From: Escherichia phage SECphi27 | Strand: one strand, 5' to 3' | DNA: 51,811 nt | Sequence record: LT961732 | In this document: positions 1 to 51,811 of the stretch, in pieces | Layout: every line of letters begins with the position of its first letter | Position numbering within the stretch: the first letter of the stretch is position 1 | Made by a program: the position numbers and the translations under genes | Notes under the pieces: model-generated | The model's input: the letters and a program-made list of their open reading frames with translations, nothing else | The model's database searches: none | What the model was told of the DNA's origin: nothing

Positions 1-55
1 AAATGGCTAAAGATATTTTAGATAAAGACACCCATGACGCATTCGTTAGCTTTGA
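1..55. repeat. Terminal direct repeat: 1-55 is identical to 51757-51811 (circular or permuted genome overlap)
   Basis: Exact 55-nt identity between window start and end; the dam start codon and its upstream region are duplicated. Confidence 0.9.
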
Positions 56-728
56 GCAGTTGGAGAGAGAAACGTTTATAGGAAATGCTCTTGCAACTGG
101 AGGCCATTACCAGGCAGTAAAGCCAAATCAATATTATAAGGTAAGCGGCAACCGATACGCTGGAAGCACTACGCCGGACGTTGTGCGCGATATGTGGAGC
201 ACGCCTCAAGAGATCGTGGAGTGGATGGAATCAGAATTTGGTGAATACGATCTCGACGCGGCAGCAAGCCAGGAAAACTCAGTTTGCGAGAAGTTCTACA
301 GCAAGGAAACAAATTGCTTAAAGCGTTGGTGGGGTAGCAACAAGCACGTATGGCTTAACCCGCCGTACAGCAACCCAACTCCATTTATCAAGAAAGCAAT
401 TGAGCAAATGGAGCACAACAACCAAATTGATGTTTTGTTGCCAGCCGACAACTCTACAGCATGGTTTTATGAGGCGCAGAAAAACGCGGCTGAAATCATC
501 TGGATCACTGGCGAGGTTTACGAAGAGGGTGGAGTAGAATACTCCCGCACCGGAAGAATCGCCTTTGTGTCTGGATTGACTGGCGAGCCTGTACAGGGCA
601 ACAACAAGGGAAGCGTGATTTTTGTCATGCGCAAACTTAAAGAAGGCGAGGAGCAGAAAACGCGATACGTTAAGATCAGCGATATTTGCCCATCTGTAAC
701 CGAACGCCGCGCGCGCAAACGGAGCTAA
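3..728 (+). CDS. dam: DNA N6-adenine methyltransferase (Dam-like)
   Basis: 241 aa; NPPY catalytic motif (WLNPPYS); RBS GGAG upstream (seen at 51745-51756). Confidence 0.8.
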   Translation: MAKDILDKDTHDAFVSFEQLERETFIGNALATGGHYQAVKPNQYYKVSGNRYAGSTTPDVVRDMWSTPQEIVEWMESEFGEYDLDAAASQENSVCEKFYSKETNCLKRWWGSNKHVWLNPPYSNPTPFIKKAIEQMEHNNQIDVLLPADNSTAWFYEAQKNAAEIIWITGEVYEEGGVEYSRTGRIAFVSGLTGEPVQGNNKGSVIFVMRKLKEGEEQKTRYVKISDICPSVTERRARKRS

Positions 729-732
729 CACG

Positions 733-990
733 ATGAAAAAAGAGAGAAGCGTTTATTTAAATGAAACTGGCGAGTGGTTGTTATTTCGCGCTATGGTGTG
801 CGATGCAATTGATAAAAACCCTAACGTGAAAAAGATGATTGATTGCGATCCGTGGGAATTTTCAAGCGCATTAGATATGAGCTTTGATGAGACAAGAAAA
901 CTCCCTCTTGAAAAATGGCACGAACAAATCAGAAATGATATGCAAGATTTTGTAGATTCGTGGAATTTTCAGAACGGAATGATCCACTAA
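733..990 (+). CDS. hypothetical protein
   Basis: 85-aa ORF; stop abuts conserved intergenic motif. Confidence 0.5.
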   Translation: MKKERSVYLNETGEWLLFRAMVCDAIDKNPNVKKMIDCDPWEFSSALDMSFDETRKLPLEKWHEQIRNDMQDFVDSWNFQNGMIH

Positions 991-1009
991 TAGCACTTTT
1001 TGTTAAAAC
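991..1009 (+). promoter_or_regulatory. Conserved intergenic motif TAGCACTTTTTGTTAAAAC, forward class, followed by hairpin, CATAAT and CATCGAAACGA
   Basis: Motif directly after TAA stop; hairpin gcccggc/gtcgggc 1010-1028; cataat about 1029; tcatcgaaacga 1039-1050. Confidence 0.6.
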
Positions 1010-1059
1010 GCCCGGCATTTTGTCGGGCATAATTATTTCATCGAAACGAACGTGAGGAA

Positions 1060-1245
1060 ATGAAAATGGTAGTATATAGCAAGAAAGCATTTGACCAGGC
1101 GCAACAAGTCGCACGCGAGGCGGTAAAAGGTGGAACGAAAAACAATATGCAGCTTGATTGGGGCGCTGCAATGATTCTACTTCGCGTTGCATATGGTCAC
1201 TACCCATTAGAATTTGCGGAGGCATATTATAAGCATGAAGGTTGA
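1060..1245 (+). CDS. hypothetical protein
   Basis: 61-aa ORF after GAGG RBS; downstream of motif unit. Confidence 0.5.
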   Translation: MKMVVYSKKAFDQAQQVAREAVKGGTKNNMQLDWGAAMILLRVAYGHYPLEFAEAYYKHEG

Positions 1246-1477
1246 GCAAGGTAGAGAGGCGGTATGGAATCACGCTAAAGAATGCGGAATAGCCGACGAT
1301 ATAAAGAAGATCGCGCAATACTTTGATATTGCAGATGTGAGCATAATTAGCGGCGATAAGATGACTTTCCTCAAGGAAAGGCCGCGAAAAATGGTAAGAG
1401 TTCCAGCAGTTCCAACAAAAATTGATTTCAAAGAGGCAATGGCTAAAATCCGAGAGCCTCGCAAATATTATAAATGA
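1235..1477 (+). CDS. hypothetical protein (start uncertain)
   Basis: ORF track 1214-1477 begins at TTG; first ATG about 1235. Confidence 0.4.
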   Translation: MKVEQGREAVWNHAKECGIADDIKKIAQYFDIADVSIISGDKMTFLKERPRKMVRVPAVPTKIDFKEAMAKIREPRKYYK

Positions 1478-1571
1478 GGATAGTTATCATGTGGCGCTTG
1501 TTTGTTCTACCGTTACCCGTTATCATCGCTGTTACAGTTATGTACCATATAGTGATGAGATAGGTAGAAGA

Positions 1572-2687
1572 ATGAAAAATGTAAAAATTACAGATGAGCA
1601 ATTCAAGATCGAGCGGGCGGCGGGTAAGACATATAAACAGATCGCTCAAGAGTACGGAATGAATGTGAGAAGCGTCGAGCGTCGCGCGGCGCGTCTTGCA
1701 AAGCAAGGCCAGGTATCCACCATTGGAGCGCCTGGTTTTGGCGTTCATGGTGAGTCAGTAATGACTGACAAAGAAGGCAACATAATCCTAAAGTGGACTA
1801 AAACCAGCAAGGATAAAGAGCAATTAGAAGCATTAATGCGCGCAGCAATGGAGGCATTTAGCGAGGAAGTGCCGAGATTAGATCCGGTCACATTACAGGA
1901 GCGCGACTATAACGAAACGCTTTCCTTGTATCCGATCTTTGACATGCACTTAGGCGCTATGGCCCATAAGCACGAATGCGGCGAAAATTGGGATACTGCC
2001 ACGGCAGAGCGCGTTATGAATAACTTTATCGACTATGCTTTAATGTGCGCACCGGATAGCGAAAAGGCTGTCATCCTGATTGGTGGCGATATGCTACATA
2101 GCGACGGCCTGGAGGCGGTTACACCTGCAAGCGGTCACGTACTGGATCAAGATAGTCGATATGCAAAATTGGTTTACGTTGCCATCCGTGCAATGCGACG
2201 CGCAATCAATAAAATGTTGTTAAAGCATAAACATGTTGAAGTCCAGATCGTAGAGGGCAATCATGACCAATCAGGAATGATTTGGCTACGCGCAGCAATG
2301 GCGGCAGCATATGAAAACGAGCCGCGAGTTTACGTTGATGTTTCCCCTCGCGTTGTGCACCACACGCAATACGGAAAAACTTTCCTTGCGTACCATCACG
2401 GGCACACAGTGCGTAAACCGGAGACTTTGCTAATGATGTGCGCGTCAGATTGGCGGGAGGACTTCGGAAACTCAAAAACGATGTATGCGCACGTAGGGCA
2501 CTGGCATCACCAGACCGTGACAGAAACGTCGCTTGGCATCGTTGAGGTGCATAGCACCCTGGCGGCAAAAGACGCATACGCCGCGCGAGGTGGCTGGAGA
2601 TCTCGACGCCGTGCGGCGGTTATCATTTACGACAAAGAGCATGGAGAAGTGGGGCGATTTGTTCACTATCCAGAAATGATGAATTGA
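1572..2687 (+). CDS. HTH domain fused to calcineurin-like metallophosphoesterase
   Basis: N-terminal helix-turn-helix-like segment (KTYKQIAQEYGMNVRSVERRAARL); phosphoesterase motifs GDMLHSDG, EGNHDQ, YHHGH, GHWHH; start moved to ATG 1572 after RBS. Confidence 0.6.
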   Translation: MKNVKITDEQFKIERAAGKTYKQIAQEYGMNVRSVERRAARLAKQGQVSTIGAPGFGVHGESVMTDKEGNIILKWTKTSKDKEQLEALMRAAMEAFSEEVPRLDPVTLQERDYNETLSLYPIFDMHLGAMAHKHECGENWDTATAERVMNNFIDYALMCAPDSEKAVILIGGDMLHSDGLEAVTPASGHVLDQDSRYAKLVYVAIRAMRRAINKMLLKHKHVEVQIVEGNHDQSGMIWLRAAMAAAYENEPRVYVDVSPRVVHHTQYGKTFLAYHHGHTVRKPETLLMMCASDWREDFGNSKTMYAHVGHWHHQTVTETSLGIVEVHSTLAAKDAYAARGGWRSRRRAAVIIYDKEHGEVGRFVHYPEMMN

Positions 2688-2734
2688 TGAATTTTTATTT
2701 AAATCAATGACAAATTAAATCAAAAACTTGCAAT

Positions 2735-2762
2735 GGGGCGGCGTTTGTCGCCTCTTTTTTTT
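2735..2762 (+). terminator. Weak intrinsic terminator-like hairpin plus T8
   Basis: GC hairpin followed by tttttttt after the phosphoesterase gene. Confidence 0.4.
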
Positions 2763-2833
2763 GTTTAATTTTTTTACCATGTACGTTTATCATGCGGTCA
2801 ATATATTGACTTTAATTAATATGGAGAATAAAA

Positions 2834-3049
2834 ATGAAAGATTTTATTAACGCAGCTACCGCCGGATCTGGCGGTTCATCTATCGCAAGCGCCGCTACAG
2901 GGCAGTTAACCATTGCTATTGCCAGCTTTGTTTTAATGGCTGCATTCGGTGCATGGGGCGCTTACCTTCGCTGGCGTGATAGTAAAAAATTCCACGAGGC
3001 GATCGAAAAAGGTGATATTCAAAAAGCTATTGAAATCAGGGGCAAGTAA
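2834..3049 (+). CDS. holin (single-TMD, pinholin-like)
   Basis: 71 aa; one hydrophobic helix with charged C-terminus; immediately upstream of endolysin with TAATG overlap. Confidence 0.6.
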
Positions 3050-3540
3050 TGAGCATAAAGAACAGGGTAGCGGCGGCGGCCTTTGGAGTTGCGGTTGCCT
3101 TGACTTCTCCACTTCTTGAAGAGATCGAAGGGGTAAGATACAAGCCATACAAAGATATTGCGGGAGTATGGACGGTTTGCGCAGGAATCACCGGACCAGA
3201 TGTTATCCTGGGGAAAACGTACACTAAAAAAGAGTGTGATGCTTTGTTGGCTAAGCATATCCAGGTTGCTAAAAAGGAAGTTGACAAGCAAGTTAAGGTT
3301 GACATTCCTGATAGTATGCGTGCAGCAATGTACTCATTCACTTACAATGCAGGTGTGGGAGCTTTCAGAAATTCAACAATGCTGAAACTCATCAACCAGG
3401 GGAAATTAAACGAGGCTTGCGATCAGCTTTATCGTTGGACTTATTACCATAACCCAAAAACAGGAAAGCGCGAGAAGTCTAAAGGCTTATTTAACAGGCG
3501 CAAGGTCGAATACAAATATTGCACAATGGATCTTAAATGA
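3049..3540 (+). CDS. SAR endolysin (T4/P21-type lysozyme)
   Basis: N-terminal Gly/Ala-rich weakly hydrophobic SAR-like helix; E-x8-D-x5-T catalytic triad pattern ([16 protein letters not shown]). Confidence 0.75.
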
Positions 3541-3932
3541 TGAAGAAATTTTTACTTACACCAATCGCAATGGCGGTGATCTTGTCTGGATGTTCAAGCG
3601 TTACGCCACTGACCGGATTAATCGGTAGAAAGCCGGAAATCACAGCACAGGCTGGCGCGGAGAACGTGAAGCAGACAGTTGGCATTACAGCAAAGCAGGA
3701 CGCCAGCACAAAACAGGAAACCACAATAAAGGAATCTGCGGTTGACAAGGTGGACACGTCAAGCAAGAAGGATTTCACAACATCAACCATTCAGGCCAAT
3801 ACCATCAAGGCAGACAAAATTCAGGTCGTGCAGGGTAATAACGGCAGATGGTACGATCCAGTAATCATATGCGTGGTTGTGTTAATTGTGCTGATTTGTC
3901 TTTACTGGAGAGAAAAGAAAAAGGAGGCTTAA
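3537..3932 (+). CDS. unimolecular spanin (u-spanin)
   Basis: N-terminal lipoprotein signal with lipobox LSGC plus C-terminal TMD ([16 protein letters not shown]); ATGA overlap with endolysin. Confidence 0.7.
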
Positions 3933-3949
3933 TGCCTCCTTTATTTTTA
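3922..3949. terminator. Bidirectional intrinsic terminator
   Basis: aggaggc-ttaat-gcctcct hairpin flanked by T-runs on both strands, between convergent genes. Confidence 0.65.
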
Positions 3950-4171
3950 TGCGTCGGGCCACATATGAGTTTCGTTTGTTGGCTTGTTCGATTCGTCGTA
4001 CTGCCTTACTTCAATGCTGCAAGTGTCGCCGTACATTTCTGCAATCTTGCGCTCATTTTCAACCGCCGATTGCTCACTCCAGCCTGAATCCTTATCGTAA
4101 ACTGTCGGGATTTCAGAAGAAGATCCATTTGCATGATTGTATACGCGAACTACTAAAAACTTGCTGGACAT
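3947..4171 (-). CDS. hypothetical protein
   Basis: ORF track 3947-4222; start moved to the Met preceded by an AAGGA RBS and a motif unit. Confidence 0.5.
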   Translation of the reverse strand: MSSKFLVVRVYNHANGSSSEIPTVYDKDSGWSEQSAVENERKIAEMYGDTCSIEVRQYDESNKPTNETHMWPDA

Positions 4172-4233
4172 AATTTTTCCTTTTTTGTTGTTTCGTTTCG
4201 ATGAAACAAATATACCCGACACAAGGTCGGGAG

Positions 4234-4253
4234 TTTTAACAAAAAATGCTATT
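4234..4253 (-). promoter_or_regulatory. Conserved intergenic motif (variant TAGCATTTTTTGTTAAAAC), forward class
   Basis: Followed on minus strand by hairpin cccgac/gtcggg (4216-4232), tatatt, catcgaaacga (about 4186-4198), RBS, ATG. Confidence 0.55.
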
Positions 4254-4369
4254 CCATACGCTTTACTGTAACCAATAACACACCATCATCATTGCATAAA
4301 ACGTGTTCATTGGTGCTAAAAGCGCGCATATCTGAATAAAGCAGCGTAAGTAACGCATGAATAAAATCC

Positions 4370-4765
4370 TCATGTGATATTGAATTTACGGCGCAGTGCT
4401 TCAAGATCTTGTCTATTAGCTTTTGCCTGGAACAATTCATCATCGCCCATCTCCCCTATTCTAGCCATATCCCTGATCCAGTCGTTGCGCATACCATCCA
4501 GGCTATACAATTCGAATCCGAAAGGCCGCTTTGACGATCCTTTGGACCAGTATTTACCGCAGACCCCATCTATATAACCAGCCGTCATCATTCTTGCGCA
4601 AAATTCCTTAGATGCAAGGCTGGCGAACATTCGCGGCGTAAGTCCGGCGGCCCGTGCGAGCCGCTCACATTCTCTATGCTGATAGATAAATTTGGCTATG
4701 TGCTGCCTGTTAAACCAGTCGTATGACTCACACCATTTATACAGATCAAGCAAAAACATAATCAT
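4370..4765 (-). CDS. hypothetical protein (cotranscribed with NTPase)
   Basis: 131 aa; ATGA start/stop overlap with upstream 526-aa gene. Confidence 0.55.
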   Translation of the reverse strand: MIMFLLDLYKWCESYDWFNRQHIAKFIYQHRECERLARAAGLTPRMFASLASKEFCARMMTAGYIDGVCGKYWSKGSSKRPFGFELYSLDGMRNDWIRDMARIGEMGDDELFQAKANRQDLEALRRKFNIT

Positions 4766-6342
4766 CCCAGCAGTATTGGATTGACAAAAATAACACCATT
4801 AATCACGCAAACATAATTTCTTTCTTCCAGCATTGGCAGCAAGTGCCCCTCTATCCTCTTCATTACGCCAGCCTGACCAACGAAAGGTTTTACCTTTCTC
4901 GCTGATTCGTACAGGGCGCGAATATTCAGGATCCCTTTGTTAGCCTTGCCGTGCCTCGTGATCAATTCAATCAATTTACCCATTTCAGCATCATCACCAG
5001 CATAACCAGAAGCATTGGCGGCGCTAATGTATGTTTTGCTCAATTCCTGAAACATGATCAACGCCTCTTGCATTGTTTCCACGTCGATCTCTTTCGACTT
5101 CTGCGGGTATCCGGCAGGATTAAACCAGTTACGGATAACATGCAGGACGGAAGCAAGCCTGATCACCTGTTTATCCATTTTACCCAGCGCACCGCGTAAC
5201 ATTGTATGAGAATACTTTCCGCCGTCTGCAAGATGCGGTTCCATATCCTGGCGAGCAATGTTGAGCACTCGCATAGCTGAACGGCTTATTTTCAGCGATA
5301 TATTTGATTCGCTCATGATGTTATGCACCAATTGATAATATTGGGCTTTCAATTCAGAATCCACCGCCTCATAGGTAGAATCACCATTTTCATCAATGAA
5401 TGAGCGACGGCCTAAGAATGATTCCTCGCGGACCAACAAAAAACGCTCACTAACACCGATGCCTCGCGATCCAGCGTCCATGATTCCGCTTATCGTTTCA
5501 TCCTGGGCTATAACGCTCATGCATCCAAGCGCGCGAAAACTCATATTATTGTCAGCATTAGCACGGGCAATTGATACGTGACCATTATCCCACGCCTTAA
5601 GCACTAACTCACTGTTAGTCTTCCTTTCGCTATTTGCATAGGTCAAGCCTAACAGACTGTTAATACTTGTTGCTTCATCAGATATTACGGCAAAGTTACC
5701 TTGCTTGTTGTTGATTTTCGCCAAGCCTTCTGGAGTTGTATCTGAAACAGGAAAAGTTATATCACACATTTTTTCCAGCTTTTCCTCCAGATCCTCTTTT
5801 TCCTGGTATAGAGATTCCATATCAGCGCCGGATCTTTCGCTTTTCATCTCCTTTGCAAGACCTGCCAGCTTTGCCTGTATTTTCTTTCTTTCCTTGCGGC
5901 GTTGCTCGTTGATCTTCTCAACTTCCGCAATCATCGGAGCAATAGCCATGCTGTTGATCGCAGATTTACCAGTTGACGGCGGCTGGCTTGTAACGACGTA
6001 AAGCGCAGTCGGCTGATCGGTTCCGTGATAGTCAACCGTAAAGCGTCCAAGCATAGCGGCAGAAATGCAGCCGATAAAGTGCATGTAAGCCGATGATTCA
6101 GGGAATTGAACGGATCGCGCAATGCTGCGTGATAACTTGCCGACAACATCAATATCATTACCAAGAGAAATAACGGGGTAGCGATCGTGACCGCTATTCA
6201 CATCCTTTACGTCGCCCCAAAAGCTGGACGACTGGCGATAGCCGTTAGCCTGAATTGATACGCGAACTGGTGAAAGGTTCTGGCTTTCAGCCATAGCGAT
6301 TATTTGCTGTGGAGTTAATTTGTTTGTTTCTAATGAAAACAT
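4762..6342 (-). CDS. P-loop NTPase of unknown function
   Basis: 526 aa; Walker A-like PPSTGKS and Walker B-like FAVISDE separated by a charged coiled-coil insert; RBS AAGGAGAAG. Confidence 0.65.
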   Translation of the reverse strand: MFSLETNKLTPQQIIAMAESQNLSPVRVSIQANGYRQSSSFWGDVKDVNSGHDRYPVISLGNDIDVVGKLSRSIARSVQFPESSAYMHFIGCISAAMLGRFTVDYHGTDQPTALYVVTSQPPSTGKSAINSMAIAPMIAEVEKINEQRRKERKKIQAKLAGLAKEMKSERSGADMESLYQEKEDLEEKLEKMCDITFPVSDTTPEGLAKINNKQGNFAVISDEATSINSLLGLTYANSERKTNSELVLKAWDNGHVSIARANADNNMSFRALGCMSVIAQDETISGIMDAGSRGIGVSERFLLVREESFLGRRSFIDENGDSTYEAVDSELKAQYYQLVHNIMSESNISLKISRSAMRVLNIARQDMEPHLADGGKYSHTMLRGALGKMDKQVIRLASVLHVIRNWFNPAGYPQKSKEIDVETMQEALIMFQELSKTYISAANASGYAGDDAEMGKLIELITRHGKANKGILNIRALYESARKVKPFVGQAGVMKRIEGHLLPMLEERNYVCVINGVIFVNPILLG

Positions 6343-6399
6343 TCGTTAGCTTCTCCTTTGTGGGCCGTAAATTTTAACGGCCCAATACTACCCCGTTTT

Positions 6400-6416
6400 G
6401 TCAAAAAGTGCTATTT
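6400..6416 (-). promoter_or_regulatory. Conserved intergenic motif (variant ...TTTTTGAC), forward class
   Basis: aaatagcactttttgac on minus strand, followed by hairpin gggccgt/acggccc 6362-6383 and RBS of the NTPase gene. Confidence 0.5.
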
Positions 6417-6632
6417 GATCCGCTCTATTGCAACCAGAAGTCGATCAGGCTGGCGGTCGCTGTAGCATTCTCCTGTAATCCCATCTTTAAACGTAAAGTA
6501 AAGCGCCTTATGATATGAAAAACCAATCAGCCAACCTACCGCCGTTTTTTTGATGGGCCTGACTATATCGCCAGGCTTGAAAGTCTTTGTGGTAGAATGC
6601 GTTACTTTGTAACGGTTTTCACTGTTTATCAC
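6411..6632 (-). CDS. hypothetical protein
   Basis: 73-aa ORF in early minus-strand block. Confidence 0.5.
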   Translation of the reverse strand: MINSENRYKVTHSTTKTFKPGDIVRPIKKTAVGWLIGFSYHKALYFTFKDGITGECYSDRQPDRLLVAIERIK

Positions 6633-7015
6633 AGATATTTACCCTCAAAAAGATAACAGCCGCCAGCAGAGAATCCGACCTCTTCACGGTACAGGTTCCA
6701 GCGGTCGCCGCACTCATCAAAAACATAACCCGCAACGCTTCCAAGCGGTCGCCCTTTCTCGATCTGGTATCGCTTGCCCTGCTTAAAGTGCTTTTTGCAC
6801 GGCATGTTATGATCTACAAACGTGCAAAGAACGGTTTTTGTGTTAATGGCGCGGTAATCATCTCGGTTTGCTGGAAGCCAGCGGCTACCCTTAACAAGCG
6901 TCTTAACCTGGAACTCTTCCACCTCGATCACATCATCACTTCCTGCAATCTTCTGATAAACCGTTTTAAAACGGCCTTTCATCAATACGTTGGTTTCATT
7001 ACAGATAACATTCAT
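6629..7015 (-). CDS. hypothetical protein
   Basis: 128-aa ORF; 4-nt overlap with downstream gene. Confidence 0.55.
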   Translation of the reverse strand: MNVICNETNVLMKGRFKTVYQKIAGSDDVIEVEEFQVKTLVKGSRWLPANRDDYRAINTKTVLCTFVDHNMPCKKHFKQGKRYQIEKGRPLGSVAGYVFDECGDRWNLYREEVGFSAGGCYLFEGKYL

Positions 7016-7069
7016 GATCAGATCTCCTTTGTTTGTTCGATGTGATTATGCCAGGTTTTTACACCTGGC

Positions 7070-7090
7070 TTTTAACAAAAAGTGCTATTT
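7070..7090 (-). promoter_or_regulatory. Conserved intergenic motif, forward class
   Basis: Minus-strand read: aatagcactttttgttaaaa, hairpin gccaggt/acctggc, cataat, catcgaacaaac, RBS, ATG at 7015. Confidence 0.6.
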
Positions 7091-7801
7091 TGAGTTTGAC
7101 TCAAAGACGGCGCGAGCAAATCCGCGCGGAGTGAGGGAGCGGATCATCTTTGTGCGCGATGACTTACCGCCAGTTTTGGCCCAGCCTGGATTATCTTTGT
7201 CTTCCTCTTTCGGCAGGATTAAAGCGCGCGGAGGAATAACAAAGCCGTTGCCAGTCCAGAGGCACGTTTTCTTAAAATAGCGATCCCGTGCCGGAATAAT
7301 ATCAGGGAAGTCGGGATGTTTATCATCTTCCGGCAGATAGCCAGCGTAATCGCACGGATGGAACGTATAATCAGGCTTTCGCCATAACGTTGACAACTTG
7401 CCAACCGGATTTTCGATCATGTAAGGAACACCGAAATAATCAGCTATATCAGCCGCGATTCTGCAAGTGTCGGCGGCCTCATCCTGGAACGATGGATTCT
7501 CAAGGCGTTTTTTGGCCCAATGGCGAGATCCGCTATTTGCAAGGTCGGTGCACGGCGGAAATGCCATAATAAAGTCAGGAATGACCCATTCCTCCCAGCG
7601 CGCGCGGTGGTAAAATCTTTCATCAATCCAGACGTTAACGTATTCGATATTCTCATGCTGTATGCGCACTGACTGGTAATCACCGTGATCGCCACCGTCA
7701 GCATTAAAGCAAATGCACTTATATCCATTATCAGCCCAATCTTTAACGGCTTTACCAGATCCATCAAATAGGGAGAATATTAAACCTTTATACATCGTCA
7801 T
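7085..7801 (-). CDS. minimal C5-cytosine DNA methyltransferase-like protein
   Basis: About 238 aa; motif I FSLFDGSG, motif IV PPCTDLANSGS, motif VI ENPVG in canonical order; start moved to ATG after GAGG RBS. Confidence 0.55.
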   Translation of the reverse strand: MTMYKGLIFSLFDGSGKAVKDWADNGYKCICFNADGGDHGDYQSVRIQHENIEYVNVWIDERFYHRARWEEWVIPDFIMAFPPCTDLANSGSRHWAKKRLENPSFQDEAADTCRIAADIADYFGVPYMIENPVGKLSTLWRKPDYTFHPCDYAGYLPEDDKHPDFPDIIPARDRYFKKTCLWTGNGFVIPPRALILPKEEDKDNPGWAKTGGKSSRTKMIRSLTPRGFARAVFESNSK

Positions 7802-7805
7802 TACC

Positions 7806-8030
7806 TCAAAACGGAAAACAGCGCGGACAACTAGGATCGAAATCGCATCCACAATCATTAACAATCATAGTGGGATCTGCAAATATTGCGCTTGATTCAA
7901 GATCCATATCCATATCACCTAAAGCCTCATCAAGAGTCTTAATTTTATATGCCACTTCAAGCGCCGCCTCTTTATTTAGTCCGGCATCTTCTGCCATTTG
8001 AAGGCGCTCAAAAAAACCGTCCTGACTCAT
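7806..8030 (-). CDS. small acidic protein with C-terminal Cys cluster
   Basis: 74 aa; about 16 Asp/Glu against 5 Lys/Arg; C-terminus CGCDFDPSCPRC; immediately upstream of the MTase-like gene. Confidence 0.55.
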   Translation of the reverse strand: MSQDGFFERLQMAEDAGLNKEAALEVAYKIKTLDEALGDMDMDLESSAIFADPTMIVNDCGCDFDPSCPRCFPF

Positions 8031-8143
8031 CGCATAACTCCCTTAATAACAGCCAAGATAATAGCCAGGCCAGCAGCAGTAACCAAAAAACCAACCGCGC
8101 CAATAATCGAATAAAAAAAGAAATCAATAGCTTTATCTATCAT
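8027..8143 (-). CDS. hydrophobic micropeptide (about 38 aa)
   Basis: Not in ORF track (under 60 aa); RBS GAGGTGG; single TMD; ATGA overlap with downstream acidic gene. Confidence 0.4.
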   Translation of the reverse strand: MIDKAIDFFFYSIIGAVGFLVTAAGLAIILAVIKGVMR

Positions 8144-8162
8144 TTTCCACCTCATTTAAAAG

Positions 8163-8179
8163 GCGGCAAAACGCCGCCA
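8163..8179 (-). other. GC hairpin (ggcggc-gttt-tgccgcc) between early genes
   Basis: Perfect 6-7 bp stem; short T-run on minus strand; possible attenuator or processing site. Confidence 0.4.
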
Positions 8180-8185
8180 GATTAA

Positions 8186-8413
8186 TTAAAGAGCGCGCCA
8201 ACTTTGAATATAGAAAGCGTTTTCTTCCAGTAATTCTTTTACCTGATCTTTATTGTATTTGCGCACCTTGCCGCCTGGATGGATACCAATAAGATAGCCG
8301 CCTTTGCCCTCGGTGATAGTGATTTGGCTAATTCCGCAGGACTTATCAAGTTTTACAGCCACGCGGTGATGAGCGTCAATAGTTGCCATAATGTTTAAAA
8401 CTTTTGCTTTCAT
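8186..8413 (-). CDS. hypothetical protein
   Basis: 75-aa ORF; GAGGAT RBS upstream. Confidence 0.5.
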   Translation of the reverse strand: MKAKVLNIMATIDAHHRVAVKLDKSCGISQITITEGKGGYLIGIHPGGKVRKYNKDQVKELLEENAFYIQSWRAL

Positions 8414-8568
8414 TTAAATATCCTCAATTGAAATATGAATGACGTGGCGCTCTTTTTCCGTCGCCGCCGTAATGGTCATTTGCAACCGCCACCATCCAGG
8501 CATTTTTGAATATAAAAAGCCTCATTTCTTATTTTTCAGCTTAAATTTATGAAATGGAATACCCGCCA

Positions 8569-8850
8569 TTATGCGATCCCAGTTACGTTAAAACTTACAG
8601 CCTTTGTTGCGCTAAATACATAAGCATCAACAGCGCCGCCAAATACACGAATTTTACCCTGGCCGTACTGCGCATTCATATTTCGCCAAACCGTTCTATT
8701 AGAACAGAATGCGCTACCAGTCTTAATAAGCGTATCCATCTCTTTTCTTAGACCGCGATAGTCCAGCCAGAATCTAAAGGCGCGCTGTTTAATTCGCGCC
8801 GCCTTGATTTTTTCTCTTGCGCTATTGAAATCATTCTTTTCGTATGCCAT
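8569..8850 (-). CDS. hypothetical protein
   Basis: 93-aa basic ORF. Confidence 0.5.
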   Translation of the reverse strand: MAYEKNDFNSAREKIKAARIKQRAFRFWLDYRGLRKEMDTLIKTGSAFCSNRTVWRNMNAQYGQGKIRVFGGAVDAYVFSATKAVSFNVTGIA

Positions 8851-9047
8851 TAAATGATCTCCATGTATGTTTCAAAGCCATTTAACTTAAACAGGCCGTT
8901 TTCACATTTGCGCACGTTCCAAGTTAGCCCTGAGTGGTACGCCTCCATATCATCAAGGTCAATGGTGATTTCAGCGCCTTTCTTAAACAAACCTTTTTCG
9001 TGAGACTTGTCGCGCTTAACAACTTTAACATCAACCTGATTTTCCAT
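8850..9047 (-). CDS. hypothetical protein
   Basis: 65-aa ORF; start/stop overlap with next gene; motif unit upstream. Confidence 0.5.
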   Translation of the reverse strand: MENQVDVKVVKRDKSHEKGLFKKGAEITIDLDDMEAYHSGLTWNVRKCENGLFKLNGFETYMEII

Positions 9048-9103
9048 CTTTAAATCCTCGCTTGTTGTCGATGCGGTAAATATACCAACTTACCGCATAC
9101 GAC

Positions 9104-9125
9104 TTTTAACAAAAAGTGCTTTTTA
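9104..9125 (-). promoter_or_regulatory. Conserved intergenic motif, forward class
   Basis: Follows TAA stop of 9123-9530 gene; hairpin atgcggtaa/ttaccgcat with tatatt in the loop; catcgacaacaa; RBS; ATG 9047. Confidence 0.55.
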
Positions 9126-9530
9126 TTCCGTGGTGTCGATAGTGATTGGCCGCAACTCCTGGAGCGTCACACGATGATCGCGAATAATTGATTCTTTATC
9201 TTTCAGGCCATTGTAGCAATTTTGCGCTCTCTTTTTAAAATGGCCTGCATAACAAAGGGTGGCCCGTCCATTCTCGCGATTCGTTGCAATTACGCGGTAA
9301 ATAGGCCGTAATTCCTCTTCAAATACTGGTCGGAAAGCGTAACTTTCAAAGCCAGTGCCATAGAATCGGTTATCATCGTCACGCGAGATGTAAAGTGGTT
9401 CGCGATAATCATCAAGAACATACTCATCGCCATATTTTTCATCTCGCAATACGGCGTATTCAGCGCCTTTTGTGAAAGTCCATGCGTGAGAGGTGTTTTC
9501 GCCAATGAATTTAATATTCTGCGATACCAT
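9123..9530 (-). CDS. hypothetical protein
   Basis: 135-aa ORF. Confidence 0.55.
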   Translation of the reverse strand: MVSQNIKFIGENTSHAWTFTKGAEYAVLRDEKYGDEYVLDDYREPLYISRDDDNRFYGTGFESYAFRPVFEEELRPIYRVIATNRENGRATLCYAGHFKKRAQNCYNGLKDKESIIRDHRVTLQELRPITIDTTE

Positions 9531-9544
9531 TTTGTGATCTCCTG

Positions 9545-9772
9545 TTAGTAAGTGATTGAAGAAATATCGTCAAAGCCCTGGAATTCCGCATTCCATACCA
9601 GGAAGTTTGAGAGATTCTCACAACGATACCAGCCGCCGCTCAATTCCATGTATGTAGCATAACCGCCAGGGATAGCCTTAACAGCGTAGCGCTTATGGTT
9701 GCGAGTGATGAAAATCGCAAAACGTTTGTCGTTTGTCTGGTCGATTGCTTTCTGGTTGGCGACTACTGACAT
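9545..9772 (-). CDS. hypothetical protein
   Basis: 75-aa ORF after motif unit and AGAGGA RBS. Confidence 0.55.
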   Translation of the reverse strand: MSVVANQKAIDQTNDKRFAIFITRNHKRYAVKAIPGGYATYMELSGGWYRCENLSNFLVWNAEFQGFDDISSITY

Positions 9773-9828
9773 TTTGAAAATCCTCTGTTTCGTTTCGATG
9801 CGCTTACTATACCAATCAGCAGCGCATC

Positions 9829-9851
9829 GTTTTTAACAAAAAGTGCTATTT
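9829..9851 (-). promoter_or_regulatory. Conserved intergenic motif, forward class
   Basis: Overlaps stop of 9850-10113 gene; hairpin gatgcgc/gcgcatc with tatagt in loop; catcgaaacgaaac. Confidence 0.55.
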
Positions 9852-10113
9852 AGTCCAGGAATTCGATTTCACGCTCTCCAGTTAGCGGATCCACAAGCCA
9901 GAATCCGAGCGGTTCGCCGTGAACACCGCCATAGAATCCAAGCGCCGTCAGATCTTCACCTTTAACGAATACCAGGTTTCCGCTACGGCTTACGTGAGAC
10001 ACGTTAACGATAACCGGAAATGTGCGATCCTTAAATGCAGGCCGCAGGGCGTAACATCCGTTGTTGAGCAAACGTGCTTTGCGCTTAACTGGAATAGGTG
10101 CATTAATTTTCAT
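9850..10113 (-). CDS. hypothetical protein
   Basis: 87-aa ORF. Confidence 0.5.
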   Translation of the reverse strand: MKINAPIPVKRKARLLNNGCYALRPAFKDRTFPVIVNVSHVSRSGNLVFVKGEDLTALGFYGGVHGEPLGFWLVDPLTGEREIEFLD

Positions 10114-10339
10114 GGTTATTACTCCTTATCGTAAAGATTTAAAGACGTATAGTTTATTGCGGTAACTATATATCCGCATTGTTATTTCTCGAAGTGCAAT
10201 ATATTCCTTCCTGTTTTCCGGCAGACTGGCGAGCAATAACAGGCAGTATTTATAAGCGCGGTCAAGATTCCTTTCCGTGCCCCTGCAATATCCCTTGTTG
10301 CTCCTGGAGCGGTACAGCCATAACAATTTCTTGAACATT

Positions 10340-10573
10340 TCAGATACGCCCATACAGATCACAGACTTCGTTGATAAAACAGCGTTGAGACTCTTTATCC
10401 TGCTTCTCAAACATCGCACGGCACTCATAGCGGTGATTATGCACGATGACAACAACCATATTTTCAGGCGCTGACGGGTGACGCGCGGAAGCGTCGCAGA
10501 TTGAAACATCCATACCCATCTCATGTGCTTTCTTGATCACATCCAACATTTTTTCTTCTCCTGCAATAAGCAA
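10340..10573 (-). CDS. hypothetical protein
   Basis: 77-aa ORF. Confidence 0.45.
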   Translation of the reverse strand: MLIAGEEKMLDVIKKAHEMGMDVSICDASARHPSAPENMVVVIVHNHRYECRAMFEKQDKESQRCFINEVCDLYGRI

Positions 10574-10803
10574 ACATCATTGATAAAATCAGCACGGCCC
10601 TTAATGTTGCTGATGTGGAACGTCTTTTCAGCGTACAGGCCATCACCTTCAATCACGATCATTACGCGAGTCGGTTTATTCACGGGCGCACACGAAAAGA
10701 GTGGTCGCACCGGAAGAAATTTAGTAGCCACATCCAGGTTAGCCCTGGCGGCCCTGCAAAATGCCTCCGCCAGATCCAAATCATTTTCGGTAATCACCGC
10801 CAT
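10537..10803 (-). CDS. hypothetical protein
   Basis: 88-aa ORF; overlaps neighbour by 37 nt. Confidence 0.45.
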   Translation of the reverse strand: MAVITENDLDLAEAFCRAARANLDVATKFLPVRPLFSCAPVNKPTRVMIVIEGDGLYAEKTFHISNIKGRADFINDVCLLQEKKKCWM

Positions 10804-11075
10804 TACTTCTTGATCTCCTCACTGATAAATTTCAGCACCTGACGCAAGAAAACCTCGTTGTTGATAGTCGCTGGCAATTCTTCTTTCACTTCTTGCGGCA
10901 GATAGATATTGCCGTGCCAGGTCAAGCAATCGTAGTTGATACGATAAGAGCAAAGCCACTCGCAATCGTTATCTGCTTCCCAAATACAGAGTTGCAGAAC
11001 ATCGCCAAAATCTTCAACAGTCAGATCCAGACCGTGACGCTTAGCGAAATTGAAAGTGGTTTTGCTGATGTTCAT
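10803..11075 (-). CDS. hypothetical protein (first gene of minus-strand early block)
   Basis: 90-aa ORF; AGGAGA RBS; motif unit upstream. Confidence 0.55.
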   Translation of the reverse strand: MNISKTTFNFAKRHGLDLTVEDFGDVLQLCIWEADNDCEWLCSYRINYDCLTWHGNIYLPQEVKEELPATINNEVFLRQVLKFISEEIKK

Positions 11076-11135
11076 TGCTATCTCCTGAGCGGTTCGTTTC
11101 GATGTGTGTAATGTACCCGATCAGACGGCCTGAGT

Positions 11136-11156
11136 TTTAACAAAAAGTGCTATTTG
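11136..11156 (-). promoter_or_regulatory. Conserved intergenic motif, forward class, heading the minus-strand early block
   Basis: tagcactttttgttaaaac followed by catcgaaacgaacc (about 11091-11104), RBS and ATG at 11075. Confidence 0.55.
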
Positions 11157-11164
11157 ACGGTTAG

Positions 11165-11290
11165 CGCCAGGATTGTGATCGAAATAATCAAAAGTAATCA
11201 TTCGTAATCAAATCACGTCAAAATGATGATTGCCTTTGCAAATTTGATGAGAAAAGTAATCACGTTTAATCATTGGTTGCATGGGAGATA
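11165..11290. repeat. Iteron-like cluster of TAATCA repeats
   Basis: At least five (A/G)TAATCA copies within about 110 bp in a noncoding divergent region. Confidence 0.5.
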
Positions 11291-11708
11291 GTGAAACCTT
11301 CCCCTCTTGCCTCACTTTTCCGCCTGGCTGTCAGTGGTTGTTGTCTTTTGTTCACCCCTGTTACCGATTTCAGGCGGCGTGTTTCCGCGCGGTTTTCCGG
11401 TGTAGCGAAAACGGAAAAAACAAAGAAAATCCTCTATAATACATTGAAAATAAAGATTATTTATTTATATATATCTATAATGTTTTCTTTTTGTTCTCAC
11501 TGTTACAGTGCTTTTTGTTGGTTATGGTGTGGTTGTGTGTGGGCATATATGGATAGTTGCGCGCGCGGCGGATTGCATATGTATATATACTTTTTCCGGC
11601 GGATTGCGTTAACAGCGTGAACAGAAAAATAACAGCCGCGAAATCAATAACTTGCGCATGATTTTGTAGTTTTTCGATATTGGTAACGTTTTGAATACAA
11701 CAAAAACA

Positions 11709-11736
11709 TTGACACGCACCAAATAGCTTTTATAAT
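11709..11736 (+). promoter_or_regulatory. Near-consensus sigma70 promoter (TTGACA, 16 nt, TATAAT)
   Basis: ttgacacgcaccaaatagcttttataat; about 30 nt upstream of RBS GGAGG and ATG 11768. Confidence 0.65.
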
Positions 11737-11767
11737 GCGCCAACAGTCAACAACTGGAGGAAAGGAA

Positions 11768-12232
11768 ATGGAACAGAAGACCACTAAGGACTATTGCGAT
11801 TGGCTTCGCGAGCTTGGTCGCCGCCTGGCTAGTGGCGATATTGAAGAGTATAAAATGTCACTAATTGACCTGGCCGGAATGTTAAGCGGTGATGACTGCT
11901 ACAAGATCACGCGCAGTTCATCCTACAGCCGGACCATTATCAACCGCGTTCCAGAAGTAAGGGCCGCAGGTCGGGTAAGCATCAAGGTAGAGGAAACGGA
12001 AGATGATAAATTTTACGTTTTCCGCATGGTGCGCGAATCGAAAAGGAAAATCATCACACCCGAAGAATTGCCAGCAATCAAGGCAAGGGCGATCAAAAAG
12101 TTTGCCGATCGCTTACTGGCAGCAATCCCGAACATCGTGGACCTGGAAGGGGATAAACTGGCTGGGGCTTGCGAGGGCGTAAGCCGCTACCAGGATATGA
12201 TCCGCGAAATCATCAAAGAGGAAGAGCAATGA
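11768..12232 (+). CDS. hypothetical protein (first gene of plus-strand block)
   Basis: ORF track 11735-12232; start moved to ATG after GGAGG RBS, because 11735 lies inside the promoter. Confidence 0.55.
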   Translation: MEQKTTKDYCDWLRELGRRLASGDIEEYKMSLIDLAGMLSGDDCYKITRSSSYSRTIINRVPEVRAAGRVSIKVEETEDDKFYVFRMVRESKRKIITPEELPAIKARAIKKFADRLLAAIPNIVDLEGDKLAGACEGVSRYQDMIREIIKEEEQ

Positions 12233-12501
12233 AAAAGGCATTAATCAGCGTTTTGGCGGCAATGGCATTCCTGACCGGATGCAAAGAAGATGGCGCGCAT
12301 GTTGGCAATGTGCAGATGGCTAACCCTGGCGATGACTACAGCGTAAGGGAGCTATTCACCGCTGACGGTTGCACCGTTTACCGATTCTATGACGATCGCA
12401 CTGTTTACTTCACCAACTGTAAGGGCGCTACTAGCTGGGAAGTGTCGAAAAGCAATGGCAAAGGCACGAAGACAGAACATATGACCGTCGAGACAAAATA
12501 G
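12229..12501 (+). CDS. putative lipoprotein
   Basis: Signal peptide with lipobox LTGC; ATGA overlap with upstream gene. Confidence 0.55.
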   Translation: MKKALISVLAAMAFLTGCKEDGAHVGNVQMANPGDDYSVRELFTADGCTVYRFYDDRTVYFTNCKGATSWEVSKSNGKGTKTEHMTVETK

Positions 12502-12517
12502 CACTTTTTGTTAAAAC
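12499..12517 (+). promoter_or_regulatory. Conserved intergenic motif, forward class
   Basis: Begins with TAG stop of upstream gene; hairpin gccaggc/gcctggc; ataat; tcatcgaaacga; RBS; ATG 12574. Confidence 0.6.
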
Positions 12518-12573
12518 GCCAGGCGCGAAGCCTGGCATAATAGCCTCATCGAAACGATATTGGGGAAACAAAA

Positions 12574-12759
12574 ATGGCACGTCGCATCACCAAAGACCTT
12601 AAAGTCCTGAACAAAGAAAACGTAGTTAAAATCCTGGTTATCTGGGGCTACAACGAAGAAACAGCAAAGCAGAAGGTAGAGGCAGGTTATGACCTGGCTG
12701 TAAAAGCAATGCCAAACGATGACGCCAAAGGCATTGCAAACTATGTAGCGTTCTTTTAA
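12574..12759 (+). CDS. hypothetical protein
   Basis: 61-aa ORF after motif unit. Confidence 0.5.
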   Translation: MARRITKDLKVLNKENVVKILVIWGYNEETAKQKVEAGYDLAVKAMPNDDAKGIANYVAFF

Positions 12760-12774
12760 TTAGCAGGTGAATAA

Positions 12775-12960
12775 ATGAAAACGAAATTAGTCCATAAATC
12801 AGAAATCAAGATCGGCGATACTGTGATTCACAACGGCGAGCTTAGAACGGTTGGCAAAGAGTCAATAAGCCACGATGAATTTATGGGGATCTTGTTGTTC
12901 GGTGACTCTTATCGTCTTGGTTACAAGATGGTTGAGCTTGTGGAAGAGGTAAAATTCTAA
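12775..12960 (+). CDS. hypothetical protein
   Basis: 61-aa ORF. Confidence 0.5.
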   Translation: MKTKLVHKSEIKIGDTVIHNGELRTVGKESISHDEFMGILLFGDSYRLGYKMVELVEEVKF

Positions 12961-12961
12961 A

Positions 12962-12980
12962 TAGCACTTTTTGTTAAAAC
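12962..12980 (+). promoter_or_regulatory. Conserved intergenic motif, forward class
   Basis: Follows TAA stop; cataat downstream; RBS GGAG before ATG 13061. Confidence 0.55.
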
Positions 12981-13060
12981 TCAAAAGCGATAACCAGGCA
13001 TAATACACACATAGACGGGCGGCGCGGTGTCGCCCACTAAAACCAATCAGGAGAAATACC

Positions 13061-13954
13061 ATGTTAAAACTTGCTGACATTAAATTCCCGATCACCTTCG
13101 AATCTCGCGGCATTGGTCACTACATTTTTACTGATGAAAAAACATGCCATAAGGTTGATTTGCATAGCTACAAGCGTGCTCCATCAGACATGGATATTGA
13201 TCACTTCATTGATGCACATAACAAGCACTACAACTCGCTTAAAGACTACGGCTACGCAATGCCAGGATATACCAGCTTCCACTACAAGCCATATAAAGGC
13301 CAGGTATTGCCAGTGCGATCGCCGCAGCGCGCAGAGATTCCGATGGTCAACATGAAAACATGCGACTACAAAAAGCTGTGGTGCTTAAGTGTGGACAATA
13401 TCAAGTATCCGATCACGTTCCACACAACTGGTAATTCAACGATTCGCTTCACATCGCGCGACAATGGCGTTTATAGCGATGGTCAGAAATCAGAGTTGAA
13501 AGTTGATTTCTTTGTCAATGCTCACAACGATTTCAATCCGCACAACGAAAAAGATAAAGTGTACTACGTGGAAGACATTACAAAACACTTATTTGGAGAA
13601 ACTCCATTCGGCGGCGGTAAGACGTCAATTCAGAAAATCATTGGCGATGAGATCCACAAAGCGGTTTCCGAAATGAAAGCGCCTGGAGGCTGGCGTATTG
13701 ATAAGAGCGCCTTTGCCAATCAAGAAATCGTAACGCAGGGCGCAATTGAAGATATGCCAGTTGCAGCCACACTAAAAGGAGTCCGGCTTGATGACGGCAC
13801 CTGGTATGAACTAACAGCGAAACCAAAGACGATCGAAATTCATGATGACGTTGTTATCCTCCTGCTTCACTATGGCAGCACAAAAAACCGTACCGTTGCG
13901 GGTGAGATCAACATCAAGCGCGGAACGATGGTTAAGTGGAAGGTCAAAGTGTAA
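13061..13954 (+). CDS. hypothetical protein with internal tandem duplication
   Basis: 297 aa; two related segments (IKFPITFESRG...FIDAHNKHYN and IKYPITFHTTG...FVNAHNDFN). Confidence 0.6.
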   Translation: MLKLADIKFPITFESRGIGHYIFTDEKTCHKVDLHSYKRAPSDMDIDHFIDAHNKHYNSLKDYGYAMPGYTSFHYKPYKGQVLPVRSPQRAEIPMVNMKTCDYKKLWCLSVDNIKYPITFHTTGNSTIRFTSRDNGVYSDGQKSELKVDFFVNAHNDFNPHNEKDKVYYVEDITKHLFGETPFGGGKTSIQKIIGDEIHKAVSEMKAPGGWRIDKSAFANQEIVTQGAIEDMPVAATLKGVRLDDGTWYELTAKPKTIEIHDDVVILLLHYGSTKNRTVAGEINIKRGTMVKWKVKV

Positions 13955-13955
13955 A

Positions 13956-13974
13956 TAGCACGAATTGTTAAAAC
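13956..13974 (+). promoter_or_regulatory. Conserved intergenic motif (variant TAGCACGAATTGTTAAAAC), forward class
   Basis: Follows TAA stop; hairpin gggcc/ggccc with tataat in loop. Confidence 0.5.
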
Positions 13975-14027
13975 TCAAATGTGGGGCCAGGTATAATGGC
14001 CCTACTTTCAACGAAGGAGATAAAACG

Positions 14028-14246
14028 ATGTACATTAAAAAGAAGATGAAATGCGTTTCCGTTAACTATGCTTGCTCTGGCATGTTCAAGCCTGGCGAAA
14101 TCTATACAGCGCAAAAACTGAAATCATCAACCGGATCTTTTTACGTGAGCAATAGTAAGGGGCATCGCATGTTCCTGAACGGCGGCGAAGGCACTAAGGT
14201 TATGGCACACGCTATGGTAATGGCTGAATTTGAGGAAGTGAAATAA
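14028..14246 (+). CDS. hypothetical protein
   Basis: Start moved to ATG after AAGGAGA RBS. Confidence 0.5.
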   Translation: MYIKKKMKCVSVNYACSGMFKPGEIYTAQKLKSSTGSFYVSNSKGHRMFLNGGEGTKVMAHAMVMAEFEEVK

Positions 14247-14248
14247 TC

Positions 14249-14458
14249 ATGGACCAGAACAAAACAGCAAAATATAAATTCACCGACGACTACGGCGACA
14301 CTATCGACGTTTATCAGCGTGGAAATCAGATCTTCATAGATGGCACTTTCGAATATGGTCGGATGCCAGACTTTCGGGGAATACTTTCGGCGGAGAGCGC
14401 GCGACGCATGGCGAACGTGTTAAATAAACTGGCGGCAAATATTGAGCAGTTGCAGTAA
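14249..14458 (+). CDS. hypothetical protein
   Basis: 69-aa ORF. Confidence 0.5.
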   Translation: MDQNKTAKYKFTDDYGDTIDVYQRGNQIFIDGTFEYGRMPDFRGILSAESARRMANVLNKLAANIEQLQ

Positions 14459-14479
14459 AATTCAACAAGAGAGAATGCA

Positions 14480-14659
14480 ATGGAAGATTTTACTATTATT
14501 GTGTTGTGCTGGGCGTTATTCATTTCTGTGTGGCTTATCCACGCGGCGCGGCATAGATTCCGGCTGAATTACGACAATTCGTTTGCGGAGGTGATTTGGA
14601 GCATTCCAGCATTTTCCTTACTAATCGTTATCACGGCTGAATATATCCATAGAGCATAA
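14480..14659 (+). CDS. small membrane protein (about 59 aa)
   Basis: Not in ORF track; two hydrophobic segments; fills intergenic gap. Confidence 0.35.
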   Translation: MEDFTIIVLCWALFISVWLIHAARHRFRLNYDNSFAEVIWSIPAFSLLIVITAEYIHRA

Positions 14660-14671
14660 CAGGGGCGATAG

Positions 14672-15208
14672 ATGAAAAAGTATACTTTCGAACTGTGGGG
14701 CAAGAAGTACGAATTAATCACCAGCAAGCCTATTGTTGTGTGCGATCTCGACGGCACACTATCGGACGGATCGCATCGTTTGCATTTGCTGCCAACTGAA
14801 AACTTGCACCTTACGGAATCGTGGCGCGAGTTTAACAGGGCCGCCGCCGGAGATTCACCAATTAAAAGCACTATCGCGGTTATTAACGGTTTATGGGTGT
14901 CGGGATTTGCCATCGTCATCTTGACCGGACGCAGCGACGAGGTTCGCTATGAAACCTGCAAATGGTTGAATGAGAACGGCGTGAAGTTTGACGAAATCAT
15001 CATGCGCCGCCAGGAGGACAACCGAAAGGATACGGTTATTAAAGAAGAATCCTTGCGCGCTATTGGCCTGGACAACATTGTTTGCGCCTTTGACGATTCG
15101 CCTAACGTGGTTAAGCACTTCCGCAGCTTGGGGATCACAACCTATCAGGTCACGGAATACGACAATCCACACGCTCATATACAATCTCACGGCGTGGAGA
15201 AATTATAG
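14672..15208 (+). CDS. HAD-family phosphatase (polynucleotide 3'-phosphatase-like)
   Basis: HAD motif I CDLDGTLSDG near N-terminus; 178 aa. Confidence 0.6.
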   Translation: MKKYTFELWGKKYELITSKPIVVCDLDGTLSDGSHRLHLLPTENLHLTESWREFNRAAAGDSPIKSTIAVINGLWVSGFAIVILTGRSDEVRYETCKWLNENGVKFDEIIMRRQEDNRKDTVIKEESLRAIGLDNIVCAFDDSPNVVKHFRSLGITTYQVTEYDNPHAHIQSHGVEKL

Positions 15209-15400
15209 ATGGCTGACTTTATGCATCAAATGATTGTTGTATTTAAGGGCAGTGAAGATGAAGAGGTTCGCGAATGCTTCACCATTGAGAAATCATACAG
15301 CGCATCTTTAACCAGTTTTGGCAACATATCTATGATTGATGATAATGGCGATCCGTGGATTTTTGAAGATGATACGGATTGCTTTGAGATTAAAGAATAG
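15209..15400 (+). CDS. hypothetical protein
   Basis: 63-aa acidic ORF; stop abuts motif. Confidence 0.45.
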   Translation: MADFMHQMIVVFKGSEDEEVRECFTIEKSYSASLTSFGNISMIDDNGDPWIFEDDTDCFEIKE

Positions 15401-15416
15401 CACTTTTTGTTAAAAT
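15398..15416 (+). promoter_or_regulatory. Conserved intergenic motif, forward class
   Basis: Begins with TAG stop; tatagt downstream; RBS GAGGA before ATG 15472. Confidence 0.55.
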
Positions 15417-15471
15417 CAACTTTACGGCCTGCGGTATAGTAAGCCCATCAACAACAAACGAGGATTAAATC

Positions 15472-15735
15472 ATGGCTAACAAGATCGAGTTTTTCAAAGC
15501 GGTAGACATTATTGATGGCGCGCATAGCTTCTTTGCCATCCATTCTATTGACGGCAAGGATATTGGGCACAACGTTATCCGTCGAGATGGAATCTCAAAA
15601 CTTAGTGACCTGGTAGGCTATATTGTGTCAAACGGGAAATGCGCATGGCCCGATTCGCCACGAGAGCCACGCCGCCGCGACATGGTAGATCCTGTTCTGC
15701 TTTACACTCTGGTAGTAGAAGGAGAAAATAAATGA
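15472..15735 (+). CDS. hypothetical protein
   Basis: 87-aa ORF. Confidence 0.5.
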   Translation: MANKIEFFKAVDIIDGAHSFFAIHSIDGKDIGHNVIRRDGISKLSDLVGYIVSNGKCAWPDSPREPRRRDMVDPVLLYTLVVEGENK

Positions 15736-15917
15736 TTTGGTTACTTGCTTTTTTGGTTGTTTTTCTTTACATTTCAGGCTTGTTTACGTTCCGCGCGTTG
15801 GTGAAATATTCTGACACGACAGACAAAGACGATAAAATCGTTCTCGCTTTCTGGTTTGTTTGGGTGTGGTTAGCAATTTACGAGATCATCAGAGACAAAC
15901 AGAAATTTGAGTGGTGA
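15732..15917 (+). CDS. small membrane protein
   Basis: 61 aa with two hydrophobic helices; ATGA overlap. Confidence 0.5.
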   Translation: MIWLLAFLVVFLYISGLFTFRALVKYSDTTDKDDKIVLAFWFVWVWLAIYEIIRDKQKFEW

Positions 15918-15972
15918 TTCTTGCTATGGCGCATTCATGCAGTGCGCCATGTTGAGAAAACCTAAAGGGGGA

Positions 15973-16116
15973 ATGATGCGTAACTTTGAAAAAATCATTA
16001 CCAAAAAGAAGCGTCGCGGGTACGATGAGCATGTGGAGTTTGTGAACAAACAGCGCAAGAAGCGCCATAGACGCGAAATGCTGCATAATATAAACTCACG
16101 CTATGGAGAAAAATAA
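15973..16116 (+). CDS. small basic protein (start uncertain)
   Basis: Lys/Arg-rich; AAGGGGG RBS. Confidence 0.4.
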   Translation: MMRNFEKIITKKKRRGYDEHVEFVNKQRKKRHRREMLHNINSRYGEK

Positions 16117-16308
16117 ATGCAATTGCCACCATTTGACAAAAAAAGCGAAGAGATTGCCAAAACTGCATGTCACCTTCGAGACCTTGCCGACATGATAGAG
16201 CGCGGTCAGGTCATGATTGTCAATATGACGATTAAAAGCGAGAATAGAAATTTCAAGGTTTTAAGCGAGACAACAGAAATTACTGTCTTGAAAGCAAGAG
16301 GTGAATAA
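16117..16308 (+). CDS. hypothetical protein
   Basis: 63-aa ORF. Confidence 0.45.
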   Translation: MQLPPFDKKSEEIAKTACHLRDLADMIERGQVMIVNMTIKSENRNFKVLSETTEITVLKARGE

Positions 16309-16310
16309 AT

Positions 16311-16901
16311 ATGAAACGAGACATTATCATCCTTAATGGGCCGCCAGGCTGCGGGAAGGACACTATTGCAGCTTACCTAACGGGCCATCGTTACCCAGCG
16401 GTTAAGGCGTCATTCAAACAGCCGATGTTCGATATTGCGTTTTCCATGCTGGGCGTGTACCGATACGATGAATTTATGGACCTGTACAACGACCGAGAGC
16501 AAAAAGAAAAGCCTCAAGTTATCTTAGGCGGCAAGTCACCTCGACAATTCATGATCTGGATTAGTGAGGATGTAATGAAGCCAGTTTTTGGGGAGCAGTA
16601 TTTCGGGCGTCGAATGGTTGAAGAGATTAACGAGATGTACCGAGATTTGGCGGTTGTGATCAGTGATGGCGGATTCCCCGAAGAAATCAAGCCGCTTGTT
16701 AAGGCAGGGCATGAGGTGCATATTTGCCGATTGCATCGCGACGGCTTCACGTTTGCTGGAGATTCGAGAGACTACATTGACCTGAGCGGTTATCACTATC
16801 GAATCCATCACTATGATTTCCACTTGCAGGAAGGTAAGCCGGAACTGGCTGTAAGCGAGATCGTCAATGCAGTCAAATGGAAGCACACACAGATTAAATA
16901 G
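16311..16901 (+). CDS. P-loop kinase, dNMP kinase-like
   Basis: Walker A NGPPGCGKDT resembling T4 dNMP kinase SGxxxSGKDT. Confidence 0.6.
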   Translation: MKRDIIILNGPPGCGKDTIAAYLTGHRYPAVKASFKQPMFDIAFSMLGVYRYDEFMDLYNDREQKEKPQVILGGKSPRQFMIWISEDVMKPVFGEQYFGRRMVEEINEMYRDLAVVISDGGFPEEIKPLVKAGHEVHICRLHRDGFTFAGDSRDYIDLSGYHYRIHHYDFHLQEGKPELAVSEIVNAVKWKHTQIK

Positions 16902-16917
16902 CACGAATTGCTAAACG
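16899..16917 (+). promoter_or_regulatory. Conserved intergenic motif (variant TAGCACGAATTGCTAAACG), forward class
   Basis: Begins with TAG stop; hairpin gcgggg/ccccgc; tataat; cacatcaaca; RBS GAGGA. Confidence 0.55.
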
Positions 16918-16971
16918 CGGGGTTATCGGCCCCGCTATAATGCTCACATCAACAAGTAAGAGGAAATCACA

Positions 16972-17352
16972 ATGGTTAACATCCGAAAAATCCGCGTCGG
17001 CACTAAATTCTTAGTTACTTACGCAATTCCAGATAGCGGAATGAAGAAGGGCCAGATTGTTAAGGTTGATAGCAAAAGATTCGGAATCCCTGGTATCAAT
17101 GGCTATCTAATCAATAAAGATCTTGGATTCGGCGGCTTCGCTATCCGCTCGCTTGAGGGTATTGTTGTTACCCTCAAGCAAATCACTAACCATCGCGGCT
17201 GCCCAATCAAGACGATTAAAGCGCCAACCAATTACGGCAAACTGGATAATCGTCGAATCCGCCGCCTGGCGCGTAACGCGTTAAAATTCCGTGGCGTAGG
17301 CGATGATTTCTACTATGGATACAAGAGGATTGCGCGCAATGCTGGGAAATAA
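16972..17352 (+). CDS. hypothetical protein
   Basis: 126-aa ORF. Confidence 0.55.
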   Translation: MVNIRKIRVGTKFLVTYAIPDSGMKKGQIVKVDSKRFGIPGINGYLINKDLGFGGFAIRSLEGIVVTLKQITNHRGCPIKTIKAPTNYGKLDNRRIRRLARNALKFRGVGDDFYYGYKRIARNAGK

Positions 17353-17451
17353 CAATAACGCAACGAATCCTAAGCCACCTTTTGATTTTCATTCCGCAAT
17401 GATTGCGGTATTATCAATGCTACTTTTTCTTTATAGCATGAGGGCGCTACT

Positions 17452-17700
17452 ATGGTTTTTAACGCATTGAAACGACTGTTTAAGCCGGAATACCGGATCG
17501 TATTTTGCCGCGACTGTTCTACTTATCATGTGCAGCGACGCAGCTTAGGCGGCAATTGGCACTATGTTACAGACGACTTTTTCGGCATCATTGCCACTGA
17601 ATTTAAGTATTACAGCGATGCTTATATGTACGTCAAGAAGCGCCACCGCTTACGCAAGTGTCGTTTTTCCGTACTGATTCACGTTAATGATTGTTACTGA
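17452..17700 (+). CDS. hypothetical protein
   Basis: 82-aa basic ORF. Confidence 0.45.
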   Translation: MVFNALKRLFKPEYRIVFCRDCSTYHVQRRSLGGNWHYVTDDFFGIIATEFKYYSDAYMYVKKRHRLRKCRFSVLIHVNDCY

Positions 17701-17707
17701 GGTGAAA

Positions 17708-17890
17708 ATGAAGACTGGTATTATTATTCTTTTCCTGATCCTTTTCGGCAGCCATTTAACCATTAACTATGAGGGCATTATGGCCTTTTGGGGCAACTTG
17801 ATGATGTTTGCCGCTGGTTCGATTGCTGGCTACTCTGACGGGAAAAAGGATGGCGTTCGCAAGATGCTGATGGGGCTTAAACAAAAATAA
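17708..17890 (+). CDS. small membrane protein
   Basis: Two hydrophobic helices; start moved to ATG 17708. Confidence 0.45.
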   Translation: MKTGIIILFLILFGSHLTINYEGIMAFWGNLMMFAAGSIAGYSDGKKDGVRKMLMGLKQK

Positions 17891-17901
17891 GGGGATCTGA
17901 A

Positions 17902-18192
17902 ATGGCAAACAAAACTTACCGCAAACTACTGGTTAACGCTTTTGAAAACATCGCGCAGTCTAACAAGTGGAACGACTCTAAACATTCACCAGTCACAATG
18001 AAGCGCGCTGGATTCAAAAATGCTCGTTCATGGGCGCGAGCTTTCGCATCTTGCTATATGCCGGATGGCGGATTAGGAGCGATGAACGAGTTTTTGATCA
18101 ACATGATAGAGGAAGCTGCGCGAGAGGATCGACCGCTGACACAGCGAGATTTTGACGACTTCGCGCGCGATGAGCTTTACTATCTGAGCTAA
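17902..18192 (+). CDS. hypothetical protein
   Basis: 96-aa ORF; stop followed by motif. Confidence 0.5.
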   Translation: MANKTYRKLLVNAFENIAQSNKWNDSKHSPVTMKRAGFKNARSWARAFASCYMPDGGLGAMNEFLINMIEEAAREDRPLTQRDFDDFARDELYYLS

Positions 18193-18211
18193 TAGCACTT
18201 TTTGTTAAAAC
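18193..18211 (+). promoter_or_regulatory. Conserved intergenic motif, forward class
   Basis: Follows TAA; hairpin aagggca/tgccctt 18219-18241; RBS GAGGAAAG before ATG 18268. Confidence 0.55.
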
Positions 18212-18267
18212 TTCCGCAAGGGCATTTGGTAAAGTGCCCTTATTGAAGCGAAACAGAGGAAAGCGCA

Positions 18268-18480
18268 ATGAAAATCAAAATCACCAAAATCGACACTATC
18301 AACGGCGACGGATCAATCACTCTTGAGCAATGTGGCTTGGTTGTTGGTGATGTGCTGGAAGTTGACGGACATTTCAGCGACGGATCTTATTGTGTTATTG
18401 CGCCGCGTAACAGCGAGTTTATCAAGGCTGGCGACAATATTAGTGTTAACCATGACGAATGCGAGGTAGTAGAAGAATGA
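18268..18480 (+). CDS. hypothetical protein
   Basis: 70-aa acidic ORF. Confidence 0.5.
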   Translation: MKIKITKIDTINGDGSITLEQCGLVVGDVLEVDGHFSDGSYCVIAPRNSEFIKAGDNISVNHDECEVVEE

Positions 18481-18740
18481 TCACGATTAACCTGTCAGAG
18501 CAGCAAGCGCGCATTATGTTAGCGGCCTTTGGCTGGCGAGATGATGACGGCATCCAGGCAACGGTTAAAATTCCTGAGCCAGTGGCGCGTGAAGTTTTCA
18601 GCCAGCTAGAACACGCATTTGATCCTGCTGGGACTGAGCAAGCGGAAACTGCCGCATGGTTCGGAGAGAACGGATACAGAGATCAGCAAGTCGAAAACTG
18701 GAAGCGCATAAACGAGACTATGGAGGAATCAGGTTTATGA
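18477..18740 (+). CDS. hypothetical protein
   Basis: ATGA overlap with upstream gene. Confidence 0.5.
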   Translation: MITINLSEQQARIMLAAFGWRDDDGIQATVKIPEPVAREVFSQLEHAFDPAGTEQAETAAWFGENGYRDQQVENWKRINETMEESGL

Positions 18741-19051
18741 TTTATATTCACTACTACCAAATCGGAACGAACGAGAACAAAAAAGAGCATCGTTTCATCC
18801 ATGATGATTTGGACAAGGCAAAGGCACAGCAACAGGTTTTAGGCGGTGTCATTCAGGCTTTTGAGCCTGTAGAAGATATTGAGTACCGCGAGCATTTAAA
18901 AGATGTTGTTATTGATGAGATCTCTTGCTTGATTGATGATATGACAAATCACGGCCCTGGTTCCCCGTGGGAAGACGCAGGATCTGTAACGTGGGATAAG
19001 GCCAAAGTTAAGACGCTAAACAACTTTCGAGAGATTCTCGACGGTTTTTAA
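18737..19051 (+). CDS. hypothetical protein
   Basis: ATGA overlap; about 104 aa. Confidence 0.5.
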   Translation: MIYIHYYQIGTNENKKEHRFIHDDLDKAKAQQQVLGGVIQAFEPVEDIEYREHLKDVVIDEISCLIDDMTNHGPGSPWEDAGSVTWDKAKVKTLNNFREILDGF

Positions 19052-19121
19052 TTAAAAACGCATAGCCGTTAGAGCGCCTCAATCGCATTCTAACGAGCTA
19101 TTTTTCTGGTAAGGTGATTTA

Positions 19122-19250
19122 ATGGATGAGTACAAACAACCTTCGCAATGGTGCAAAGAGAAGCAGGAGGAAGCACTTGAGCGCGGAGATGTAGAAGAAG
19201 CTATGAACTATTTCAAACTTGCGGAAGAATGGAAGGGGAGAGGGTACTGA
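19122..19250 (+). CDS. hypothetical small protein (about 42 aa)
   Basis: Not in ORF track; AAGGTGA RBS; stop overlaps next start. Confidence 0.4.
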   Translation: MDEYKQPSQWCKEKQEEALERGDVEEAMNYFKLAEEWKGRGY

Positions 19251-19480
19251 TGTTCGGCATGAACGAGGCGCAATTCAACGCAGCTAAACGCCAGGCTAAA
19301 AAGTGCGGCGAGGCAATGAAAGCGGATGTGGAAAAGCGCGGGAAGTATGTTGATGAAGTAATGAAGGGCATCATTGCAGAACACTACCAGCCAATCGCGC
19401 CAATGTTGACGATCACTCAATTCATTTGGCTATGTGGTTACTTGCGTGGACGTTGGGGGAACGCTTTCGACAGGGAATGA
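19250..19480 (+). CDS. hypothetical protein
   Basis: Start moved to ATG overlapping upstream stop. Confidence 0.45.
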   Translation: MFGMNEAQFNAAKRQAKKCGEAMKADVEKRGKYVDEVMKGIIAEHYQPIAPMLTITQFIWLCGYLRGRWGNAFDRE

Positions 19481-19509
19481 TTGACAACTCTTTCCTGATT
19501 GGTTAGCAT
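19481..19509 (+). promoter_or_regulatory. sigma70-like promoter (TTGACA, 17 nt, TAGCAT) preceding a structured leader
   Basis: ttgacaactctttcctgattggttagcat; followed by about 130-nt leader with hairpin and T6 at 19571-19629. Confidence 0.5.
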
Positions 19510-19643
19510 GGCGTCGTTTACATAAGAGCGGCTTAGTCCGAACGCGTGACGCGATAGTCACACAACAACGGCGATATGCAGGAGGTTTTTTGCAACGCAA
19601 AATAATCCATAAGACGTATCGCCTTTTTTAATGGAGATCCAAA

Positions 19644-19877
19644 ATGATTAAATACAAATTAACCGTTTCTTTCCGTGATACCGTTATTCATCCTTTCCTA
19701 AAGAGCTTCGTTAAATGCTTTACGGTAGAGGCGACAGAGGGTCAGCTAGACGGTAACGAAACTTGCATTTCTATCGGTAATGTTGCTTACCCGATTCACA
19801 ACATTACCAGCATTAAGCGTGAGGTTGTCGCTGATGAATTACAAAGTGAAGATGACGATCCGGCGAATGGGGCGTAA
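19644..19877 (+). CDS. hypothetical protein
   Basis: 77-aa ORF; GGAG RBS. Confidence 0.5.
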   Translation: MIKYKLTVSFRDTVIHPFLKSFVKCFTVEATEGQLDGNETCISIGNVAYPIHNITSIKREVVADELQSEDDDPANGA

Positions 19878-20019
19878 TTGCCAATCATGCAAACAGGAAT
19901 ATGAATGCGTAGTTGATGCTCTTGATGAACTGGAAGCAGTAGCAAAAGCAAAAGAGCAATCGGGCGCTAATCCTGAAACACATCAATTTTCAATTAATCT
20001 TGTGAGGGCTTTACAATGA
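19867..20019 (+). CDS. hypothetical protein (start uncertain)
   Basis: ORF track 19780-20019; several in-frame ATGs. Confidence 0.35.
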   Translation: MGRNCQSCKQEYECVVDALDELEAVAKAKEQSGANPETHQFSINLVRALQ

Positions 20020-20240
20020 TCGCATTATCTTTCTGCATTGGTTTTATCATGGCTATCATTATCTTTTCCGTTGTCATGCGCTTTGCTTATAAGTTCGTGA
20101 TTAATAAAGGTTGGTACGCTTCTGCCATCTGGAGCGAAAAACAAAAGAAATGGCTTGTACGTGGTCAATACCTGATGATCGGCAGCAAGATCCTAAATTC
20201 CATTCGAGCCAAAGATGGAAAAGTAAAATATACAGCTTAA
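20016..20240 (+). CDS. small membrane protein
   Basis: N-terminal TMD (IALSFCIGFIMAIIIFSVV); ATGA overlap. Confidence 0.5.
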   Translation: MIALSFCIGFIMAIIIFSVVMRFAYKFVINKGWYASAIWSEKQKKWLVRGQYLMIGSKILNSIRAKDGKVKYTA

Positions 20241-20245
20241 AAATT

Positions 20246-20270
20246 ACCCGCCGCACGGCGGGTTTTTTAT
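20246..20270 (+). terminator. Intrinsic terminator
   Basis: cccgccg-cac-cggcggg hairpin followed by T6. Confidence 0.65.
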
Positions 20271-20281
20271 TGCCCGTTGTC

Positions 20282-20290
20282 TGGTATAAT
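20282..20290 (+). promoter_or_regulatory. Extended -10 promoter (TGgTATAAT) upstream of terS
   Basis: tggtataat about 28 nt upstream of terS ATG; no obvious -35. Confidence 0.45.
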
Positions 20291-20318
20291 CAGGCATCTA
20301 ACCAAAGGAGGATTAATA

Positions 20319-20846
20319 ATGGCTAAAAATGTTGAGCCTGCTGTAAAGGCATTAAATTTCAAAGAGTTATACAATAAAACTTATGGCGATATTGTCACGC
20401 TAAACAACCGCCACAAGTACACGCCGGAACAGGTTTTTGATATGGCGATCCGCTATTTCACTTGGGCCGAAGAGAATCACATCCAGGCGGCTGAAACTGC
20501 TTCCTTTCAGGGTGACGTGTACGAGAGCAGAGTTTACAAGCCTCGCGTTTTCACGGTTAACGGATTCAGCTTGTATCTCGGCGTGACTGAGGCTGCCGTA
20601 AGCAAATGGCGTAAAGAGCCTGGATTCTGCGATGTGATGGAGTTTGTTGATAAAGTAATTTACGAGCAAAAATTCCAGCTTGCGGCAAATAACATGATTA
20701 ACGCTGGATTTATCGGTAAAGAGATCGGAGTAGAGAAGCCAGCAACAGTGAGCGTTGAAGCTAGCTCGGCAGCTAATGCAAGCATTGACGCAGTAACTGC
20801 CGATGAGGTGAAAGAGGCTGTTATTGATATTCTGGAGCAACTTTAA
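20319..20846 (+). CDS. terS: terminase small subunit
   Basis: About 175 aa immediately upstream of terL with overlapping stop/start; strong RBS AAGGAGG. Confidence 0.7.
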   Translation: MAKNVEPAVKALNFKELYNKTYGDIVTLNNRHKYTPEQVFDMAIRYFTWAEENHIQAAETASFQGDVYESRVYKPRVFTVNGFSLYLGVTEAAVSKWRKEPGFCDVMEFVDKVIYEQKFQLAANNMINAGFIGKEIGVEKPATVSVEASSAANASIDAVTADEVKEAVIDILEQL

Positions 20847-22414
20847 TGATCATATGGGAAGATTTGACGGCGGCGCAAAAGCGAGCCATTAAAGAAATCA
20901 GTGAGCATTCATTCGAAAAGATGATCAGAATCTGGTTTCAGTTATTGCAGGGGCAAAAATTCCAGAGCAACTGGCATTTTAGCTTATTGTGCAGTGAGGT
21001 AGAGAAAATCATCAATGGAGAGTCGCAGAATGTTATTTTCAACATTACGCCAGGTAGCGGTAAGACTGAGATTTTCTCGATCCACATGTCACCCTACGCG
21101 TCATTGAAAAGTCGTAAGGTGAGAAACCTTAACCTTTCGTTTAGTGATGGACTTGTCCAGCAAAACAGCAACAGGATAAAGGAGATTATCGGTTCTCCTG
21201 AGTGGCAAGAGCTATGGCCAGGAAAACTGGCAAAGGCGAGCGCAAAAGATCTCATAGTTACGGATGGCGGCAAGGTTAAATTGCAAGTTAACTCACGTTC
21301 TATTGGCGGACAGGTAACAGGTTTGCGTGGCGGCTATATGGATGATGGTTTTACTGGTATGCTGGTTCTGGACGATCCAGACAAGCCTGATGATATGCTT
21401 TCTAAGGTCAAGCGTGAGGCGATCCACATGAGGTTAAAAAACACAGTGCGTTCTCGTCGAATGAAAGACACCACGCCAATTGTTATGGTGCAACAGCGAC
21501 TACACGTTAATGATTCCACCTGGTTCATGCTTAATGGCGGGATGGGCGGTATTGAGTTTAAAGTTGTGAGCATTCCTGCGCTGGTTACGAAAGAATACCG
21601 CGAAACGCTTCCTGATTGGTTGAAGCCTGAATTTGATCGTGATGTGTTGTCAAGTAAGCCAGTGATGATAGATGGAGTTGCTCATTATTCATTTTGGCCT
21701 GCAAAGGAAAGCGCGGAGGAATTGCTTGCATTGCGCAATGCAGATCCTTACACGTTCGCCAGCCAATACCAACAACAACCCATCGCGCTTGGCGGCAACG
21801 TGTTTAAAACAGAGTGGTTCCAGTATTACGGCAGCGGCGAAAAATGCGCACTTCCTAAACCGGATCGCTTTGAATACACATTTATTACTGGAGATACAGC
21901 ACAGAAGGCCGGAGAGCTTAACGACTATTCAGTTTTTTGTTATTGGGGGATGTATAAAAATCGCGTTTACTTCATTGATGGCATTCGCGGCAAGTGGGAA
22001 GCGCCAGATCTTGAATTAAATTTTATTGCCTTCGTTAATCAGTGCTGGAAGCGCAATAAGGAGTGTGGCAGCTTGCGACGTATTCACATTGAGGATAAGG
22101 CCAGCGGCACGGGTTTGATTCAGGGGGCCAAAAAGAAGATCCCGATTGATATAAATCCCGTTCAGCGAAGCAATGACAAGGTAACGCGAGCAATGGACGC
22201 CGCGCCAGTAATGAGGGCAGGACGTGTGGCACTGCCAGAAAGTCATCCCATGTTACCTGAGATACTGGCAGAGGTTGCAGCGTTCACTTTTGACGATTCT
22301 CATCCCCATGATGATATTGTCGATAATATAGTTGATGCTGTTAACGTCGAAATGAACTTGGCAGATGATCCGGTAGCAAGGATGAAAAAGCTGGCTGGTC
22401 TACGCAATAAATAG
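20846..22414 (+). CDS. terL: terminase large subunit
   Basis: 522 aa; ATPase-like motifs (PGSGKTE; VLDDPD) and C-terminal nuclease-like acidic residues; gene order terS-terL-portal. Confidence 0.85.
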   Translation: MIIWEDLTAAQKRAIKEISEHSFEKMIRIWFQLLQGQKFQSNWHFSLLCSEVEKIINGESQNVIFNITPGSGKTEIFSIHMSPYASLKSRKVRNLNLSFSDGLVQQNSNRIKEIIGSPEWQELWPGKLAKASAKDLIVTDGGKVKLQVNSRSIGGQVTGLRGGYMDDGFTGMLVLDDPDKPDDMLSKVKREAIHMRLKNTVRSRRMKDTTPIVMVQQRLHVNDSTWFMLNGGMGGIEFKVVSIPALVTKEYRETLPDWLKPEFDRDVLSSKPVMIDGVAHYSFWPAKESAEELLALRNADPYTFASQYQQQPIALGGNVFKTEWFQYYGSGEKCALPKPDRFEYTFITGDTAQKAGELNDYSVFCYWGMYKNRVYFIDGIRGKWEAPDLELNFIAFVNQCWKRNKECGSLRRIHIEDKASGTGLIQGAKKKIPIDINPVQRSNDKVTRAMDAAPVMRAGRVALPESHPMLPEILAEVAAFTFDDSHPHDDIVDNIVDAVNVEMNLADDPVARMKKLAGLRNK

Positions 22415-22430
22415 CACTAATTGCTAAAAA
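22412..22430 (+). promoter_or_regulatory. Conserved intergenic motif (variant TAGCACTAATTGCTAAAAAG), forward class
   Basis: Begins with TAG stop of terL; followed by tatataat. Confidence 0.5.
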
Positions 22431-22443
22431 GTTATATAATCAA

Positions 22444-22468
22444 GGCTGGATTTTTCCAGCCTTTTTAT
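22444..22468 (+). terminator. Intrinsic terminator-like hairpin between terL and portal
   Basis: ggctgga-tttt-tccagcc followed by T5. Confidence 0.5.
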
Positions 22469-22483
22469 TATGGAGATTTGACG

Positions 22484-23776
22484 ATGAGCGAAAAAACAAG
22501 GCTAGTTAAGGCCGATGGATACAACGAGATTTTCAAGGGTAGTAATGGCAATGGGCGTGTAGAGTTGCCTTTCTTTATGCAGGGGTTCGAATACACCACG
22601 CACGCTGATTTTTACATTCGTGACGGCCTAGCAAAACGAATCATCGACGTTGTTCCAGAAGAAATGGTGACGCCTGGATTTAATATTGATGGCGTGGAAG
22701 ATGAGGAAAGTTTTAGATCTTTGTGGGATGAGAAGCGACTAAACGATAAAATCATTGATGCGCTTTGCTGGTCGCGTCTTTTTGGTGGCGCTGCAATCGT
22801 GGCAATCGTCCAGGATGGCAGGTCGTTAAAGTCACCTGTAGCGCCTGGTGCAATCCTTGAAGATGTTCGCGTTTACGATCGCTTTCAGGTTAGGGTAGAA
22901 AAGCGCGAAACTAATCCACGCAAGGTAAGATATGGTGAGCCATTAATTTACACCATTTCACCTGGTGTCGACTTGCCAGAATACCAGGTTCACTATTCGC
23001 GAGTCTGTATTATCGACGGTGAGCGGCTACCAAATCAGCGGCGTCAATCAAATGATGGGTGGGGTGAGTCGATCCTGAATAAGGGACTTGTTGAGGCTAT
23101 TTGTGATTATAACTACTGCGAAAACTTAGCAACTCAATTGTTGCGACGTAAGCAACAGGCGGTATGGAAAGTTAAAGGTCTTGCTGATCTTTGTGATGAT
23201 GATGATGGTGTTAGTGCCGCACGTTTGCGACTTGCTCAAGTTGATGATGAGGGTGGCGTAGGCCGTGCGATCGGCATTGATGCGGAAGATGAGGAATATG
23301 ATGTTTTAAATTCTGATATTTCTGCCGTCGATTCGTTCTTGGAAAAGAAGATGGATCGCATTGTATCTCTTTCCGGCATCCATGAAATCATCCTCAAAAA
23401 CAAGAACGTTGGCGGTGTTAGCGCGAGCCAAAACACGGCGCTTGAAACCTTCTACAAGCTGATCGACCGAAAGCGAAAGGAAGAATACAAACCAATCCTT
23501 GAATTTCTGATCCCGTTCCTTATTCAAGAGGAAGAATGGAGCATTCAGTTTGCGCCGTTAAGCGTTCCAAGCGAAAAGGACCAGGCCGAAATCTTGAACA
23601 AGAACATTGATTCTTTGAGTAAGGCTATTGACGGTCAATTCATGGATGCAGAAGAGGCGCGCGACACATTGCGAGCCATTGCGCCTAACGTTAAACTAAA
23701 AGACGGCAATGACATTAAATTACCTGAGCAAGACGTAGAGCCGGAGCCAGGAACAACCGAGGGTAGCAATCAATGA
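22484..23776 (+). CDS. portal protein
   Basis: About 430 aa directly after terL; acidic C-terminus; start moved to ATG after GGAG. Confidence 0.8.
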   Translation: MSEKTRLVKADGYNEIFKGSNGNGRVELPFFMQGFEYTTHADFYIRDGLAKRIIDVVPEEMVTPGFNIDGVEDEESFRSLWDEKRLNDKIIDALCWSRLFGGAAIVAIVQDGRSLKSPVAPGAILEDVRVYDRFQVRVEKRETNPRKVRYGEPLIYTISPGVDLPEYQVHYSRVCIIDGERLPNQRRQSNDGWGESILNKGLVEAICDYNYCENLATQLLRRKQQAVWKVKGLADLCDDDDGVSAARLRLAQVDDEGGVGRAIGIDAEDEEYDVLNSDISAVDSFLEKKMDRIVSLSGIHEIILKNKNVGGVSASQNTALETFYKLIDRKRKEEYKPILEFLIPFLIQEEEWSIQFAPLSVPSEKDQAEILNKNIDSLSKAIDGQFMDAEEARDTLRAIAPNVKLKDGNDIKLPEQDVEPEPGTTEGSNQ

Positions 23777-24528
23777 TAGTGAAAGGCGTCGTTAAACAAT
23801 GGCGCTTTCCTGAAGCAAGTGAGCGGCAATTGCGCCGCTCAATTCAGGAGGCGATAAGGGATCTTGTTGTGCTGATGCGCAGCAAAACAAAGGAAATGAA
23901 ATTTGACGCGGACACCGAAGAAATCAACGCCGCAGAGGATGAGATTAGTAGCTTCGCGTTAAAGCTAATAGCTGGCATCGCCGCATCACTTCCGGCTATC
24001 GGTCTTGCTGTTTATAAATTCAACGCGAAGCAATTTATTAACGTAGCCAAATCAACGGGAGGCAAGTCAAATTCAGCCGTTATCATCCTTATGGCTATTG
24101 GGGCCAATGCGAATGAGAGTTGGTATAGGACGCTATACGGTCAATGGCATGACATGACGATCGCATCTCTTCAAAAGCTATTTGGAAACATCGTGTCTGA
24201 CTGGTCAACCAATATTAGATTGGCAAACTTTCGCGGAATGAGAGATAGCCAGGTTAATGAATTGGCTGGTAAGAGGTTCGCAGTGTATAGCTCTTGGGGT
24301 AAGACAAGGGCGGAAAACATCATAGGCGCTTGGAATAGTAGACTCATGCGCCAGCGTCTTTATGATTCAAAAGTAACTCATTATTTTTGGCATGGTATGC
24401 TTGATGACAGAGAGCGATTGCAGCATGTACAATGGGAAGGTAAGCGCATTGCGCTAGATTCTGAACATGATTTTCCTGGTGAGCCTTTCGGTTGTCGTTG
24501 TTGGGCCATACCAGATTGGAACAGTTAA
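23773..24528 (+). CDS. head morphogenesis / minor capsid protein (SPP1 gp7 or Mu F-like)
   Basis: 251 aa immediately after portal with ATGA overlap. Confidence 0.6.
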   Translation: MIVKGVVKQWRFPEASERQLRRSIQEAIRDLVVLMRSKTKEMKFDADTEEINAAEDEISSFALKLIAGIAASLPAIGLAVYKFNAKQFINVAKSTGGKSNSAVIILMAIGANANESWYRTLYGQWHDMTIASLQKLFGNIVSDWSTNIRLANFRGMRDSQVNELAGKRFAVYSSWGKTRAENIIGAWNSRLMRQRLYDSKVTHYFWHGMLDDRERLQHVQWEGKRIALDSEHDFPGEPFGCRCWAIPDWNS

Positions 24529-24538
24529 GAGGTATTAA

Positions 24539-25654
24539 ATGAAGGCAAAACAAAGATTTGATAGCGCCAAAGTAAAGGCGCACTTTGATGATAACGGGTT
24601 TTTAGTTGATCGCCCTATCGTGGCGCGAATTGGTTTACAAGTCTATCAGACTCCTTTTGGTGAGCGCCGAGAATTTCGCCCTGCGTCAGAAGTATTCAAG
24701 GCCGACTCGCTCGCCACATTTGCAGGGAAGCCGGTCACGGTTGGTCACGTCACGGTAACTCCAGAAAACGCCGAAAAGGTTGTAGTTGGTTCTTGTGCTG
24801 GCGCTGGTGTGCCGAACGGGATCGGCGTAGAGGTTCCGTTAAGCATTTACTCAAAACGAGCAATCGAAAGCGCAAAGAAGCGAGACACGGCGGAAATTTC
24901 AGTTGGTTATACATCGGTTGATATTGATAAACCAGGCTGGGGCAATAATAAAACTGGTGAGTACGTTTTCGATGAGGACGTTAGCGAAGACTGGAAACCT
25001 GATTCTCCTGATTGGGTTAAGTTTGATGCAATCCAGACTGAAATCAAGGTAAACCACATCGCGTTAGTTTTCCGAGGTCGAGCTGGCATTGCAAAATTAA
25101 ACCTTGATAGCCAGCAAGATTTTCCGTATAGTGACGACGTTATTAACAACAAAGAGGATCAAATCATGATTGTAAAAATTAAACTGGATGGCGCTGTAGA
25201 GTTTGACGTGCCGAAAGCGGTTGCGGATCACATTGAATCACTGAAAGCTGATACCAAAGCGCAGAAAGAAAAGGCTGACAGCCTGGAAGCTGAGCGAGAC
25301 GCACTGAAAACCAAAGTAGATGGCATTCAGGATCAGATTGATGCCGCAGTCAAGAAGGCCAAAGAAGATGCCGAGCAATATGCTCAATTAGTGGCAGACG
25401 CTAAAGAGTTAGGCATCAAGTGCGACGGCCTGGATGCGAAAGCAATCAAGGTTGCATGCATCAAGGAAGTTATGGGCAATGACGTTTCTGATAAAACTGA
25501 TGCCTATATCGAAACAGCTTTCGACATCGCCAAAAACTCTGATAAAATGGCGGCGCAGCGTAAGAGCATTAAAGGTGACTCTTTCGCGAATGAAAAGCAG
25601 GATGACGCAGGTTCTAAGCTGAATCCTAACGCTCGTTTTGAGAAACTGAAATAA
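24539..25654 (+). CDS. capsid scaffolding protein
   Basis: 371 aa; long charged coiled-coil C-terminal half; located between portal/morphogenesis and capsid genes. Confidence 0.6.
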   Translation: MKAKQRFDSAKVKAHFDDNGFLVDRPIVARIGLQVYQTPFGERREFRPASEVFKADSLATFAGKPVTVGHVTVTPENAEKVVVGSCAGAGVPNGIGVEVPLSIYSKRAIESAKKRDTAEISVGYTSVDIDKPGWGNNKTGEYVFDEDVSEDWKPDSPDWVKFDAIQTEIKVNHIALVFRGRAGIAKLNLDSQQDFPYSDDVINNKEDQIMIVKIKLDGAVEFDVPKAVADHIESLKADTKAQKEKADSLEAERDALKTKVDGIQDQIDAAVKKAKEDAEQYAQLVADAKELGIKCDGLDAKAIKVACIKEVMGNDVSDKTDAYIETAFDIAKNSDKMAAQRKSIKGDSFANEKQDDAGSKLNPNARFEKLK

Positions 25655-25666
25655 GGAGTAATTAAA

Positions 25667-26176
25667 ATGGCTAAAATTGGAGCAAGTTATTTTGACACTA
25701 TGGCGCGTGCGCTTCCTGGTCAGGTATCCGACACGTCTGCATATAACATCGACGGCGCCTGCGTTCTTGACAAGGAAGACGGCATCCCAATCCTGGTTGG
25801 CGTGGCTGTTAAGCTAAAAGGCGTTGACTCAATGGGTAATAAGCTGATCGACGCTATTTCTGGTAGTGGTGATGTTCCTTATGGCGTTGGCATCCGTTCG
25901 CACTTTCAAACTACGGCTGATAATGGACGAATGGTTTATGAGGCTGGCGGCGGAATCAACGTTATGACAGAGGGCCGCGTTTGGATGGTTGGCGATGATA
26001 CCGACAAGAGCAAAAAACCATCGTATCGTGAGCCTGTAAAAATTGATGAAAACACTGGCAAGGTGAAAAGTGCTGGCACTATCAATACCAACTGGATTTA
26101 CACGGGAGATAAAACCACATTTGGAACTGGCGATGGTGTGTTGACTTTGTTTGAAGTTCAGGTCTTCCCAAGCTAA
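25667..26176 (+). CDS. head auxiliary/decoration-like protein (paralogue 1)
   Basis: 169 aa; shares YNIDG and TEGRVWMV-type segments with the next gene. Confidence 0.5.
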   Translation: MAKIGASYFDTMARALPGQVSDTSAYNIDGACVLDKEDGIPILVGVAVKLKGVDSMGNKLIDAISGSGDVPYGVGIRSHFQTTADNGRMVYEAGGGINVMTEGRVWMVGDDTDKSKKPSYREPVKIDENTGKVKSAGTINTNWIYTGDKTTFGTGDGVLTLFEVQVFPS

Positions 26177-26182
26177 AATTAA

Positions 26183-26208
26183 GGCGCTCGCTTGAGCGCC
26201 TTTTTTAT
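26183..26208 (+). terminator. Intrinsic terminator
   Basis: ggcgctc-gctt-gagcgcc followed by T6. Confidence 0.65.
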
Positions 26209-26226
26209 TATGTAAGGAGAAATGAA

Positions 26227-27015
26227 ATGGCTAAAGATTATTCATCTGTTATGGGTCTTTCTTGCCCTGGTTGTTTGGTTGATTCTACTCGCTACAATAT
26301 TGATGGAACTGGTGTTTGCGGATCTGAGTCGATCATTGCTGGCAAGGTTGTTTTCTTCAAAGAGAGAGTAGAAGGTTATAACATATTTGTTGATCAAAAA
26401 GAGGATGATGCAGTAGTTGCTGGTATTGCGCTAAGGAGCAACATAACAACAACAGTTAACCAGGATGGCGGCTACTCTGACTACAAAGAAGGTGATCCTA
26501 TTAGCGTTGTAACTCGTGGTCGCGTGTGGGTGTTAACTGAAAGTATTGATGAAGCTCCTTCACACGGTGAAAAAGTATATGTTAATAACGATGGATTTGT
26601 TGGTAAGTCCGGCGACCAGGTTGTTGATGGGTGGATTTTTACAGGTGATTTTATGAAATTTGACAGTAGCATTAACATTGTAGGGATTCATATCAAACCT
26701 GTAATAGTACATGTTCAAAAGTTAACAGCGGCTATTATTGAAGATGTTGATGGTAACAAGCCTGATGGAAACAGACCAAACAATGAGCCTGTTAATCTAA
26801 AGGTTACTGTAGATCCTGAATATGCAACAGATAAAACTGGAACATGGGAGATTTCATTAGGAGGAGAATACGCATCAATTTCGCCAAGTGGTGACACGGC
26901 GCAAGTAACGCCATCAAGCAATGGTGATGTATATGTAAACTGGGTGGCAAATGACGGATCTGGTGTATCTGACACATTTATCATCAACTTTGTAGATCCA
27001 GAGCCTGGCCCTTAA
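26227..27015 (+). CDS. head auxiliary/decoration-like protein (paralogue 2) with C-terminal Ig-like domain
   Basis: N-terminus paralogous to 25667-26176; C-terminal Ig-like (Big_2-type) segment. Confidence 0.5.
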   Translation: MAKDYSSVMGLSCPGCLVDSTRYNIDGTGVCGSESIIAGKVVFFKERVEGYNIFVDQKEDDAVVAGIALRSNITTTVNQDGGYSDYKEGDPISVVTRGRVWVLTESIDEAPSHGEKVYVNNDGFVGKSGDQVVDGWIFTGDFMKFDSSINIVGIHIKPVIVHVQKLTAAIIEDVDGNKPDGNRPNNEPVNLKVTVDPEYATDKTGTWEISLGGEYASISPSGDTAQVTPSSNGDVYVNWVANDGSGVSDTFIINFVDPEPGP

Positions 27016-27033
27016 CATAAAAACATCTTGCAC

Positions 27034-27054
27034 GTTTAACAAAAAGTGCTATCA
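27034..27054 (-). promoter_or_regulatory. Conserved intergenic motif, inverted class, upstream of major capsid gene
   Basis: Plus strand reads gtttaacaaaaagtgctatca, the reverse complement of the motif, although flanking genes are on plus strand. Confidence 0.55.
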
Positions 27055-27057
27055 TCT

Positions 27058-27085
27058 AGGCCGTTACATTTAACGGCCTTTTTTA
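27058..27085 (+). terminator. Intrinsic terminator immediately upstream of capsid gene RBS
   Basis: aggccgtta-catt-taacggcct followed by T6. Confidence 0.6.
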
Positions 27086-27098
27086 TGGAGGAAGCAAA

Positions 27099-28070
27099 AT
27101 GGCTAAAAAATATGATGAACTAGATGCTACGATTGTAGCGAATCATTTGCAGATTCAGGGTGTCAAGACCGACGCTTCTGATATGGGTATTTGGACCGCT
27201 CAAGAGCTACACAAGATCCGCTCAACCGCATACGAGAAAGAATATCCGGCAGGTTCCGCGCTTCGCGTATTCCCTGTAACAAACGAGCTTTCTGATACTG
27301 ATAAGACTTTTGAGTATCAGACTTTTGATAAGGTTGGCTACGCGAAAATTATCGCCGACTACACCGACGATCTGCCGACCGTGGACGCGCTGATGACTTC
27401 TGAATTTGGCAAGGTGTTCCGCCTGGGTAACGCTTTTCTGATCTCCATTGATGAGATTAAAGCAGGTCAGCGAACTGGCAAGAGCCTGTCAACTCGCAAG
27501 GCTAACGCCGCGCAAAATGCACATGATCAGCTGATTAACTTCCTGGTGTTCAAAGGTTCCAAGCCTCATAAGATCGTTTCCGTTTTCGATCATCCTAACC
27601 TTACGAAAATTGTTTCTAAAGGATGGATGAGCCAGGATGGAAACACCAAGTTCCCTGATGTGGCAAGCGATGAACTGGAGGCTGCAATCGAAACGATCGA
27701 GGAAGTAACCAAAGGTCAGCACCGAGCGACTAACATCCTGATCCCGCCGTCCATGCGCAAAGTCCTGACGGTTCGAATGGAAAATACCACTGAAAGTTAT
27801 CTGGAATACTTCCAGAAGCAAAACGGCGGCATCACTATCGACTCTATCGCAGAGCTTGAGGATATTGACGGCAAAGGTACTAAAGGTTGCTTGGTTTACG
27901 AAAAAGATCCAATGAACATGAGCATTGAGATTCCAGAAGCGTTTAACATGCTTCCGGCGCAGCCAAAAGACCTTCATTTCAAGGTTCCTTGCACTTCCAA
28001 GTGTACTGGCCTTACGATTTACCGTCCGTTTACGATGGTGCTTATTACTGGCTTGAAAAAGTCAGTTTAA
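27099..28070 (+). CDS. major capsid protein
   Basis: 323 aa; follows scaffold; strong RBS GGAGG; bracketed by terminators. Confidence 0.75.
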   Translation: MAKKYDELDATIVANHLQIQGVKTDASDMGIWTAQELHKIRSTAYEKEYPAGSALRVFPVTNELSDTDKTFEYQTFDKVGYAKIIADYTDDLPTVDALMTSEFGKVFRLGNAFLISIDEIKAGQRTGKSLSTRKANAAQNAHDQLINFLVFKGSKPHKIVSVFDHPNLTKIVSKGWMSQDGNTKFPDVASDELEAAIETIEEVTKGQHRATNILIPPSMRKVLTVRMENTTESYLEYFQKQNGGITIDSIAELEDIDGKGTKGCLVYEKDPMNMSIEIPEAFNMLPAQPKDLHFKVPCTSKCTGLTIYRPFTMVLITGLKKSV

Positions 28071-28081
28071 TTAGATAACAT

Positions 28082-28110
28082 GGGGAGCCTTAAGGGTTCC
28101 CCTTTTTTTA
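28082..28110 (+). terminator. Strong intrinsic terminator after major capsid gene
   Basis: ggggagcc-ttaa-gggttcccc (one G-U pair) followed by T7. Confidence 0.75.
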
Positions 28111-28127
28111 TTTACGGAGTACACAAA

Positions 28128-28394
28128 ATGAGCAAAAACTTAAAACTTAAAGTAACTGGCGTTTGCATGATCATTATGAACGGTAAGCGTTATCATCCTG
28201 GTGATGAAATTGAAATTGAATCCGATCGCATTAATGATTCCGCAATTGAATACCTGATCGCTCGCGGCGATGTGGAAGTTAAAGACAATTCCGAAATTAA
28301 CGAGCAAATCAAGGAGAAAGCGGAGAAGAAGCGCAAAAAAGATCCTGCAGAGGGCAAGAGCCGCAAAGAGCTAGAGGATGGCGGCGAATATTAA
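28128..28394 (+). CDS. hypothetical head-associated protein
   Basis: About 88 aa; Lys/Glu-rich C-terminus. Confidence 0.5.
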
Positions 28395-28440
28395 TAATTG
28401 GGGCGCTTATGCGCCCCTTGTCATATCTGGAGAAAACAAA

Positions 28441-28860
28441 ATGGTAGATGAATTTTACACAGACGCTGAAATCGTTCAGCAAATCGTAAAGTTGGCCCCA
28501 CCAATGCAGCAGGTTGATCCCGATTTAATTGTGGCATGGATTGAGCTTGCTAAAGAATTTGTTTGCAAAAAACGGTTTAAAAACTCATACCCGAAAGCGG
28601 TTGCGCTTTACACTCTTCACCTTATGACCTTAGACGGGGCAATGAAACAGGAAGGTGAAAGCGTAGAAAGCTACTCCCGCCGCGTTGCTTCGTTCACTCT
28701 GACTGGTGAGTTTAGTCAGACGTTTGATAGAATTTCTTCCGATGCAAGCGGAAAGCAGATCCGACAAACGCCGTGGGGCAAAGTGTACGAAGTGTTAAAC
28801 CGTAAGCACGGTGGCGGCTTTGGCCTTGTAACTGGATTGCGCCGGAGATGTTGCCGATGA
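28441..28860 (+). CDS. head-tail connector / head completion protein
   Basis: Position between capsid and tail genes; start moved to ATG after GGAG. Confidence 0.5.
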
Positions 28861-29231
28861 ACTACAATGAGATTGCAAGAATGGCTACGGCTGGGATTAA
28901 CTTTTTCAGCGACGCTAACGGTATGTTTAAGTGCATCACGCAGCAGGGAGGGGTTGAGATTATCGGCGGAGAGGAAGTTACCAAGCCGGAGATTTCAGTG
29001 ATGATAAAGGGGCTTGTTAGATCCCCGAAAACTAGAGAGGTTGACGGTGAAACAATCAGAGTAACCGACAAGTTGGGGATATTCACCAATGAAACTGAGA
29101 TCAAAAATGGTTATCAGATTGAAATTGATGGCGATCGTTACGTTGTCGTTGAAGCAAGACCAGTCAGGCAGACTAACATCACGGCAGCTTATCGTCCGAT
29201 ATTAAGGAGGATTGCAGTGCATGGCGGATAA
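28857..29231 (+). CDS. head-tail joining protein
   Basis: ATGA overlap; position. Confidence 0.5.
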
Positions 29232-29664
29232 TTATAAGATCAGGGAATTTCACGGTGATATAAGCAGGTGGATTGATTCAGTAAGCAGCGGCCTTGTTGA
29301 TTGCGTTGAAATGTTCGCGACAAACGTCCACGAGGATCTTGTAAAGCGTTCGCCAGTTGATACGGGCCGATATAAAGCTAACTGGCAGGTAACAGCAAAC
29401 AAGCCGCCGCTATATGCTCTCAATCAATACGATCGCGATGGTAGTAAAACAATTGCAGAAGGCAAGCGAGCAATATATGCAATCATGCGGGGCGGTGGCG
29501 CGGTGCGGTCAATCTATTTTTCAAACATGCTTATTTACGCCAATGCGCTTGAATACGGGCATTCAAAACAAGCGCCGTCCGGCGTGCTGGGAATCGTGGC
29601 GGTAAAGCTGCGATCCTATATGACTAAGGCAATAAAGGATTCGAGGGCAAAAAATGCACTATGA
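29221..29664 (+). CDS. tail completion / neck protein
   Basis: About 147 aa; overlapping gene train. Confidence 0.5.
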   Translation: MADNYKIREFHGDISRWIDSVSSGLVDCVEMFATNVHEDLVKRSPVDTGRYKANWQVTANKPPLYALNQYDRDGSKTIAEGKRAIYAIMRGGGAVRSIYFSNMLIYANALEYGHSKQAPSGVLGIVAVKLRSYMTKAIKDSRAKNAL

Positions 29665-30055
29665 TTTAATGTTAGCGGCAAGAAAGGCGCTGGCGGAGGA
29701 ATATGAATCACGATTCAAGATCGCCTATGAAAACGTTGATTTTGTTCCGCCTGGTGATGGTTCGATGTGGTTAAAATTTGACTACATGGAAGCCGACACA
29801 GATCGCATATCTCTTGATAGAAAATGCGTTTCTTATATCGGATTGGTTCAGGTTGGAATTGTTATGCCTCCTGGCGGCGGCACTGATAAAGCGCGTTTGC
29901 TGGCTAAAGAGATTGCGAGATTTTTCTATGATGGTAGAATGTTTGAAACTGGCTATATTAGCGAGGGGGCAAACGTCCACGCATTACTAAAAAGTGAAAC
30001 AGGTTGGTTCTTACCGATCCGTTTCAGTGTTAGGCTTGACACAAAGGAGGAATAA
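29654..30055 (+). CDS. tail terminator-like protein
   Basis: 133 aa immediately upstream of major tail gene. Confidence 0.45.
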   Translation: MHYDLMLAARKALAEEYESRFKIAYENVDFVPPGDGSMWLKFDYMEADTDRISLDRKCVSYIGLVQVGIVMPPGGGTDKARLLAKEIARFFYDGRMFETGYISEGANVHALLKSETGWFLPIRFSVRLDTKEE

Positions 30056-30057
30056 TA

Positions 30058-30720
30058 ATGCACTTGCCTAATGGTTCTCAAATTTTCATCGGCGTTAATA
30101 TGGGTGAGCCAATTAGCGCAACTCAAATCACCAATGCTGATAATCCTGTTTTTACAGCTACAAACACTCAAAGCATCAAAAAAGGCGCTTATGTTCTTAT
30201 TGAAACATCTTCTTGGGGCAAACTTGTTAGTCGAGTGCTTCGAGTTAAGGAAGTATCAGATAACGTAAGTGTTACTCTTGAAGGTGTTAGCACTAAAGAT
30301 ACAAACGTATTTCCAGAAGGAGAGAACACAGCAACTTTCCGAGAAGTGAAATCTTGGGTGGAGGTTCCTTGCGTACAGGATCTTGCGCAGGACGGCGGCG
30401 AGCAACAGTATTACACTTATCAGTGTTTGGCTGATGACCAGGAGCAGCAGTTACCGACCTACAAGAGCGCGGTTTCTCTTACCTACACTTTCGCTCATGA
30501 ATATGATAACCCGATTTATCCGATCTTGCGCGAGGCTGAGGAATCCGGCGACGTAACCGCTTTGCGTATGTACGTGCCGAAAGCTAAAGAGATGCGTTGC
30601 TGGGCTGGCGTATTGTCTTTTAATGACATTCCGCAAACAACTATGAACGAAATGGAAACTGTTTCCCTTTCTGTATCTCTGAAAGGCCGATTCACGTTCT
30701 TACCTTCCGACGTTAAGTAA
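30058..30720 (+). CDS. major tail protein
   Basis: 220 aa; followed by strong terminator, then chaperone pair and tape measure. Confidence 0.7.
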   Translation: MHLPNGSQIFIGVNMGEPISATQITNADNPVFTATNTQSIKKGAYVLIETSSWGKLVSRVLRVKEVSDNVSVTLEGVSTKDTNVFPEGENTATFREVKSWVEVPCVQDLAQDGGEQQYYTYQCLADDQEQQLPTYKSAVSLTYTFAHEYDNPIYPILREAEESGDVTALRMYVPKAKEMRCWAGVLSFNDIPQTTMNEMETVSLSVSLKGRFTFLPSDVK

Positions 30721-30725
30721 AACAA

Positions 30726-30747
30726 GGGGCGTTGCGCCCCTTTTTTC
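30726..30747 (+). terminator. Intrinsic terminator after major tail gene
   Basis: ggggcg-ttgc-gcccc followed by T6. Confidence 0.75.
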
Positions 30748-30786
30748 ATTCCTGTAAAATCAATCTATCAAATAAATTAATTCCAC

Positions 30787-30805
30787 TTTTAACAAAAAGT
30801 GCTAT
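30787..30805 (-). promoter_or_regulatory. Conserved intergenic motif, inverted class, directly upstream of chaperone RBS
   Basis: Plus strand reads ttttaacaaaaagtgctat followed by AAGGAG and ATG 30820. Confidence 0.55.
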
Positions 30806-30819
30806 AAGGAGATCTTAAG

Positions 30820-31137
30820 ATGGCAAAGATGAAACTAACGTTAGGCCCACTGCCTGATTTTAAGCTGCCTGTTTCTTTCGTGCTTCCAAATGGTGATGAG
30901 CAAGTTATTGTTTTTACCGTGCGCCACAAGAAGGCAAGCGAAATTCACGAACGATACACGGCAGAAAAGCCGATGAGCGACGTAGAAATGATCACCTTCC
31001 TTGCTTCCGGTTGGGATCTGGAAGATGAATTTAACGAGGAAAACGTTGCTAAATTGCTGGATTATTACCCGTCTGCGTCATTATCGCTGACTGGTCATTA
31101 TATGAAAGCACTTGCGGGGCAGCGGGTAAAAAACTAA
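30820..31137 (+). CDS. tail assembly chaperone (G-like)
   Basis: 105 aa between major tail and tape measure; ends at slippery site. Confidence 0.7.
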   Translation: MAKMKLTLGPLPDFKLPVSFVLPNGDEQVIVFTVRHKKASEIHERYTAEKPMSDVEMITFLASGWDLEDEFNEENVAKLLDYYPSASLSLTGHYMKALAGQRVKN

Positions 31138-31454
31138 AGCGGGCGGTTTACCTGTTTTACCTCAAGCCGCCAACTGACGCACAATTAGAGGCCGTCGGCC
31201 TATCCCGTTCAGACTACGAAGGGGAGGATCCGCCGGAGGTAATTTTTGATGAATCAATGTTTCAATCTTGGGATCTATTTTGCGCCATGCAGACGCAATG
31301 GAGATCGACTAGCGGCAGTGTGTATGGGTTCGACTATAACGTTTTGCCTATGCTTTTTGACATTTACAAGATTGAGGATCGGGAGATGGCGCTAAATGAT
31401 TTGCGCATCATGGAACAAAAGGCGCTAGAAATGATTCATTCAAACAAAACATAA
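31128..31454 (+). CDS. tail assembly chaperone -1 frameshift extension (T-like)
   Basis: Slippery heptamer A_AAA_AAC at 31128-31134 just before the G stop; the -1 frame is open from 31128 to 31454. Confidence 0.65.
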   Translation, partial: KKLKRAVYLFYLKPPTDAQLEAVGLSRSDYEGEDPPEVIFDESMFQSWDLFCAMQTQWRSTSGSVYGFDYNVLPMLFDIYKIEDREMALNDLRIMEQKALEMIHSNKT

Positions 31455-31476
31455 GCGCCGAGAGGCGCTTTTTTAA
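31454..31476 (+). terminator. Intrinsic terminator-like hairpin before tape measure gene
   Basis: agcgcc-gaga-ggcgct followed by T6. Confidence 0.55.
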
Positions 31477-31493
31477 TATCTGGAGGTTTTAAA

Positions 31494-34175
31494 ATGGCTG
31501 AAAAATACGCTGGCCTAACGCTAGGCGTTGACGTGTCGCAGGTCAACAATGCTGTTAAATCATTGCAGCAATTCAAGAAGGCAAACGACGACGCAAAAAA
31601 AAGCGTTAATGAATTTGTTGATTCTGAGGTTGTGGCGCGACAGCAAGCAAAACAGTTTGCCGAAGAACTGGCGCGCCAGAAAGCAGAATTTAAGAAAATC
31701 CAGGAGTCAATTGATCCCACCGCGTCAAAGATGGATAAGCTGCGAAAGGCAGCGACACAGCTTGATGCGCTATGGAAAAAGGGCATTGTTCCTGATGAGA
31801 CTTTTTTTGAGCTTGGATCAATTCTTGAGACGCAGCAAAACAAGCTGATCGCAACAAAAAAAGCGATGACGGAGGAAGGCCGCGCGGCGCTTGAGGAATC
31901 AAAGAACAAAGCGCGTGCAGCGGAAGAGGCTAAAAAATTCGTCCAGGCTTTGCGTGAGCAGGAAGAAGCAGCCGGAAAAAGCAAGTCTGAATTGCTGGAA
32001 ATGAAAGCGGCACAGCTTGGTGTTAGCCAGGAGGCAGCGCCTTACATCGCAAGGCTGAAAGAGCAGGAAAAGCAGATCCAAAAACTTGGAATTTCTACGG
32101 GCCAATACAAACAAGCAATGGCGCAATTGCCAATGCAGATCACAGACGTGGTGACTTCACTTGCTTCTGGAATGCCTGTTTGGTTGGTCGCAATCCAGCA
32201 GGGCGGACAGATTAAGGATTCTTTTGGTGGCGCATCCAATGCTTTAAAAGCGTTGCTATCTTTCCTGAATCCGGTAAACGTGGCGTTTGGCTTGCTTTCC
32301 GGTACGCTGGCAATTGCTGCATATAATGCCTACAAAACACAGACAGAGTTTGAGGCAATTAAAAAAACCGTTCAGGAAACAACTGGCTTGACTGGTGATT
32401 TTGCCGAAAAGATTGCTACCGGAATCCAGGAGCTTTCCGACAAGACAGGAGAAAGCGCCGAAGATCTGGCAAAGGCTTACATCACCACGAAAGACGGCGC
32501 GAGCGAGGCGATTAAAAAACTGGTTGACGTTGGCATGACTTATGATGATGCAAAAAAGAAAGTCAACGAGTACAAAGGCGCGTCTAGCTTTGTCAGCTTG
32601 AATAACGAAATTGCAAACCACAAAAACAAAGTCCTTGAGTTGGGCGACTCGTGGTATGAAGTTTTGAAAGCGAAGCGTGATTACGCTTCCCCGTCCGGCG
32701 GCCTGTTAGGTAAAGAGCTTGGCTATGTTAATCCTATGCTTAAGTTTGCACTTAACACTTATGAAGACATTGGAAAGGTCGTAAAAGATGCGAATAAGGA
32801 CATGGCTGAACGAGCGGAGCGAATCGACAAAGAAAACCTTGCCTTGAACAGAGTGAGAGCAGCGCAGGAGGCTTTAAACAAAGCCATTGAGGATCAGAAG
32901 GGCGTGGCGCGTTCGGCTGATGAAGAACTGAAAAAGCGTGCGGCTGAGAACGTGGAGTTCAGGCGCAAAGAGCTTGAGGAGATCAAGAAGCAGGAGCAGA
33001 AAAAGAAAGAGGCTAAAGGCGGAATAGTTCGCGGCCCAACTGAGCAGCTTGATAAAGAGTTGTACGTTTTAAAAGCGCAACTGGAAACGCTTAAAGAGCA
33101 TCGCACTGTTAACGATGTTATTTCTCGCCAGCGTAAATCTTTATGGAGCATCGAAAAGCAGATCGAGATCCTGGAGGATGCGCAGAGCAAGCGTAAATTG
33201 ACCGGAGCGGAACAGGCGCTACTAAACGAGCAAAAAGCCGTTCTTGAAATGGCAAGGCAAAAAGCGGAGCTAGGGGATCAGATTGTTTTGCAGGAGCGCA
33301 AAAACAAGCTGGAGCAAGATAGCATTAAGTTTATCCGTGAAACGCAGGCGGCTATTGATGTGCTTGGCCTTAAGCAACTTGGCTACACTGAAAAGCAGAT
33401 CGAGCGTGAGCTAGAGTTACGCAAGCTGCGCACCGACTACGAGGCGCAAGGAGGAAGCGTTAGCGATGAAGTTTTTCAGCAAATGGAGTCGAAACTTAAG
33501 CTGTATTACCAGACACAAGACGAGGCGCAAAGCAACTGGTTAGCTGGAGCAAAGAACGCATGGGAGCTATTTGCGGAAGATGCAAACAATGCCTATGGTA
33601 ATGTTCAGCAGATAGCAAGCGAGGCGTTAAACGGCCTTACAAACCAATTAGCGAATTTTATCGCTACTGGCAAGGCAAACTTTAAAGACTTCTCGACGGC
33701 TATCATCAAAATGATTATTCAGATGATCACGAAAATGGTTGTCTTTAATGCTTTATCTGGCCTGATGGGCGGTCAAACCTGGACGATAGGGAGCTTGCTT
33801 AAGAACATTGGCGGATTTGCTGGCGGTGGATACACTGGCGACGGCGGTAAGTATGAGCCAGCCGGAATTGTCCATAAAGGTGAATTTGTCATGACTAAGG
33901 AGGCGACGCAGCGTATCGGGGTAGGCAACTTGTACCGCATGATGAGAGGCTATGCTAACGGCGGCGTTGTTGGTAGTTCCGGCTATACTGGCGGTGGCGC
34001 TGTCACTGGTGGAACACCTCAGTTTAACATTGGTGGGATTGATGTTAGCATCAATAACGGCAGCGATCCGAAGGGCATCGAAACTGGCGTTAAGATGATC
34101 TTTACTGATATGATTAAACGTTCCTGTATGCAGGGCGGGGAGGTTTACGAATTTGTTATGAGCAAGCGAGGTTGA
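31494..34175 (+). CDS. tail tape measure protein
   Basis: 893 aa; long helical charged N-terminal region; Gly-rich C-terminus; position after chaperone pair. Confidence 0.85.
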   Translation: MAEKYAGLTLGVDVSQVNNAVKSLQQFKKANDDAKKSVNEFVDSEVVARQQAKQFAEELARQKAEFKKIQESIDPTASKMDKLRKAATQLDALWKKGIVPDETFFELGSILETQQNKLIATKKAMTEEGRAALEESKNKARAAEEAKKFVQALREQEEAAGKSKSELLEMKAAQLGVSQEAAPYIARLKEQEKQIQKLGISTGQYKQAMAQLPMQITDVVTSLASGMPVWLVAIQQGGQIKDSFGGASNALKALLSFLNPVNVAFGLLSGTLAIAAYNAYKTQTEFEAIKKTVQETTGLTGDFAEKIATGIQELSDKTGESAEDLAKAYITTKDGASEAIKKLVDVGMTYDDAKKKVNEYKGASSFVSLNNEIANHKNKVLELGDSWYEVLKAKRDYASPSGGLLGKELGYVNPMLKFALNTYEDIGKVVKDANKDMAERAERIDKENLALNRVRAAQEALNKAIEDQKGVARSADEELKKRAAENVEFRRKELEEIKKQEQKKKEAKGGIVRGPTEQLDKELYVLKAQLETLKEHRTVNDVISRQRKSLWSIEKQIEILEDAQSKRKLTGAEQALLNEQKAVLEMARQKAELGDQIVLQERKNKLEQDSIKFIRETQAAIDVLGLKQLGYTEKQIERELELRKLRTDYEAQGGSVSDEVFQQMESKLKLYYQTQDEAQSNWLAGAKNAWELFAEDANNAYGNVQQIASEALNGLTNQLANFIATGKANFKDFSTAIIKMIIQMITKMVVFNALSGLMGGQTWTIGSLLKNIGGFAGGGYTGDGGKYEPAGIVHKGEFVMTKEATQRIGVGNLYRMMRGYANGGVVGSSGYTGGGAVTGGTPQFNIGGIDVSINNGSDPKGIETGVKMIFTDMIKRSCMQGGEVYEFVMSKRG

Positions 34176-34528
34176 TAATGAAGCTGGATCAGTTTAAGTG
34201 GTGTACGCAGGTTCAGAACGGCGGCGGGTCCATGACGTCATCAAATAACGATCGAGAGATTGCATTCGGTAACGGATACACACAGGTAGCATCTGGAGGC
34301 TTTAACACAATCCGGCGAGAGTTTAGCATTGTTTACGCTGGGCTTGATTACAGAGATGTTGTCAAGTTCCTGAATGAGCACAGGCTAAAACCTTTCTTGT
34401 GGATCATGCCAGATGGAAGCCCTGGATTGTTTAGGGTTAAAAGCGGTAGCGTCGGGCTTACCCCATTGTCGCCAACCGTTCAGGAAGTAAAAGCCACTTT
34501 TACGGAACAATTTACATCAATGCAGTAA
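34172..34528 (+). CDS. minor tail protein (lambda gpM-like)
   Basis: 118 aa; ATGA overlap with tape measure gene. Confidence 0.55.
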   Translation: MIMKLDQFKWCTQVQNGGGSMTSSNNDREIAFGNGYTQVASGGFNTIRREFSIVYAGLDYRDVVKFLNEHRLKPFLWIMPDGSPGLFRVKSGSVGLTPLSPTVQEVKATFTEQFTSMQ

Positions 34529-34532
34529 TTTA

Positions 34533-34558
34533 AAGCCGCCTTTGTGCGGCTTTTTTCT
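34533..34558 (+). terminator. Intrinsic terminator
   Basis: aagccgc-ctttgt-gcggctt followed by T-run. Confidence 0.6.
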
Positions 34559-34590
34559 TGATGTTACAATGAGCAAAAAGGAGGTAGAAA

Positions 34591-35352
34591 ATGGCTAATA
34601 AAGAATCAGGTAGAGTTGAATTTGAGAACTGCCTACAAAGTTTGTACCCAGGCGAAATTATAACGCTTGTAGAGATTGACGGGACGAAGTTCGGAGCAAA
34701 TATTTACCGATTTCACAATGAGAACATCTCTTATACTGCCGAGGAATTAATGCAAGCGCAGCAAACCGGAATCTTGCCGCCGAAAGATATTATTTTTCAG
34801 GGTGAGGTTTACGGAGCGCGGCCTTTCGGTGTGAGCGGGATTAACTTCACAAGTAACGGCAGGGCAGATAAGCCTCAGCTTATAGTGTCAAACCTTGACA
34901 GCAGGGTTAGCGCAATGATCAGAAATTACAATGGCATGATGCAAGCAAAGGTGACTTTCTGGATCACGGCAAAGGAATTTATCGGAGAAGGCGGAGCAAT
35001 CAAAGATGGCGCTTACAGAAAATTGGTTTATTACATTGAGCGCCCAAGCCAGTATAATAGAGAGGTGGCGAAATTTGATCTGACATCGCCTTACGATATG
35101 GATGGATTAATGATCCCGCCGCGCATCACTCAAAGCGTTTGCTATTGGGCGCAAAGGGGGTGGTACAGGAGCGGAAAGGGTTGCTCTTATAACGGATCGG
35201 CAATGTTCGATAAAGACAATAAGCCAGTAACAGATCCATCACAAGACTATTGCGCCGGAACTGTAACGGCTTGCAAATTGAGGTTCGGTCAGCAAAACGA
35301 GTTGGATTTCGGCGGTTGCGCGGTGGCGTCACTGCTACGGAGGAATCAATAA
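34591..35352 (+). CDS. minor tail protein (lambda gpL-like)
   Basis: 253 aa; C-terminal Cys cluster. Confidence 0.6.
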   Translation: MANKESGRVEFENCLQSLYPGEIITLVEIDGTKFGANIYRFHNENISYTAEELMQAQQTGILPPKDIIFQGEVYGARPFGVSGINFTSNGRADKPQLIVSNLDSRVSAMIRNYNGMMQAKVTFWITAKEFIGEGGAIKDGAYRKLVYYIERPSQYNREVAKFDLTSPYDMDGLMIPPRITQSVCYWAQRGWYRSGKGCSYNGSAMFDKDNKPVTDPSQDYCAGTVTACKLRFGQQNELDFGGCAVASLLRRNQ

Positions 35353-36083
35353 TGATTAGTGCAAAAATTAAACTTGAAATAATGCAGCACGTTAAAGAGG
35401 AATACCCTAAAGAGGCTTGCGGCGTCATAACTCAAAAGTCACGGGTACAGAAATATCACCGCATAACCAACGTGCATGACGATCCAGAAAATCACTTTGA
35501 AATGGACGCCGTAGAATACGCTGAATCGCTCGACAAAGGCGAATTAATCGCGGTGGTGCATTCCCATTGCGGGGATGGTGCTAGTACGATACCGAGCGCG
35601 CACGACTCATGTATGTGCGATGAAATGGGTGTGTCGTGGATTATAGTGTCATGGCCAGAAGGTGATATGAGAATTGTCGAGCCGCAGGAGAGGCCGCTTA
35701 TCGGTCGCCCGTGGTCGCTGGGGTCGTTCGATTGCTGGGGTCTTATCATGGCATGGCATAAACAGCACGGAGTAGTATTGAATGACTTCCGAAAGCCTTA
35801 CGAGTGGTGGAAGTCAGAATATGGTGAAAATCTTTACCAGGATAATTATTTGAAAGAGGGATTTGTTGAAACTAACGAGCCTCCAAAACCTGGTGATATG
35901 GTGATTATGCAACTATCATCACCAGTCTGGAATCATGCGGGAATTTATTTGGGTAACAACCAGCTATTACATCATGCGTTTGGAAAGCTATCTCGCATCG
36001 ACTTGTATTCTGGATGGTATCAGGAGCACACTGTAAAAATTTGCCGACATAAGGATCTGAAATATGACATTGAAAGTAATTAA
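35352..36083 (+). CDS. tail assembly protein (lambda gpK-like; JAB/MPN plus NlpC/P60)
   Basis: JAMM-like HSHCGDG...SAHD motif and NlpC/P60-like FDCWG Cys; ATGA overlap. Confidence 0.7.
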   Translation: MISAKIKLEIMQHVKEEYPKEACGVITQKSRVQKYHRITNVHDDPENHFEMDAVEYAESLDKGELIAVVHSHCGDGASTIPSAHDSCMCDEMGVSWIIVSWPEGDMRIVEPQERPLIGRPWSLGSFDCWGLIMAWHKQHGVVLNDFRKPYEWWKSEYGENLYQDNYLKEGFVETNEPPKPGDMVIMQLSSPVWNHAGIYLGNNQLLHHAFGKLSRIDLYSGWYQEHTVKICRHKDLKYDIESN

Positions 36084-36660
36084 GCTATCTGGTTCCCTGG
36101 GGCGTAGATTTGGCGTCTTTCACAAAATGGCGGTTGACTCATACCCCGAAGCAATACGTGCGTTATCTTCCCAGGTTGAAGGGTTCAAAGACTACATGCA
36201 AAGCGAAGTAGGATCGCGCATGAAGTACGCTGTATTCGTTGACGGTAAAAACGTTGGTCAGCATGATGAAAAATCATGGAAGTGCGCGCGAGAGGTTCGA
36301 ATAGTTCCCGTTCCAACTGGTTCTAAGTCCGGCGGCCTGTTTAATGTTGTTCTTGGCGCTGCAATTATGGCTACTGCGTTCTTTACTGGCGGTGGAAGCC
36401 TGGCGCTTATGGGCGCTTTTGCATCTTCCGCATTTATGATGGGTGGTGCTATCGCGCTTGGCGGTGTCATGCAAATGATCTCGCCGCAGCAGGGAGGAAT
36501 GAAACTGCAAAGCCAATCAGCAGAAAACAAGCCTTCTTACGCTTTCGGCGGTGCTGTAAATACCACGGCGGCAGGTTATCCGGTTCCTTTGCCATATGGA
36601 TATAGGACAGTAGGCGGCGCAATCTGGTCGGCTGGCAGCTACGCAGAAGATAAAGCATAA
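36064..36660 (+). CDS. tail assembly protein (lambda gpI-like)
   Basis: 198 aa; Gly/Ala-rich hydrophobic C-terminal half; position before J-like gene. Confidence 0.6.
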   Translation: MTLKVIKLSGSLGRRFGVFHKMAVDSYPEAIRALSSQVEGFKDYMQSEVGSRMKYAVFVDGKNVGQHDEKSWKCAREVRIVPVPTGSKSGGLFNVVLGAAIMATAFFTGGGSLALMGAFASSAFMMGGAIALGGVMQMISPQQGGMKLQSQSAENKPSYAFGGAVNTTAAGYPVPLPYGYRTVGGAIWSAGSYAEDKA

Positions 36661-36667
36661 AAAAATA

Positions 36668-36690
36668 CCCGCCTTGCGCGGGTTTTTTTG
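36668..36690 (+). terminator. Intrinsic terminator
   Basis: cccgc-cttgc-gcggg followed by T7. Confidence 0.65.
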
Positions 36691-36738
36691 TGCATTTATA
36701 ATGTGCAAACCAAGAAACAGCACAAAAGGTTAAAAGTC

Positions 36739-39700
36739 ATGGCTAAATATATGATAAGCGGCAGTAAGGGCGGAAGCAAAAAGCCATACGTGCCAAAAGA
36801 GATGGAAGATAACCTGATCTCGATAAACAAGATTAAAGTTTTGCTGGCTGTATCTGATGGCGAGTGCGATCCAGATTTCACGTTGCGCGATCTTTATCTT
36901 GATGATGTTCCGGTTATTGCCAGCGATGGCACTGTTAACTACGAGGGAGTTACGGCTGAATATCGACCGGGTACGCAGACGCAAGATTACATCCAGGGTT
37001 TTACTGACACATCAAGTGAGGTGACAGTTGCAAGAGATATTACCGGAGACAATCCTTATGTTATTTCTGTTACAAATAAAAATCTATCTGCGGTAAGAAT
37101 AAAGATCCTGATGCCAGTAGGCATTAAAACAGAGGATAACGGCGATCTTGTTGGCGTAAGGGTTGAGTATGCCGTAGATATGGCTATTGATGGCGGTTCT
37201 TATAGCGAGGTTATGAGAGATGTAATTGACGGCAAGACAAGATCAGGATACGACCGCAGCAGAAGGATTGATCTTCCTAAGTTTGATGAGCGCGTTTTAA
37301 TCCGAGTAAAGCGACTGACTCCAGACAGCACATCTTCAAAGGTGACTGATAAAATCAAGCTGCAAAGTTACGCTGAGGTTGTTGATGCAAAATTCCGCTA
37401 TCCTCTGACTGGCCTTGTATTCGTAGAATTTGACAGCGAATTGTTTCCTACGCAAATCCCTAACATTTCTATAAAAAAGAAATGGAAGATTATTAATGTG
37501 CCAAGCAACTATGATCCAATATCAAGAGAATATCACGGGTCATGGGATGGGACTTTTAAAAAAGCGTGGTCAAATAATCCCGCTTGGGTTCTTTATGATC
37601 TGGTGACAAATCAGCGTTATGGACTTGATCAGCGAGAGTTAGGAATACAGATCGACAAGTGGAGCTTATACGAGGCGGGCGTTTACTGTGATCAGAAAGT
37701 TCCAGACGGTAAGGGCGGTACTGAGCCTCGCTACCTATGCGATGTGGTGATTCAGAATCAAGTTGAGGCTTATCAGCTAATCCGTGACATTTGCTCAATC
37801 TTTCGCGGAATGAGTTTTTGGAATGGTGAGAGCTTATCAATCGTGATTGATAAGCCACGCGATCCATCATACGTGTTTACTAATGAAAACGTCATCAACG
37901 GTGATTTTCAGTACACAACCGCAAGCGAAAAAAGCATGTACACGCAGTGTAACGTGACGTTTGACGACGAACAAAACATGTATCAGCAGGACGTAGAGGG
38001 GGTTTTTGATACTGAGGCGGCATTACGATTTGGATACAATCCAACAAGCATTACAGCGATCGGGTGTACACGCAGGAGCGAAGCGAATCGTCGCGGTCGG
38101 TGGGTTTTGAAAACAAACCTTAGAAGCACTACTGTAAACTTTGCTACCGGACTAGAGGGGATGATTCCATCAATAGGTGATGTGATTGCTATCGCTGATA
38201 ATTTTCAGAGTAGCAACCTAACGTTAAACCTATCGGGCCGAGTAATGGAAGTTTCAGGATTGCAGGTTTTCGTTCCGTTTAAGGTTGATGCTCGCCCTGG
38301 TGATTTTATTATCATCAACAAGCCGGACGGCAAGCCAGTTAAGCGCACGATCTCAAAGGTTAGCGCAGACGGAAAAACAATTGAGTTAAATATCGGATTT
38401 GGTTTTGATGTTAAGCCTGATACTGTTTTTGCGATTGACCGTACTGACCTTGCGTTGCAGCAATACGTTGTGACAACTATCAGCAAGGGTGATGACGAAA
38501 ACGAGTTTACCTATTCAATCACGGCTGTGGAGTACGATCCGAACAAATACGACGAGATTGATTATGGCGTAAACATTGATGACAGGCCGACTTCAATTGT
38601 TCAGCCTGACGTGATGGCAGCGCCTGAGAACGTTAAGATCTCATCTTATTCTCGCGTCGTGCAGGGTGTTAGCGTTGAGACTATGGTTGTTTCATGGGAT
38701 AAGGTTCCTTACGCATCGCTTTATGAAATGCAGTGGCGAAAAGGTGATGGTAACTGGCTGAATACGCCGCAGACCGCTAACAAAGAGATAGAGGTAGAAG
38801 GGATTTACTCTGGCAACTACCAAGTAAGGGTGAGATCCGTTTCTGCAAGCGGTAACGCTTCCCCGTGGTCAAAGATTGCAACCGCCACTCTGACAGGTAA
38901 AGTTGGCGAGCCAGGAGCGCCGATTAATCTTACTGCTTCTGATAATGAAGTTTTTGGCATTCGTGTCAAATGGGGTATGCCGGAAGGATCAGGCGATACG
39001 GCTTACATTGAGCTTCACCAATCGCCAGACGGAACGGTTGAAAACTCAAGTCTGCTTACGCTGATTCCATATCCTCAATATGAGTATTGGCATAGCACGT
39101 TACCAGCGGGGCAAGTTGTATGGTATAGAATCCGCAGCGTTGACAGAATAGGCAACGTTTCCAGTTGGACTGACTTTGTTCGCGGTATGGCGTCAGATGA
39201 TGTTGAATCTGTTTTGGGCGACATTCTGGACAAGATTTTTGATACAGAAGCTGGTCAAGAAATCAAAGAGAACGCCATAGACAGCGCCAATAAAATCAAA
39301 GACCAGGCACAATCAATCATACAGAACGCGTTGGCAAATGATGCAGATGTGAAGTGGACGAGAGTGCAAAACGGAAAGCGCAAGGCTGAATATGGTCATG
39401 CTCTTGAGCTTATCGCCAATGAAACAGAAGCGCGCGTAACTCAAATCGAAGAGTTAAGGGCATCAATTGATGGCGAGATAACATCAAGCATCAAGACAGT
39501 GCAGGAGGCAATTGCCACTGAATCAGAGACGCGAGCGACTCAAATTCAGCAGCTTGATTCTAAATTCACAAAAGAAATCGACGGCGTGCGCAAGGATACT
39601 TCTGCAAGCATTAGCGATGTAAGGCAGACAATCACTAACGAGTCAGAAGCGCGCGCTCAGGCCGTTCAGCAGCTTGACGCTAAGTTCACGAAAGAGATAA

Positions 39701-40317
39701 ACGACCTTGACGGAGTTATCAAAACAGAAGTCGAGGCTAACATCTCAGAAGTGAAACAGGCGATCGCCAATGAGACAGAGGCAAGGGTTCAGGCTGACCA
39801 GGCATTAACAGCACGATTTGGCGACGTTGAATCTGCATTGGTTGAAAAGTTGGATTCTTGGGCGAGCGTTGATTCAGTTGGCGCTAAATACGCTATGAAA
39901 CTTGGCCTTACTTACAAAGGCCAGCAATACAGCGCAGGAATGGTGATGCAGCTTTCGCAGGGTTCATCCGGCCTTATCTCGCAAATTTTGTTTGATGCTA
40001 ACAGGTTCGCCATTATGACTAGCTCTACTGGAGGGACTTTTACTTTGCCTTTCGTGGTTGAGAATAATCAGGTTTTCATTAATAGTCTTTTGGTGAAGAA
40101 CGGTTCAATCACTAATGCGATGATTGGTAATGTGATTCAGTCAAACAACTTTGTTCAAAACCAGCAAGGATGGAGGCTTGATAAAAACGGAATCTTTGAG
40201 AATTACGGATCAACGCCAGGAGAAGGAGCTACTAAATTCACCAATGAGGGATTGAAGGTAAAAGATGCAAACGGAGTATTGAGGGTTGAAGTCGGAAGGA
40301 TTACCGGAAGCTGGTAA
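36739..40317 (+). CDS. host specificity protein / central tail fibre (lambda gpJ-like)
   Basis: About 1192 aa; fibronectin-III-like segments; repeated ETEARxxQxxQL heptad-like units near C-terminus. Confidence 0.8.
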   Translation: MAKYMISGSKGGSKKPYVPKEMEDNLISINKIKVLLAVSDGECDPDFTLRDLYLDDVPVIASDGTVNYEGVTAEYRPGTQTQDYIQGFTDTSSEVTVARDITGDNPYVISVTNKNLSAVRIKILMPVGIKTEDNGDLVGVRVEYAVDMAIDGGSYSEVMRDVIDGKTRSGYDRSRRIDLPKFDERVLIRVKRLTPDSTSSKVTDKIKLQSYAEVVDAKFRYPLTGLVFVEFDSELFPTQIPNISIKKKWKIINVPSNYDPISREYHGSWDGTFKKAWSNNPAWVLYDLVTNQRYGLDQRELGIQIDKWSLYEAGVYCDQKVPDGKGGTEPRYLCDVVIQNQVEAYQLIRDICSIFRGMSFWNGESLSIVIDKPRDPSYVFTNENVINGDFQYTTASEKSMYTQCNVTFDDEQNMYQQDVEGVFDTEAALRFGYNPTSITAIGCTRRSEANRRGRWVLKTNLRSTTVNFATGLEGMIPSIGDVIAIADNFQSSNLTLNLSGRVMEVSGLQVFVPFKVDARPGDFIIINKPDGKPVKRTISKVSADGKTIELNIGFGFDVKPDTVFAIDRTDLALQQYVVTTISKGDDENEFTYSITAVEYDPNKYDEIDYGVNIDDRPTSIVQPDVMAAPENVKISSYSRVVQGVSVETMVVSWDKVPYASLYEMQWRKGDGNWLNTPQTANKEIEVEGIYSGNYQVRVRSVSASGNASPWSKIATATLTGKVGEPGAPINLTASDNEVFGIRVKWGMPEGSGDTAYIELHQSPDGTVENSSLLTLIPYPQYEYWHSTLPAGQVVWYRIRSVDRIGNVSSWTDFVRGMASDDVESVLGDILDKIFDTEAGQEIKENAIDSANKIKDQAQSIIQNALANDADVKWTRVQNGKRKAEYGHALELIANETEARVTQIEELRASIDGEITSSIKTVQEAIATESETRATQIQQLDSKFTKEIDGVRKDTSASISDVRQTITNESEARAQAVQQLDAKFTKEINDLDGVIKTEVEANISEVKQAIANETEARVQADQALTARFGDVESALVEKLDSWASVDSVGAKYAMKLGLTYKGQQYSAGMVMQLSQGSSGLISQILFDANRFAIMTSSTGGTFTLPFVVENNQVFINSLLVKNGSITNAMIGNVIQSNNFVQNQQGWRLDKNGIFENYGSTPGEGATKFTNEGLKVKDANGVLRVEVGRITGSW

Positions 40318-40346
40318 AAAAGGGGGCATAGCCCCCTTTAATTTTA
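40314..40346. terminator. Bidirectional intrinsic terminator
   Basis: gggggc-ata-gccccc hairpin; T7 on minus strand and a T-rich run on plus strand. Confidence 0.7.
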
Positions 40347-40970
40347 ATCATAGTGTGATGCATTTATAACCAAAACAGATGAAGCGGTGTAAATACCAAC
40401 AGGTCCAGGAGTTTGTGCAACCTGCCTAGAAAAAGAGTAGATCCCGTTACCATACGCGGCAGCTTGAGACTCAAAAATCATGAATCCACCTAAAGCCGGA
40501 TTAGGAACAGAGTTTAATGCTGTCAGTGATGGCATTATGGCGCAAGGATAGCCCATGTTAACATCAAATGCGATCCCGCTTACGCCTACTTGCTTTGCAT
40601 CTAGCGGCCTCATTTTTCCATGATAAACCATTTCACCATGAGCATTATAAAACGCTATGCCGTGACTACCTGGGGGAGTCACCATATTACTAAAAGCATA
40701 AACAATAACCTCACCCTGATTATCAGATCTATCAAGTCTTATTGCGTGCCTTCCACCATTGTTAAATTGCGTGAATGATATGTATGATTTAGCGGTCAAT
40801 CTAACAAAGAAAAAACATACCCTATCAACAGGAATTGACGAAGTAAAAACGGTTCCGGTATTAGCAGATATTACGGCCCGATCAATTAGATTAACTGGAG
40901 TGAAATCTGGACTTAACCATAACGATCCGTCTGATTTTTTTATACTCATCCCGTACATTATCACCCCCAA
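40344..40970 (-). CDS. hypothetical protein (downstream half of homopolymer-split gene)
   Basis: 208-aa ORF beginning at TTG within a C5A5 run; contains GIAFYNAHGEMV repeat related to upstream ORF. Confidence 0.5.
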   Translation of the reverse strand: MGVIMYGMSIKKSDGSLWLSPDFTPVNLIDRAVISANTGTVFTSSIPVDRVCFFFVRLTAKSYISFTQFNNGGRHAIRLDRSDNQGEVIVYAFSNMVTPPGSHGIAFYNAHGEMVYHGKMRPLDAKQVGVSGIAFDVNMGYPCAIMPSLTALNSVPNPALGGFMIFESQAAAYGNGIYSFSRQVAQTPGPVGIYTASSVLVINASHYD

Positions 40971-41239
40971 AAAGTATATATATATCTTGAATCAGATCCA
41001 GAAAGCCCACTCCATGTAACGGTGTCGCCACTTACCCCTAAGTTTGGTGCGCCAGGGTCGCCACCACGCCAGGAATTCATGCCAACATATATTGCTTTCA
41101 ATGATTTACCTGGCGGCCTGTTTTGGTAAGTCTTGCTACCTGATGGCTGAGTGAATTTATCAAGGAAGAAAACAGGCGTTAAAAGTCCTGTAACTTCCCT
41201 TCCTCGATCGTCATATATTGCATAACCATATTGCGCCAT
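40961..41239 (-). CDS. hypothetical protein (upstream half of homopolymer-split gene)
   Basis: 92 aa; YGYAIYDDRGREV YD-like repeat; stop lies in homopolymer run overlapping the next ORF. Confidence 0.5.
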   Translation of the reverse strand: MAQYGYAIYDDRGREVTGLLTPVFFLDKFTQPSGSKTYQNRPPGKSLKAIYVGMNSWRGGDPGAPNLGVSGDTVTWSGLSGSDSRYIYTFWG

Positions 41240-41508
41240 TAATTACACCTCAAATCAATAAATTTACTTTCATTTTGCCAACGGTTGATAAATTTAACTT
41301 CTTTATTGTCAACGCTCAACCTGTATTGCTTTTGGCTGAATCTGTTTTCGCGGACTGCATTAATTTTGACTTCATGGAATCCGTTAACAGGGAATGTTTT
41401 AACGTTAAATTTTGCCGTGCAATCGATCTCCTTGAAGTTTCCAGTAGGCGACGCTGCGCACCCTGTCAGAGCGGCTACAGTGGCGATAACTGCGATTAAC
41501 TTTTTCAT
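41239..41508 (-). CDS. cor: small lipoprotein, Cor-like superinfection-exclusion candidate
   Basis: Signal peptide plus lipobox LTGC; about 89 aa; location beside tail fibre genes as in T1/phi80-type phages (inference). Confidence 0.5.
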   Translation of the reverse strand: MKKLIAVIATVAALTGCAASPTGNFKEIDCTAKFNVKTFPVNGFHEVKINAVRENRFSQKQYRLSVDNKEVKFINRWQNESKFIDLRCN

Positions 41509-41564
41509 CTTTATATCTCCTTAGTTGTTGTTGTTTTCAACTATACACGATCTTGGGCATCGCG

Positions 41565-41585
41565 TTTAGCAAAAAGTGCTATTTG
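41565..41585 (-). promoter_or_regulatory. Conserved intergenic motif (variant ...TTGCTAAACG), forward class
   Basis: Minus-strand read: tagcactttttgctaaacg, tatagt, RBS TAAGGAG, ATG 41508. Confidence 0.55.
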
Positions 41586-41589
41586 TTAT

Positions 41590-41850
41590 TTTTTGTTTTC
41601 CGGTGTTATCGAATTTAAGGCGGCGTAAATTTAGAGCAAATTTTATACAACATAAGATCAATAAACAATCAATAAAATAGATATATACATATAAAATCAA
41701 TAGTTTATTTATTTATGTATGTATATTTGTTTTTTCTTGTTATCTGCGTTTCTTGTGGTTTTGGTTGTTTGTGGTGATTTTTCTTTCTGAGTATCTGTAT
41801 GTGCCATCATTCATGTGTATGTATATAATCCGGCGTATCTGAGAGAACAG
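41590..41850. other. AT-rich noncoding element, paralogous to 11380-11640
   Basis: Shared blocks ttttccggtgt, ggcggcgt, tttatttatttat, T/G-rich gttt..gtggtt and gtatgtatata with the region at 11380-11640. Confidence 0.55.
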
Positions 41851-41951
41851 GGGAACAAGAAAAATAACACATATTAATCATTAACTTATGAGTCAAATCT
41901 GTTTTCTTGCCATCTGAGAACGTTTAGAAAACAGAAAAAACAAAACAGCTA

Positions 41952-41979
41952 TTGACTAAATCAACCAAATGGCTACAAT
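41952..41979 (+). promoter_or_regulatory. sigma70 promoter (TTGACT, 16 nt, TACAAT)
   Basis: ttgactaaatcaaccaaatggctacaat about 30 nt upstream of AAGGAG and ATG 42010. Confidence 0.6.
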
Positions 41980-42009
41980 GCACGCATAAAGCAACAAGGA
42001 GCATTAAAG

Positions 42010-43077
42010 ATGAGTGATTTTAACGCCTACACTAGCGAAGAAATGAGCAACGAGCTTTATCATGATCCTAACGCGTGGACGGCTGAATATGTCAGCGGTT
42101 CCAGCCTGGCGGAGATTTACAGCACTTGCCCGGCGTACTGGAAGTACAAGCCGCGCCAGGAAACTAAAGCACTTGTTTTCGGTACGCAGTCGCATACCAA
42201 CTTTGAAAGCAAGGAGCTATTCGAAAAAACATATCGCCGCGCACCGTCGCAGGATGATTTTAAAGATCTGATCACTAGCCAAACGGCGTTAGCATCAAAG
42301 CTGAAATCTTTTGGCCTGAAAGGTACGACGGGTAAACAATACCCTGAATTACTGGAAATGCTGTACAAGTGCGGCGAGGATCTCAATGTGTGGTGGCTTA
42401 TCGAAATGATGGCAGAATGCCAGGCCGCAGCGGACGGAGTGCAGTTAATAGACGCTAAAGATTATGATGCCTGTGTAGCGATGCGGCGCGTACTTGAGGC
42501 CATACCGGAGCATAACGCTTGCATGAACAGCCCAACCGCGCAGCGTGAAATGTCAATATTTGGGATCATCAACGGCGTAAAAGTAAAAGTGCGTCTTGAT
42601 CACGTTGACGTAAACAAGGATGTAAAGGCAACAATCATTAACGGTTACGACGAAAAAGGCAGGCCGATTTATGAAGAAGTCACCTATCCAGAAGCGGTGA
42701 TTATCACTGACTACAAAACAACGGTTAGCGCAAATCCGGTTGACTTCCAGCGCCTGGCTTACAATCACGGCTATTATCTTAAAATGGCTTTGCAACATGA
42801 CTTATTCAAAAAGGCGTATCCAGACGAGGAAAGGCCAGTAATTGTAAGATTGCTTGCGCAGGAGAAGAAAGAGCCTTACTTGCCGCTCGCATTCCGCATG
42901 AACATTGAGCAATTGAAGATTGGGCGCATCCAGTACATGAGCGTGATCAACAAGTTCAACGTTTGCCAGCAGTTAGATGAATGGCCTTCGTATGCAAACG
43001 GACAACCAGAAATTGATCTTGATACTCCTGATTGGGTTCGTGCTCAATTCAGGCAGTATCTGTGGCAAACTAAATAA
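42010..43077 (+). CDS. PD-(D/E)XK family exonuclease (RecB/RecE-like)
   Basis: 355 aa; RecB-family nuclease motif IITDYKTT; part of exonuclease/annealase/SSB module. Confidence 0.7.
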   Translation: MSDFNAYTSEEMSNELYHDPNAWTAEYVSGSSLAEIYSTCPAYWKYKPRQETKALVFGTQSHTNFESKELFEKTYRRAPSQDDFKDLITSQTALASKLKSFGLKGTTGKQYPELLEMLYKCGEDLNVWWLIEMMAECQAAADGVQLIDAKDYDACVAMRRVLEAIPEHNACMNSPTAQREMSIFGIINGVKVKVRLDHVDVNKDVKATIINGYDEKGRPIYEEVTYPEAVIITDYKTTVSANPVDFQRLAYNHGYYLKMALQHDLFKKAYPDEERPVIVRLLAQEKKEPYLPLAFRMNIEQLKIGRIQYMSVINKFNVCQQLDEWPSYANGQPEIDLDTPDWVRAQFRQYLWQTK

Positions 43078-43140
43078 ATAGCTAAACTTTTATAATGGTT
43101 GGTGATATAATTCACCAACCAGATAACGGGAGAATGATAA

Positions 43141-43398
43141 ATGACAGACAAAGACAATTACACATTATTGCATTTAGAACGATTCATTGATCGAGTAACC
43201 ATTGCAATGAAAGAATTTATTAAGCCGATGAACATTAAAGAGTCGGAAGAAATGAAGACTTATATCAAGGACGTGGTTGCATCCATTGACAACGTTATCC
43301 TTGTTGCAACGATGAGCAAGGGAAACAAAGAGCGCGAGAGGTTGGTTGCTGAATCAACAGAAGAATTTATTAAAATGCTTGAAAGCGAGAAGGAATAA
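43141..43398 (+). CDS. hypothetical protein
   Basis: 85-aa ORF. Confidence 0.5.
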   Translation: MTDKDNYTLLHLERFIDRVTIAMKEFIKPMNIKESEEMKTYIKDVVASIDNVILVATMSKGNKERERLVAESTEEFIKMLESEKE

Positions 43399-44055
<657 letters not shown>

Positions 44056-44060
44056 TAAAC

Positions 44061-44082
44061 GGGGCGCTTGCGCCCCTTTTGT
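44061..44082 (+). terminator. Intrinsic terminator-like hairpin
   Basis: ggggcg-cttg-cgcccc followed by T4. Confidence 0.5.
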
Positions 44083-44099
44083 CATAGGAGAAAACAAAA

Positions 44100-44552
44100 A
44101 TGCACGTTATTACCGGTGAGATCCGAAAAGAGCCAAAAGTAAAGCAAATGCCTAACGGCAGTACGCTATATGTTGTTGAGCTTTCCGAACGATATAAAGA
44201 TCGTGAAGGAAATTGGCAGTATACAAACTATGTGTTTTTCTTTAACGCGAAAACAGACGGCCTGAATGGTTGGTATGCTGAGGCATTCCAGGTAGGCAAG
44301 GTTATTTCTGTTTCCTGCGATACCTTGCGAGTTGAAACGCGAGAATACAACGGAAAGATTTACAGCACCGTGCAGCCTGGCGGATTTGCAAACTTGCTAT
44401 TTAGCCAGAGAGGTGAAAGCCAGCAACAATATCAGCAGCGAACGCAAGGAGGATGGGGGCAACCACAACAGCAACAGCAACAAAATACTCAACAGCAGCC
44501 GCAGCAAAGCAATCAGCCTCCGATTGACTTTGACGACGATATACCATTCTGA
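44100..44552 (+). CDS. ssb: single-stranded DNA-binding protein
   Basis: 150 aa; Gln/Gly-rich linker; acidic C-terminal tail DFDDDIPF. Confidence 0.85.
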   Translation: MHVITGEIRKEPKVKQMPNGSTLYVVELSERYKDREGNWQYTNYVFFFNAKTDGLNGWYAEAFQVGKVISVSCDTLRVETREYNGKIYSTVQPGGFANLLFSQRGESQQQYQQRTQGGWGQPQQQQQQNTQQQPQQSNQPPIDFDDDIPF

Positions 44553-44556
44553 TAAC

Positions 44557-44587
44557 AAAATGCCCCGCATATGCGGGGCATTTTTTA
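44557..44587. terminator. Bidirectional intrinsic terminator between convergent genes
   Basis: tgccccgc-atat-gcggggca flanked by A4 and T6. Confidence 0.8.
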
Positions 44588-44619
44588 GTCTAACGTGGTT
44601 GGTTTGTTTACCAGTGCCG

Positions 44620-45327
44620 CTACAACCGCTTTAGCTCGTCAATTTCTTTTCTCATCTCATCGTTTTCCGCTTTCAGTTTCTTAACGTGGTGAATCAGTGG
44701 AACAGTGAGGCGGTCATACATAACGCCTTCCGCCACCATGCCATTACTTGAAGCAATGGCAGGATCTTCTCCTTCTTGCAGCGGTCGCCAGTGAACGTAC
44801 TCCGGCGCAACCTCTCCAACTTCCTCTGCAATCAGTCCGTACCATCCCCAATCTTTACGGTCGCTTTCACAGGTTGACCGATACCACACAGGACGCATTT
44901 CAAGCATCAGATCCGCATATTCATCAATAACCGATTCTACGCTGCGCTTATAACGAGAAGAGGAAGTGGAGCGTAAAACTTGCGACACTCCAGCATTTGG
45001 ATCAAGCCATAAGTTTGCTGATTGAGCGGTTGTGTTGAGTCTAAACAAATAAAATGCATCGTTACCAGTCAGGGGGTAAAAATTGCCACCATACCTTCCG
45101 CTATCCAACTCGGACGATAGATCATTTTGTTTTAGATACAACTTCAACTTATTGTCAACATCAGTAGTTGATGCTTTTCCTGCAACATCCTGTTTTAGTG
45201 TCGAAACATCACTTTTCAGCTTCGTTATATCACCAGGAATAGTAGCAACATCCTGTTTTAGTGTTGAAACGTCATTTTTAAGATTCGTTATATCACCAGG
45301 AATATTAGTAACTGTAGCCATTTTCAT
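44620..45327 (-). CDS. short tail fibre/spike protein with C-terminal intramolecular chaperone-like domain
   Basis: 235 aa; N-terminal tandem repeat IPGDITxLKxDVSTLKQDVA x2; C-terminal segment resembling peptidase S74 chaperone domain. Confidence 0.55.
   Translation of the reverse strand: MKMATVTNIPGDITNLKNDVSTLKQDVATIPGDITKLKSDVSTLKQDVAGKASTTDVDNKLKLYLKQNDLSSELDSGRYGGNFYPLTGNDAFYLFRLNTTAQSANLWLDPNAGVSQVLRSTSSSRYKRSVESVIDEYADLMLEMRPVWYRSTCESDRKDWGWYGLIAEEVGEVAPEYVHWRPLQEGEDPAIASSNGMVAEGVMYDRLTVPLIHHVKKLKAENDEMRKEIDELKRL
45182..45307. repeat. Tandem direct repeat, 2 x 63 bp, inside short fibre gene
   Basis: Two about 90 percent identical 63-bp units encoding the duplicated N-terminal peptide. 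Confidence 0.8.
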
Positions 45328-45333
45328 AACTCC

Positions 45334-45612
45334 TTAAGCCCATTCTCTAATCGGCTGATCCAACTCAACAACATAATCATTAAAAATTACGGAATCAAAC
45401 TTATTATCAATGATTCGAACATTGACAAAATAACCGTCGTTCTTTTGTGCAATCTCATCGCCATCGTCAGATCGCGCAACTACTGTGTAAGTAGTACCGA
45501 TTACATCGAGCAGGATTGCATTCTGAATATTTTCGTTTTCTTTCCATTCGATTTTTTCAATAAAGGCGGAAAACTCCGCCTTGTCTACAAATTTCAGTGT
45601 TAAATCACGCAT
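45334..45612 (-). CDS. hypothetical protein
   Basis: ORF track 45334-45657; start moved to ATG overlapping stop of upstream fibre gene (TAATG). Confidence 0.5.
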   Translation of the reverse strand: MRDLTLKFVDKAEFSAFIEKIEWKENENIQNAILLDVIGTTYTVVARSDDGDEIAQKNDGYFVNVRIIDNKFDSVIFNDYVVELDQPIREWA

Positions 45613-47605
45613 TATACAATTTCCCCCATTTGGTGATCTGTTAGTGTCTTGTGCCATATGCGGAAGTTTCTTAAGTGTCCGAAAAAGTGACGAGAACCAT
45701 CAGATCCTGCACCACCGAATCTTATTGTCTTACTGGTTGTTGGCTTAAAACCATGCTTAACCTCTGCTTTGTTCCCTTTTACGGAATTTGAAAAGATATA
45801 CGCATAACTCCCGTCGTATACTCCGCCAACTGTTATTGCTCCCTGAGCAGAATCATAATTATTCTTTATTTCAGTGGAAATGTGTACGGTTGGTGACTCG
45901 CCATATCTAGCAATATTCCAGTATGTTGAATGTCTATCGCTTCTTATTGAGCATACCATTGACTCACCAACATCAGGCGCACCAATATCCCATATCCTCG
46001 GCGCTGAATTTGGTAAGGTAGTCCATGTTTTATTTACCTCAAGCAAAAAACTAAGCGGGTGAGATATTAAATTATTAAATGACACGACATTAACTAAGTC
46101 ACTAGCCCTTGTCGCAGGGGTTCCCTCTGTGACGATAAATGACGACGAGCACGCACCACCTTCCACTTGAGGTGTTGAGATGTATATGTAATCATCAACT
46201 TCTGTGCTTCCTCCTTTTCGCGGGGCATATTGCACCATTGCACCAATCATGCTTTCCTGTTCTAATGCTGTGATCGTAGCCTCAAAAAATATCCATTTGC
46301 TTGACTCATCCCTTACCGCTCTTGCTGTTATCCTGTTTGCAGCGCCGCCGGTTTTTTCTATTGACAAATCCTCAAGACCGAGGTAAGCATCACCTAGAAA
46401 GGTATATCCGCTATCATTATAACTTTCAAATCTAAGTCTGCATCTTATGTTTCCTTTACCACCCTTGACTCTGCATGAGATTGTTACTCTTTTTTCTTCA
46501 CCAGTAACATCAAAACCCTTATTACCAGATACTGTAACTATGTTAATAGCCGATGTTTGCCCTACCATTTCTGGCTTCAATGTAAACTTGCCAAATGAAA
46601 AACCGAAATCATCAACTCCTGATTGGTTTAACACCATGTTTGATGACTTGTTCCATTTTGAAGGATTGGTACTATTTATGAGAAGGTTTGTTCTCTGCCC
46701 CTCAATTAGCAAGCCTTCACGTTCAAAACGCGGTTCGTCAATGTCAGCATCAGTAAGAAATCCTGACTTATTAATGTATGTCGCCTTTGATGCTCGCTTA
46801 AAATTTACAACTTTATCCGACGGCATATTGATCACATCATCACCAACTTTTATCTTTTTATACCCAGGCGCAAAACCAGTTATCATATCAAGCGAATCAT
46901 TAAACGGTATCCACACGTCCGGCAACGGTTGCAATAAGTCTTTGTAAGGTTCTGCGGCCTGTTTTGCGTATTCCTCCGCTTGATCTCGCGCGATTTCAGC
47001 ACCTGCCTTTGCGGTGTTCGCAGCATCACGCGCAGTTTCAGCGCCTTCTCTTGCTGTTTCAGCGCCAGCCTTTGCAGTGTTTGCAGCGTCGCGCGCGGAT
47101 TCAGCGGCAGCCTTTGCAGTATCAGCACCTTTCTTGCTATTCGCTGCATTTGTTGCGCTTGTCTTCGCGTTATTCTCGCTGGTTTTAGCTGCCTGCTGGC
47201 TTGCTGCTGCTGCGTCAGCATTTGTCTTTACGTCTTCCTGGATCTTCTGTAGCTTATCCCAATCAAAATCCTTGATGATCTCAATAAATCCAGCAAACTC
47301 CGATTCCTTTCCCTGGTAATAACGCAGCGTTTCCGCTACGTCTTGCGCAAGACCATCAACCGTTAATGAGTCATGAAGCAAGATCAGGTAATTTGTCTTC
47401 TGGACTACCGCGCCGCCAGTAGTAATTGCGCGAATGCTTGTATCGCTAATCACTTCTGTAATCACAGCAGCTTGCAAAGGTTGAGCAAGAAAGAAAATAG
47501 TTGCGCCTGGGCGAATCAAGGTTAATTGCTCACGCCATTTTGTACCGTAACCAGTTACATAACCTTGCGCGTCCATAGACGCTTGGCCTTGTCTGTAAAT
47601 TGCCA
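45612..47605 (-). CDS. tail fibre protein with Ala-rich repeat region
   Basis: About 664 aa; repeats AKAGAETARDAANT; ORF track start 47630 is GTG, ATG 47605 follows AGGAGG RBS. Confidence 0.7.
46970..47230. repeat. Imperfect tandem repeats (about 45 bp units) encoding Ala-rich fibre segment
   Basis: Repeated ttcagcRcc...ctttgcRgt...cgcgc units; also yields long spurious antisense ORFs. Confidence 0.7.
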
Positions 47606-47624
47606 TTTGTAAAATCCTCCTAAA

Positions 47625-47644
47625 TAGCACTTTTTGCTAATGAC
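47625..47644 (+). promoter_or_regulatory. Conserved intergenic motif, inverted class, directly upstream of minus-strand tail fibre RBS
   Basis: Plus strand reads tagcactttttgctaatgac while flanking genes are on minus strand. Confidence 0.5.
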
Positions 47645-47671
47645 AATGCAGATAATAGCATTTTCAAATGC

Positions 47672-47696
47672 AAAAAAAAACCCCGCATAAGCGGGG
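47672..47696 (-). terminator. Intrinsic terminator after primase gene
   Basis: ccccgc-ttat-gcgggg followed by T9 on minus strand. Confidence 0.8.
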
Positions 47697-47713
47697 TAAA
47701 TACTAGCGGAGTT

Positions 47714-48643
47714 TTATAGCAGTGATTCGGGCTTGTAGAGTTTTCTTTCTACGCCCTGTTTAAAATTATCGTTAACAGGCATCATTATGTCAAGACCTCT
47801 TTCCTCTGCCGCGATTATCACATCACGATCATCTTTCCGGCAGACTACGCGCATCCTTCTTTCTCCTTTATATCTATGCGCAACCATTTCAAGATTTGAA
47901 GGGGTAAAGCAAGCCCACACCTCTTGACCAGTTGATAAATGAACATGCTGGGAATCAACCCAATCAAGGCACAAATAGATCGTCTTATCCGTGCTACCTG
48001 TTTTAACAACAGATCCGCGCGTGTAGTCGCGAGCTAAAAACCAATCCTTTCCATCCTCATCAATGAAAAGCACGTTACACATTTCATCATCCAGCCCGTC
48101 ATCATGCACCAGGTGACAAGGTAGCGCGTGAATGTATCGACCATCCTTGACGCCGCAATCATAATGACAATCTTCCGGCGGATATATCCCCTCATAAACG
48201 CTTAAAGGTGTGCGATCGAATTTTAATGTTTTTGCCATCACTTTTTCGCAACATTCATGACTTGCCTGTTTCCCGAACGAGTAACCAGAAGAACGCGAAG
48301 CGCGTTTGTTTGCTCTGATCCTGTAATCTTGTGGCACTTTTCCGAGGAAGCGGCCCAAAATGTTGATGGCCTCGCTGTAAGGTTCGCCAGTTAATTTCAT
48401 TAACCAACCGATCCCCGTGTCGTTGCCGCATACGTTGCAGATCGCGCCGCCGTCGCCCTCTTCATTTAGCTTATCAGTCCATCTAAAACGATCCTTACCG
48501 CCGCAGTGTGGGCAAGGTTGATGCTTTTTGTTGAAAACATCGCTATGCAGTCCGCAAATGCTTTGTAGTGCTTCACGCCATAACCCCTTCATATATGGCA
48601 AAACATCTTCTTTCTGATAGGTCATAAAGTTTTCAGTATTCAT
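47714..48643 (-). CDS. DNA primase (zinc-finger plus TOPRIM-like)
   Basis: CxxC...CxxC zinc-binding segment (CPHCGGKDRF...CNVCG) and acidic TOPRIM-like motifs; start moved to ATG 48643 after GAGG RBS. Confidence 0.65.
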   Translation of the reverse strand: MNTENFMTYQKEDVLPYMKGLWREALQSICGLHSDVFNKKHQPCPHCGGKDRFRWTDKLNEEGDGGAICNVCGNDTGIGWLMKLTGEPYSEAINILGRFLGKVPQDYRIRANKRASRSSGYSFGKQASHECCEKVMAKTLKFDRTPLSVYEGIYPPEDCHYDCGVKDGRYIHALPCHLVHDDGLDDEMCNVLFIDEDGKDWFLARDYTRGSVVKTGSTDKTIYLCLDWVDSQHVHLSTGQEVWACFTPSNLEMVAHRYKGERRMRVVCRKDDRDVIIAAEERGLDIMMPVNDNFKQGVERKLYKPESLL

Positions 48644-48697
48644 GGCAAACCTCAATAAAAAGCCCAGCAAATATTATCATTTCGCTGGGCCTTATCA

Positions 48698-49174
48698 TTA
48701 GCTATTCGTGCTGTTATCACCTTTGTAGAATCGTCCGCCTGGTTCGTAGTCTGAATTTTTGACTACGCGCAACATCTCGTATTTGTCGCAACGGGTAGTA
48801 AGAGGCTTACCGTTAGAATCAAACCGAAGATCTGGACGACAAAATGATGCGCGGTATCCTTTGCATCCATTATATTTGTAGTCGTTATGCACCTTTTGTG
48901 CTCCAGCGGCTGAAATCATACCACGCTTTCGCCACTGGTTAACGACTTGCTGAGATACGCGCAGACGTCGAGCCATAGCAGGAACGCCGCCGTAATACTC
49001 GATCAGAATGTCAAGGCGAGATTTCAGGCTTGCTTTTACCTCATCTCGCAGGATAAGAAATCCGGTTCGGTGTTTTCGTGGTTTTTTGTCTTTACCTCGT
49101 CGCGTTCCGTTGTTACCGTTAATAGTGCGCTTGTCGATCTCACCCGTAGATACTGCAATTCGTGCATCTTTCAT
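48698..49174 (-). CDS. HTH DNA-binding protein (putative regulator)
   Basis: 158 aa; helix-turn-helix-like AMARRLRVSQQVVNQWRKRG; basic N-terminus; divergent from helicase gene. Confidence 0.55.
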   Translation of the reverse strand: MKDARIAVSTGEIDKRTINGNNGTRRGKDKKPRKHRTGFLILRDEVKASLKSRLDILIEYYGGVPAMARRLRVSQQVVNQWRKRGMISAAGAQKVHNDYKYNGCKGYRASFCRPDLRFDSNGKPLTTRCDKYEMLRVVKNSDYEPGGRFYKGDNSTNS

Positions 49175-49186
49175 CTAGTCACCTCA

Positions 49187-49205
49187 TAGCATTTTTTGTT
49201 AAAAC
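49187..49205 (+). promoter_or_regulatory. Conserved intergenic motif (variant TAGCATTTTTTGTTAAAAC), forward class
   Basis: In 88-bp divergent region; tattatatact downstream; precedes helicase ATG 49262. Confidence 0.55.
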
Positions 49206-49261
49206 AGTTTATTGTAATGAGTCTATTATATACTCCAAATGGCATTTTTTAAAGGTTTAAG

Positions 49262-51259
49262 ATGATTCCAAATATCGAAAAACAAATATCAGCATTAGGC
49301 GAGGCAGTAATAAAAAGCATCCAAGAGCGATTCACGGTTGGCAATATAGTGCCTTATCCTTATCAGTGCGTTGCGTATGCAGAGATCGCAAAGCGCATGA
49401 AAAACTATGAGCATCCTTTCTTTGTTAAGGCTTCTGTGTCGGCTGGCAAAACATTGATGTTTGCTATGGTTGCGGCGCAATGCCGCAAAATGGGATTGAA
49501 AATGATGGTCCTTGCTCGCCAGGCTGAAATTGTTGATCAGGATTCGGAAGAGATCAGCAATCTTGGCGTGCCAAACTCAATCTATTGCGCCGGACTGAAA
49601 ACAAAAAGCGCATACTTTCCGATCGTGGTCGGTTCTGAGGGCACTGTAGTAAACGGATTGTTTAAGTCGTTAGGTGATTATGTTCCGCACGTTATCGGTA
49701 TTGATGAATGTCACCAGGTGGATTGGGAGGATCTCGCGGACGCGATAGAAAATAATGAATCTTACCAGCAGATGACCACTAAGAAGGATTTGCCAGTACT
49801 GATTGGAGAAGAACAGCAATTTGATTCCAATGGCGATCCAATGTTCGGAACAGGGCGCACACAGTACACCGTAATAATCATGGAAATGATGCGCAGGTGT
49901 CGCGAGGCATACGGGCACGAATTGCGAATATTCGGTATGACTGGATCTGAATTTCGCGGCGTGGTTCCAATACTGGTTGAAGATAAGAACAAAAAGGGAT
50001 TCTGGCGTGAGCAGGTGACTAACATAGATACAAACTACTTAATCAAATTCGGTTCGGTAGTGCCAACAAACTTCGGCGACGTAGGCGACCTGGGTTATGA
50101 CCTTTCAGAGTTCGAAGCCAGTAGCGAGGATGGCGTTTCAGACTTTGACGCTAAAACATTGCGCAAGATGGAAGAAAAGATCCATCAAGACGCAACAATG
50201 ACACAGAAAATCATGGCTAAAGTCCATGAGATATGCAAAGACAGGAACGGAGTTTTAGTTACATGCGCAGGGGAAAGGCACTGCAAGGAGGCCGCAGCCG
50301 CACTGCCGCCAGGCGTTGAATACAGGATCATAACTGGCAAGACTGGAGATAATCAGCGTAAAGAGTGGCTGAGGGAGGCATACGAGGGAAAAGTAAAATA
50401 CATCTTCCAGGTACAGGCGCTTACCACTGGCGTTAACGTTCCGTTTTGGGATACTTCGGTAATACTGAGAAAGATAGGATCTCTAACATTGCTCATCCAG
50501 CTTTTGGGGCGCGGTATGCGACTGCTTAAGCAATGGCACATTGAGCAGGGATTCAAGAAAAAAGATCATCTTGTATTGGATTTTGCAGGTACTATGGATG
50601 AGTTAGGTGATTTGTATTTCGATCCAATCCTTGAGCAAGCGCAATTCCAAAAGAGATTTACAAACGGGAAAGAGCCTAAGACTTGTCCGATATGTGGAAC
50701 GCTAAACAGTTTTTACGCTCGCCGATGTATGCACGTAGACGATAACGGGAAGCGATGCGAGCATTTTTGGACTTACAGAATTTGCGAGGATCAGGTAGAT
50801 CCGAGAACGAAAAAGATAATCAAGCGCGGTTGCGGAACAAAAAACGACGTAGTGGCGAGAGTATGCCGTTGTTGCGATATTTCTCTTGTCGATCCTAACG
50901 AGAAGTTAAGCGGTAAGCACTACACCAAAAACGATTGGTGCAACGTTAAATCTTTCCGCGTTGATATGACGAAAAACCAGAAAGGAATTATTTTTTGCTA
51001 TGAGCTTGAGGCCAACGGCGACACGTTCAAGGCATACGAAAGATTTTTCCCTGAGTCAGAAAGCAACATTTGCCGGACGATATGGAGAAAAATAGCATTG
51101 CAGCACATAACGGATCGCAAGATTGCTGGTATGGTGGCGAGCTATAGAAATGCGCGTAAAATAATGTCATACGCTCATCACATCATGCCTCCTGTACGCG
51201 TAACGCATCGCAAAAACGGCAAAGGTGAGGATAACATTGCAAAACGGGAGTTTGTTTAA
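49262..51259 (+). CDS. SF2 DNA helicase
   Basis: 665 aa; Walker A SAGKT; DExH box GIDECHQ; Cys-rich zinc-ribbon-like C-terminal segments. Confidence 0.8.
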   Translation: MIPNIEKQISALGEAVIKSIQERFTVGNIVPYPYQCVAYAEIAKRMKNYEHPFFVKASVSAGKTLMFAMVAAQCRKMGLKMMVLARQAEIVDQDSEEISNLGVPNSIYCAGLKTKSAYFPIVVGSEGTVVNGLFKSLGDYVPHVIGIDECHQVDWEDLADAIENNESYQQMTTKKDLPVLIGEEQQFDSNGDPMFGTGRTQYTVIIMEMMRRCREAYGHELRIFGMTGSEFRGVVPILVEDKNKKGFWREQVTNIDTNYLIKFGSVVPTNFGDVGDLGYDLSEFEASSEDGVSDFDAKTLRKMEEKIHQDATMTQKIMAKVHEICKDRNGVLVTCAGERHCKEAAAALPPGVEYRIITGKTGDNQRKEWLREAYEGKVKYIFQVQALTTGVNVPFWDTSVILRKIGSLTLLIQLLGRGMRLLKQWHIEQGFKKKDHLVLDFAGTMDELGDLYFDPILEQAQFQKRFTNGKEPKTCPICGTLNSFYARRCMHVDDNGKRCEHFWTYRICEDQVDPRTKKIIKRGCGTKNDVVARVCRCCDISLVDPNEKLSGKHYTKNDWCNVKSFRVDMTKNQKGIIFCYELEANGDTFKAYERFFPESESNICRTIWRKIALQHITDRKIAGMVASYRNARKIMSYAHHIMPPVRVTHRKNGKGEDNIAKREFV

Positions 51260-51678
51260 TGGCTATAACTGATAAAGGAGATTATCTTGAGTTTTACGAA
51301 AGAGATCCAACCGACACGAGAAAGGAAGTTAATCACCAGATAGATAGCTTTCAGTGGTTGACTTATGCTCATCCTTATTTGCTAGCGTGGCATACGGTAA
51401 ACGAGAATGAGAAGTCGAAAGTAACGGCGATGATTGATCAGCAGTCCGGCTTGGTTAAGGGGGTAAGCGATTTCATCATCCTGATTGGTTCAAACGGAAA
51501 ATACCCCTTTGCAGCGATTGAGATCAAACGAGTGAATAAATCAGGCAAGGGGAAAGCATCACCAGTCAGCGATGAACAAAAGGCTTTTTTGCGTCGCGTT
51601 CGCAGCTTAGGAGGATTCGCTGCGGTCGCCTACGGATTTAATCAGTTTAAGTTAGCTATTGAATACATGCTTAAATAG
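51259..51678 (+). CDS. VRR-NUC domain nuclease
   Basis: 139 aa; D...E-x-K motif (SDFIILIG...AIEIKR) typical of VRR-NUC PD-(D/E)XK nucleases; ATGA overlap with helicase. Confidence 0.65.
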   Translation: MAITDKGDYLEFYERDPTDTRKEVNHQIDSFQWLTYAHPYLLAWHTVNENEKSKVTAMIDQQSGLVKGVSDFIILIGSNGKYPFAAIEIKRVNKSGKGKASPVSDEQKAFLRRVRSLGGFAAVAYGFNQFKLAIEYMLK

Positions 51679-51694
51679 CACTTTTTGTTAAAAC
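51676..51694 (+). promoter_or_regulatory. Conserved intergenic motif, forward class, upstream of dam
   Basis: Begins with TAG stop; hairpin tggcgc/gcgcca 51695-51714; taattc; RBS GGAG; dam ATG at 51759. Confidence 0.6.
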
Positions 51695-51756
51695 TGGCGC
51701 GATGGATTGCGCCATAATTCAATAACACGAGATGGCTTTTAATAGCGGAGAAATGA

Positions 51757-51811
51757 AAATGGCTAAAGATATTTTAGATAAAGACACCCATGACGCATTC
51801 GTTAGCTTTGA
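51757..51811. repeat. Second copy of the terminal direct repeat (same as 1-55)
   Basis: Exact identity with window start. Confidence 0.9.

What the first reader, a model, noticed from the sequence alone, without database searches (positions are those of the whole stretch)
41590..41850. Second noncoding element paralogous to 11380-11640, again upstream of a consensus promoter
The 500-bp gap between the cor-like gene and the exonuclease gene shares several sequence blocks with the first hub (ttttccggtgt, ggcggcgt, tttatttatttat, T/G-rich gtt..gtggtt..gtg, gtatgtatata) and also contains ATCAATA repeats. Like the first hub it sits at a divergent junction and ends in a strong sigma70 promoter. Two related structured noncoding elements at the two major divergence points suggest duplicated regulatory or origin modules, or a pair of related ncRNAs.
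Basis: seen in the sequence. Interest (0 to 1): 0.6.

Follow-up and report, generated by a model that had tools for sequence, protein, structure and literature searches.

The report
Twin iteron and AT-rich phage modules
This T1-like coliphage carries two old, related ~400-bp noncoding modules, each an array of short protein-binding repeats around the easiest-to-melt DNA in the genome, which look like the family's still-unidentified replication origins (or early-gene control regions) and not like RNA genes.

Summary
Window 41573-41981 and 11332-11728 are true paralogues: local alignment z is about 21, and a profile built only from other genomes finds exactly these two places (E 1e-61 and 1e-48). 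The window is a Tempevirinae (Drexlerviridae) phage, 99.6% identical to phage tunus. The pair is present across the family, including T1, TLS and Ec_L1, so the duplication is old.

Each module holds triplets of 7-bp sites at 10-11-bp steps, direct on the left and inverted on the right. The sites flank the two least stable duplex stretches of the whole genome. A twice-repeated CGGCGTA box and IHF-like cores are also present, and a promoter closes the module.

Site positions are conserved, but site sequence switches by lineage: TGTTC, TGTAAC, TGTAAT, ACGGAGGAT. In Ec_L1 the lineage-specific 8-mer occurs 7 times in one hub, 7 times in the other, and once elsewhere.

No RNA structure, Rfam match, covariation or credible ORF was found.

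Best reading: paired iteron plus unwinding-element modules, probably replication origins like SPP1 oriL/oriR or P4 ori/crr. The main rival is an early-promoter control region. The binding protein is unidentified and function is untested.

The parts
41573..41981 (.). Hub2 module as a whole (the paralogous unit, including its right-hand promoter).
   Evidence: nhmmer profile built from other genomes, E 1.3e-61. Smith-Waterman alignment to hub1, z about 21. Orthologues are 60-96% identical across Tempevirinae.
11332..11728 (.). Hub1 module, the paralogous partner. It has the same block order: a-sites 11339-11365, GGCGGCGT 11373-11380, least-stable TA-rich core 11416-11492, b-sites 11481-11508, T/G tract, TA block 11577-11591, CCGGCGG 11596, inverted c-sites 11608-11634, IHF core 11642-11654, and promoter 11709-11736.
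   Evidence: nhmmer E 1.1e-48. Alignments. This is the only 12/12 sigma70 consensus in the genome.
41540..41583 (-). Leftward promoter-like unit for the cor-like cluster. It holds a copy of the family-wide 21-nt motif (AATAGCACTTTTTGCTAAA, 41565-41583 on the minus strand) and a TATAGT -10-like hexamer (41540-41545 on the minus strand).
   Evidence: Repeat families D3-D6. The motif is described for TLS, T1 and Rtp in PMC11447400.
41583..41610 (+). a-sites: three direct heptamers, TTGTTAT, TGTTTTC and TGTTATC, at 10-bp steps.
   Evidence: TGTTHHC hits. The positions are conserved in all orthologues, with the sequence switching by clade.
41619..41630 (+). GGCGGCGTAAAT box, first copy of a conserved GC island.
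   Evidence: Conserved column block in the alignments. The second copy is at 41830. The box is also present in Ec_L1 hub2.
41638..41737 (.). AT/TA-rich core and candidate DNA-unwinding element. It contains ATCAATA three times (41657, 41668, 41696) and the IHF-core match AATCAATAGTTTA (41695-41707).
   Evidence: This is the most AT-rich 100 nt of the genome, at 85%. It is also the least stable 60-bp and 100-bp duplex window of the genome, about 4.8 SD from the mean. The IHF core occurs 5 times in the genome, 2 of them in the hubs.
41727..41752 (+). b-sites: a second direct triplet, TTGTTTT, TGTTATC and GCGTTTC, at 10-11-bp steps.
   Evidence: Internal repeat of the a-site block at 144-bp spacing (D1/D2). 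Conserved in the alignments.
41749..41800 (+). T/G-rich tract, conserved in composition but not in sequence, and variable in length.
   Evidence: Alignments. No conserved RNA structure.
41816..41837 (+). Second TA block, TGTATGTATATAAT, followed by CCGGCGTA (the second copy of the GC box).
   Evidence: Repeats D4 and D7. A weak promoter-like match GTGCCA-17-TATAAT overlaps it.
41843..41869 (-). c-sites: inverted heptamers GAGAACA, GGGAACA and AATAACA (TGTT-type sites on the minus strand).
   Evidence: The homologous block in TLS-like phages reads GTGAACAatGGAACAC.
41876..41888 (+). AATCATTAACTTA, one mismatch from the IHF core. Relatives and hub1 carry the exact core AATCAATAACTT(A/G).
41898..41948 (.). 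d/e-sites. These are the 10-bp inverted repeat TCTGTTTTCT (41898-41907) / AGAAAACAGA (41926-41935), followed by GAGAACG, GAAAACA, AAAAACA and AAAACAG running up to the -35 hexamer.
   Evidence: The arms of I4 pair the left end (41578-41600) with the right end (41927-41949).
41952..41979 (+). Sigma70-type promoter TTGACT-16-TACAAT for the exonuclease VIII / Erf / SSB operon.
   Evidence: ATTGACTAAA...GGCTAnAATG is conserved across the family. It corresponds to predicted promoter P51 of TLS.

Best explanation
Hub2 (41573-41981) and hub1 (11332-11728) are two copies of a cis-acting nucleoprotein-assembly module. The module is an iteron array flanking a DNA-unwinding element.

A phage-encoded, lineage-specific DNA-binding protein is inferred to occupy the helically phased 7-bp sites: the a and b triplets in one orientation, and the c and e groups in the other. 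Together with IHF-type bending, and with negative supercoiling from the promoters that fire away from the module, this would open the TA-rich core, which is the least stable DNA in the genome. The phage's own replication proteins would then be loaded there: the DUF3987 5'-3' helicase (4762-6342, minus strand) and the P4-alpha-type primase (47714-48670, minus strand).

On this reading the two hubs are the replication origins, or an origin plus a second required or modulating cis-site, of T1-like phages. The logic is that of SPP1 oriL/oriR or P4 ori/crr.

Shown here: paralogy, family-wide conservation of the pair, site arrays with clade-switching sequence, the unwinding-prone core, and absence of RNA or coding signals.

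Inferred only: protein binding, melting, helicase loading, and origin function itself.
For: 1. Real and ancient duplication.
- Alignment z is about 21, and the profile from other genomes finds exactly two places.
- The pair is found in all Tempevirinae loci with complete flanks, in T1 and in Ec_L1.
- Within-genome hub1-hub2 identity is about 50%. That is no higher than between genomes, so both copies are kept by selection and not by gene conversion.

2. Site arrays.
- TGTTHHC occurs 7 times per hub, against 0.6 in dinucleotide shuffles (0 of 2000 shuffles reach 7).
- The two hubs are the densest 400-nt windows in the genome, and GTT-GTT spacing peaks at 9-11 and 19-21 bp.

3. Conserved positions with lineage-specific sequence.
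- Tempevirinae have TGTTC 3-8 times per hub2 and TGTAAC 0 times.
- The T1 clade has TGTAAC 5-6 times and TGTTC at most 1-2 times.
- L029 has TGTAAT 9 times.
- Distant relatives have unrelated iterons around the same TA-rich minimum: GCGGTAGAT, GGTAAGAT and ACGGAGGAT.

4. In Ec_L1, CGGAGGAT occurs 7 times in hub1, 7 times in the gap upstream of exonuclease VIII, and once in the remaining ~50.8 kb of the genome.

5. The two least stable 40-, 60- and 100-bp duplex windows of the genome are the hub cores, which are also the most AT-rich windows.

6. IHF-core matches: 2 of the genome's 5 are in the hubs.

7. Replication proteins and the state of knowledge.
- The phage encodes its own replicative helicase and a primase homologous to the P4 alpha primase domain (E 3e-16), but no recognised initiator.
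- No origin is known for TLS or T1 (PMC11447400).

8. Known precedents have two iteron plus AT-rich cis-elements per small genome: SPP1 oriL/oriR (PMC6316719) and P4 ori/crr.
Against: - No experiment bears on function. Every origin-specific step is inference.
- The module always sits directly upstream of a promoter, and the e-sites abut the -35 hexamer. That fits a transcriptional control region equally well.
- There are no DnaA boxes, and GATC is not enriched.
- The motif TGTTHHC was defined after looking at the hubs, so its p-values are optimistic.
- In T1, hub2 has 7 TGTAAC sites but hub1 has only 2, with TGTTAAT(C) repeats instead. 'One protein, both hubs' is therefore not clean everywhere.
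- No overall sequence homology to P4 ori or crr (z <= 2.5).
- T1-like phages could start replication by recombination, without a classical origin.
Confidence: 0.45

Rival explanations
1. The module is an early-promoter control region, with operators or an enhancer. The repeats would be binding sites for a phage regulator, for example the Cro/YdaS-like HTH protein at 48698-49174 (minus strand). Together with phased A/T tracts and IHF, this regulator would activate or later shut off the two strongest host-RNAP promoters and the leftward promoter. The duplication would then reflect co-regulation of two early operons.
For: - The module is always attached to a downstream promoter. That includes hub1, where a pac-type insert separates it from the leftward promoter.
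- Sites run up to the -35 hexamer.
- TLS has only three predicted intergenic sigma70 promoters, and two of them are the hub promoters P01 and P51.
- The hub1 promoter is the only 12/12 consensus in the genome.
- The regulator has a conserved scaffold and a variable recognition helix. The residue Q that is invariant in all TGT-core lineages is replaced in Ec_L1, which has a wholly different iteron.
Against: - About 370 bp with 12 or more sites on both sides of the genome's most meltable DNA is far more than known operators need.
- About 20 other phage promoters (the 21-nt type) work without any such module.
- In Ec_L1 the promoter type differs while the module is kept.
- Covariation between regulator and site is not strict. 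T1 (SNQTVQG) and L030 (SRQAVEE) differ in the helix but share TGTAAC.
- Cro-like HTH dimers usually read palindromes, not head-to-tail heptamers at 10-bp steps (general knowledge).
Confidence: 0.3
2. The modules are bound by one protein that pairs them, by looping or handcuffing, or that blocks forks. One hub would be the true origin. The other would act as a P4 crr-like helper, or as an SPP1 oriR-like fork barrier that triggers the switch to recombination-dependent concatemer synthesis.
For: - The same lineage-specific iteron occurs in both hubs and almost nowhere else.
- Hub2 stays glued to the exonuclease/Erf/SSB operon even after rearrangement.
- Precedents exist in SPP1 and P4.
Against: This is purely by analogy. 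No data on looping or fork arrest exist. It is a sub-case of the best explanation rather than a true alternative.
Confidence: 0.12
3. The repeats are binding sites for the small terminase subunit, which would make hub2 a second pac site.
For: Hub1 is adjacent to the packaging start. The T1 record begins inside hub1. TLS position 1, the restriction-mapped pac, lies about 110 bp to the left of the hub1 module.
Against: - The pac-proximal sequence is a hub1-specific ~180-bp insert (11160-11337) that hub2 lacks.
- TLS digests show a single submolar pac fragment.
- The module is the part shared with hub2, which is not near any mapped end.
Confidence: 0.05
4. The two elements are a pair of related noncoding RNAs, or they encode small proteins.
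For: - -10-like boxes lie inside the modules: CTATAAT in hub1 and in many relatives, and TATAAT at 41824.
- Some GenBank records annotate 3-4 tiny ORFs here.
Against: - No Rfam match at gathering threshold, and all E values are >= 4.7 in the permissive search.
- MFE z-scores are unremarkable and not shared between the hubs.
- RNAalifold consensus energy is 0.00 across orthologues on both strands.
- No conserved terminator. The only terminator-like hairpin is in hub1.
- The internal TATAAT box is replaced by TATATAC in about 40% of copies, including the window's hub2.
- ORFs are at most 44 aa and of low complexity, and the region is broken by indels that are not multiples of 3.
Confidence: 0.04
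5. The resemblance is chance similarity between AT-rich, low-complexity spacers.
For: Both gaps are AT-rich (31% and 39% GC, against 45% for the genome).
Against: - z is about 21 against dinucleotide shuffles.
- An independent profile gives E 1e-48 and 1e-61 and finds only these two places.
- An exact shared 11-mer is unique to the two hubs.
- The block order is conserved across genera.
Confidence: 0.01

Closest known systems
Bacillus phage SPP1 oriL / oriR
   Same: - SPP1 is a virulent, pac-type siphovirus of ~44 kb with two separated cis-elements of similar organisation.
- Each element has direct repeats plus an AT-rich unwinding element, and both are bound by one phage protein.
- One element (oriR) lies in a long intergenic region.
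- An exonuclease / annealase / SSB set is linked to the replication switch (PMC6316719).
   Different: - There is no sequence or protein homology. The gp38 initiator, gp39 loader and DnaB-type gp40 helicase are absent here.
- The T1-like phage has a DUF3987 helicase and a P4-type primase, and no identified origin-binding protein.
- Function is demonstrated for SPP1 and not here.
Satellite phage P4 ori and crr (type-1 iterons TGTTCACC bound by the alpha primase-helicase)
   Same: - Two cis-elements per genome carry the same short iteron in both orientations at about 10-bp steps, next to A/T-rich DNA (record annotation).
- The iteron core TGTTCAC is the commonest site in TLS-like hubs. It occurs 30 times in 18 kb of hubs and 7 times in 155 kb of flanks.
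- The exact 8-mer is present once, in the window's hub1 at 11349.
- The window's primase is homologous to the primase domain of alpha (E 3e-16).
   Different: - No overall sequence similarity between the hubs and ori or crr (z <= 2.5).
- Alpha's D5_N/DUF5906 helicase and its Pox_D5 C-terminal domain (the origin-binding part, from memory) have no counterpart in the window.
- The window's hub2 has no TGTTCAC at all.
- Other lineages use unrelated iterons, so the shared heptamer may be coincidence.
Iteron-type origins in general (lambda ori, SaPI ori, theta plasmids)
   Same: Multiple replicon-specific short repeats flank an AT-rich melting region, host-bending-protein sites are present, and specificity co-evolves with the replicon (general knowledge; features tested).
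   Different: The hubs are not inside or next to an initiator gene. There are no DnaA boxes, there are two full copies, and the reader protein is unknown.
Predicted promoters P01 and P51, and the 21-nt direct repeats, of phage TLS (PMC11447400)
   Same: - The right-hand promoters of hub1 and hub2 correspond to TLS P01 (523-549) and P51 (29110-29137).
- The left edge of each hub is one copy of the 21-nt repeat aaATAGCACnnnTTGnTAAAA.
   Different: That paper does not describe the ~370-bp paralogous modules between these signals. It states that no origin-like repeats were found anywhere in the genome.

Membership tests
Iteron-type replication origin | Several copies of a short, replicon-specific repeat clustered in one locus. 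| tested here: met
   - 7 TGTTHHC sites per hub, against 0.6 in shuffles.
- Clade-specific variants at conserved positions.
- In Ec_L1, CGGAGGAT occurs 7 + 7 times in the hubs and once elsewhere.
Iteron-type replication origin | An adjacent AT-rich DNA-unwinding element. | tested here: met
   The hub cores are the two least stable and most AT-rich windows of the genome. The same holds in distant relatives.
Iteron-type replication origin | Specific binding of the repeats by a replicon-encoded initiator. | not testable with these tools
   Only candidates are available. The helicase winged helix looks too conserved. The Cro/YdaS-like HTH protein has a variable recognition helix, but covariation with the sites is not strict.
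Iteron-type replication origin | Replication starts there, or the element supports phage-dependent replication in cis. | not testable with these tools
   This needs marker-frequency analysis, 2D gels or plasmid amplification assays.
Iteron-type replication origin | Host factor sites (DnaA boxes, IHF/Fis) as in many enterobacterial origins. | tested here: inconclusive
   - The IHF core WATCAANNNNTTR occurs once in each hub (5 in the whole genome).
- No DnaA box TTWTNCACA.
- GATC is not enriched.
P4 ori/crr system | Type-1 iteron TGTTCACC in both elements. | tested here: inconclusive
   The core TGTTCAC is enriched in TLS-like hubs. There is one exact 8-mer in the window's hub1 and none in hub2. 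Other lineages use different sites.
P4 ori/crr system | An alpha-type protein with primase, helicase and C-terminal origin-binding domains. | tested here: not met
   Only the primase domain has a homologue (E 3e-16). There is no D5_N, DUF5906 or Pox_D5 counterpart.
P4 ori/crr system | Sequence homology of the cis-elements. | tested here: not met
   Smith-Waterman against P4 ori and crr on both strands gives z <= 2.5. nhmmer finds no hit in P4.
Structured noncoding RNA gene | Match to a known RNA family. | tested here: not met
   Rfam gathering threshold gives 0 hits. The permissive search gives only E >= 4.7.
Structured noncoding RNA gene | Thermodynamically unusual and evolutionarily conserved secondary structure. 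| tested here: not met
   z-scores run from -2.9 to +1.8 and are not shared between the hubs. The alifold consensus energy is 0.00 in 11 of 12 blocks.
Structured noncoding RNA gene | Own promoter and terminator defining a discrete transcript. | tested here: inconclusive
   The internal TATAAT-like boxes are not conserved. There is no terminator in hub2. No TSS data for Drexlerviridae were found.
pac site / terminase recognition region | Coincides with the mapped first packaging cut. | tested here: not met
   The T1 and TLS record starts map to the hub1-specific insert to the left of the module, which hub2 lacks. TLS shows a single pac fragment.

The most novel reading that the evidence does not exclude
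T1-like phages use a bipartite, iteron-defined replication control system. One fast-evolving phage protein, possibly the Cro/YdaS-like HTH protein encoded between the primase and the SF2 helicase, reads both hubs, which lie 21-30 kb apart. It pairs them, or uses one hub as the origin and the other as a fork barrier or switch next to the RecE/Erf/SSB operon. Wholesale iteron replacement between lineages would act as a replication-specificity (incompatibility) barrier that shapes mosaicism in Drexlerviridae.
Probability: 0.15. Interest if true: 0.7.

Novelty: new member of a known kind. Interest (0 to 1): 0.5.

Why it matters
T1 is one of the original T phages, yet the papers I could read name no replication origin for it or its relatives. 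The 2024 TLS re-annotation states explicitly that no origin-like repeats were found.

These two modules give concrete, family-wide candidates that can be tested directly, with defined iterons, a defined melting core, and natural specificity variants that could be swapped between lineages.

They also matter for three practical reasons:
- Annotation: several GenBank records place spurious small ORFs across them.
- Engineering of Drexlerviridae for therapy or decontamination.
- Understanding why hub1 is a mosaic hot spot next to the packaging start.

Tried and rejected
1. ncRNA. Rfam at both thresholds, sliding MFE z-scores and RNAalifold with column shuffles gave no signal.

2. Small ORFs. All are at most 44 aa and of low complexity, with non-triplet indels among orthologues.

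3. Helicase C-terminal domain as the iteron reader.
- Its putative recognition helix is nearly invariant across lineages with unrelated iterons, so it is rejected as the specificity determinant.

4. Homology of the hubs to P4 ori/crr. Only the heptamer core is shared; alignment z is at most 2.5.

5. Host-factor readings.
- DnaA: no boxes.
- ArcA-type TGTTA repeats, recalled from memory. Rejected because the sites switch among phages of the same host.
- Chi-like sequence in the T/G tract: no match to GCTGGTGG on reading the sequence.

6. Concerted evolution or gene conversion between the hubs: not seen.

7. A third copy near the primase/helicase divergent gap (49175-49261). That gap holds only a 21-nt motif and a promoter.

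8. Occurrence outside phages: no match in 5,426 complete E. coli genomes or in PLSDB plasmids.

9. Literature. Nothing was found on TSS mapping or origin mapping in Drexlerviridae. The Rtp paper could not be retrieved by DOI or by a recalled PMC id, and I did not try to retrieve the T1 genome paper.

10. The first short-fragment protein search gave only 7 fragment hits and was of little use.
Full report
IDENTITY OF THE WINDOW

The window is a circularly permuted assembly of a T1-like phage. Bases 1-55 repeat at 51757-51811, so the unit genome is 51,756 bp. The hub2 region is 99.6% identical to Escherichia phage tunus (Drexlerviridae, Tempevirinae), and 63 GenBank phage records cover at least 80% of it.

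The gap 41509-42009 lies between a minus-strand cluster and a plus-strand operon. The cluster holds a Cor-like gene (41239-41508) and an outer-membrane-protein-like gene (40961-41239). The operon runs exonuclease VIII (42010-43077), Erf (43402-44055), then a 150-aa ORF at the position of the annotated SSB gene in Ec_L1.

CHECK OF THE OBSERVATION

The 11-mer TTTTCCGGTGT occurs only twice in the window, once in each hub.

- A local alignment pairs 11338-11708 with 41583-41942. It scores 88, against 23.3 +/- 3.1 for dinucleotide shuffles, so z is about 21.
- A profile built only from hub1 and hub2 of other genomes finds exactly two full-length matches in the window: 41573-41981 (E 1e-61) and 11332-11728 (E 1e-48).

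The paralogy is real.

The shared block at the far left (AGCAAAAAGTGCTAT) is a copy of a 21-nt motif with about 20 copies in the genome. That motif is already described for TLS, T1 and Rtp. It marks the edge of the module rather than being specific to it.

Hub1 carries an extra ~180 bp (11160-11337) that hub2 lacks.

ANATOMY

From left to right, both modules have the following parts:

- A leftward 21-nt-motif promoter.
- Three direct heptamers at 10-bp steps (hub2: TTGTTAT, TGTTTTC, TGTTATC).
- A GGCGGCGT(AAAT) box.
- An AT/TA-rich core.
- A second direct triplet.
- A T/G-rich tract of variable length.
- A second TA block followed by CCGGCG.
- Three inverted heptamers (GAGAACA, GGGAACA, AATAACA).
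- An AATCA(A/T)TAACTT block.
- A direct site and further inverted sites, which form a 10-bp inverted repeat in hub2.
- The promoter.

Supporting counts:

- TGTTHHC occurs 7 times in each hub, against 0.6 in shuffles (0 of 2000 reach 7).
- The hubs are the two densest 400-nt windows in the genome, and GTT-GTT distances peak at 9-11 and 19-21 bp. The motif was chosen after inspection, so these figures are optimistic.
- The cores 41668-41728 and 11432-11492 are the two least stable duplex windows of the entire genome, about 4.7 SD from the mean. They are also its most AT-rich windows.
- Two of the genome's five IHF-core matches are in the hubs.
- There are no DnaA boxes and no GATC enrichment.
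- The hub1 promoter is the only 12/12 sigma70 consensus in the genome. The hub2 promoter is 10/12 but conserved across the family.

COMPARATIVE EVIDENCE

I collected 43 loci upstream of exonuclease homologues, later 57, and 45 loci around the DUF3987 helicase.

- Hub2 orthologues are 60-96% identical within Tempevirinae.
- Hub1 is far more variable and mosaic. One metagenomic relative has hub2 at 96% identity but hub1 at 59%.
- Within-genome hub1-hub2 identity (about 50%) does not exceed between-genome values. The duplication therefore predates the subfamilies and is not maintained by gene conversion.

The key result is that site positions are conserved while site sequence switches by lineage:

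- Tempevirinae use TGTTC-type sites: 3-8 per hub2, and TGTAAC 0.
- The T1 clade uses TGTAAC: 5-6 per hub2, and TGTTC at most 1-2. In T1, TGTAACA/TGTTACA occurs 6 times in the hubs and nowhere else in the genome.
- One lineage uses TGTAAT, 9 per hub2.
- More distant relatives keep the TA-rich minimum but surround it with unrelated 8-11-bp repeats: GCGGTAGAT, GGTAAGAT and ACGGAGGAT.

Enterobacter phage Ec_L1 is the cleanest case. The 8-mer CGGAGGAT occurs 15 times in the whole genome. Seven copies are in hub1, seven are in the 574-bp gap upstream of exonuclease VIII, and one is elsewhere. This is the signature of sites read by a co-evolving, phage-encoded protein that recognises both hubs.

T1 is less tidy. 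Its hub2 has 7 TGTAAC sites, while its hub1 has 2 plus five TGTTAAT(C) repeats.

In Ec_L1 the exonuclease operon is inverted. Hub2 there follows the primase terminator between co-directional genes, and both hubs are followed by 21-nt-motif promoters. A divergent junction and a consensus sigma70 promoter are therefore not obligatory parts of the module.

WHAT IT IS NOT

Not an RNA gene:
- No Rfam match.
- No unusual folding energy shared by the hubs.
- RNAalifold finds no consensus structure in 12 orthologues on either strand.
- No conserved terminator.

Not coding:
- ORFs are at most 44 aa, and orthologues carry non-triplet indels.
- The small 'hypothetical proteins' that some records place here are probably artefacts.

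Not the pac site:
- The T1 record starts inside hub1.
- TLS position 1, a restriction-mapped pac, lies about 110 bp to the left of the hub1 module, in the hub1-specific insert.

Not found outside these phages:
- No match in complete E. coli genomes or in plasmids.

MECHANISM

Repeated, helically phased, lineage-specific sites on both flanks of the most meltable DNA in the genome, plus IHF-type cores, form the classical layout of an iteron origin.

The phage brings its own replicative helicase and a primase. The helicase is a DUF3987 protein, a family shown elsewhere to include 5'-3' helicases (PMC11724360). The primase is homologous to the primase domain of P4 alpha (E 3e-16). The phage has no recognised initiator, and the TLS re-annotation reports that no origin could be found.

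Two precedents have two such elements per genome:
- SPP1 oriL/oriR: direct repeats plus an AT-rich unwinding element, both bound by gp38.
- P4 ori/crr: TGTTCACC iterons in both elements.

I therefore favour paired origin-type modules, at confidence 0.45. That the modules are cis-acting protein-binding arrays of some kind I hold much more firmly, at roughly 0.85.

The main rival is an early-promoter control region (confidence 0.3), because the module is always glued to a promoter and its last sites abut the -35 hexamer. The two readings are not exclusive.

THE P4 LEAD

The commonest Tempevirinae site, TGTTCAC, equals the core of the P4 iteron, and the window's hub1 has one exact TGTTCACC. Against this:

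- The hubs show no overall similarity to P4 ori or crr.
- Alpha's helicase and C-terminal domains have no counterpart in the window.
- Other lineages use unrelated iterons.

So this is a likeness in logic, not membership of the P4 family.

WHO READS THE SITES

This is unresolved.

- The Cro/YdaS-like HTH protein between the primase and the SF2 helicase has a conserved scaffold and a variable recognition helix. A Q that is invariant in all TGT-core lineages is replaced in Ec_L1. However, T1 and an Rtp-like lineage differ in the helix yet share TGTAAC. This is a lead, not a finding.

NOVELTY AND SCORE

The promoters (P01 and P51 of TLS) and the 21-nt repeat are in the literature. I found no description of the paralogous modules between them, their iterons or their melting cores. 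I could not retrieve the Rtp paper and did not try to retrieve the T1 genome paper, so I cannot exclude a mention there.

If these are origins, they are a new member of a known kind. Interest is moderate (0.5). They offer a concrete, testable answer to where T1-like phages start replication, with natural specificity variants, but no function has been demonstrated.

Noticed in passing
window 986-1006, 12494, 12957, 13951, 15393, 18188, 22407, 47620, 49182, 51671 (+); 4234, 6396, 7070, 9104, 9831, 11135, 41564 (-), and others: A 21-nt motif, AATAGCACTTTTTGTTAAAAC, occurs about 20 times in intergenic spots, mostly pointing in the direction of the genes. A -10-like hexamer (CATAAT or TATAGT) follows about 21 nt after TTGTTA, often with a GC hairpin in between. 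That spacing is too long for an ordinary sigma70 -35/-10 pair. The motif is already described for TLS, T1 and Rtp, and its function is listed there as an open question (PMC11447400).
   Followed up: partly
window 11160-11337: A hub1-specific insert of about 180 bp, with TAATCA-type repeats, is absent from hub2. Position 1 of the TLS record (the restriction-mapped pac) falls in the corresponding hub1-specific segment, and the T1 record also starts inside hub1. This insert is therefore probably the packaging start (pac) region. Its sequence differs strongly between lineages.
   Followed up: partly
window 1-55 and 51757-51811: An exact 55-nt repeat at the two ends of the window. This is an assembly overlap of a circularly permuted genome, whose unit length is 51,756 bp.
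   Followed up: yes
window 11332-11728 compared with L086 (IMGVR_UViG_3300045988_025133): Hub1 is a mosaic hot spot. A relative whose exonuclease is 99% identical and whose hub2 is 96% identical has a hub1 that is only 59% identical. The first gene to the right of hub1 (DUF7174, 11768-12232) was found in only 2 viral contigs.
   Followed up: partly
window 4762-6342 (-): The DUF3987 helicase ends in a confidently predicted winged-helix domain (residues ~452-526). Its H3 helix is highly conserved across Drexlerviridae. The domain's role (DNA binding, or contact with a partner protein) is unknown.
   Followed up: yes
window 48698-49174 (-): A Cro/YdaS-like HTH protein has a strongly basic, conserved N-terminal arm (NGNNGTRRGKDKKPRK) and a variable recognition helix. 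It is encoded between the primase and the SF2 helicase, and has its own promoter in the 87-bp gap 49175-49261, opposite a 21-nt-motif promoter.
   Followed up: partly
window 45182-45307: Two tandem 63-nt copies, 90% identical, lie inside the minus-strand ORF 44620-45327 (235 aa).
   Followed up: no
window 39412-39787: Four copies of a 25-nt unit (ATCGCCAATGAAACAGAAGCGCGCG-like) lie 99-132 nt apart inside the 1209-aa tail fibre/J-like gene. This points to a repeated protein segment.
   Followed up: no
L110 33649-34222 (Enterobacter phage Ec_L1, record 50248-50821): In Ec_L1 the exonuclease/Erf/SSB operon is inverted relative to the window, and its hub follows the primase gene's terminator. The module has travelled with the operon and keeps a CCGGCGTA box and a TA-rich core, despite a completely different iteron.
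   Followed up: yes
L002 807-1137 (OR525699.1) and other records: Several GenBank records annotate three or four 29-44-aa 'hypothetical proteins' across hub2. Given the lack of conservation of any reading frame, these are probably over-calls.
   Followed up: partly

What the first reader, a model, noticed from the sequence alone, without database searches (positions are those of the whole stretch)
44620..45327. Short fibre/spike gene with a 2 x 63-bp tandem duplication and a C-terminal autochaperone-like domain
The N-terminus carries two nearly identical 21-aa units (IPGDITNLKNDVSTLKQDVAT and IPGDITKLKSDVSTLKQDVAG) from a recent 63-bp tandem duplication (45182-45307). The C-terminal 110 aa or so resemble the self-cleaving intramolecular chaperone domain of tail spikes (S...K motif region, GLIAEEV). 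Copy-number change in this repeat would alter fibre shaft length and possibly host range.
Basis: partly seen in the sequence, partly recalled or inferred. Interest (0 to 1): 0.4.

Follow-up and report, generated by a model that had tools for sequence, protein, structure and literature searches.

The report
Short self-cleaving accessory tail-fibre gene
This is the last gene of a widespread three-gene side-tail-fibre cassette of an E. coli T1-like phage: a small stalk-and-tip protein that folds with, and then probably cuts off, its own C-terminal chaperone domain; the 63-bp duplication is a common length variant, and the kind of gene is already known.

Summary

The interpretation needs three corrections.
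- The duplication is not recent or private. At least 11 related Warwickvirus phages share the 2-unit allele. Others have 1 unit, or 1 unit plus one heptad.
- The protein has no anchor domain. It is always the third gene of a cassette (fibre with lectin-like end, 92-aa protein, this gene). I found the cassette in all 8 contexts examined, including lambdoid prophages, and a prophage allele in 806 of 5,426 complete E. coli genomes.
- In this window a 1-nt deletion (A4 to A3, 44630-44632) removes the last 14 residues (AVVAALVNKPTTLD) of the IMC, which are replaced by Arg-Leu.

The gene is knocked out in at least 13 of 34 related isolates, while its two partner genes stay intact. That argues against an obligate trans-chaperone role. 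It is an ordinary kind of gene with modest interest.

The parts
44620..45321 (-). CDS as it stands in this window (233 aa from the conserved start): coiled-coil stalk, fibre tip, S74 chaperone domain
   Evidence: ORF. The start was fixed by the alignment of 21 alleles.
45330..45335 (-). Shine-Dalgarno AAGGAG, 8 nt upstream of ATG 45321
   Evidence: Read from the sequence. Conserved in all 21 alleles.
45241..45303 (-). Repeat unit 1 (IPGDITNLKNDVSTLKQDVAT, aa 7-27), three heptads
45178..45240 (-). Repeat unit 2 (IPGDITKLKSDVSTLKQDVAG, aa 28-48), three heptads
44965..45177 (-). Linker and distal tip (aa 49-119). Homologous to the last ~75 aa before the cleavage site of long E. coli prophage side tail fibres.
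   Evidence: (P0233 and P0234 match query aa 48-228 or 65-228 at 55-60% identity). AF2 confidence is low here.
44962..44964 (-). The predicted scissile bond is T119|S120.
   Evidence: Invariant in 73 sequences. Same T|S....K arrangement as T5 pb1 Thr1263-Ser1264/Lys1269.
44947..44949 (-). Codon of the predicted general-base Lys (K125; K127 in ORF numbering)
   Evidence: Invariant in 73 sequences
44620..44964 (-). Intramolecular chaperone (Peptidase_S74) domain, truncated at its C-terminal helix in this window
44630..44632 (-). A3 run that is A4 in all 20 aligned relatives. The 1-nt deletion changes ...ELKAVVAALVNKPTTLD* to ...ELKRL*.
44585..44619 (-). 3' end of the gene as in relatives, out of frame here. 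The ancestral stop is TAA at 44585-44587.
   Evidence: inserting one A restores a 245-aa protein
44561..44580 (.). GC-rich hairpin TGCCCCGC-ATAT-GCGGGGCA flanked by an A run and a T run. Probably a bidirectional terminator shared with the convergent ssb gene.
   Evidence: Read from the sequence. Conserved in the relatives. The consensus scan did not list it.
45334..45612 (-). Cassette partner: 92-aa protein (MRDLT...), whose start overlaps the fibre gene's stop (TAATG)
45612..47606 (-). Cassette partner: lateral/side tail fibre, 664 aa from MAIYR (anchor, Ala-rich shaft, head-spike-fibre domain, Laminin_G_3 end)

Best explanation
The gene encodes a small accessory subunit of the phage's lateral (side) tail-fibre apparatus.

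**Proposed mechanism.**
1. It is translated as the last gene of the leftward fibre operon (fibre, 92-aa protein, this gene).
2. [quoted passage not shown] This sets the register of an upstream beta-rich fibre tip (aa 49-119) and of a trimeric coiled-coil stalk (aa 7-46).
3. The Ser120/Lys125 dyad then cuts the T119|S120 bond. The ~13-kDa chaperone is discarded, leaving a 12.9-kDa chain that forms a trimeric mini-fibre.
4. The mini-fibre is mounted on the virion through its conserved N-terminal peptide (MAT.T.IP.DIT), most likely on the neighbouring fibre or the 92-aa protein. There it adds a second, dispensable binding tip.

**The repeat.** The 63-bp repeat is exactly three heptads. Gain or loss of a unit by unequal recombination changes the stalk by about 3 nm without breaking the heptad register.

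**Shown.** The domain identity, the conserved dyad, the heptad phase, the copy-number polymorphism, the cassette linkage and purifying selection.

**Inferred.** Trimerisation, cleavage, virion attachment and receptor binding.

**This window.** The chaperone's last helix is truncated by a frameshift, so this allele may be impaired.
For: **Domain.**
- Pfam S74 match at threshold.
- S and K five residues apart are invariant in 73 homologues.
- A profile of the family hits the IMC of DT57C LtfA, PDB 8hqz_d, at E 8.9e-8.
- The AF2 model of aa 122-235 has pLDDT 84-98.
- Foldseek's top hit is the MyRF ICA domain 7dc3 (E 1.2e-4, probability 1.0).
- The T|S....K arrangement is the same as in T5 pb1 (PMC4690869).

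**Tip.** Residues 48-228 recur at 55-60% identity as the C-terminal tip plus IMC of 958-1243-aa E. coli prophage side tail fibres.

**Stalk.**
- Hydrophobic residues keep an unbroken 4-3 spacing from I7 to V46, across the unit junction.
- AF2 predicts one helix over ORF residues 11-49.

**A functional gene rather than debris.**
- It has its own SD and ATG.
- dN/dS is 0.27 for the mature part and 0.125 for the IMC among 12 full-length alleles (11 intact relatives plus the window's own 3'-frameshifted allele).

**Cassette.**
- The trio of fibre, ~90-aa protein and this gene is present in all 8 contexts examined. These are two Drexlerviridae genera, a 60-kb phage contig, a phage with a phage_tail_N-type fibre, and three lambdoid prophages where it lies after J-lom-stf.
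- A prophage allele occurs in 806 of 5,426 complete E. coli genomes.

**Precedent for two-protein lateral fibres.**
- DT57C LtfA/LtfB (PMC10713586).
- BASEL IrisVonRoten, which has a proximal fibre with a galectin-like domain plus a distal IMC fibre (PMC11990801).
Against: - There is no experimental evidence here or in the papers searched that this protein is in the virion, is cleaved, or binds a receptor.
- The AF2 monomer gives low confidence (pLDDT 46-70) for aa 50-121, so no fibre-tip fold is demonstrated.
- No anchor domain is present, and no fusion protein was found that links the N-terminal motif to a longer fibre. The attachment site is therefore a guess.
- The gene is disrupted in at least 13 of 34 related isolates, and its 3' end is frameshifted here. 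It is dispensable in the laboratory, and this copy may be inactive.
- The Pfam score is only 0.8 bits above the threshold.
Confidence: 0.62

Rival explanations
1. It is a trans-acting assembly chaperone for the neighbouring lateral tail fibre, as implied by the database names 'putative lateral tail fiber chaperone' and 'chaperone of endosialidase'. On this view the S74 domain helps the 664-aa fibre trimerise and the protein is not part of the virion.
For: - It occupies the position that tfa has after stf in lambda-like prophages.
- The neighbouring fibre has neither an IMC nor a Tfa of its own.
- Relatives are annotated this way.
Against: - S74 domains act in cis on the polypeptide they are attached to and need the upstream fold to cleave (PMC4690869).
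- The protein keeps its own fibre tip and an invariant cleavage dyad.
- The gene is knocked out by 10 distinct mutations in relatives. The fibre gene (about 2 kb) and the 92-aa gene are intact in all 21 loci checked, and are annotated intact in 3 more.
- If all 10 events were neutral and hit targets by size, the chance that all fell in this gene is about (0.70/2.95)^10, or 6e-7. The fibre is therefore kept under selection without this protein.
- There is no match to Tfa-type chaperone families.
Confidence: 0.08
2. It is a leftover 3' fragment of an ancestral long fibre gene, cut off when a new lectin-type fibre end was recombined in. On this view it has no function of its own and is decaying.
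For: - Residues 48-228 are the C-terminal module of long prophage fibres.
- PHROG 3299 places the protein at positions 1147-1384 of a 1385-column profile.
- Knock-outs are frequent in isolates, and this window has its own frameshift.
Against: - The same short architecture, with a conserved N-terminal peptide, SD and ATG, is kept in 8 diverged contexts at 56-65% identity.
- It is present in hundreds of E. coli genomes.
- dN/dS is 0.13-0.27.
- Length changes in the stalk are multiples of 21 nt in the intact alleles.
- The knock-outs are all different and young. None is shared deeply, which fits recent loss rather than old decay.
Confidence: 0.07
3. It is a fibritin-like whisker or fibre-positioning element. 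On this view the trimeric coiled coil holds, retracts or helps attach the lateral fibres, as T4 Wac does, rather than binding a host receptor itself.
For: - The mature part is mostly coiled coil with a very small distal domain.
- There are weak coiled-coil similarities to fibritin, Lpp and the P22 needle.
- It is dispensable in the laboratory.
- It is more conserved across cassettes (56-65%) than the fibre's distal part (36-64%).
Against: - The distal 70 aa are homologous to the receptor-distal tip of bona fide side tail fibres.
- There is no foldon and no significant match to fibritin (E 0.35).
- The protein travels with the fibre's distal half as a cassette between phages with different anchors. 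That pattern is typical of host-range modules.
Confidence: 0.13

Closest known systems
[quoted passage not shown]
   Same: - C-terminal S74 chaperone with a Thr|Ser scissile bond and a Lys five residues on.
- The tip lies immediately upstream of the cleavage site.
- The chaperone ends in a helical coiled coil.
   Different: - pb1 is 1,396 aa, with its own anchor and long shaft, and is a single-protein fibre.
- Here the protein is 233-245 aa, has no anchor, and is encoded after a separate fibre gene.
- No direct sequence hit to pb1 itself was obtained. The hit was to the related DT57C LtfA.
Branched or two-protein lateral fibres: DT57C LtfA/LtfB (PMC4728585, PMC10713586) and BASEL IrisVonRoten Gp22-24 (PMC11990801)
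   Same: - A second, separately encoded IMC-bearing fibre protein is thought to hang on a proximal fibre rather than on the tail.
- The proximal fibre can carry a lectin-like (galectin/ConA-type) domain.
   Different: - Those distal proteins are large, with full receptor-binding domains.
- This one would mature to only 119 aa.
- An extra conserved 92-aa protein sits between the two genes.
- Attachment is not shown here.
K1F endosialidase C-terminal intramolecular chaperone domain (PDB 3GW6) and GA-1 neck appendage IMC (3GUD); eukaryotic MyRF ICA domain (7DC3)
   Different: Those domains sit behind tailspike beta-helices or a transcription factor. Sequence identity is only 11-28%.
Single-chain Drexlerviridae lateral fibre of JakobBernoulli (Bas07 Gp36): coiled coil, T5-like tip, IMC (PMC11990801)
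   Same: - Same phage family.
- Same order of coiled coil, tip and IMC.
   Different: Gp36 carries the N-terminal virion anchor on the same polypeptide. Here the anchor is on a different protein, whose own end is a lectin-like domain.
Lambda stf-tfa locus
   Same: - Same genomic slot in lambdoid prophages (J, lom, stf, then helper genes).
- Laboratory loss of side-fibre function is known from lambda PaPa (my own knowledge: Hendrix and Duda 1992).
   Different: - There is no Tfa-family protein here.
- The helper genes are a 92-aa protein of unknown fold family and this S74 protein.

Membership tests
Peptidase S74 / intramolecular chaperone auto-processing domain (Pfam PF13884) | Sequence match to the family model above its curated threshold | tested here: met
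   - 22.8 bits against a cut-off of 22.0, E 1.1e-4, full model coverage 1-57/58. This is marginal.
- A family profile hits the DT57C LtfA IMC at E 8.9e-8.
- Most homologues carry precomputed PF13884.
Peptidase S74 / intramolecular chaperone auto-processing domain (Pfam PF13884) | Catalytic Ser-Lys dyad, with Lys five residues after the Ser, at the N-terminal edge of the domain | tested here: met
   S122 and K127 (ORF numbering) are invariant in 73 sequences, and T121 is nearly invariant. The arrangement is the same as Thr1263-Ser1264...Lys1269 of T5 pb1.
Peptidase S74 / intramolecular chaperone auto-processing domain (Pfam PF13884) | Fold of the solved chaperone domains (mixed alpha/beta part followed by a long C-terminal helix) | tested here: met
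   - AF2 pLDDT is 84-98 for the domain.
- Foldseek hits 7dc3 at E 1.2e-4.
- The model is a monomer, so the trimeric arrangement was not modelled.
Peptidase S74 / intramolecular chaperone auto-processing domain (Pfam PF13884) | C-terminal position behind a trimeric fibre or spike segment | tested here: met
   The domain is the C-terminal half. Upstream lie a heptad coiled coil and a segment homologous to side-tail-fibre tips.
Peptidase S74 / intramolecular chaperone auto-processing domain (Pfam PF13884) | Autoproteolytic release after folding | not testable with these tools
   This needs protein expression of wild type against S120A and K125A. In this window the last 14 residues of the domain are also lost through a frameshift.
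Stand-alone phage tail fibre or tailspike | N-terminal domain that anchors the protein to the tail or baseplate | tested here: not met
   Only about 6 residues precede the coiled coil. No anchor family matched in Pfam, PHROGs or NCBIfam. Only a conserved peptide, MAT.T.IP.DIT, is present.
Stand-alone phage tail fibre or tailspike | Trimeric fibrous shaft and distal receptor-binding domain | tested here: inconclusive
   The heptad stalk and the homology to fibre tips are present. AF2 confidence for aa 50-121 is low, and no multimer model was possible.
Tfa / gpU-type tail fibre assembly chaperones | Sequence membership in the Tfa families | tested here: not met
   No such family appears among the Pfam, PHROG or NCBIfam matches.
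T4 fibritin (Wac)-like whiskers | Coiled coil ending in a foldon; sequence or fold similarity to fibritin | tested here: not met
   There is only a non-significant coiled-coil match to 1avy (E 0.35). The C-terminal domain is S74, not a foldon.

The most novel reading that the evidence does not exclude
The fibre, 92-aa protein and mini-fibre trio is an uncharacterised portable host-range cassette. In this reading the short S74 protein is a detachable second binding tip, docked by its conserved N-terminal peptide onto the lectin-type fibre, perhaps through the 92-aa protein. This tip would be actively counter-selected on rough laboratory hosts. That would explain why at least 13 of 34 isolates, and this window, carry independent null or truncated alleles while the partner genes stay intact. 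The gene would then be a natural on/off and length-tunable adsorption module, present in roughly 15% of E. coli genomes.
Probability: 0.3. Interest if true: 0.55.

Novelty: new member of a known kind. Interest (0 to 1): 0.3.

Why it matters
The domain and the general design (coiled coil, tip, self-cleaving chaperone) are textbook for phage fibres, and relatives of this gene are already annotated. The finding itself is therefore ordinary.

Three results are useful for people who engineer or predict phage host range:
- **Cassette membership.** The short gene belongs to a conserved three-gene cassette shared by lytic T1-like phages and lambdoid prophages. None of the three proteins has been characterised.
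- **Stalk length.** The stalk changes in heptad multiples by recombination between the repeat units.
- **Selective loss.** Sequenced isolates lose this gene far more often than its neighbours. Published genomes, including this one, may therefore not represent the wild-type adsorption apparatus.

Tried and rejected
- **Single-sequence search of PDB sequences.** It returned only coiled-coil noise (P22 needle, Lpp, fibritin) and an antibody. The profile search was needed.
- **IMG/VR scan.** It gave only 3 loci, so I used GenBank phages and encoding-contig look-ups instead.
- **Search for a fusion protein.** I looked for a long fibre that carries the N-terminal MATVTNIPGDIT motif among 1.84 billion representatives and found none. 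The one multi-stretch hit (P0270) is an unrelated heptad-repeat protein.
- **Promoter/terminator scan.** Counts were no higher than in shuffles, and the scan did not list the obvious hairpin at 44561-44580, which I read directly from the sequence.
- **'Recent duplication'.** Rejected, because the 2-unit allele is shared widely and the units are 86-90% identical.
- **'Vestigial fragment' and 'trans chaperone'.** Both were considered and rated low (see rival explanations).

Full report
**What the window is.** The region around the finding is 97.7% identical to Escherichia phage JLBYU01 and about 97% identical to phages tonn and ityhuna (Drexlerviridae, Tempevirinae, Warwickvirus, relatives of T1). 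On the minus strand the gene order is primase, lateral tail fibre (45612-47606), a 92-aa ORF (45334-45612), and the gene in question. That gene converges on ssb (44100-44552) across a GC-rich hairpin at 44561-44580.

**Check of the observation.**
- The ORF 44620..45327(-) exists and reads as quoted.
- TRF finds a period-63 repeat at 45182-45312 with 2.1 copies, 89% matches and score 213, the top repeat in the window.
- In the protein register the two units (45241-45303 and 45178-45240) share 54/63 nt, with 3 replacement and 4 synonymous differences.
- In the best nucleotide register 57/63 positions match, against a maximum of 33/63 in 50 shuffles. The repeat is real.

Two coordinates need correcting.
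- The first ATG (45325-45327) is AGG in 15 of 20 relatives. The conserved start is ATG 45319-45321, 8 nt downstream of AAGGAG.
- The stop at 44620 is caused by a 1-nt deletion in an A4 run (44630-44632), seen in none of 20 aligned relatives. It changes ...ELKAVVAALVNKPTTLD* into ...ELKRL*. Putting the A back gives a 245-aa protein that ends at 44585-44587. I cannot tell whether this is a real mutation or a sequencing error.

**The C-terminal domain.**
- Pfam Peptidase_S74 matches aa 122-178 just above threshold (22.8 against 22.0 bits).
- In an alignment of 73 homologues, S122 and K127 (ORF numbering; S120 and K125 from the real start) are invariant and T121 is nearly so. This is the Thr|Ser....Lys arrangement shown to be the scissile bond and catalytic pair in T5 pb1 (Thr1263-Ser1264, Lys1269; PMC4690869).
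- A profile of the family hits the chaperone end of DT57C LtfA (PDB 8hqz_d) at E 8.9e-8.
- An AlphaFold2 model built on the 73-sequence alignment has pLDDT 84-98 across this domain.
- Foldseek's best hit is the MyRF ICA domain 7dc3 (E 1.2e-4).

Membership of the S74 intramolecular-chaperone family is therefore met on sequence, motif, position and fold. Cleavage itself cannot be tested here.

**The N-terminal half.**
- From I7 to V46 the hydrophobic residues follow an unbroken 4-3-4-3 spacing that runs straight across the junction of the two units.
- AF2 predicts a single helix over ORF residues 11-49.
- One unit is 21 aa, or three heptads, about 3.1 nm of coiled coil.
- Residues 49-119 are predicted with low confidence.
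- An exhaustive HMMER search shows that residues 48-228 recur, at 55-60% identity, as the extreme C-terminus (tip plus chaperone) of 958-1243-aa lambda-type side tail fibres of E. coli prophages.

The protein is thus a fibre tip and its chaperone, with a short coiled coil in place of the long shaft and no anchor domain. The only conserved N-terminal feature is the peptide MAT.T.IP.DIT. The mature chain would be 119 aa (12.9 kDa) and the released chaperone 13.3 kDa in this allele.

**The repeat across isolates.** A tblastn search of GenBank phages finds the gene in 39 Warwickvirus-type records, 34 of them distinct, in three length classes:
- 245 aa (two units): XY3, SLUR29, tunus, JLBYU01, AV105, tuinn, EC195, EC125, orkinos, JLBYU19 and others.
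- 231 aa (one unit plus one extra heptad).
- 224 aa (one unit).

The two-unit allele is therefore a common polymorphism and not a recent private event.
- The one-unit alleles are mosaics of unit 1 and unit 2, with at least three different crossover points (tonn; swan01; tinuso, JK16 and brachmannus).
- JLBYU16 has a perfect 21-bp duplication.
- KMB46 has a perfect, out-of-frame 50-bp duplication.

The region is a recombination and slippage hot spot, and the surviving in-frame variants are multiples of 21 nt.

**Context: a three-gene cassette.** In every context examined the short gene follows a long fibre gene and a ~90-aa gene. The contexts are this window, Hanrivervirus KarlJaspers, two metagenomic Drexlerviridae-like contigs, a 60-kb phage contig, a phage whose fibre has a phage_tail_N anchor, and three lambdoid prophages where the order is J, lom, stf, orf~90, this gene.
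- Identities to the window proteins are 36-64% for the distal ~540 aa of the fibre, 31-67% for the small protein, and 56-65% for the S74 protein. The fibres' N-terminal anchors differ by phage type.
- The fibre's distal part contains an NCBIfam 'phage head spike fiber' domain (E 3e-18) and a Laminin_G_3-like end.
- The 92-aa protein family has 215 clusters, all annotated as hypothetical. Its confident AF2 model (pLDDT 92) has no informative structural neighbour.
- A prophage allele of the small gene plus the S74 gene occurs in 806 of 5,426 complete E. coli genomes. PGAP calls the S74 gene 'tail fiber domain-containing protein'.

**Selection.** Among 12 full-length alleles (11 intact relatives plus the window's own 3'-frameshifted allele), dN/dS is 0.27 for the mature part and 0.125 for the chaperone. 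Yet at least 13 of the 34 distinct records carry null alleles. With the window's own deletion this makes 10 distinct mutation types:
- C5 to C6 (orkinos, AV105, JLBYU19)
- +CC (JLBYU10)
- -A (brachmannus)
- -G (ityhuna)
- 50-bp duplication (KMB46)
- GAG to TAG (tuinn)
- GAA to TAA (JLBYU01)
- TAC to TAA (EC195, EC125, JLBYU07)
- GGA to TGA (Phunderstruck)
- A4 to A3 (this window)

In the same genomes the 2-kb fibre gene and the 92-aa gene are intact. This holds in all 21 loci I could check and in the annotation of three more. If the ten events were neutral hits distributed by target size, the chance that all fall in this 0.7-kb gene is about 6e-7 (my calculation). The count of independent events is a minimum estimate, and homopolymer errors may contribute to the frameshifts.

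I conclude that the gene is maintained in nature but is dispensable, perhaps costly, under isolation and propagation conditions, whereas the fibre does not depend on it. This argues against the database label 'lateral tail fiber chaperone' in the sense of an obligate trans-acting chaperone. It resembles the loss of side tail fibres in laboratory lambda (my own knowledge, not tested here).

**Most likely mechanism.**
1. Three chains are assembled from the C-terminus by the chaperone domain.
2. This sets the register of the tip and the coiled coil.
3. S120/K125 cut T119|S120.
4. The mature trimer, a ~6-nm stalk with a small tip, joins the lateral-fibre apparatus through its N-terminal peptide as a second, accessory binding element.

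Two-protein lateral fibres of this logic are described for DT57C (LtfA/LtfB) and predicted for BASEL phages, including a proximal fibre with a lectin-like domain. Attachment, cleavage and receptor binding are inferences.

**Rival explanations.**
- An obligate trans chaperone is disfavoured by the selective knock-outs.
- A decaying remnant is disfavoured by conservation across 8 contexts and low dN/dS.
- A fibritin-like positioning element is possible and not excluded.

**Verdict.** The duplication is an old, shared length polymorphism, the gene is one part of a known-but-uncharacterised cassette, and this particular copy has a truncated chaperone. It is a new member of a known kind, of modest interest.

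Noticed in passing
window 44630-44632 (and 44585-44619): A 1-nt deletion in an A4 run, unique to this window among 21 aligned alleles, truncates the chaperone domain by 14 residues (replaced by Arg-Leu). It could be a real mutation or a homopolymer sequencing error.
   Followed up: partly
related loci L010-L015, L019, L022, L034-L036, L001: The short S74 gene is null in at least 13 of 34 related phage records through many different mutations, while the adjacent fibre and 92-aa genes are always intact. Two mutations recur in different allele backgrounds: C5 to C6 in orkinos, AV105 and JLBYU19, and TAC to TAA at PEY|VHW in EC195/EC125 and JLBYU07. The cause (selection on laboratory hosts, hot spots or recombination) is unexplained.
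   Followed up: partly
window 46996-47142: The fibre gene's Ala-rich shaft has its own periodic repeats (periods 63, 42 and 21 bp; 67-80% matches). Relatives annotate a repeat_region there, and fibre length varies from 646 to 664 aa among 21 alleles.
   Followed up: no
window 45334-45612: The conserved 92-aa protein between the fibre gene and the S74 gene has a confident predicted alpha/beta fold. It has no informative structural or family match, yet it is present in a very large number of E. coli prophages. The ORF listing extends it to 107 aa, but the conserved start is MRDLT at 45612, overlapping the fibre gene's stop (TAATG).
   Followed up: partly
L022 (phage vB-Eco-KMB46), about 22 nt into the gene: A perfect 50-bp tandem duplication sits inside the repeat region, out of frame, and the gene is left unannotated in that record. 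It is either a very recent slippage event or an assembly artefact.
   Followed up: partly
window 47606-47630: The mechanical ORF for the fibre starts at GTG 47630 (672 aa). All relatives conserve and annotate the start at MAIYR (ATG 47606, 664 aa).
   Followed up: partly
window 44561-44580: An 8-bp GC-rich hairpin flanked by an A run and a T run lies between the convergent ssb and S74 genes and looks like a bidirectional terminator. The consensus terminator scan did not report it.
   Followed up: no
L026 5716-6009 and L027 5688-5981; L025 4836-6660: In lambdoid prophages a further conserved ~97-aa ORF follows the S74 gene. In Hanrivervirus KarlJaspers four extra genes, one annotated as a sugar-binding protein, lie between it and ssb. 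The Warwickvirus window lacks these.
   Followed up: no
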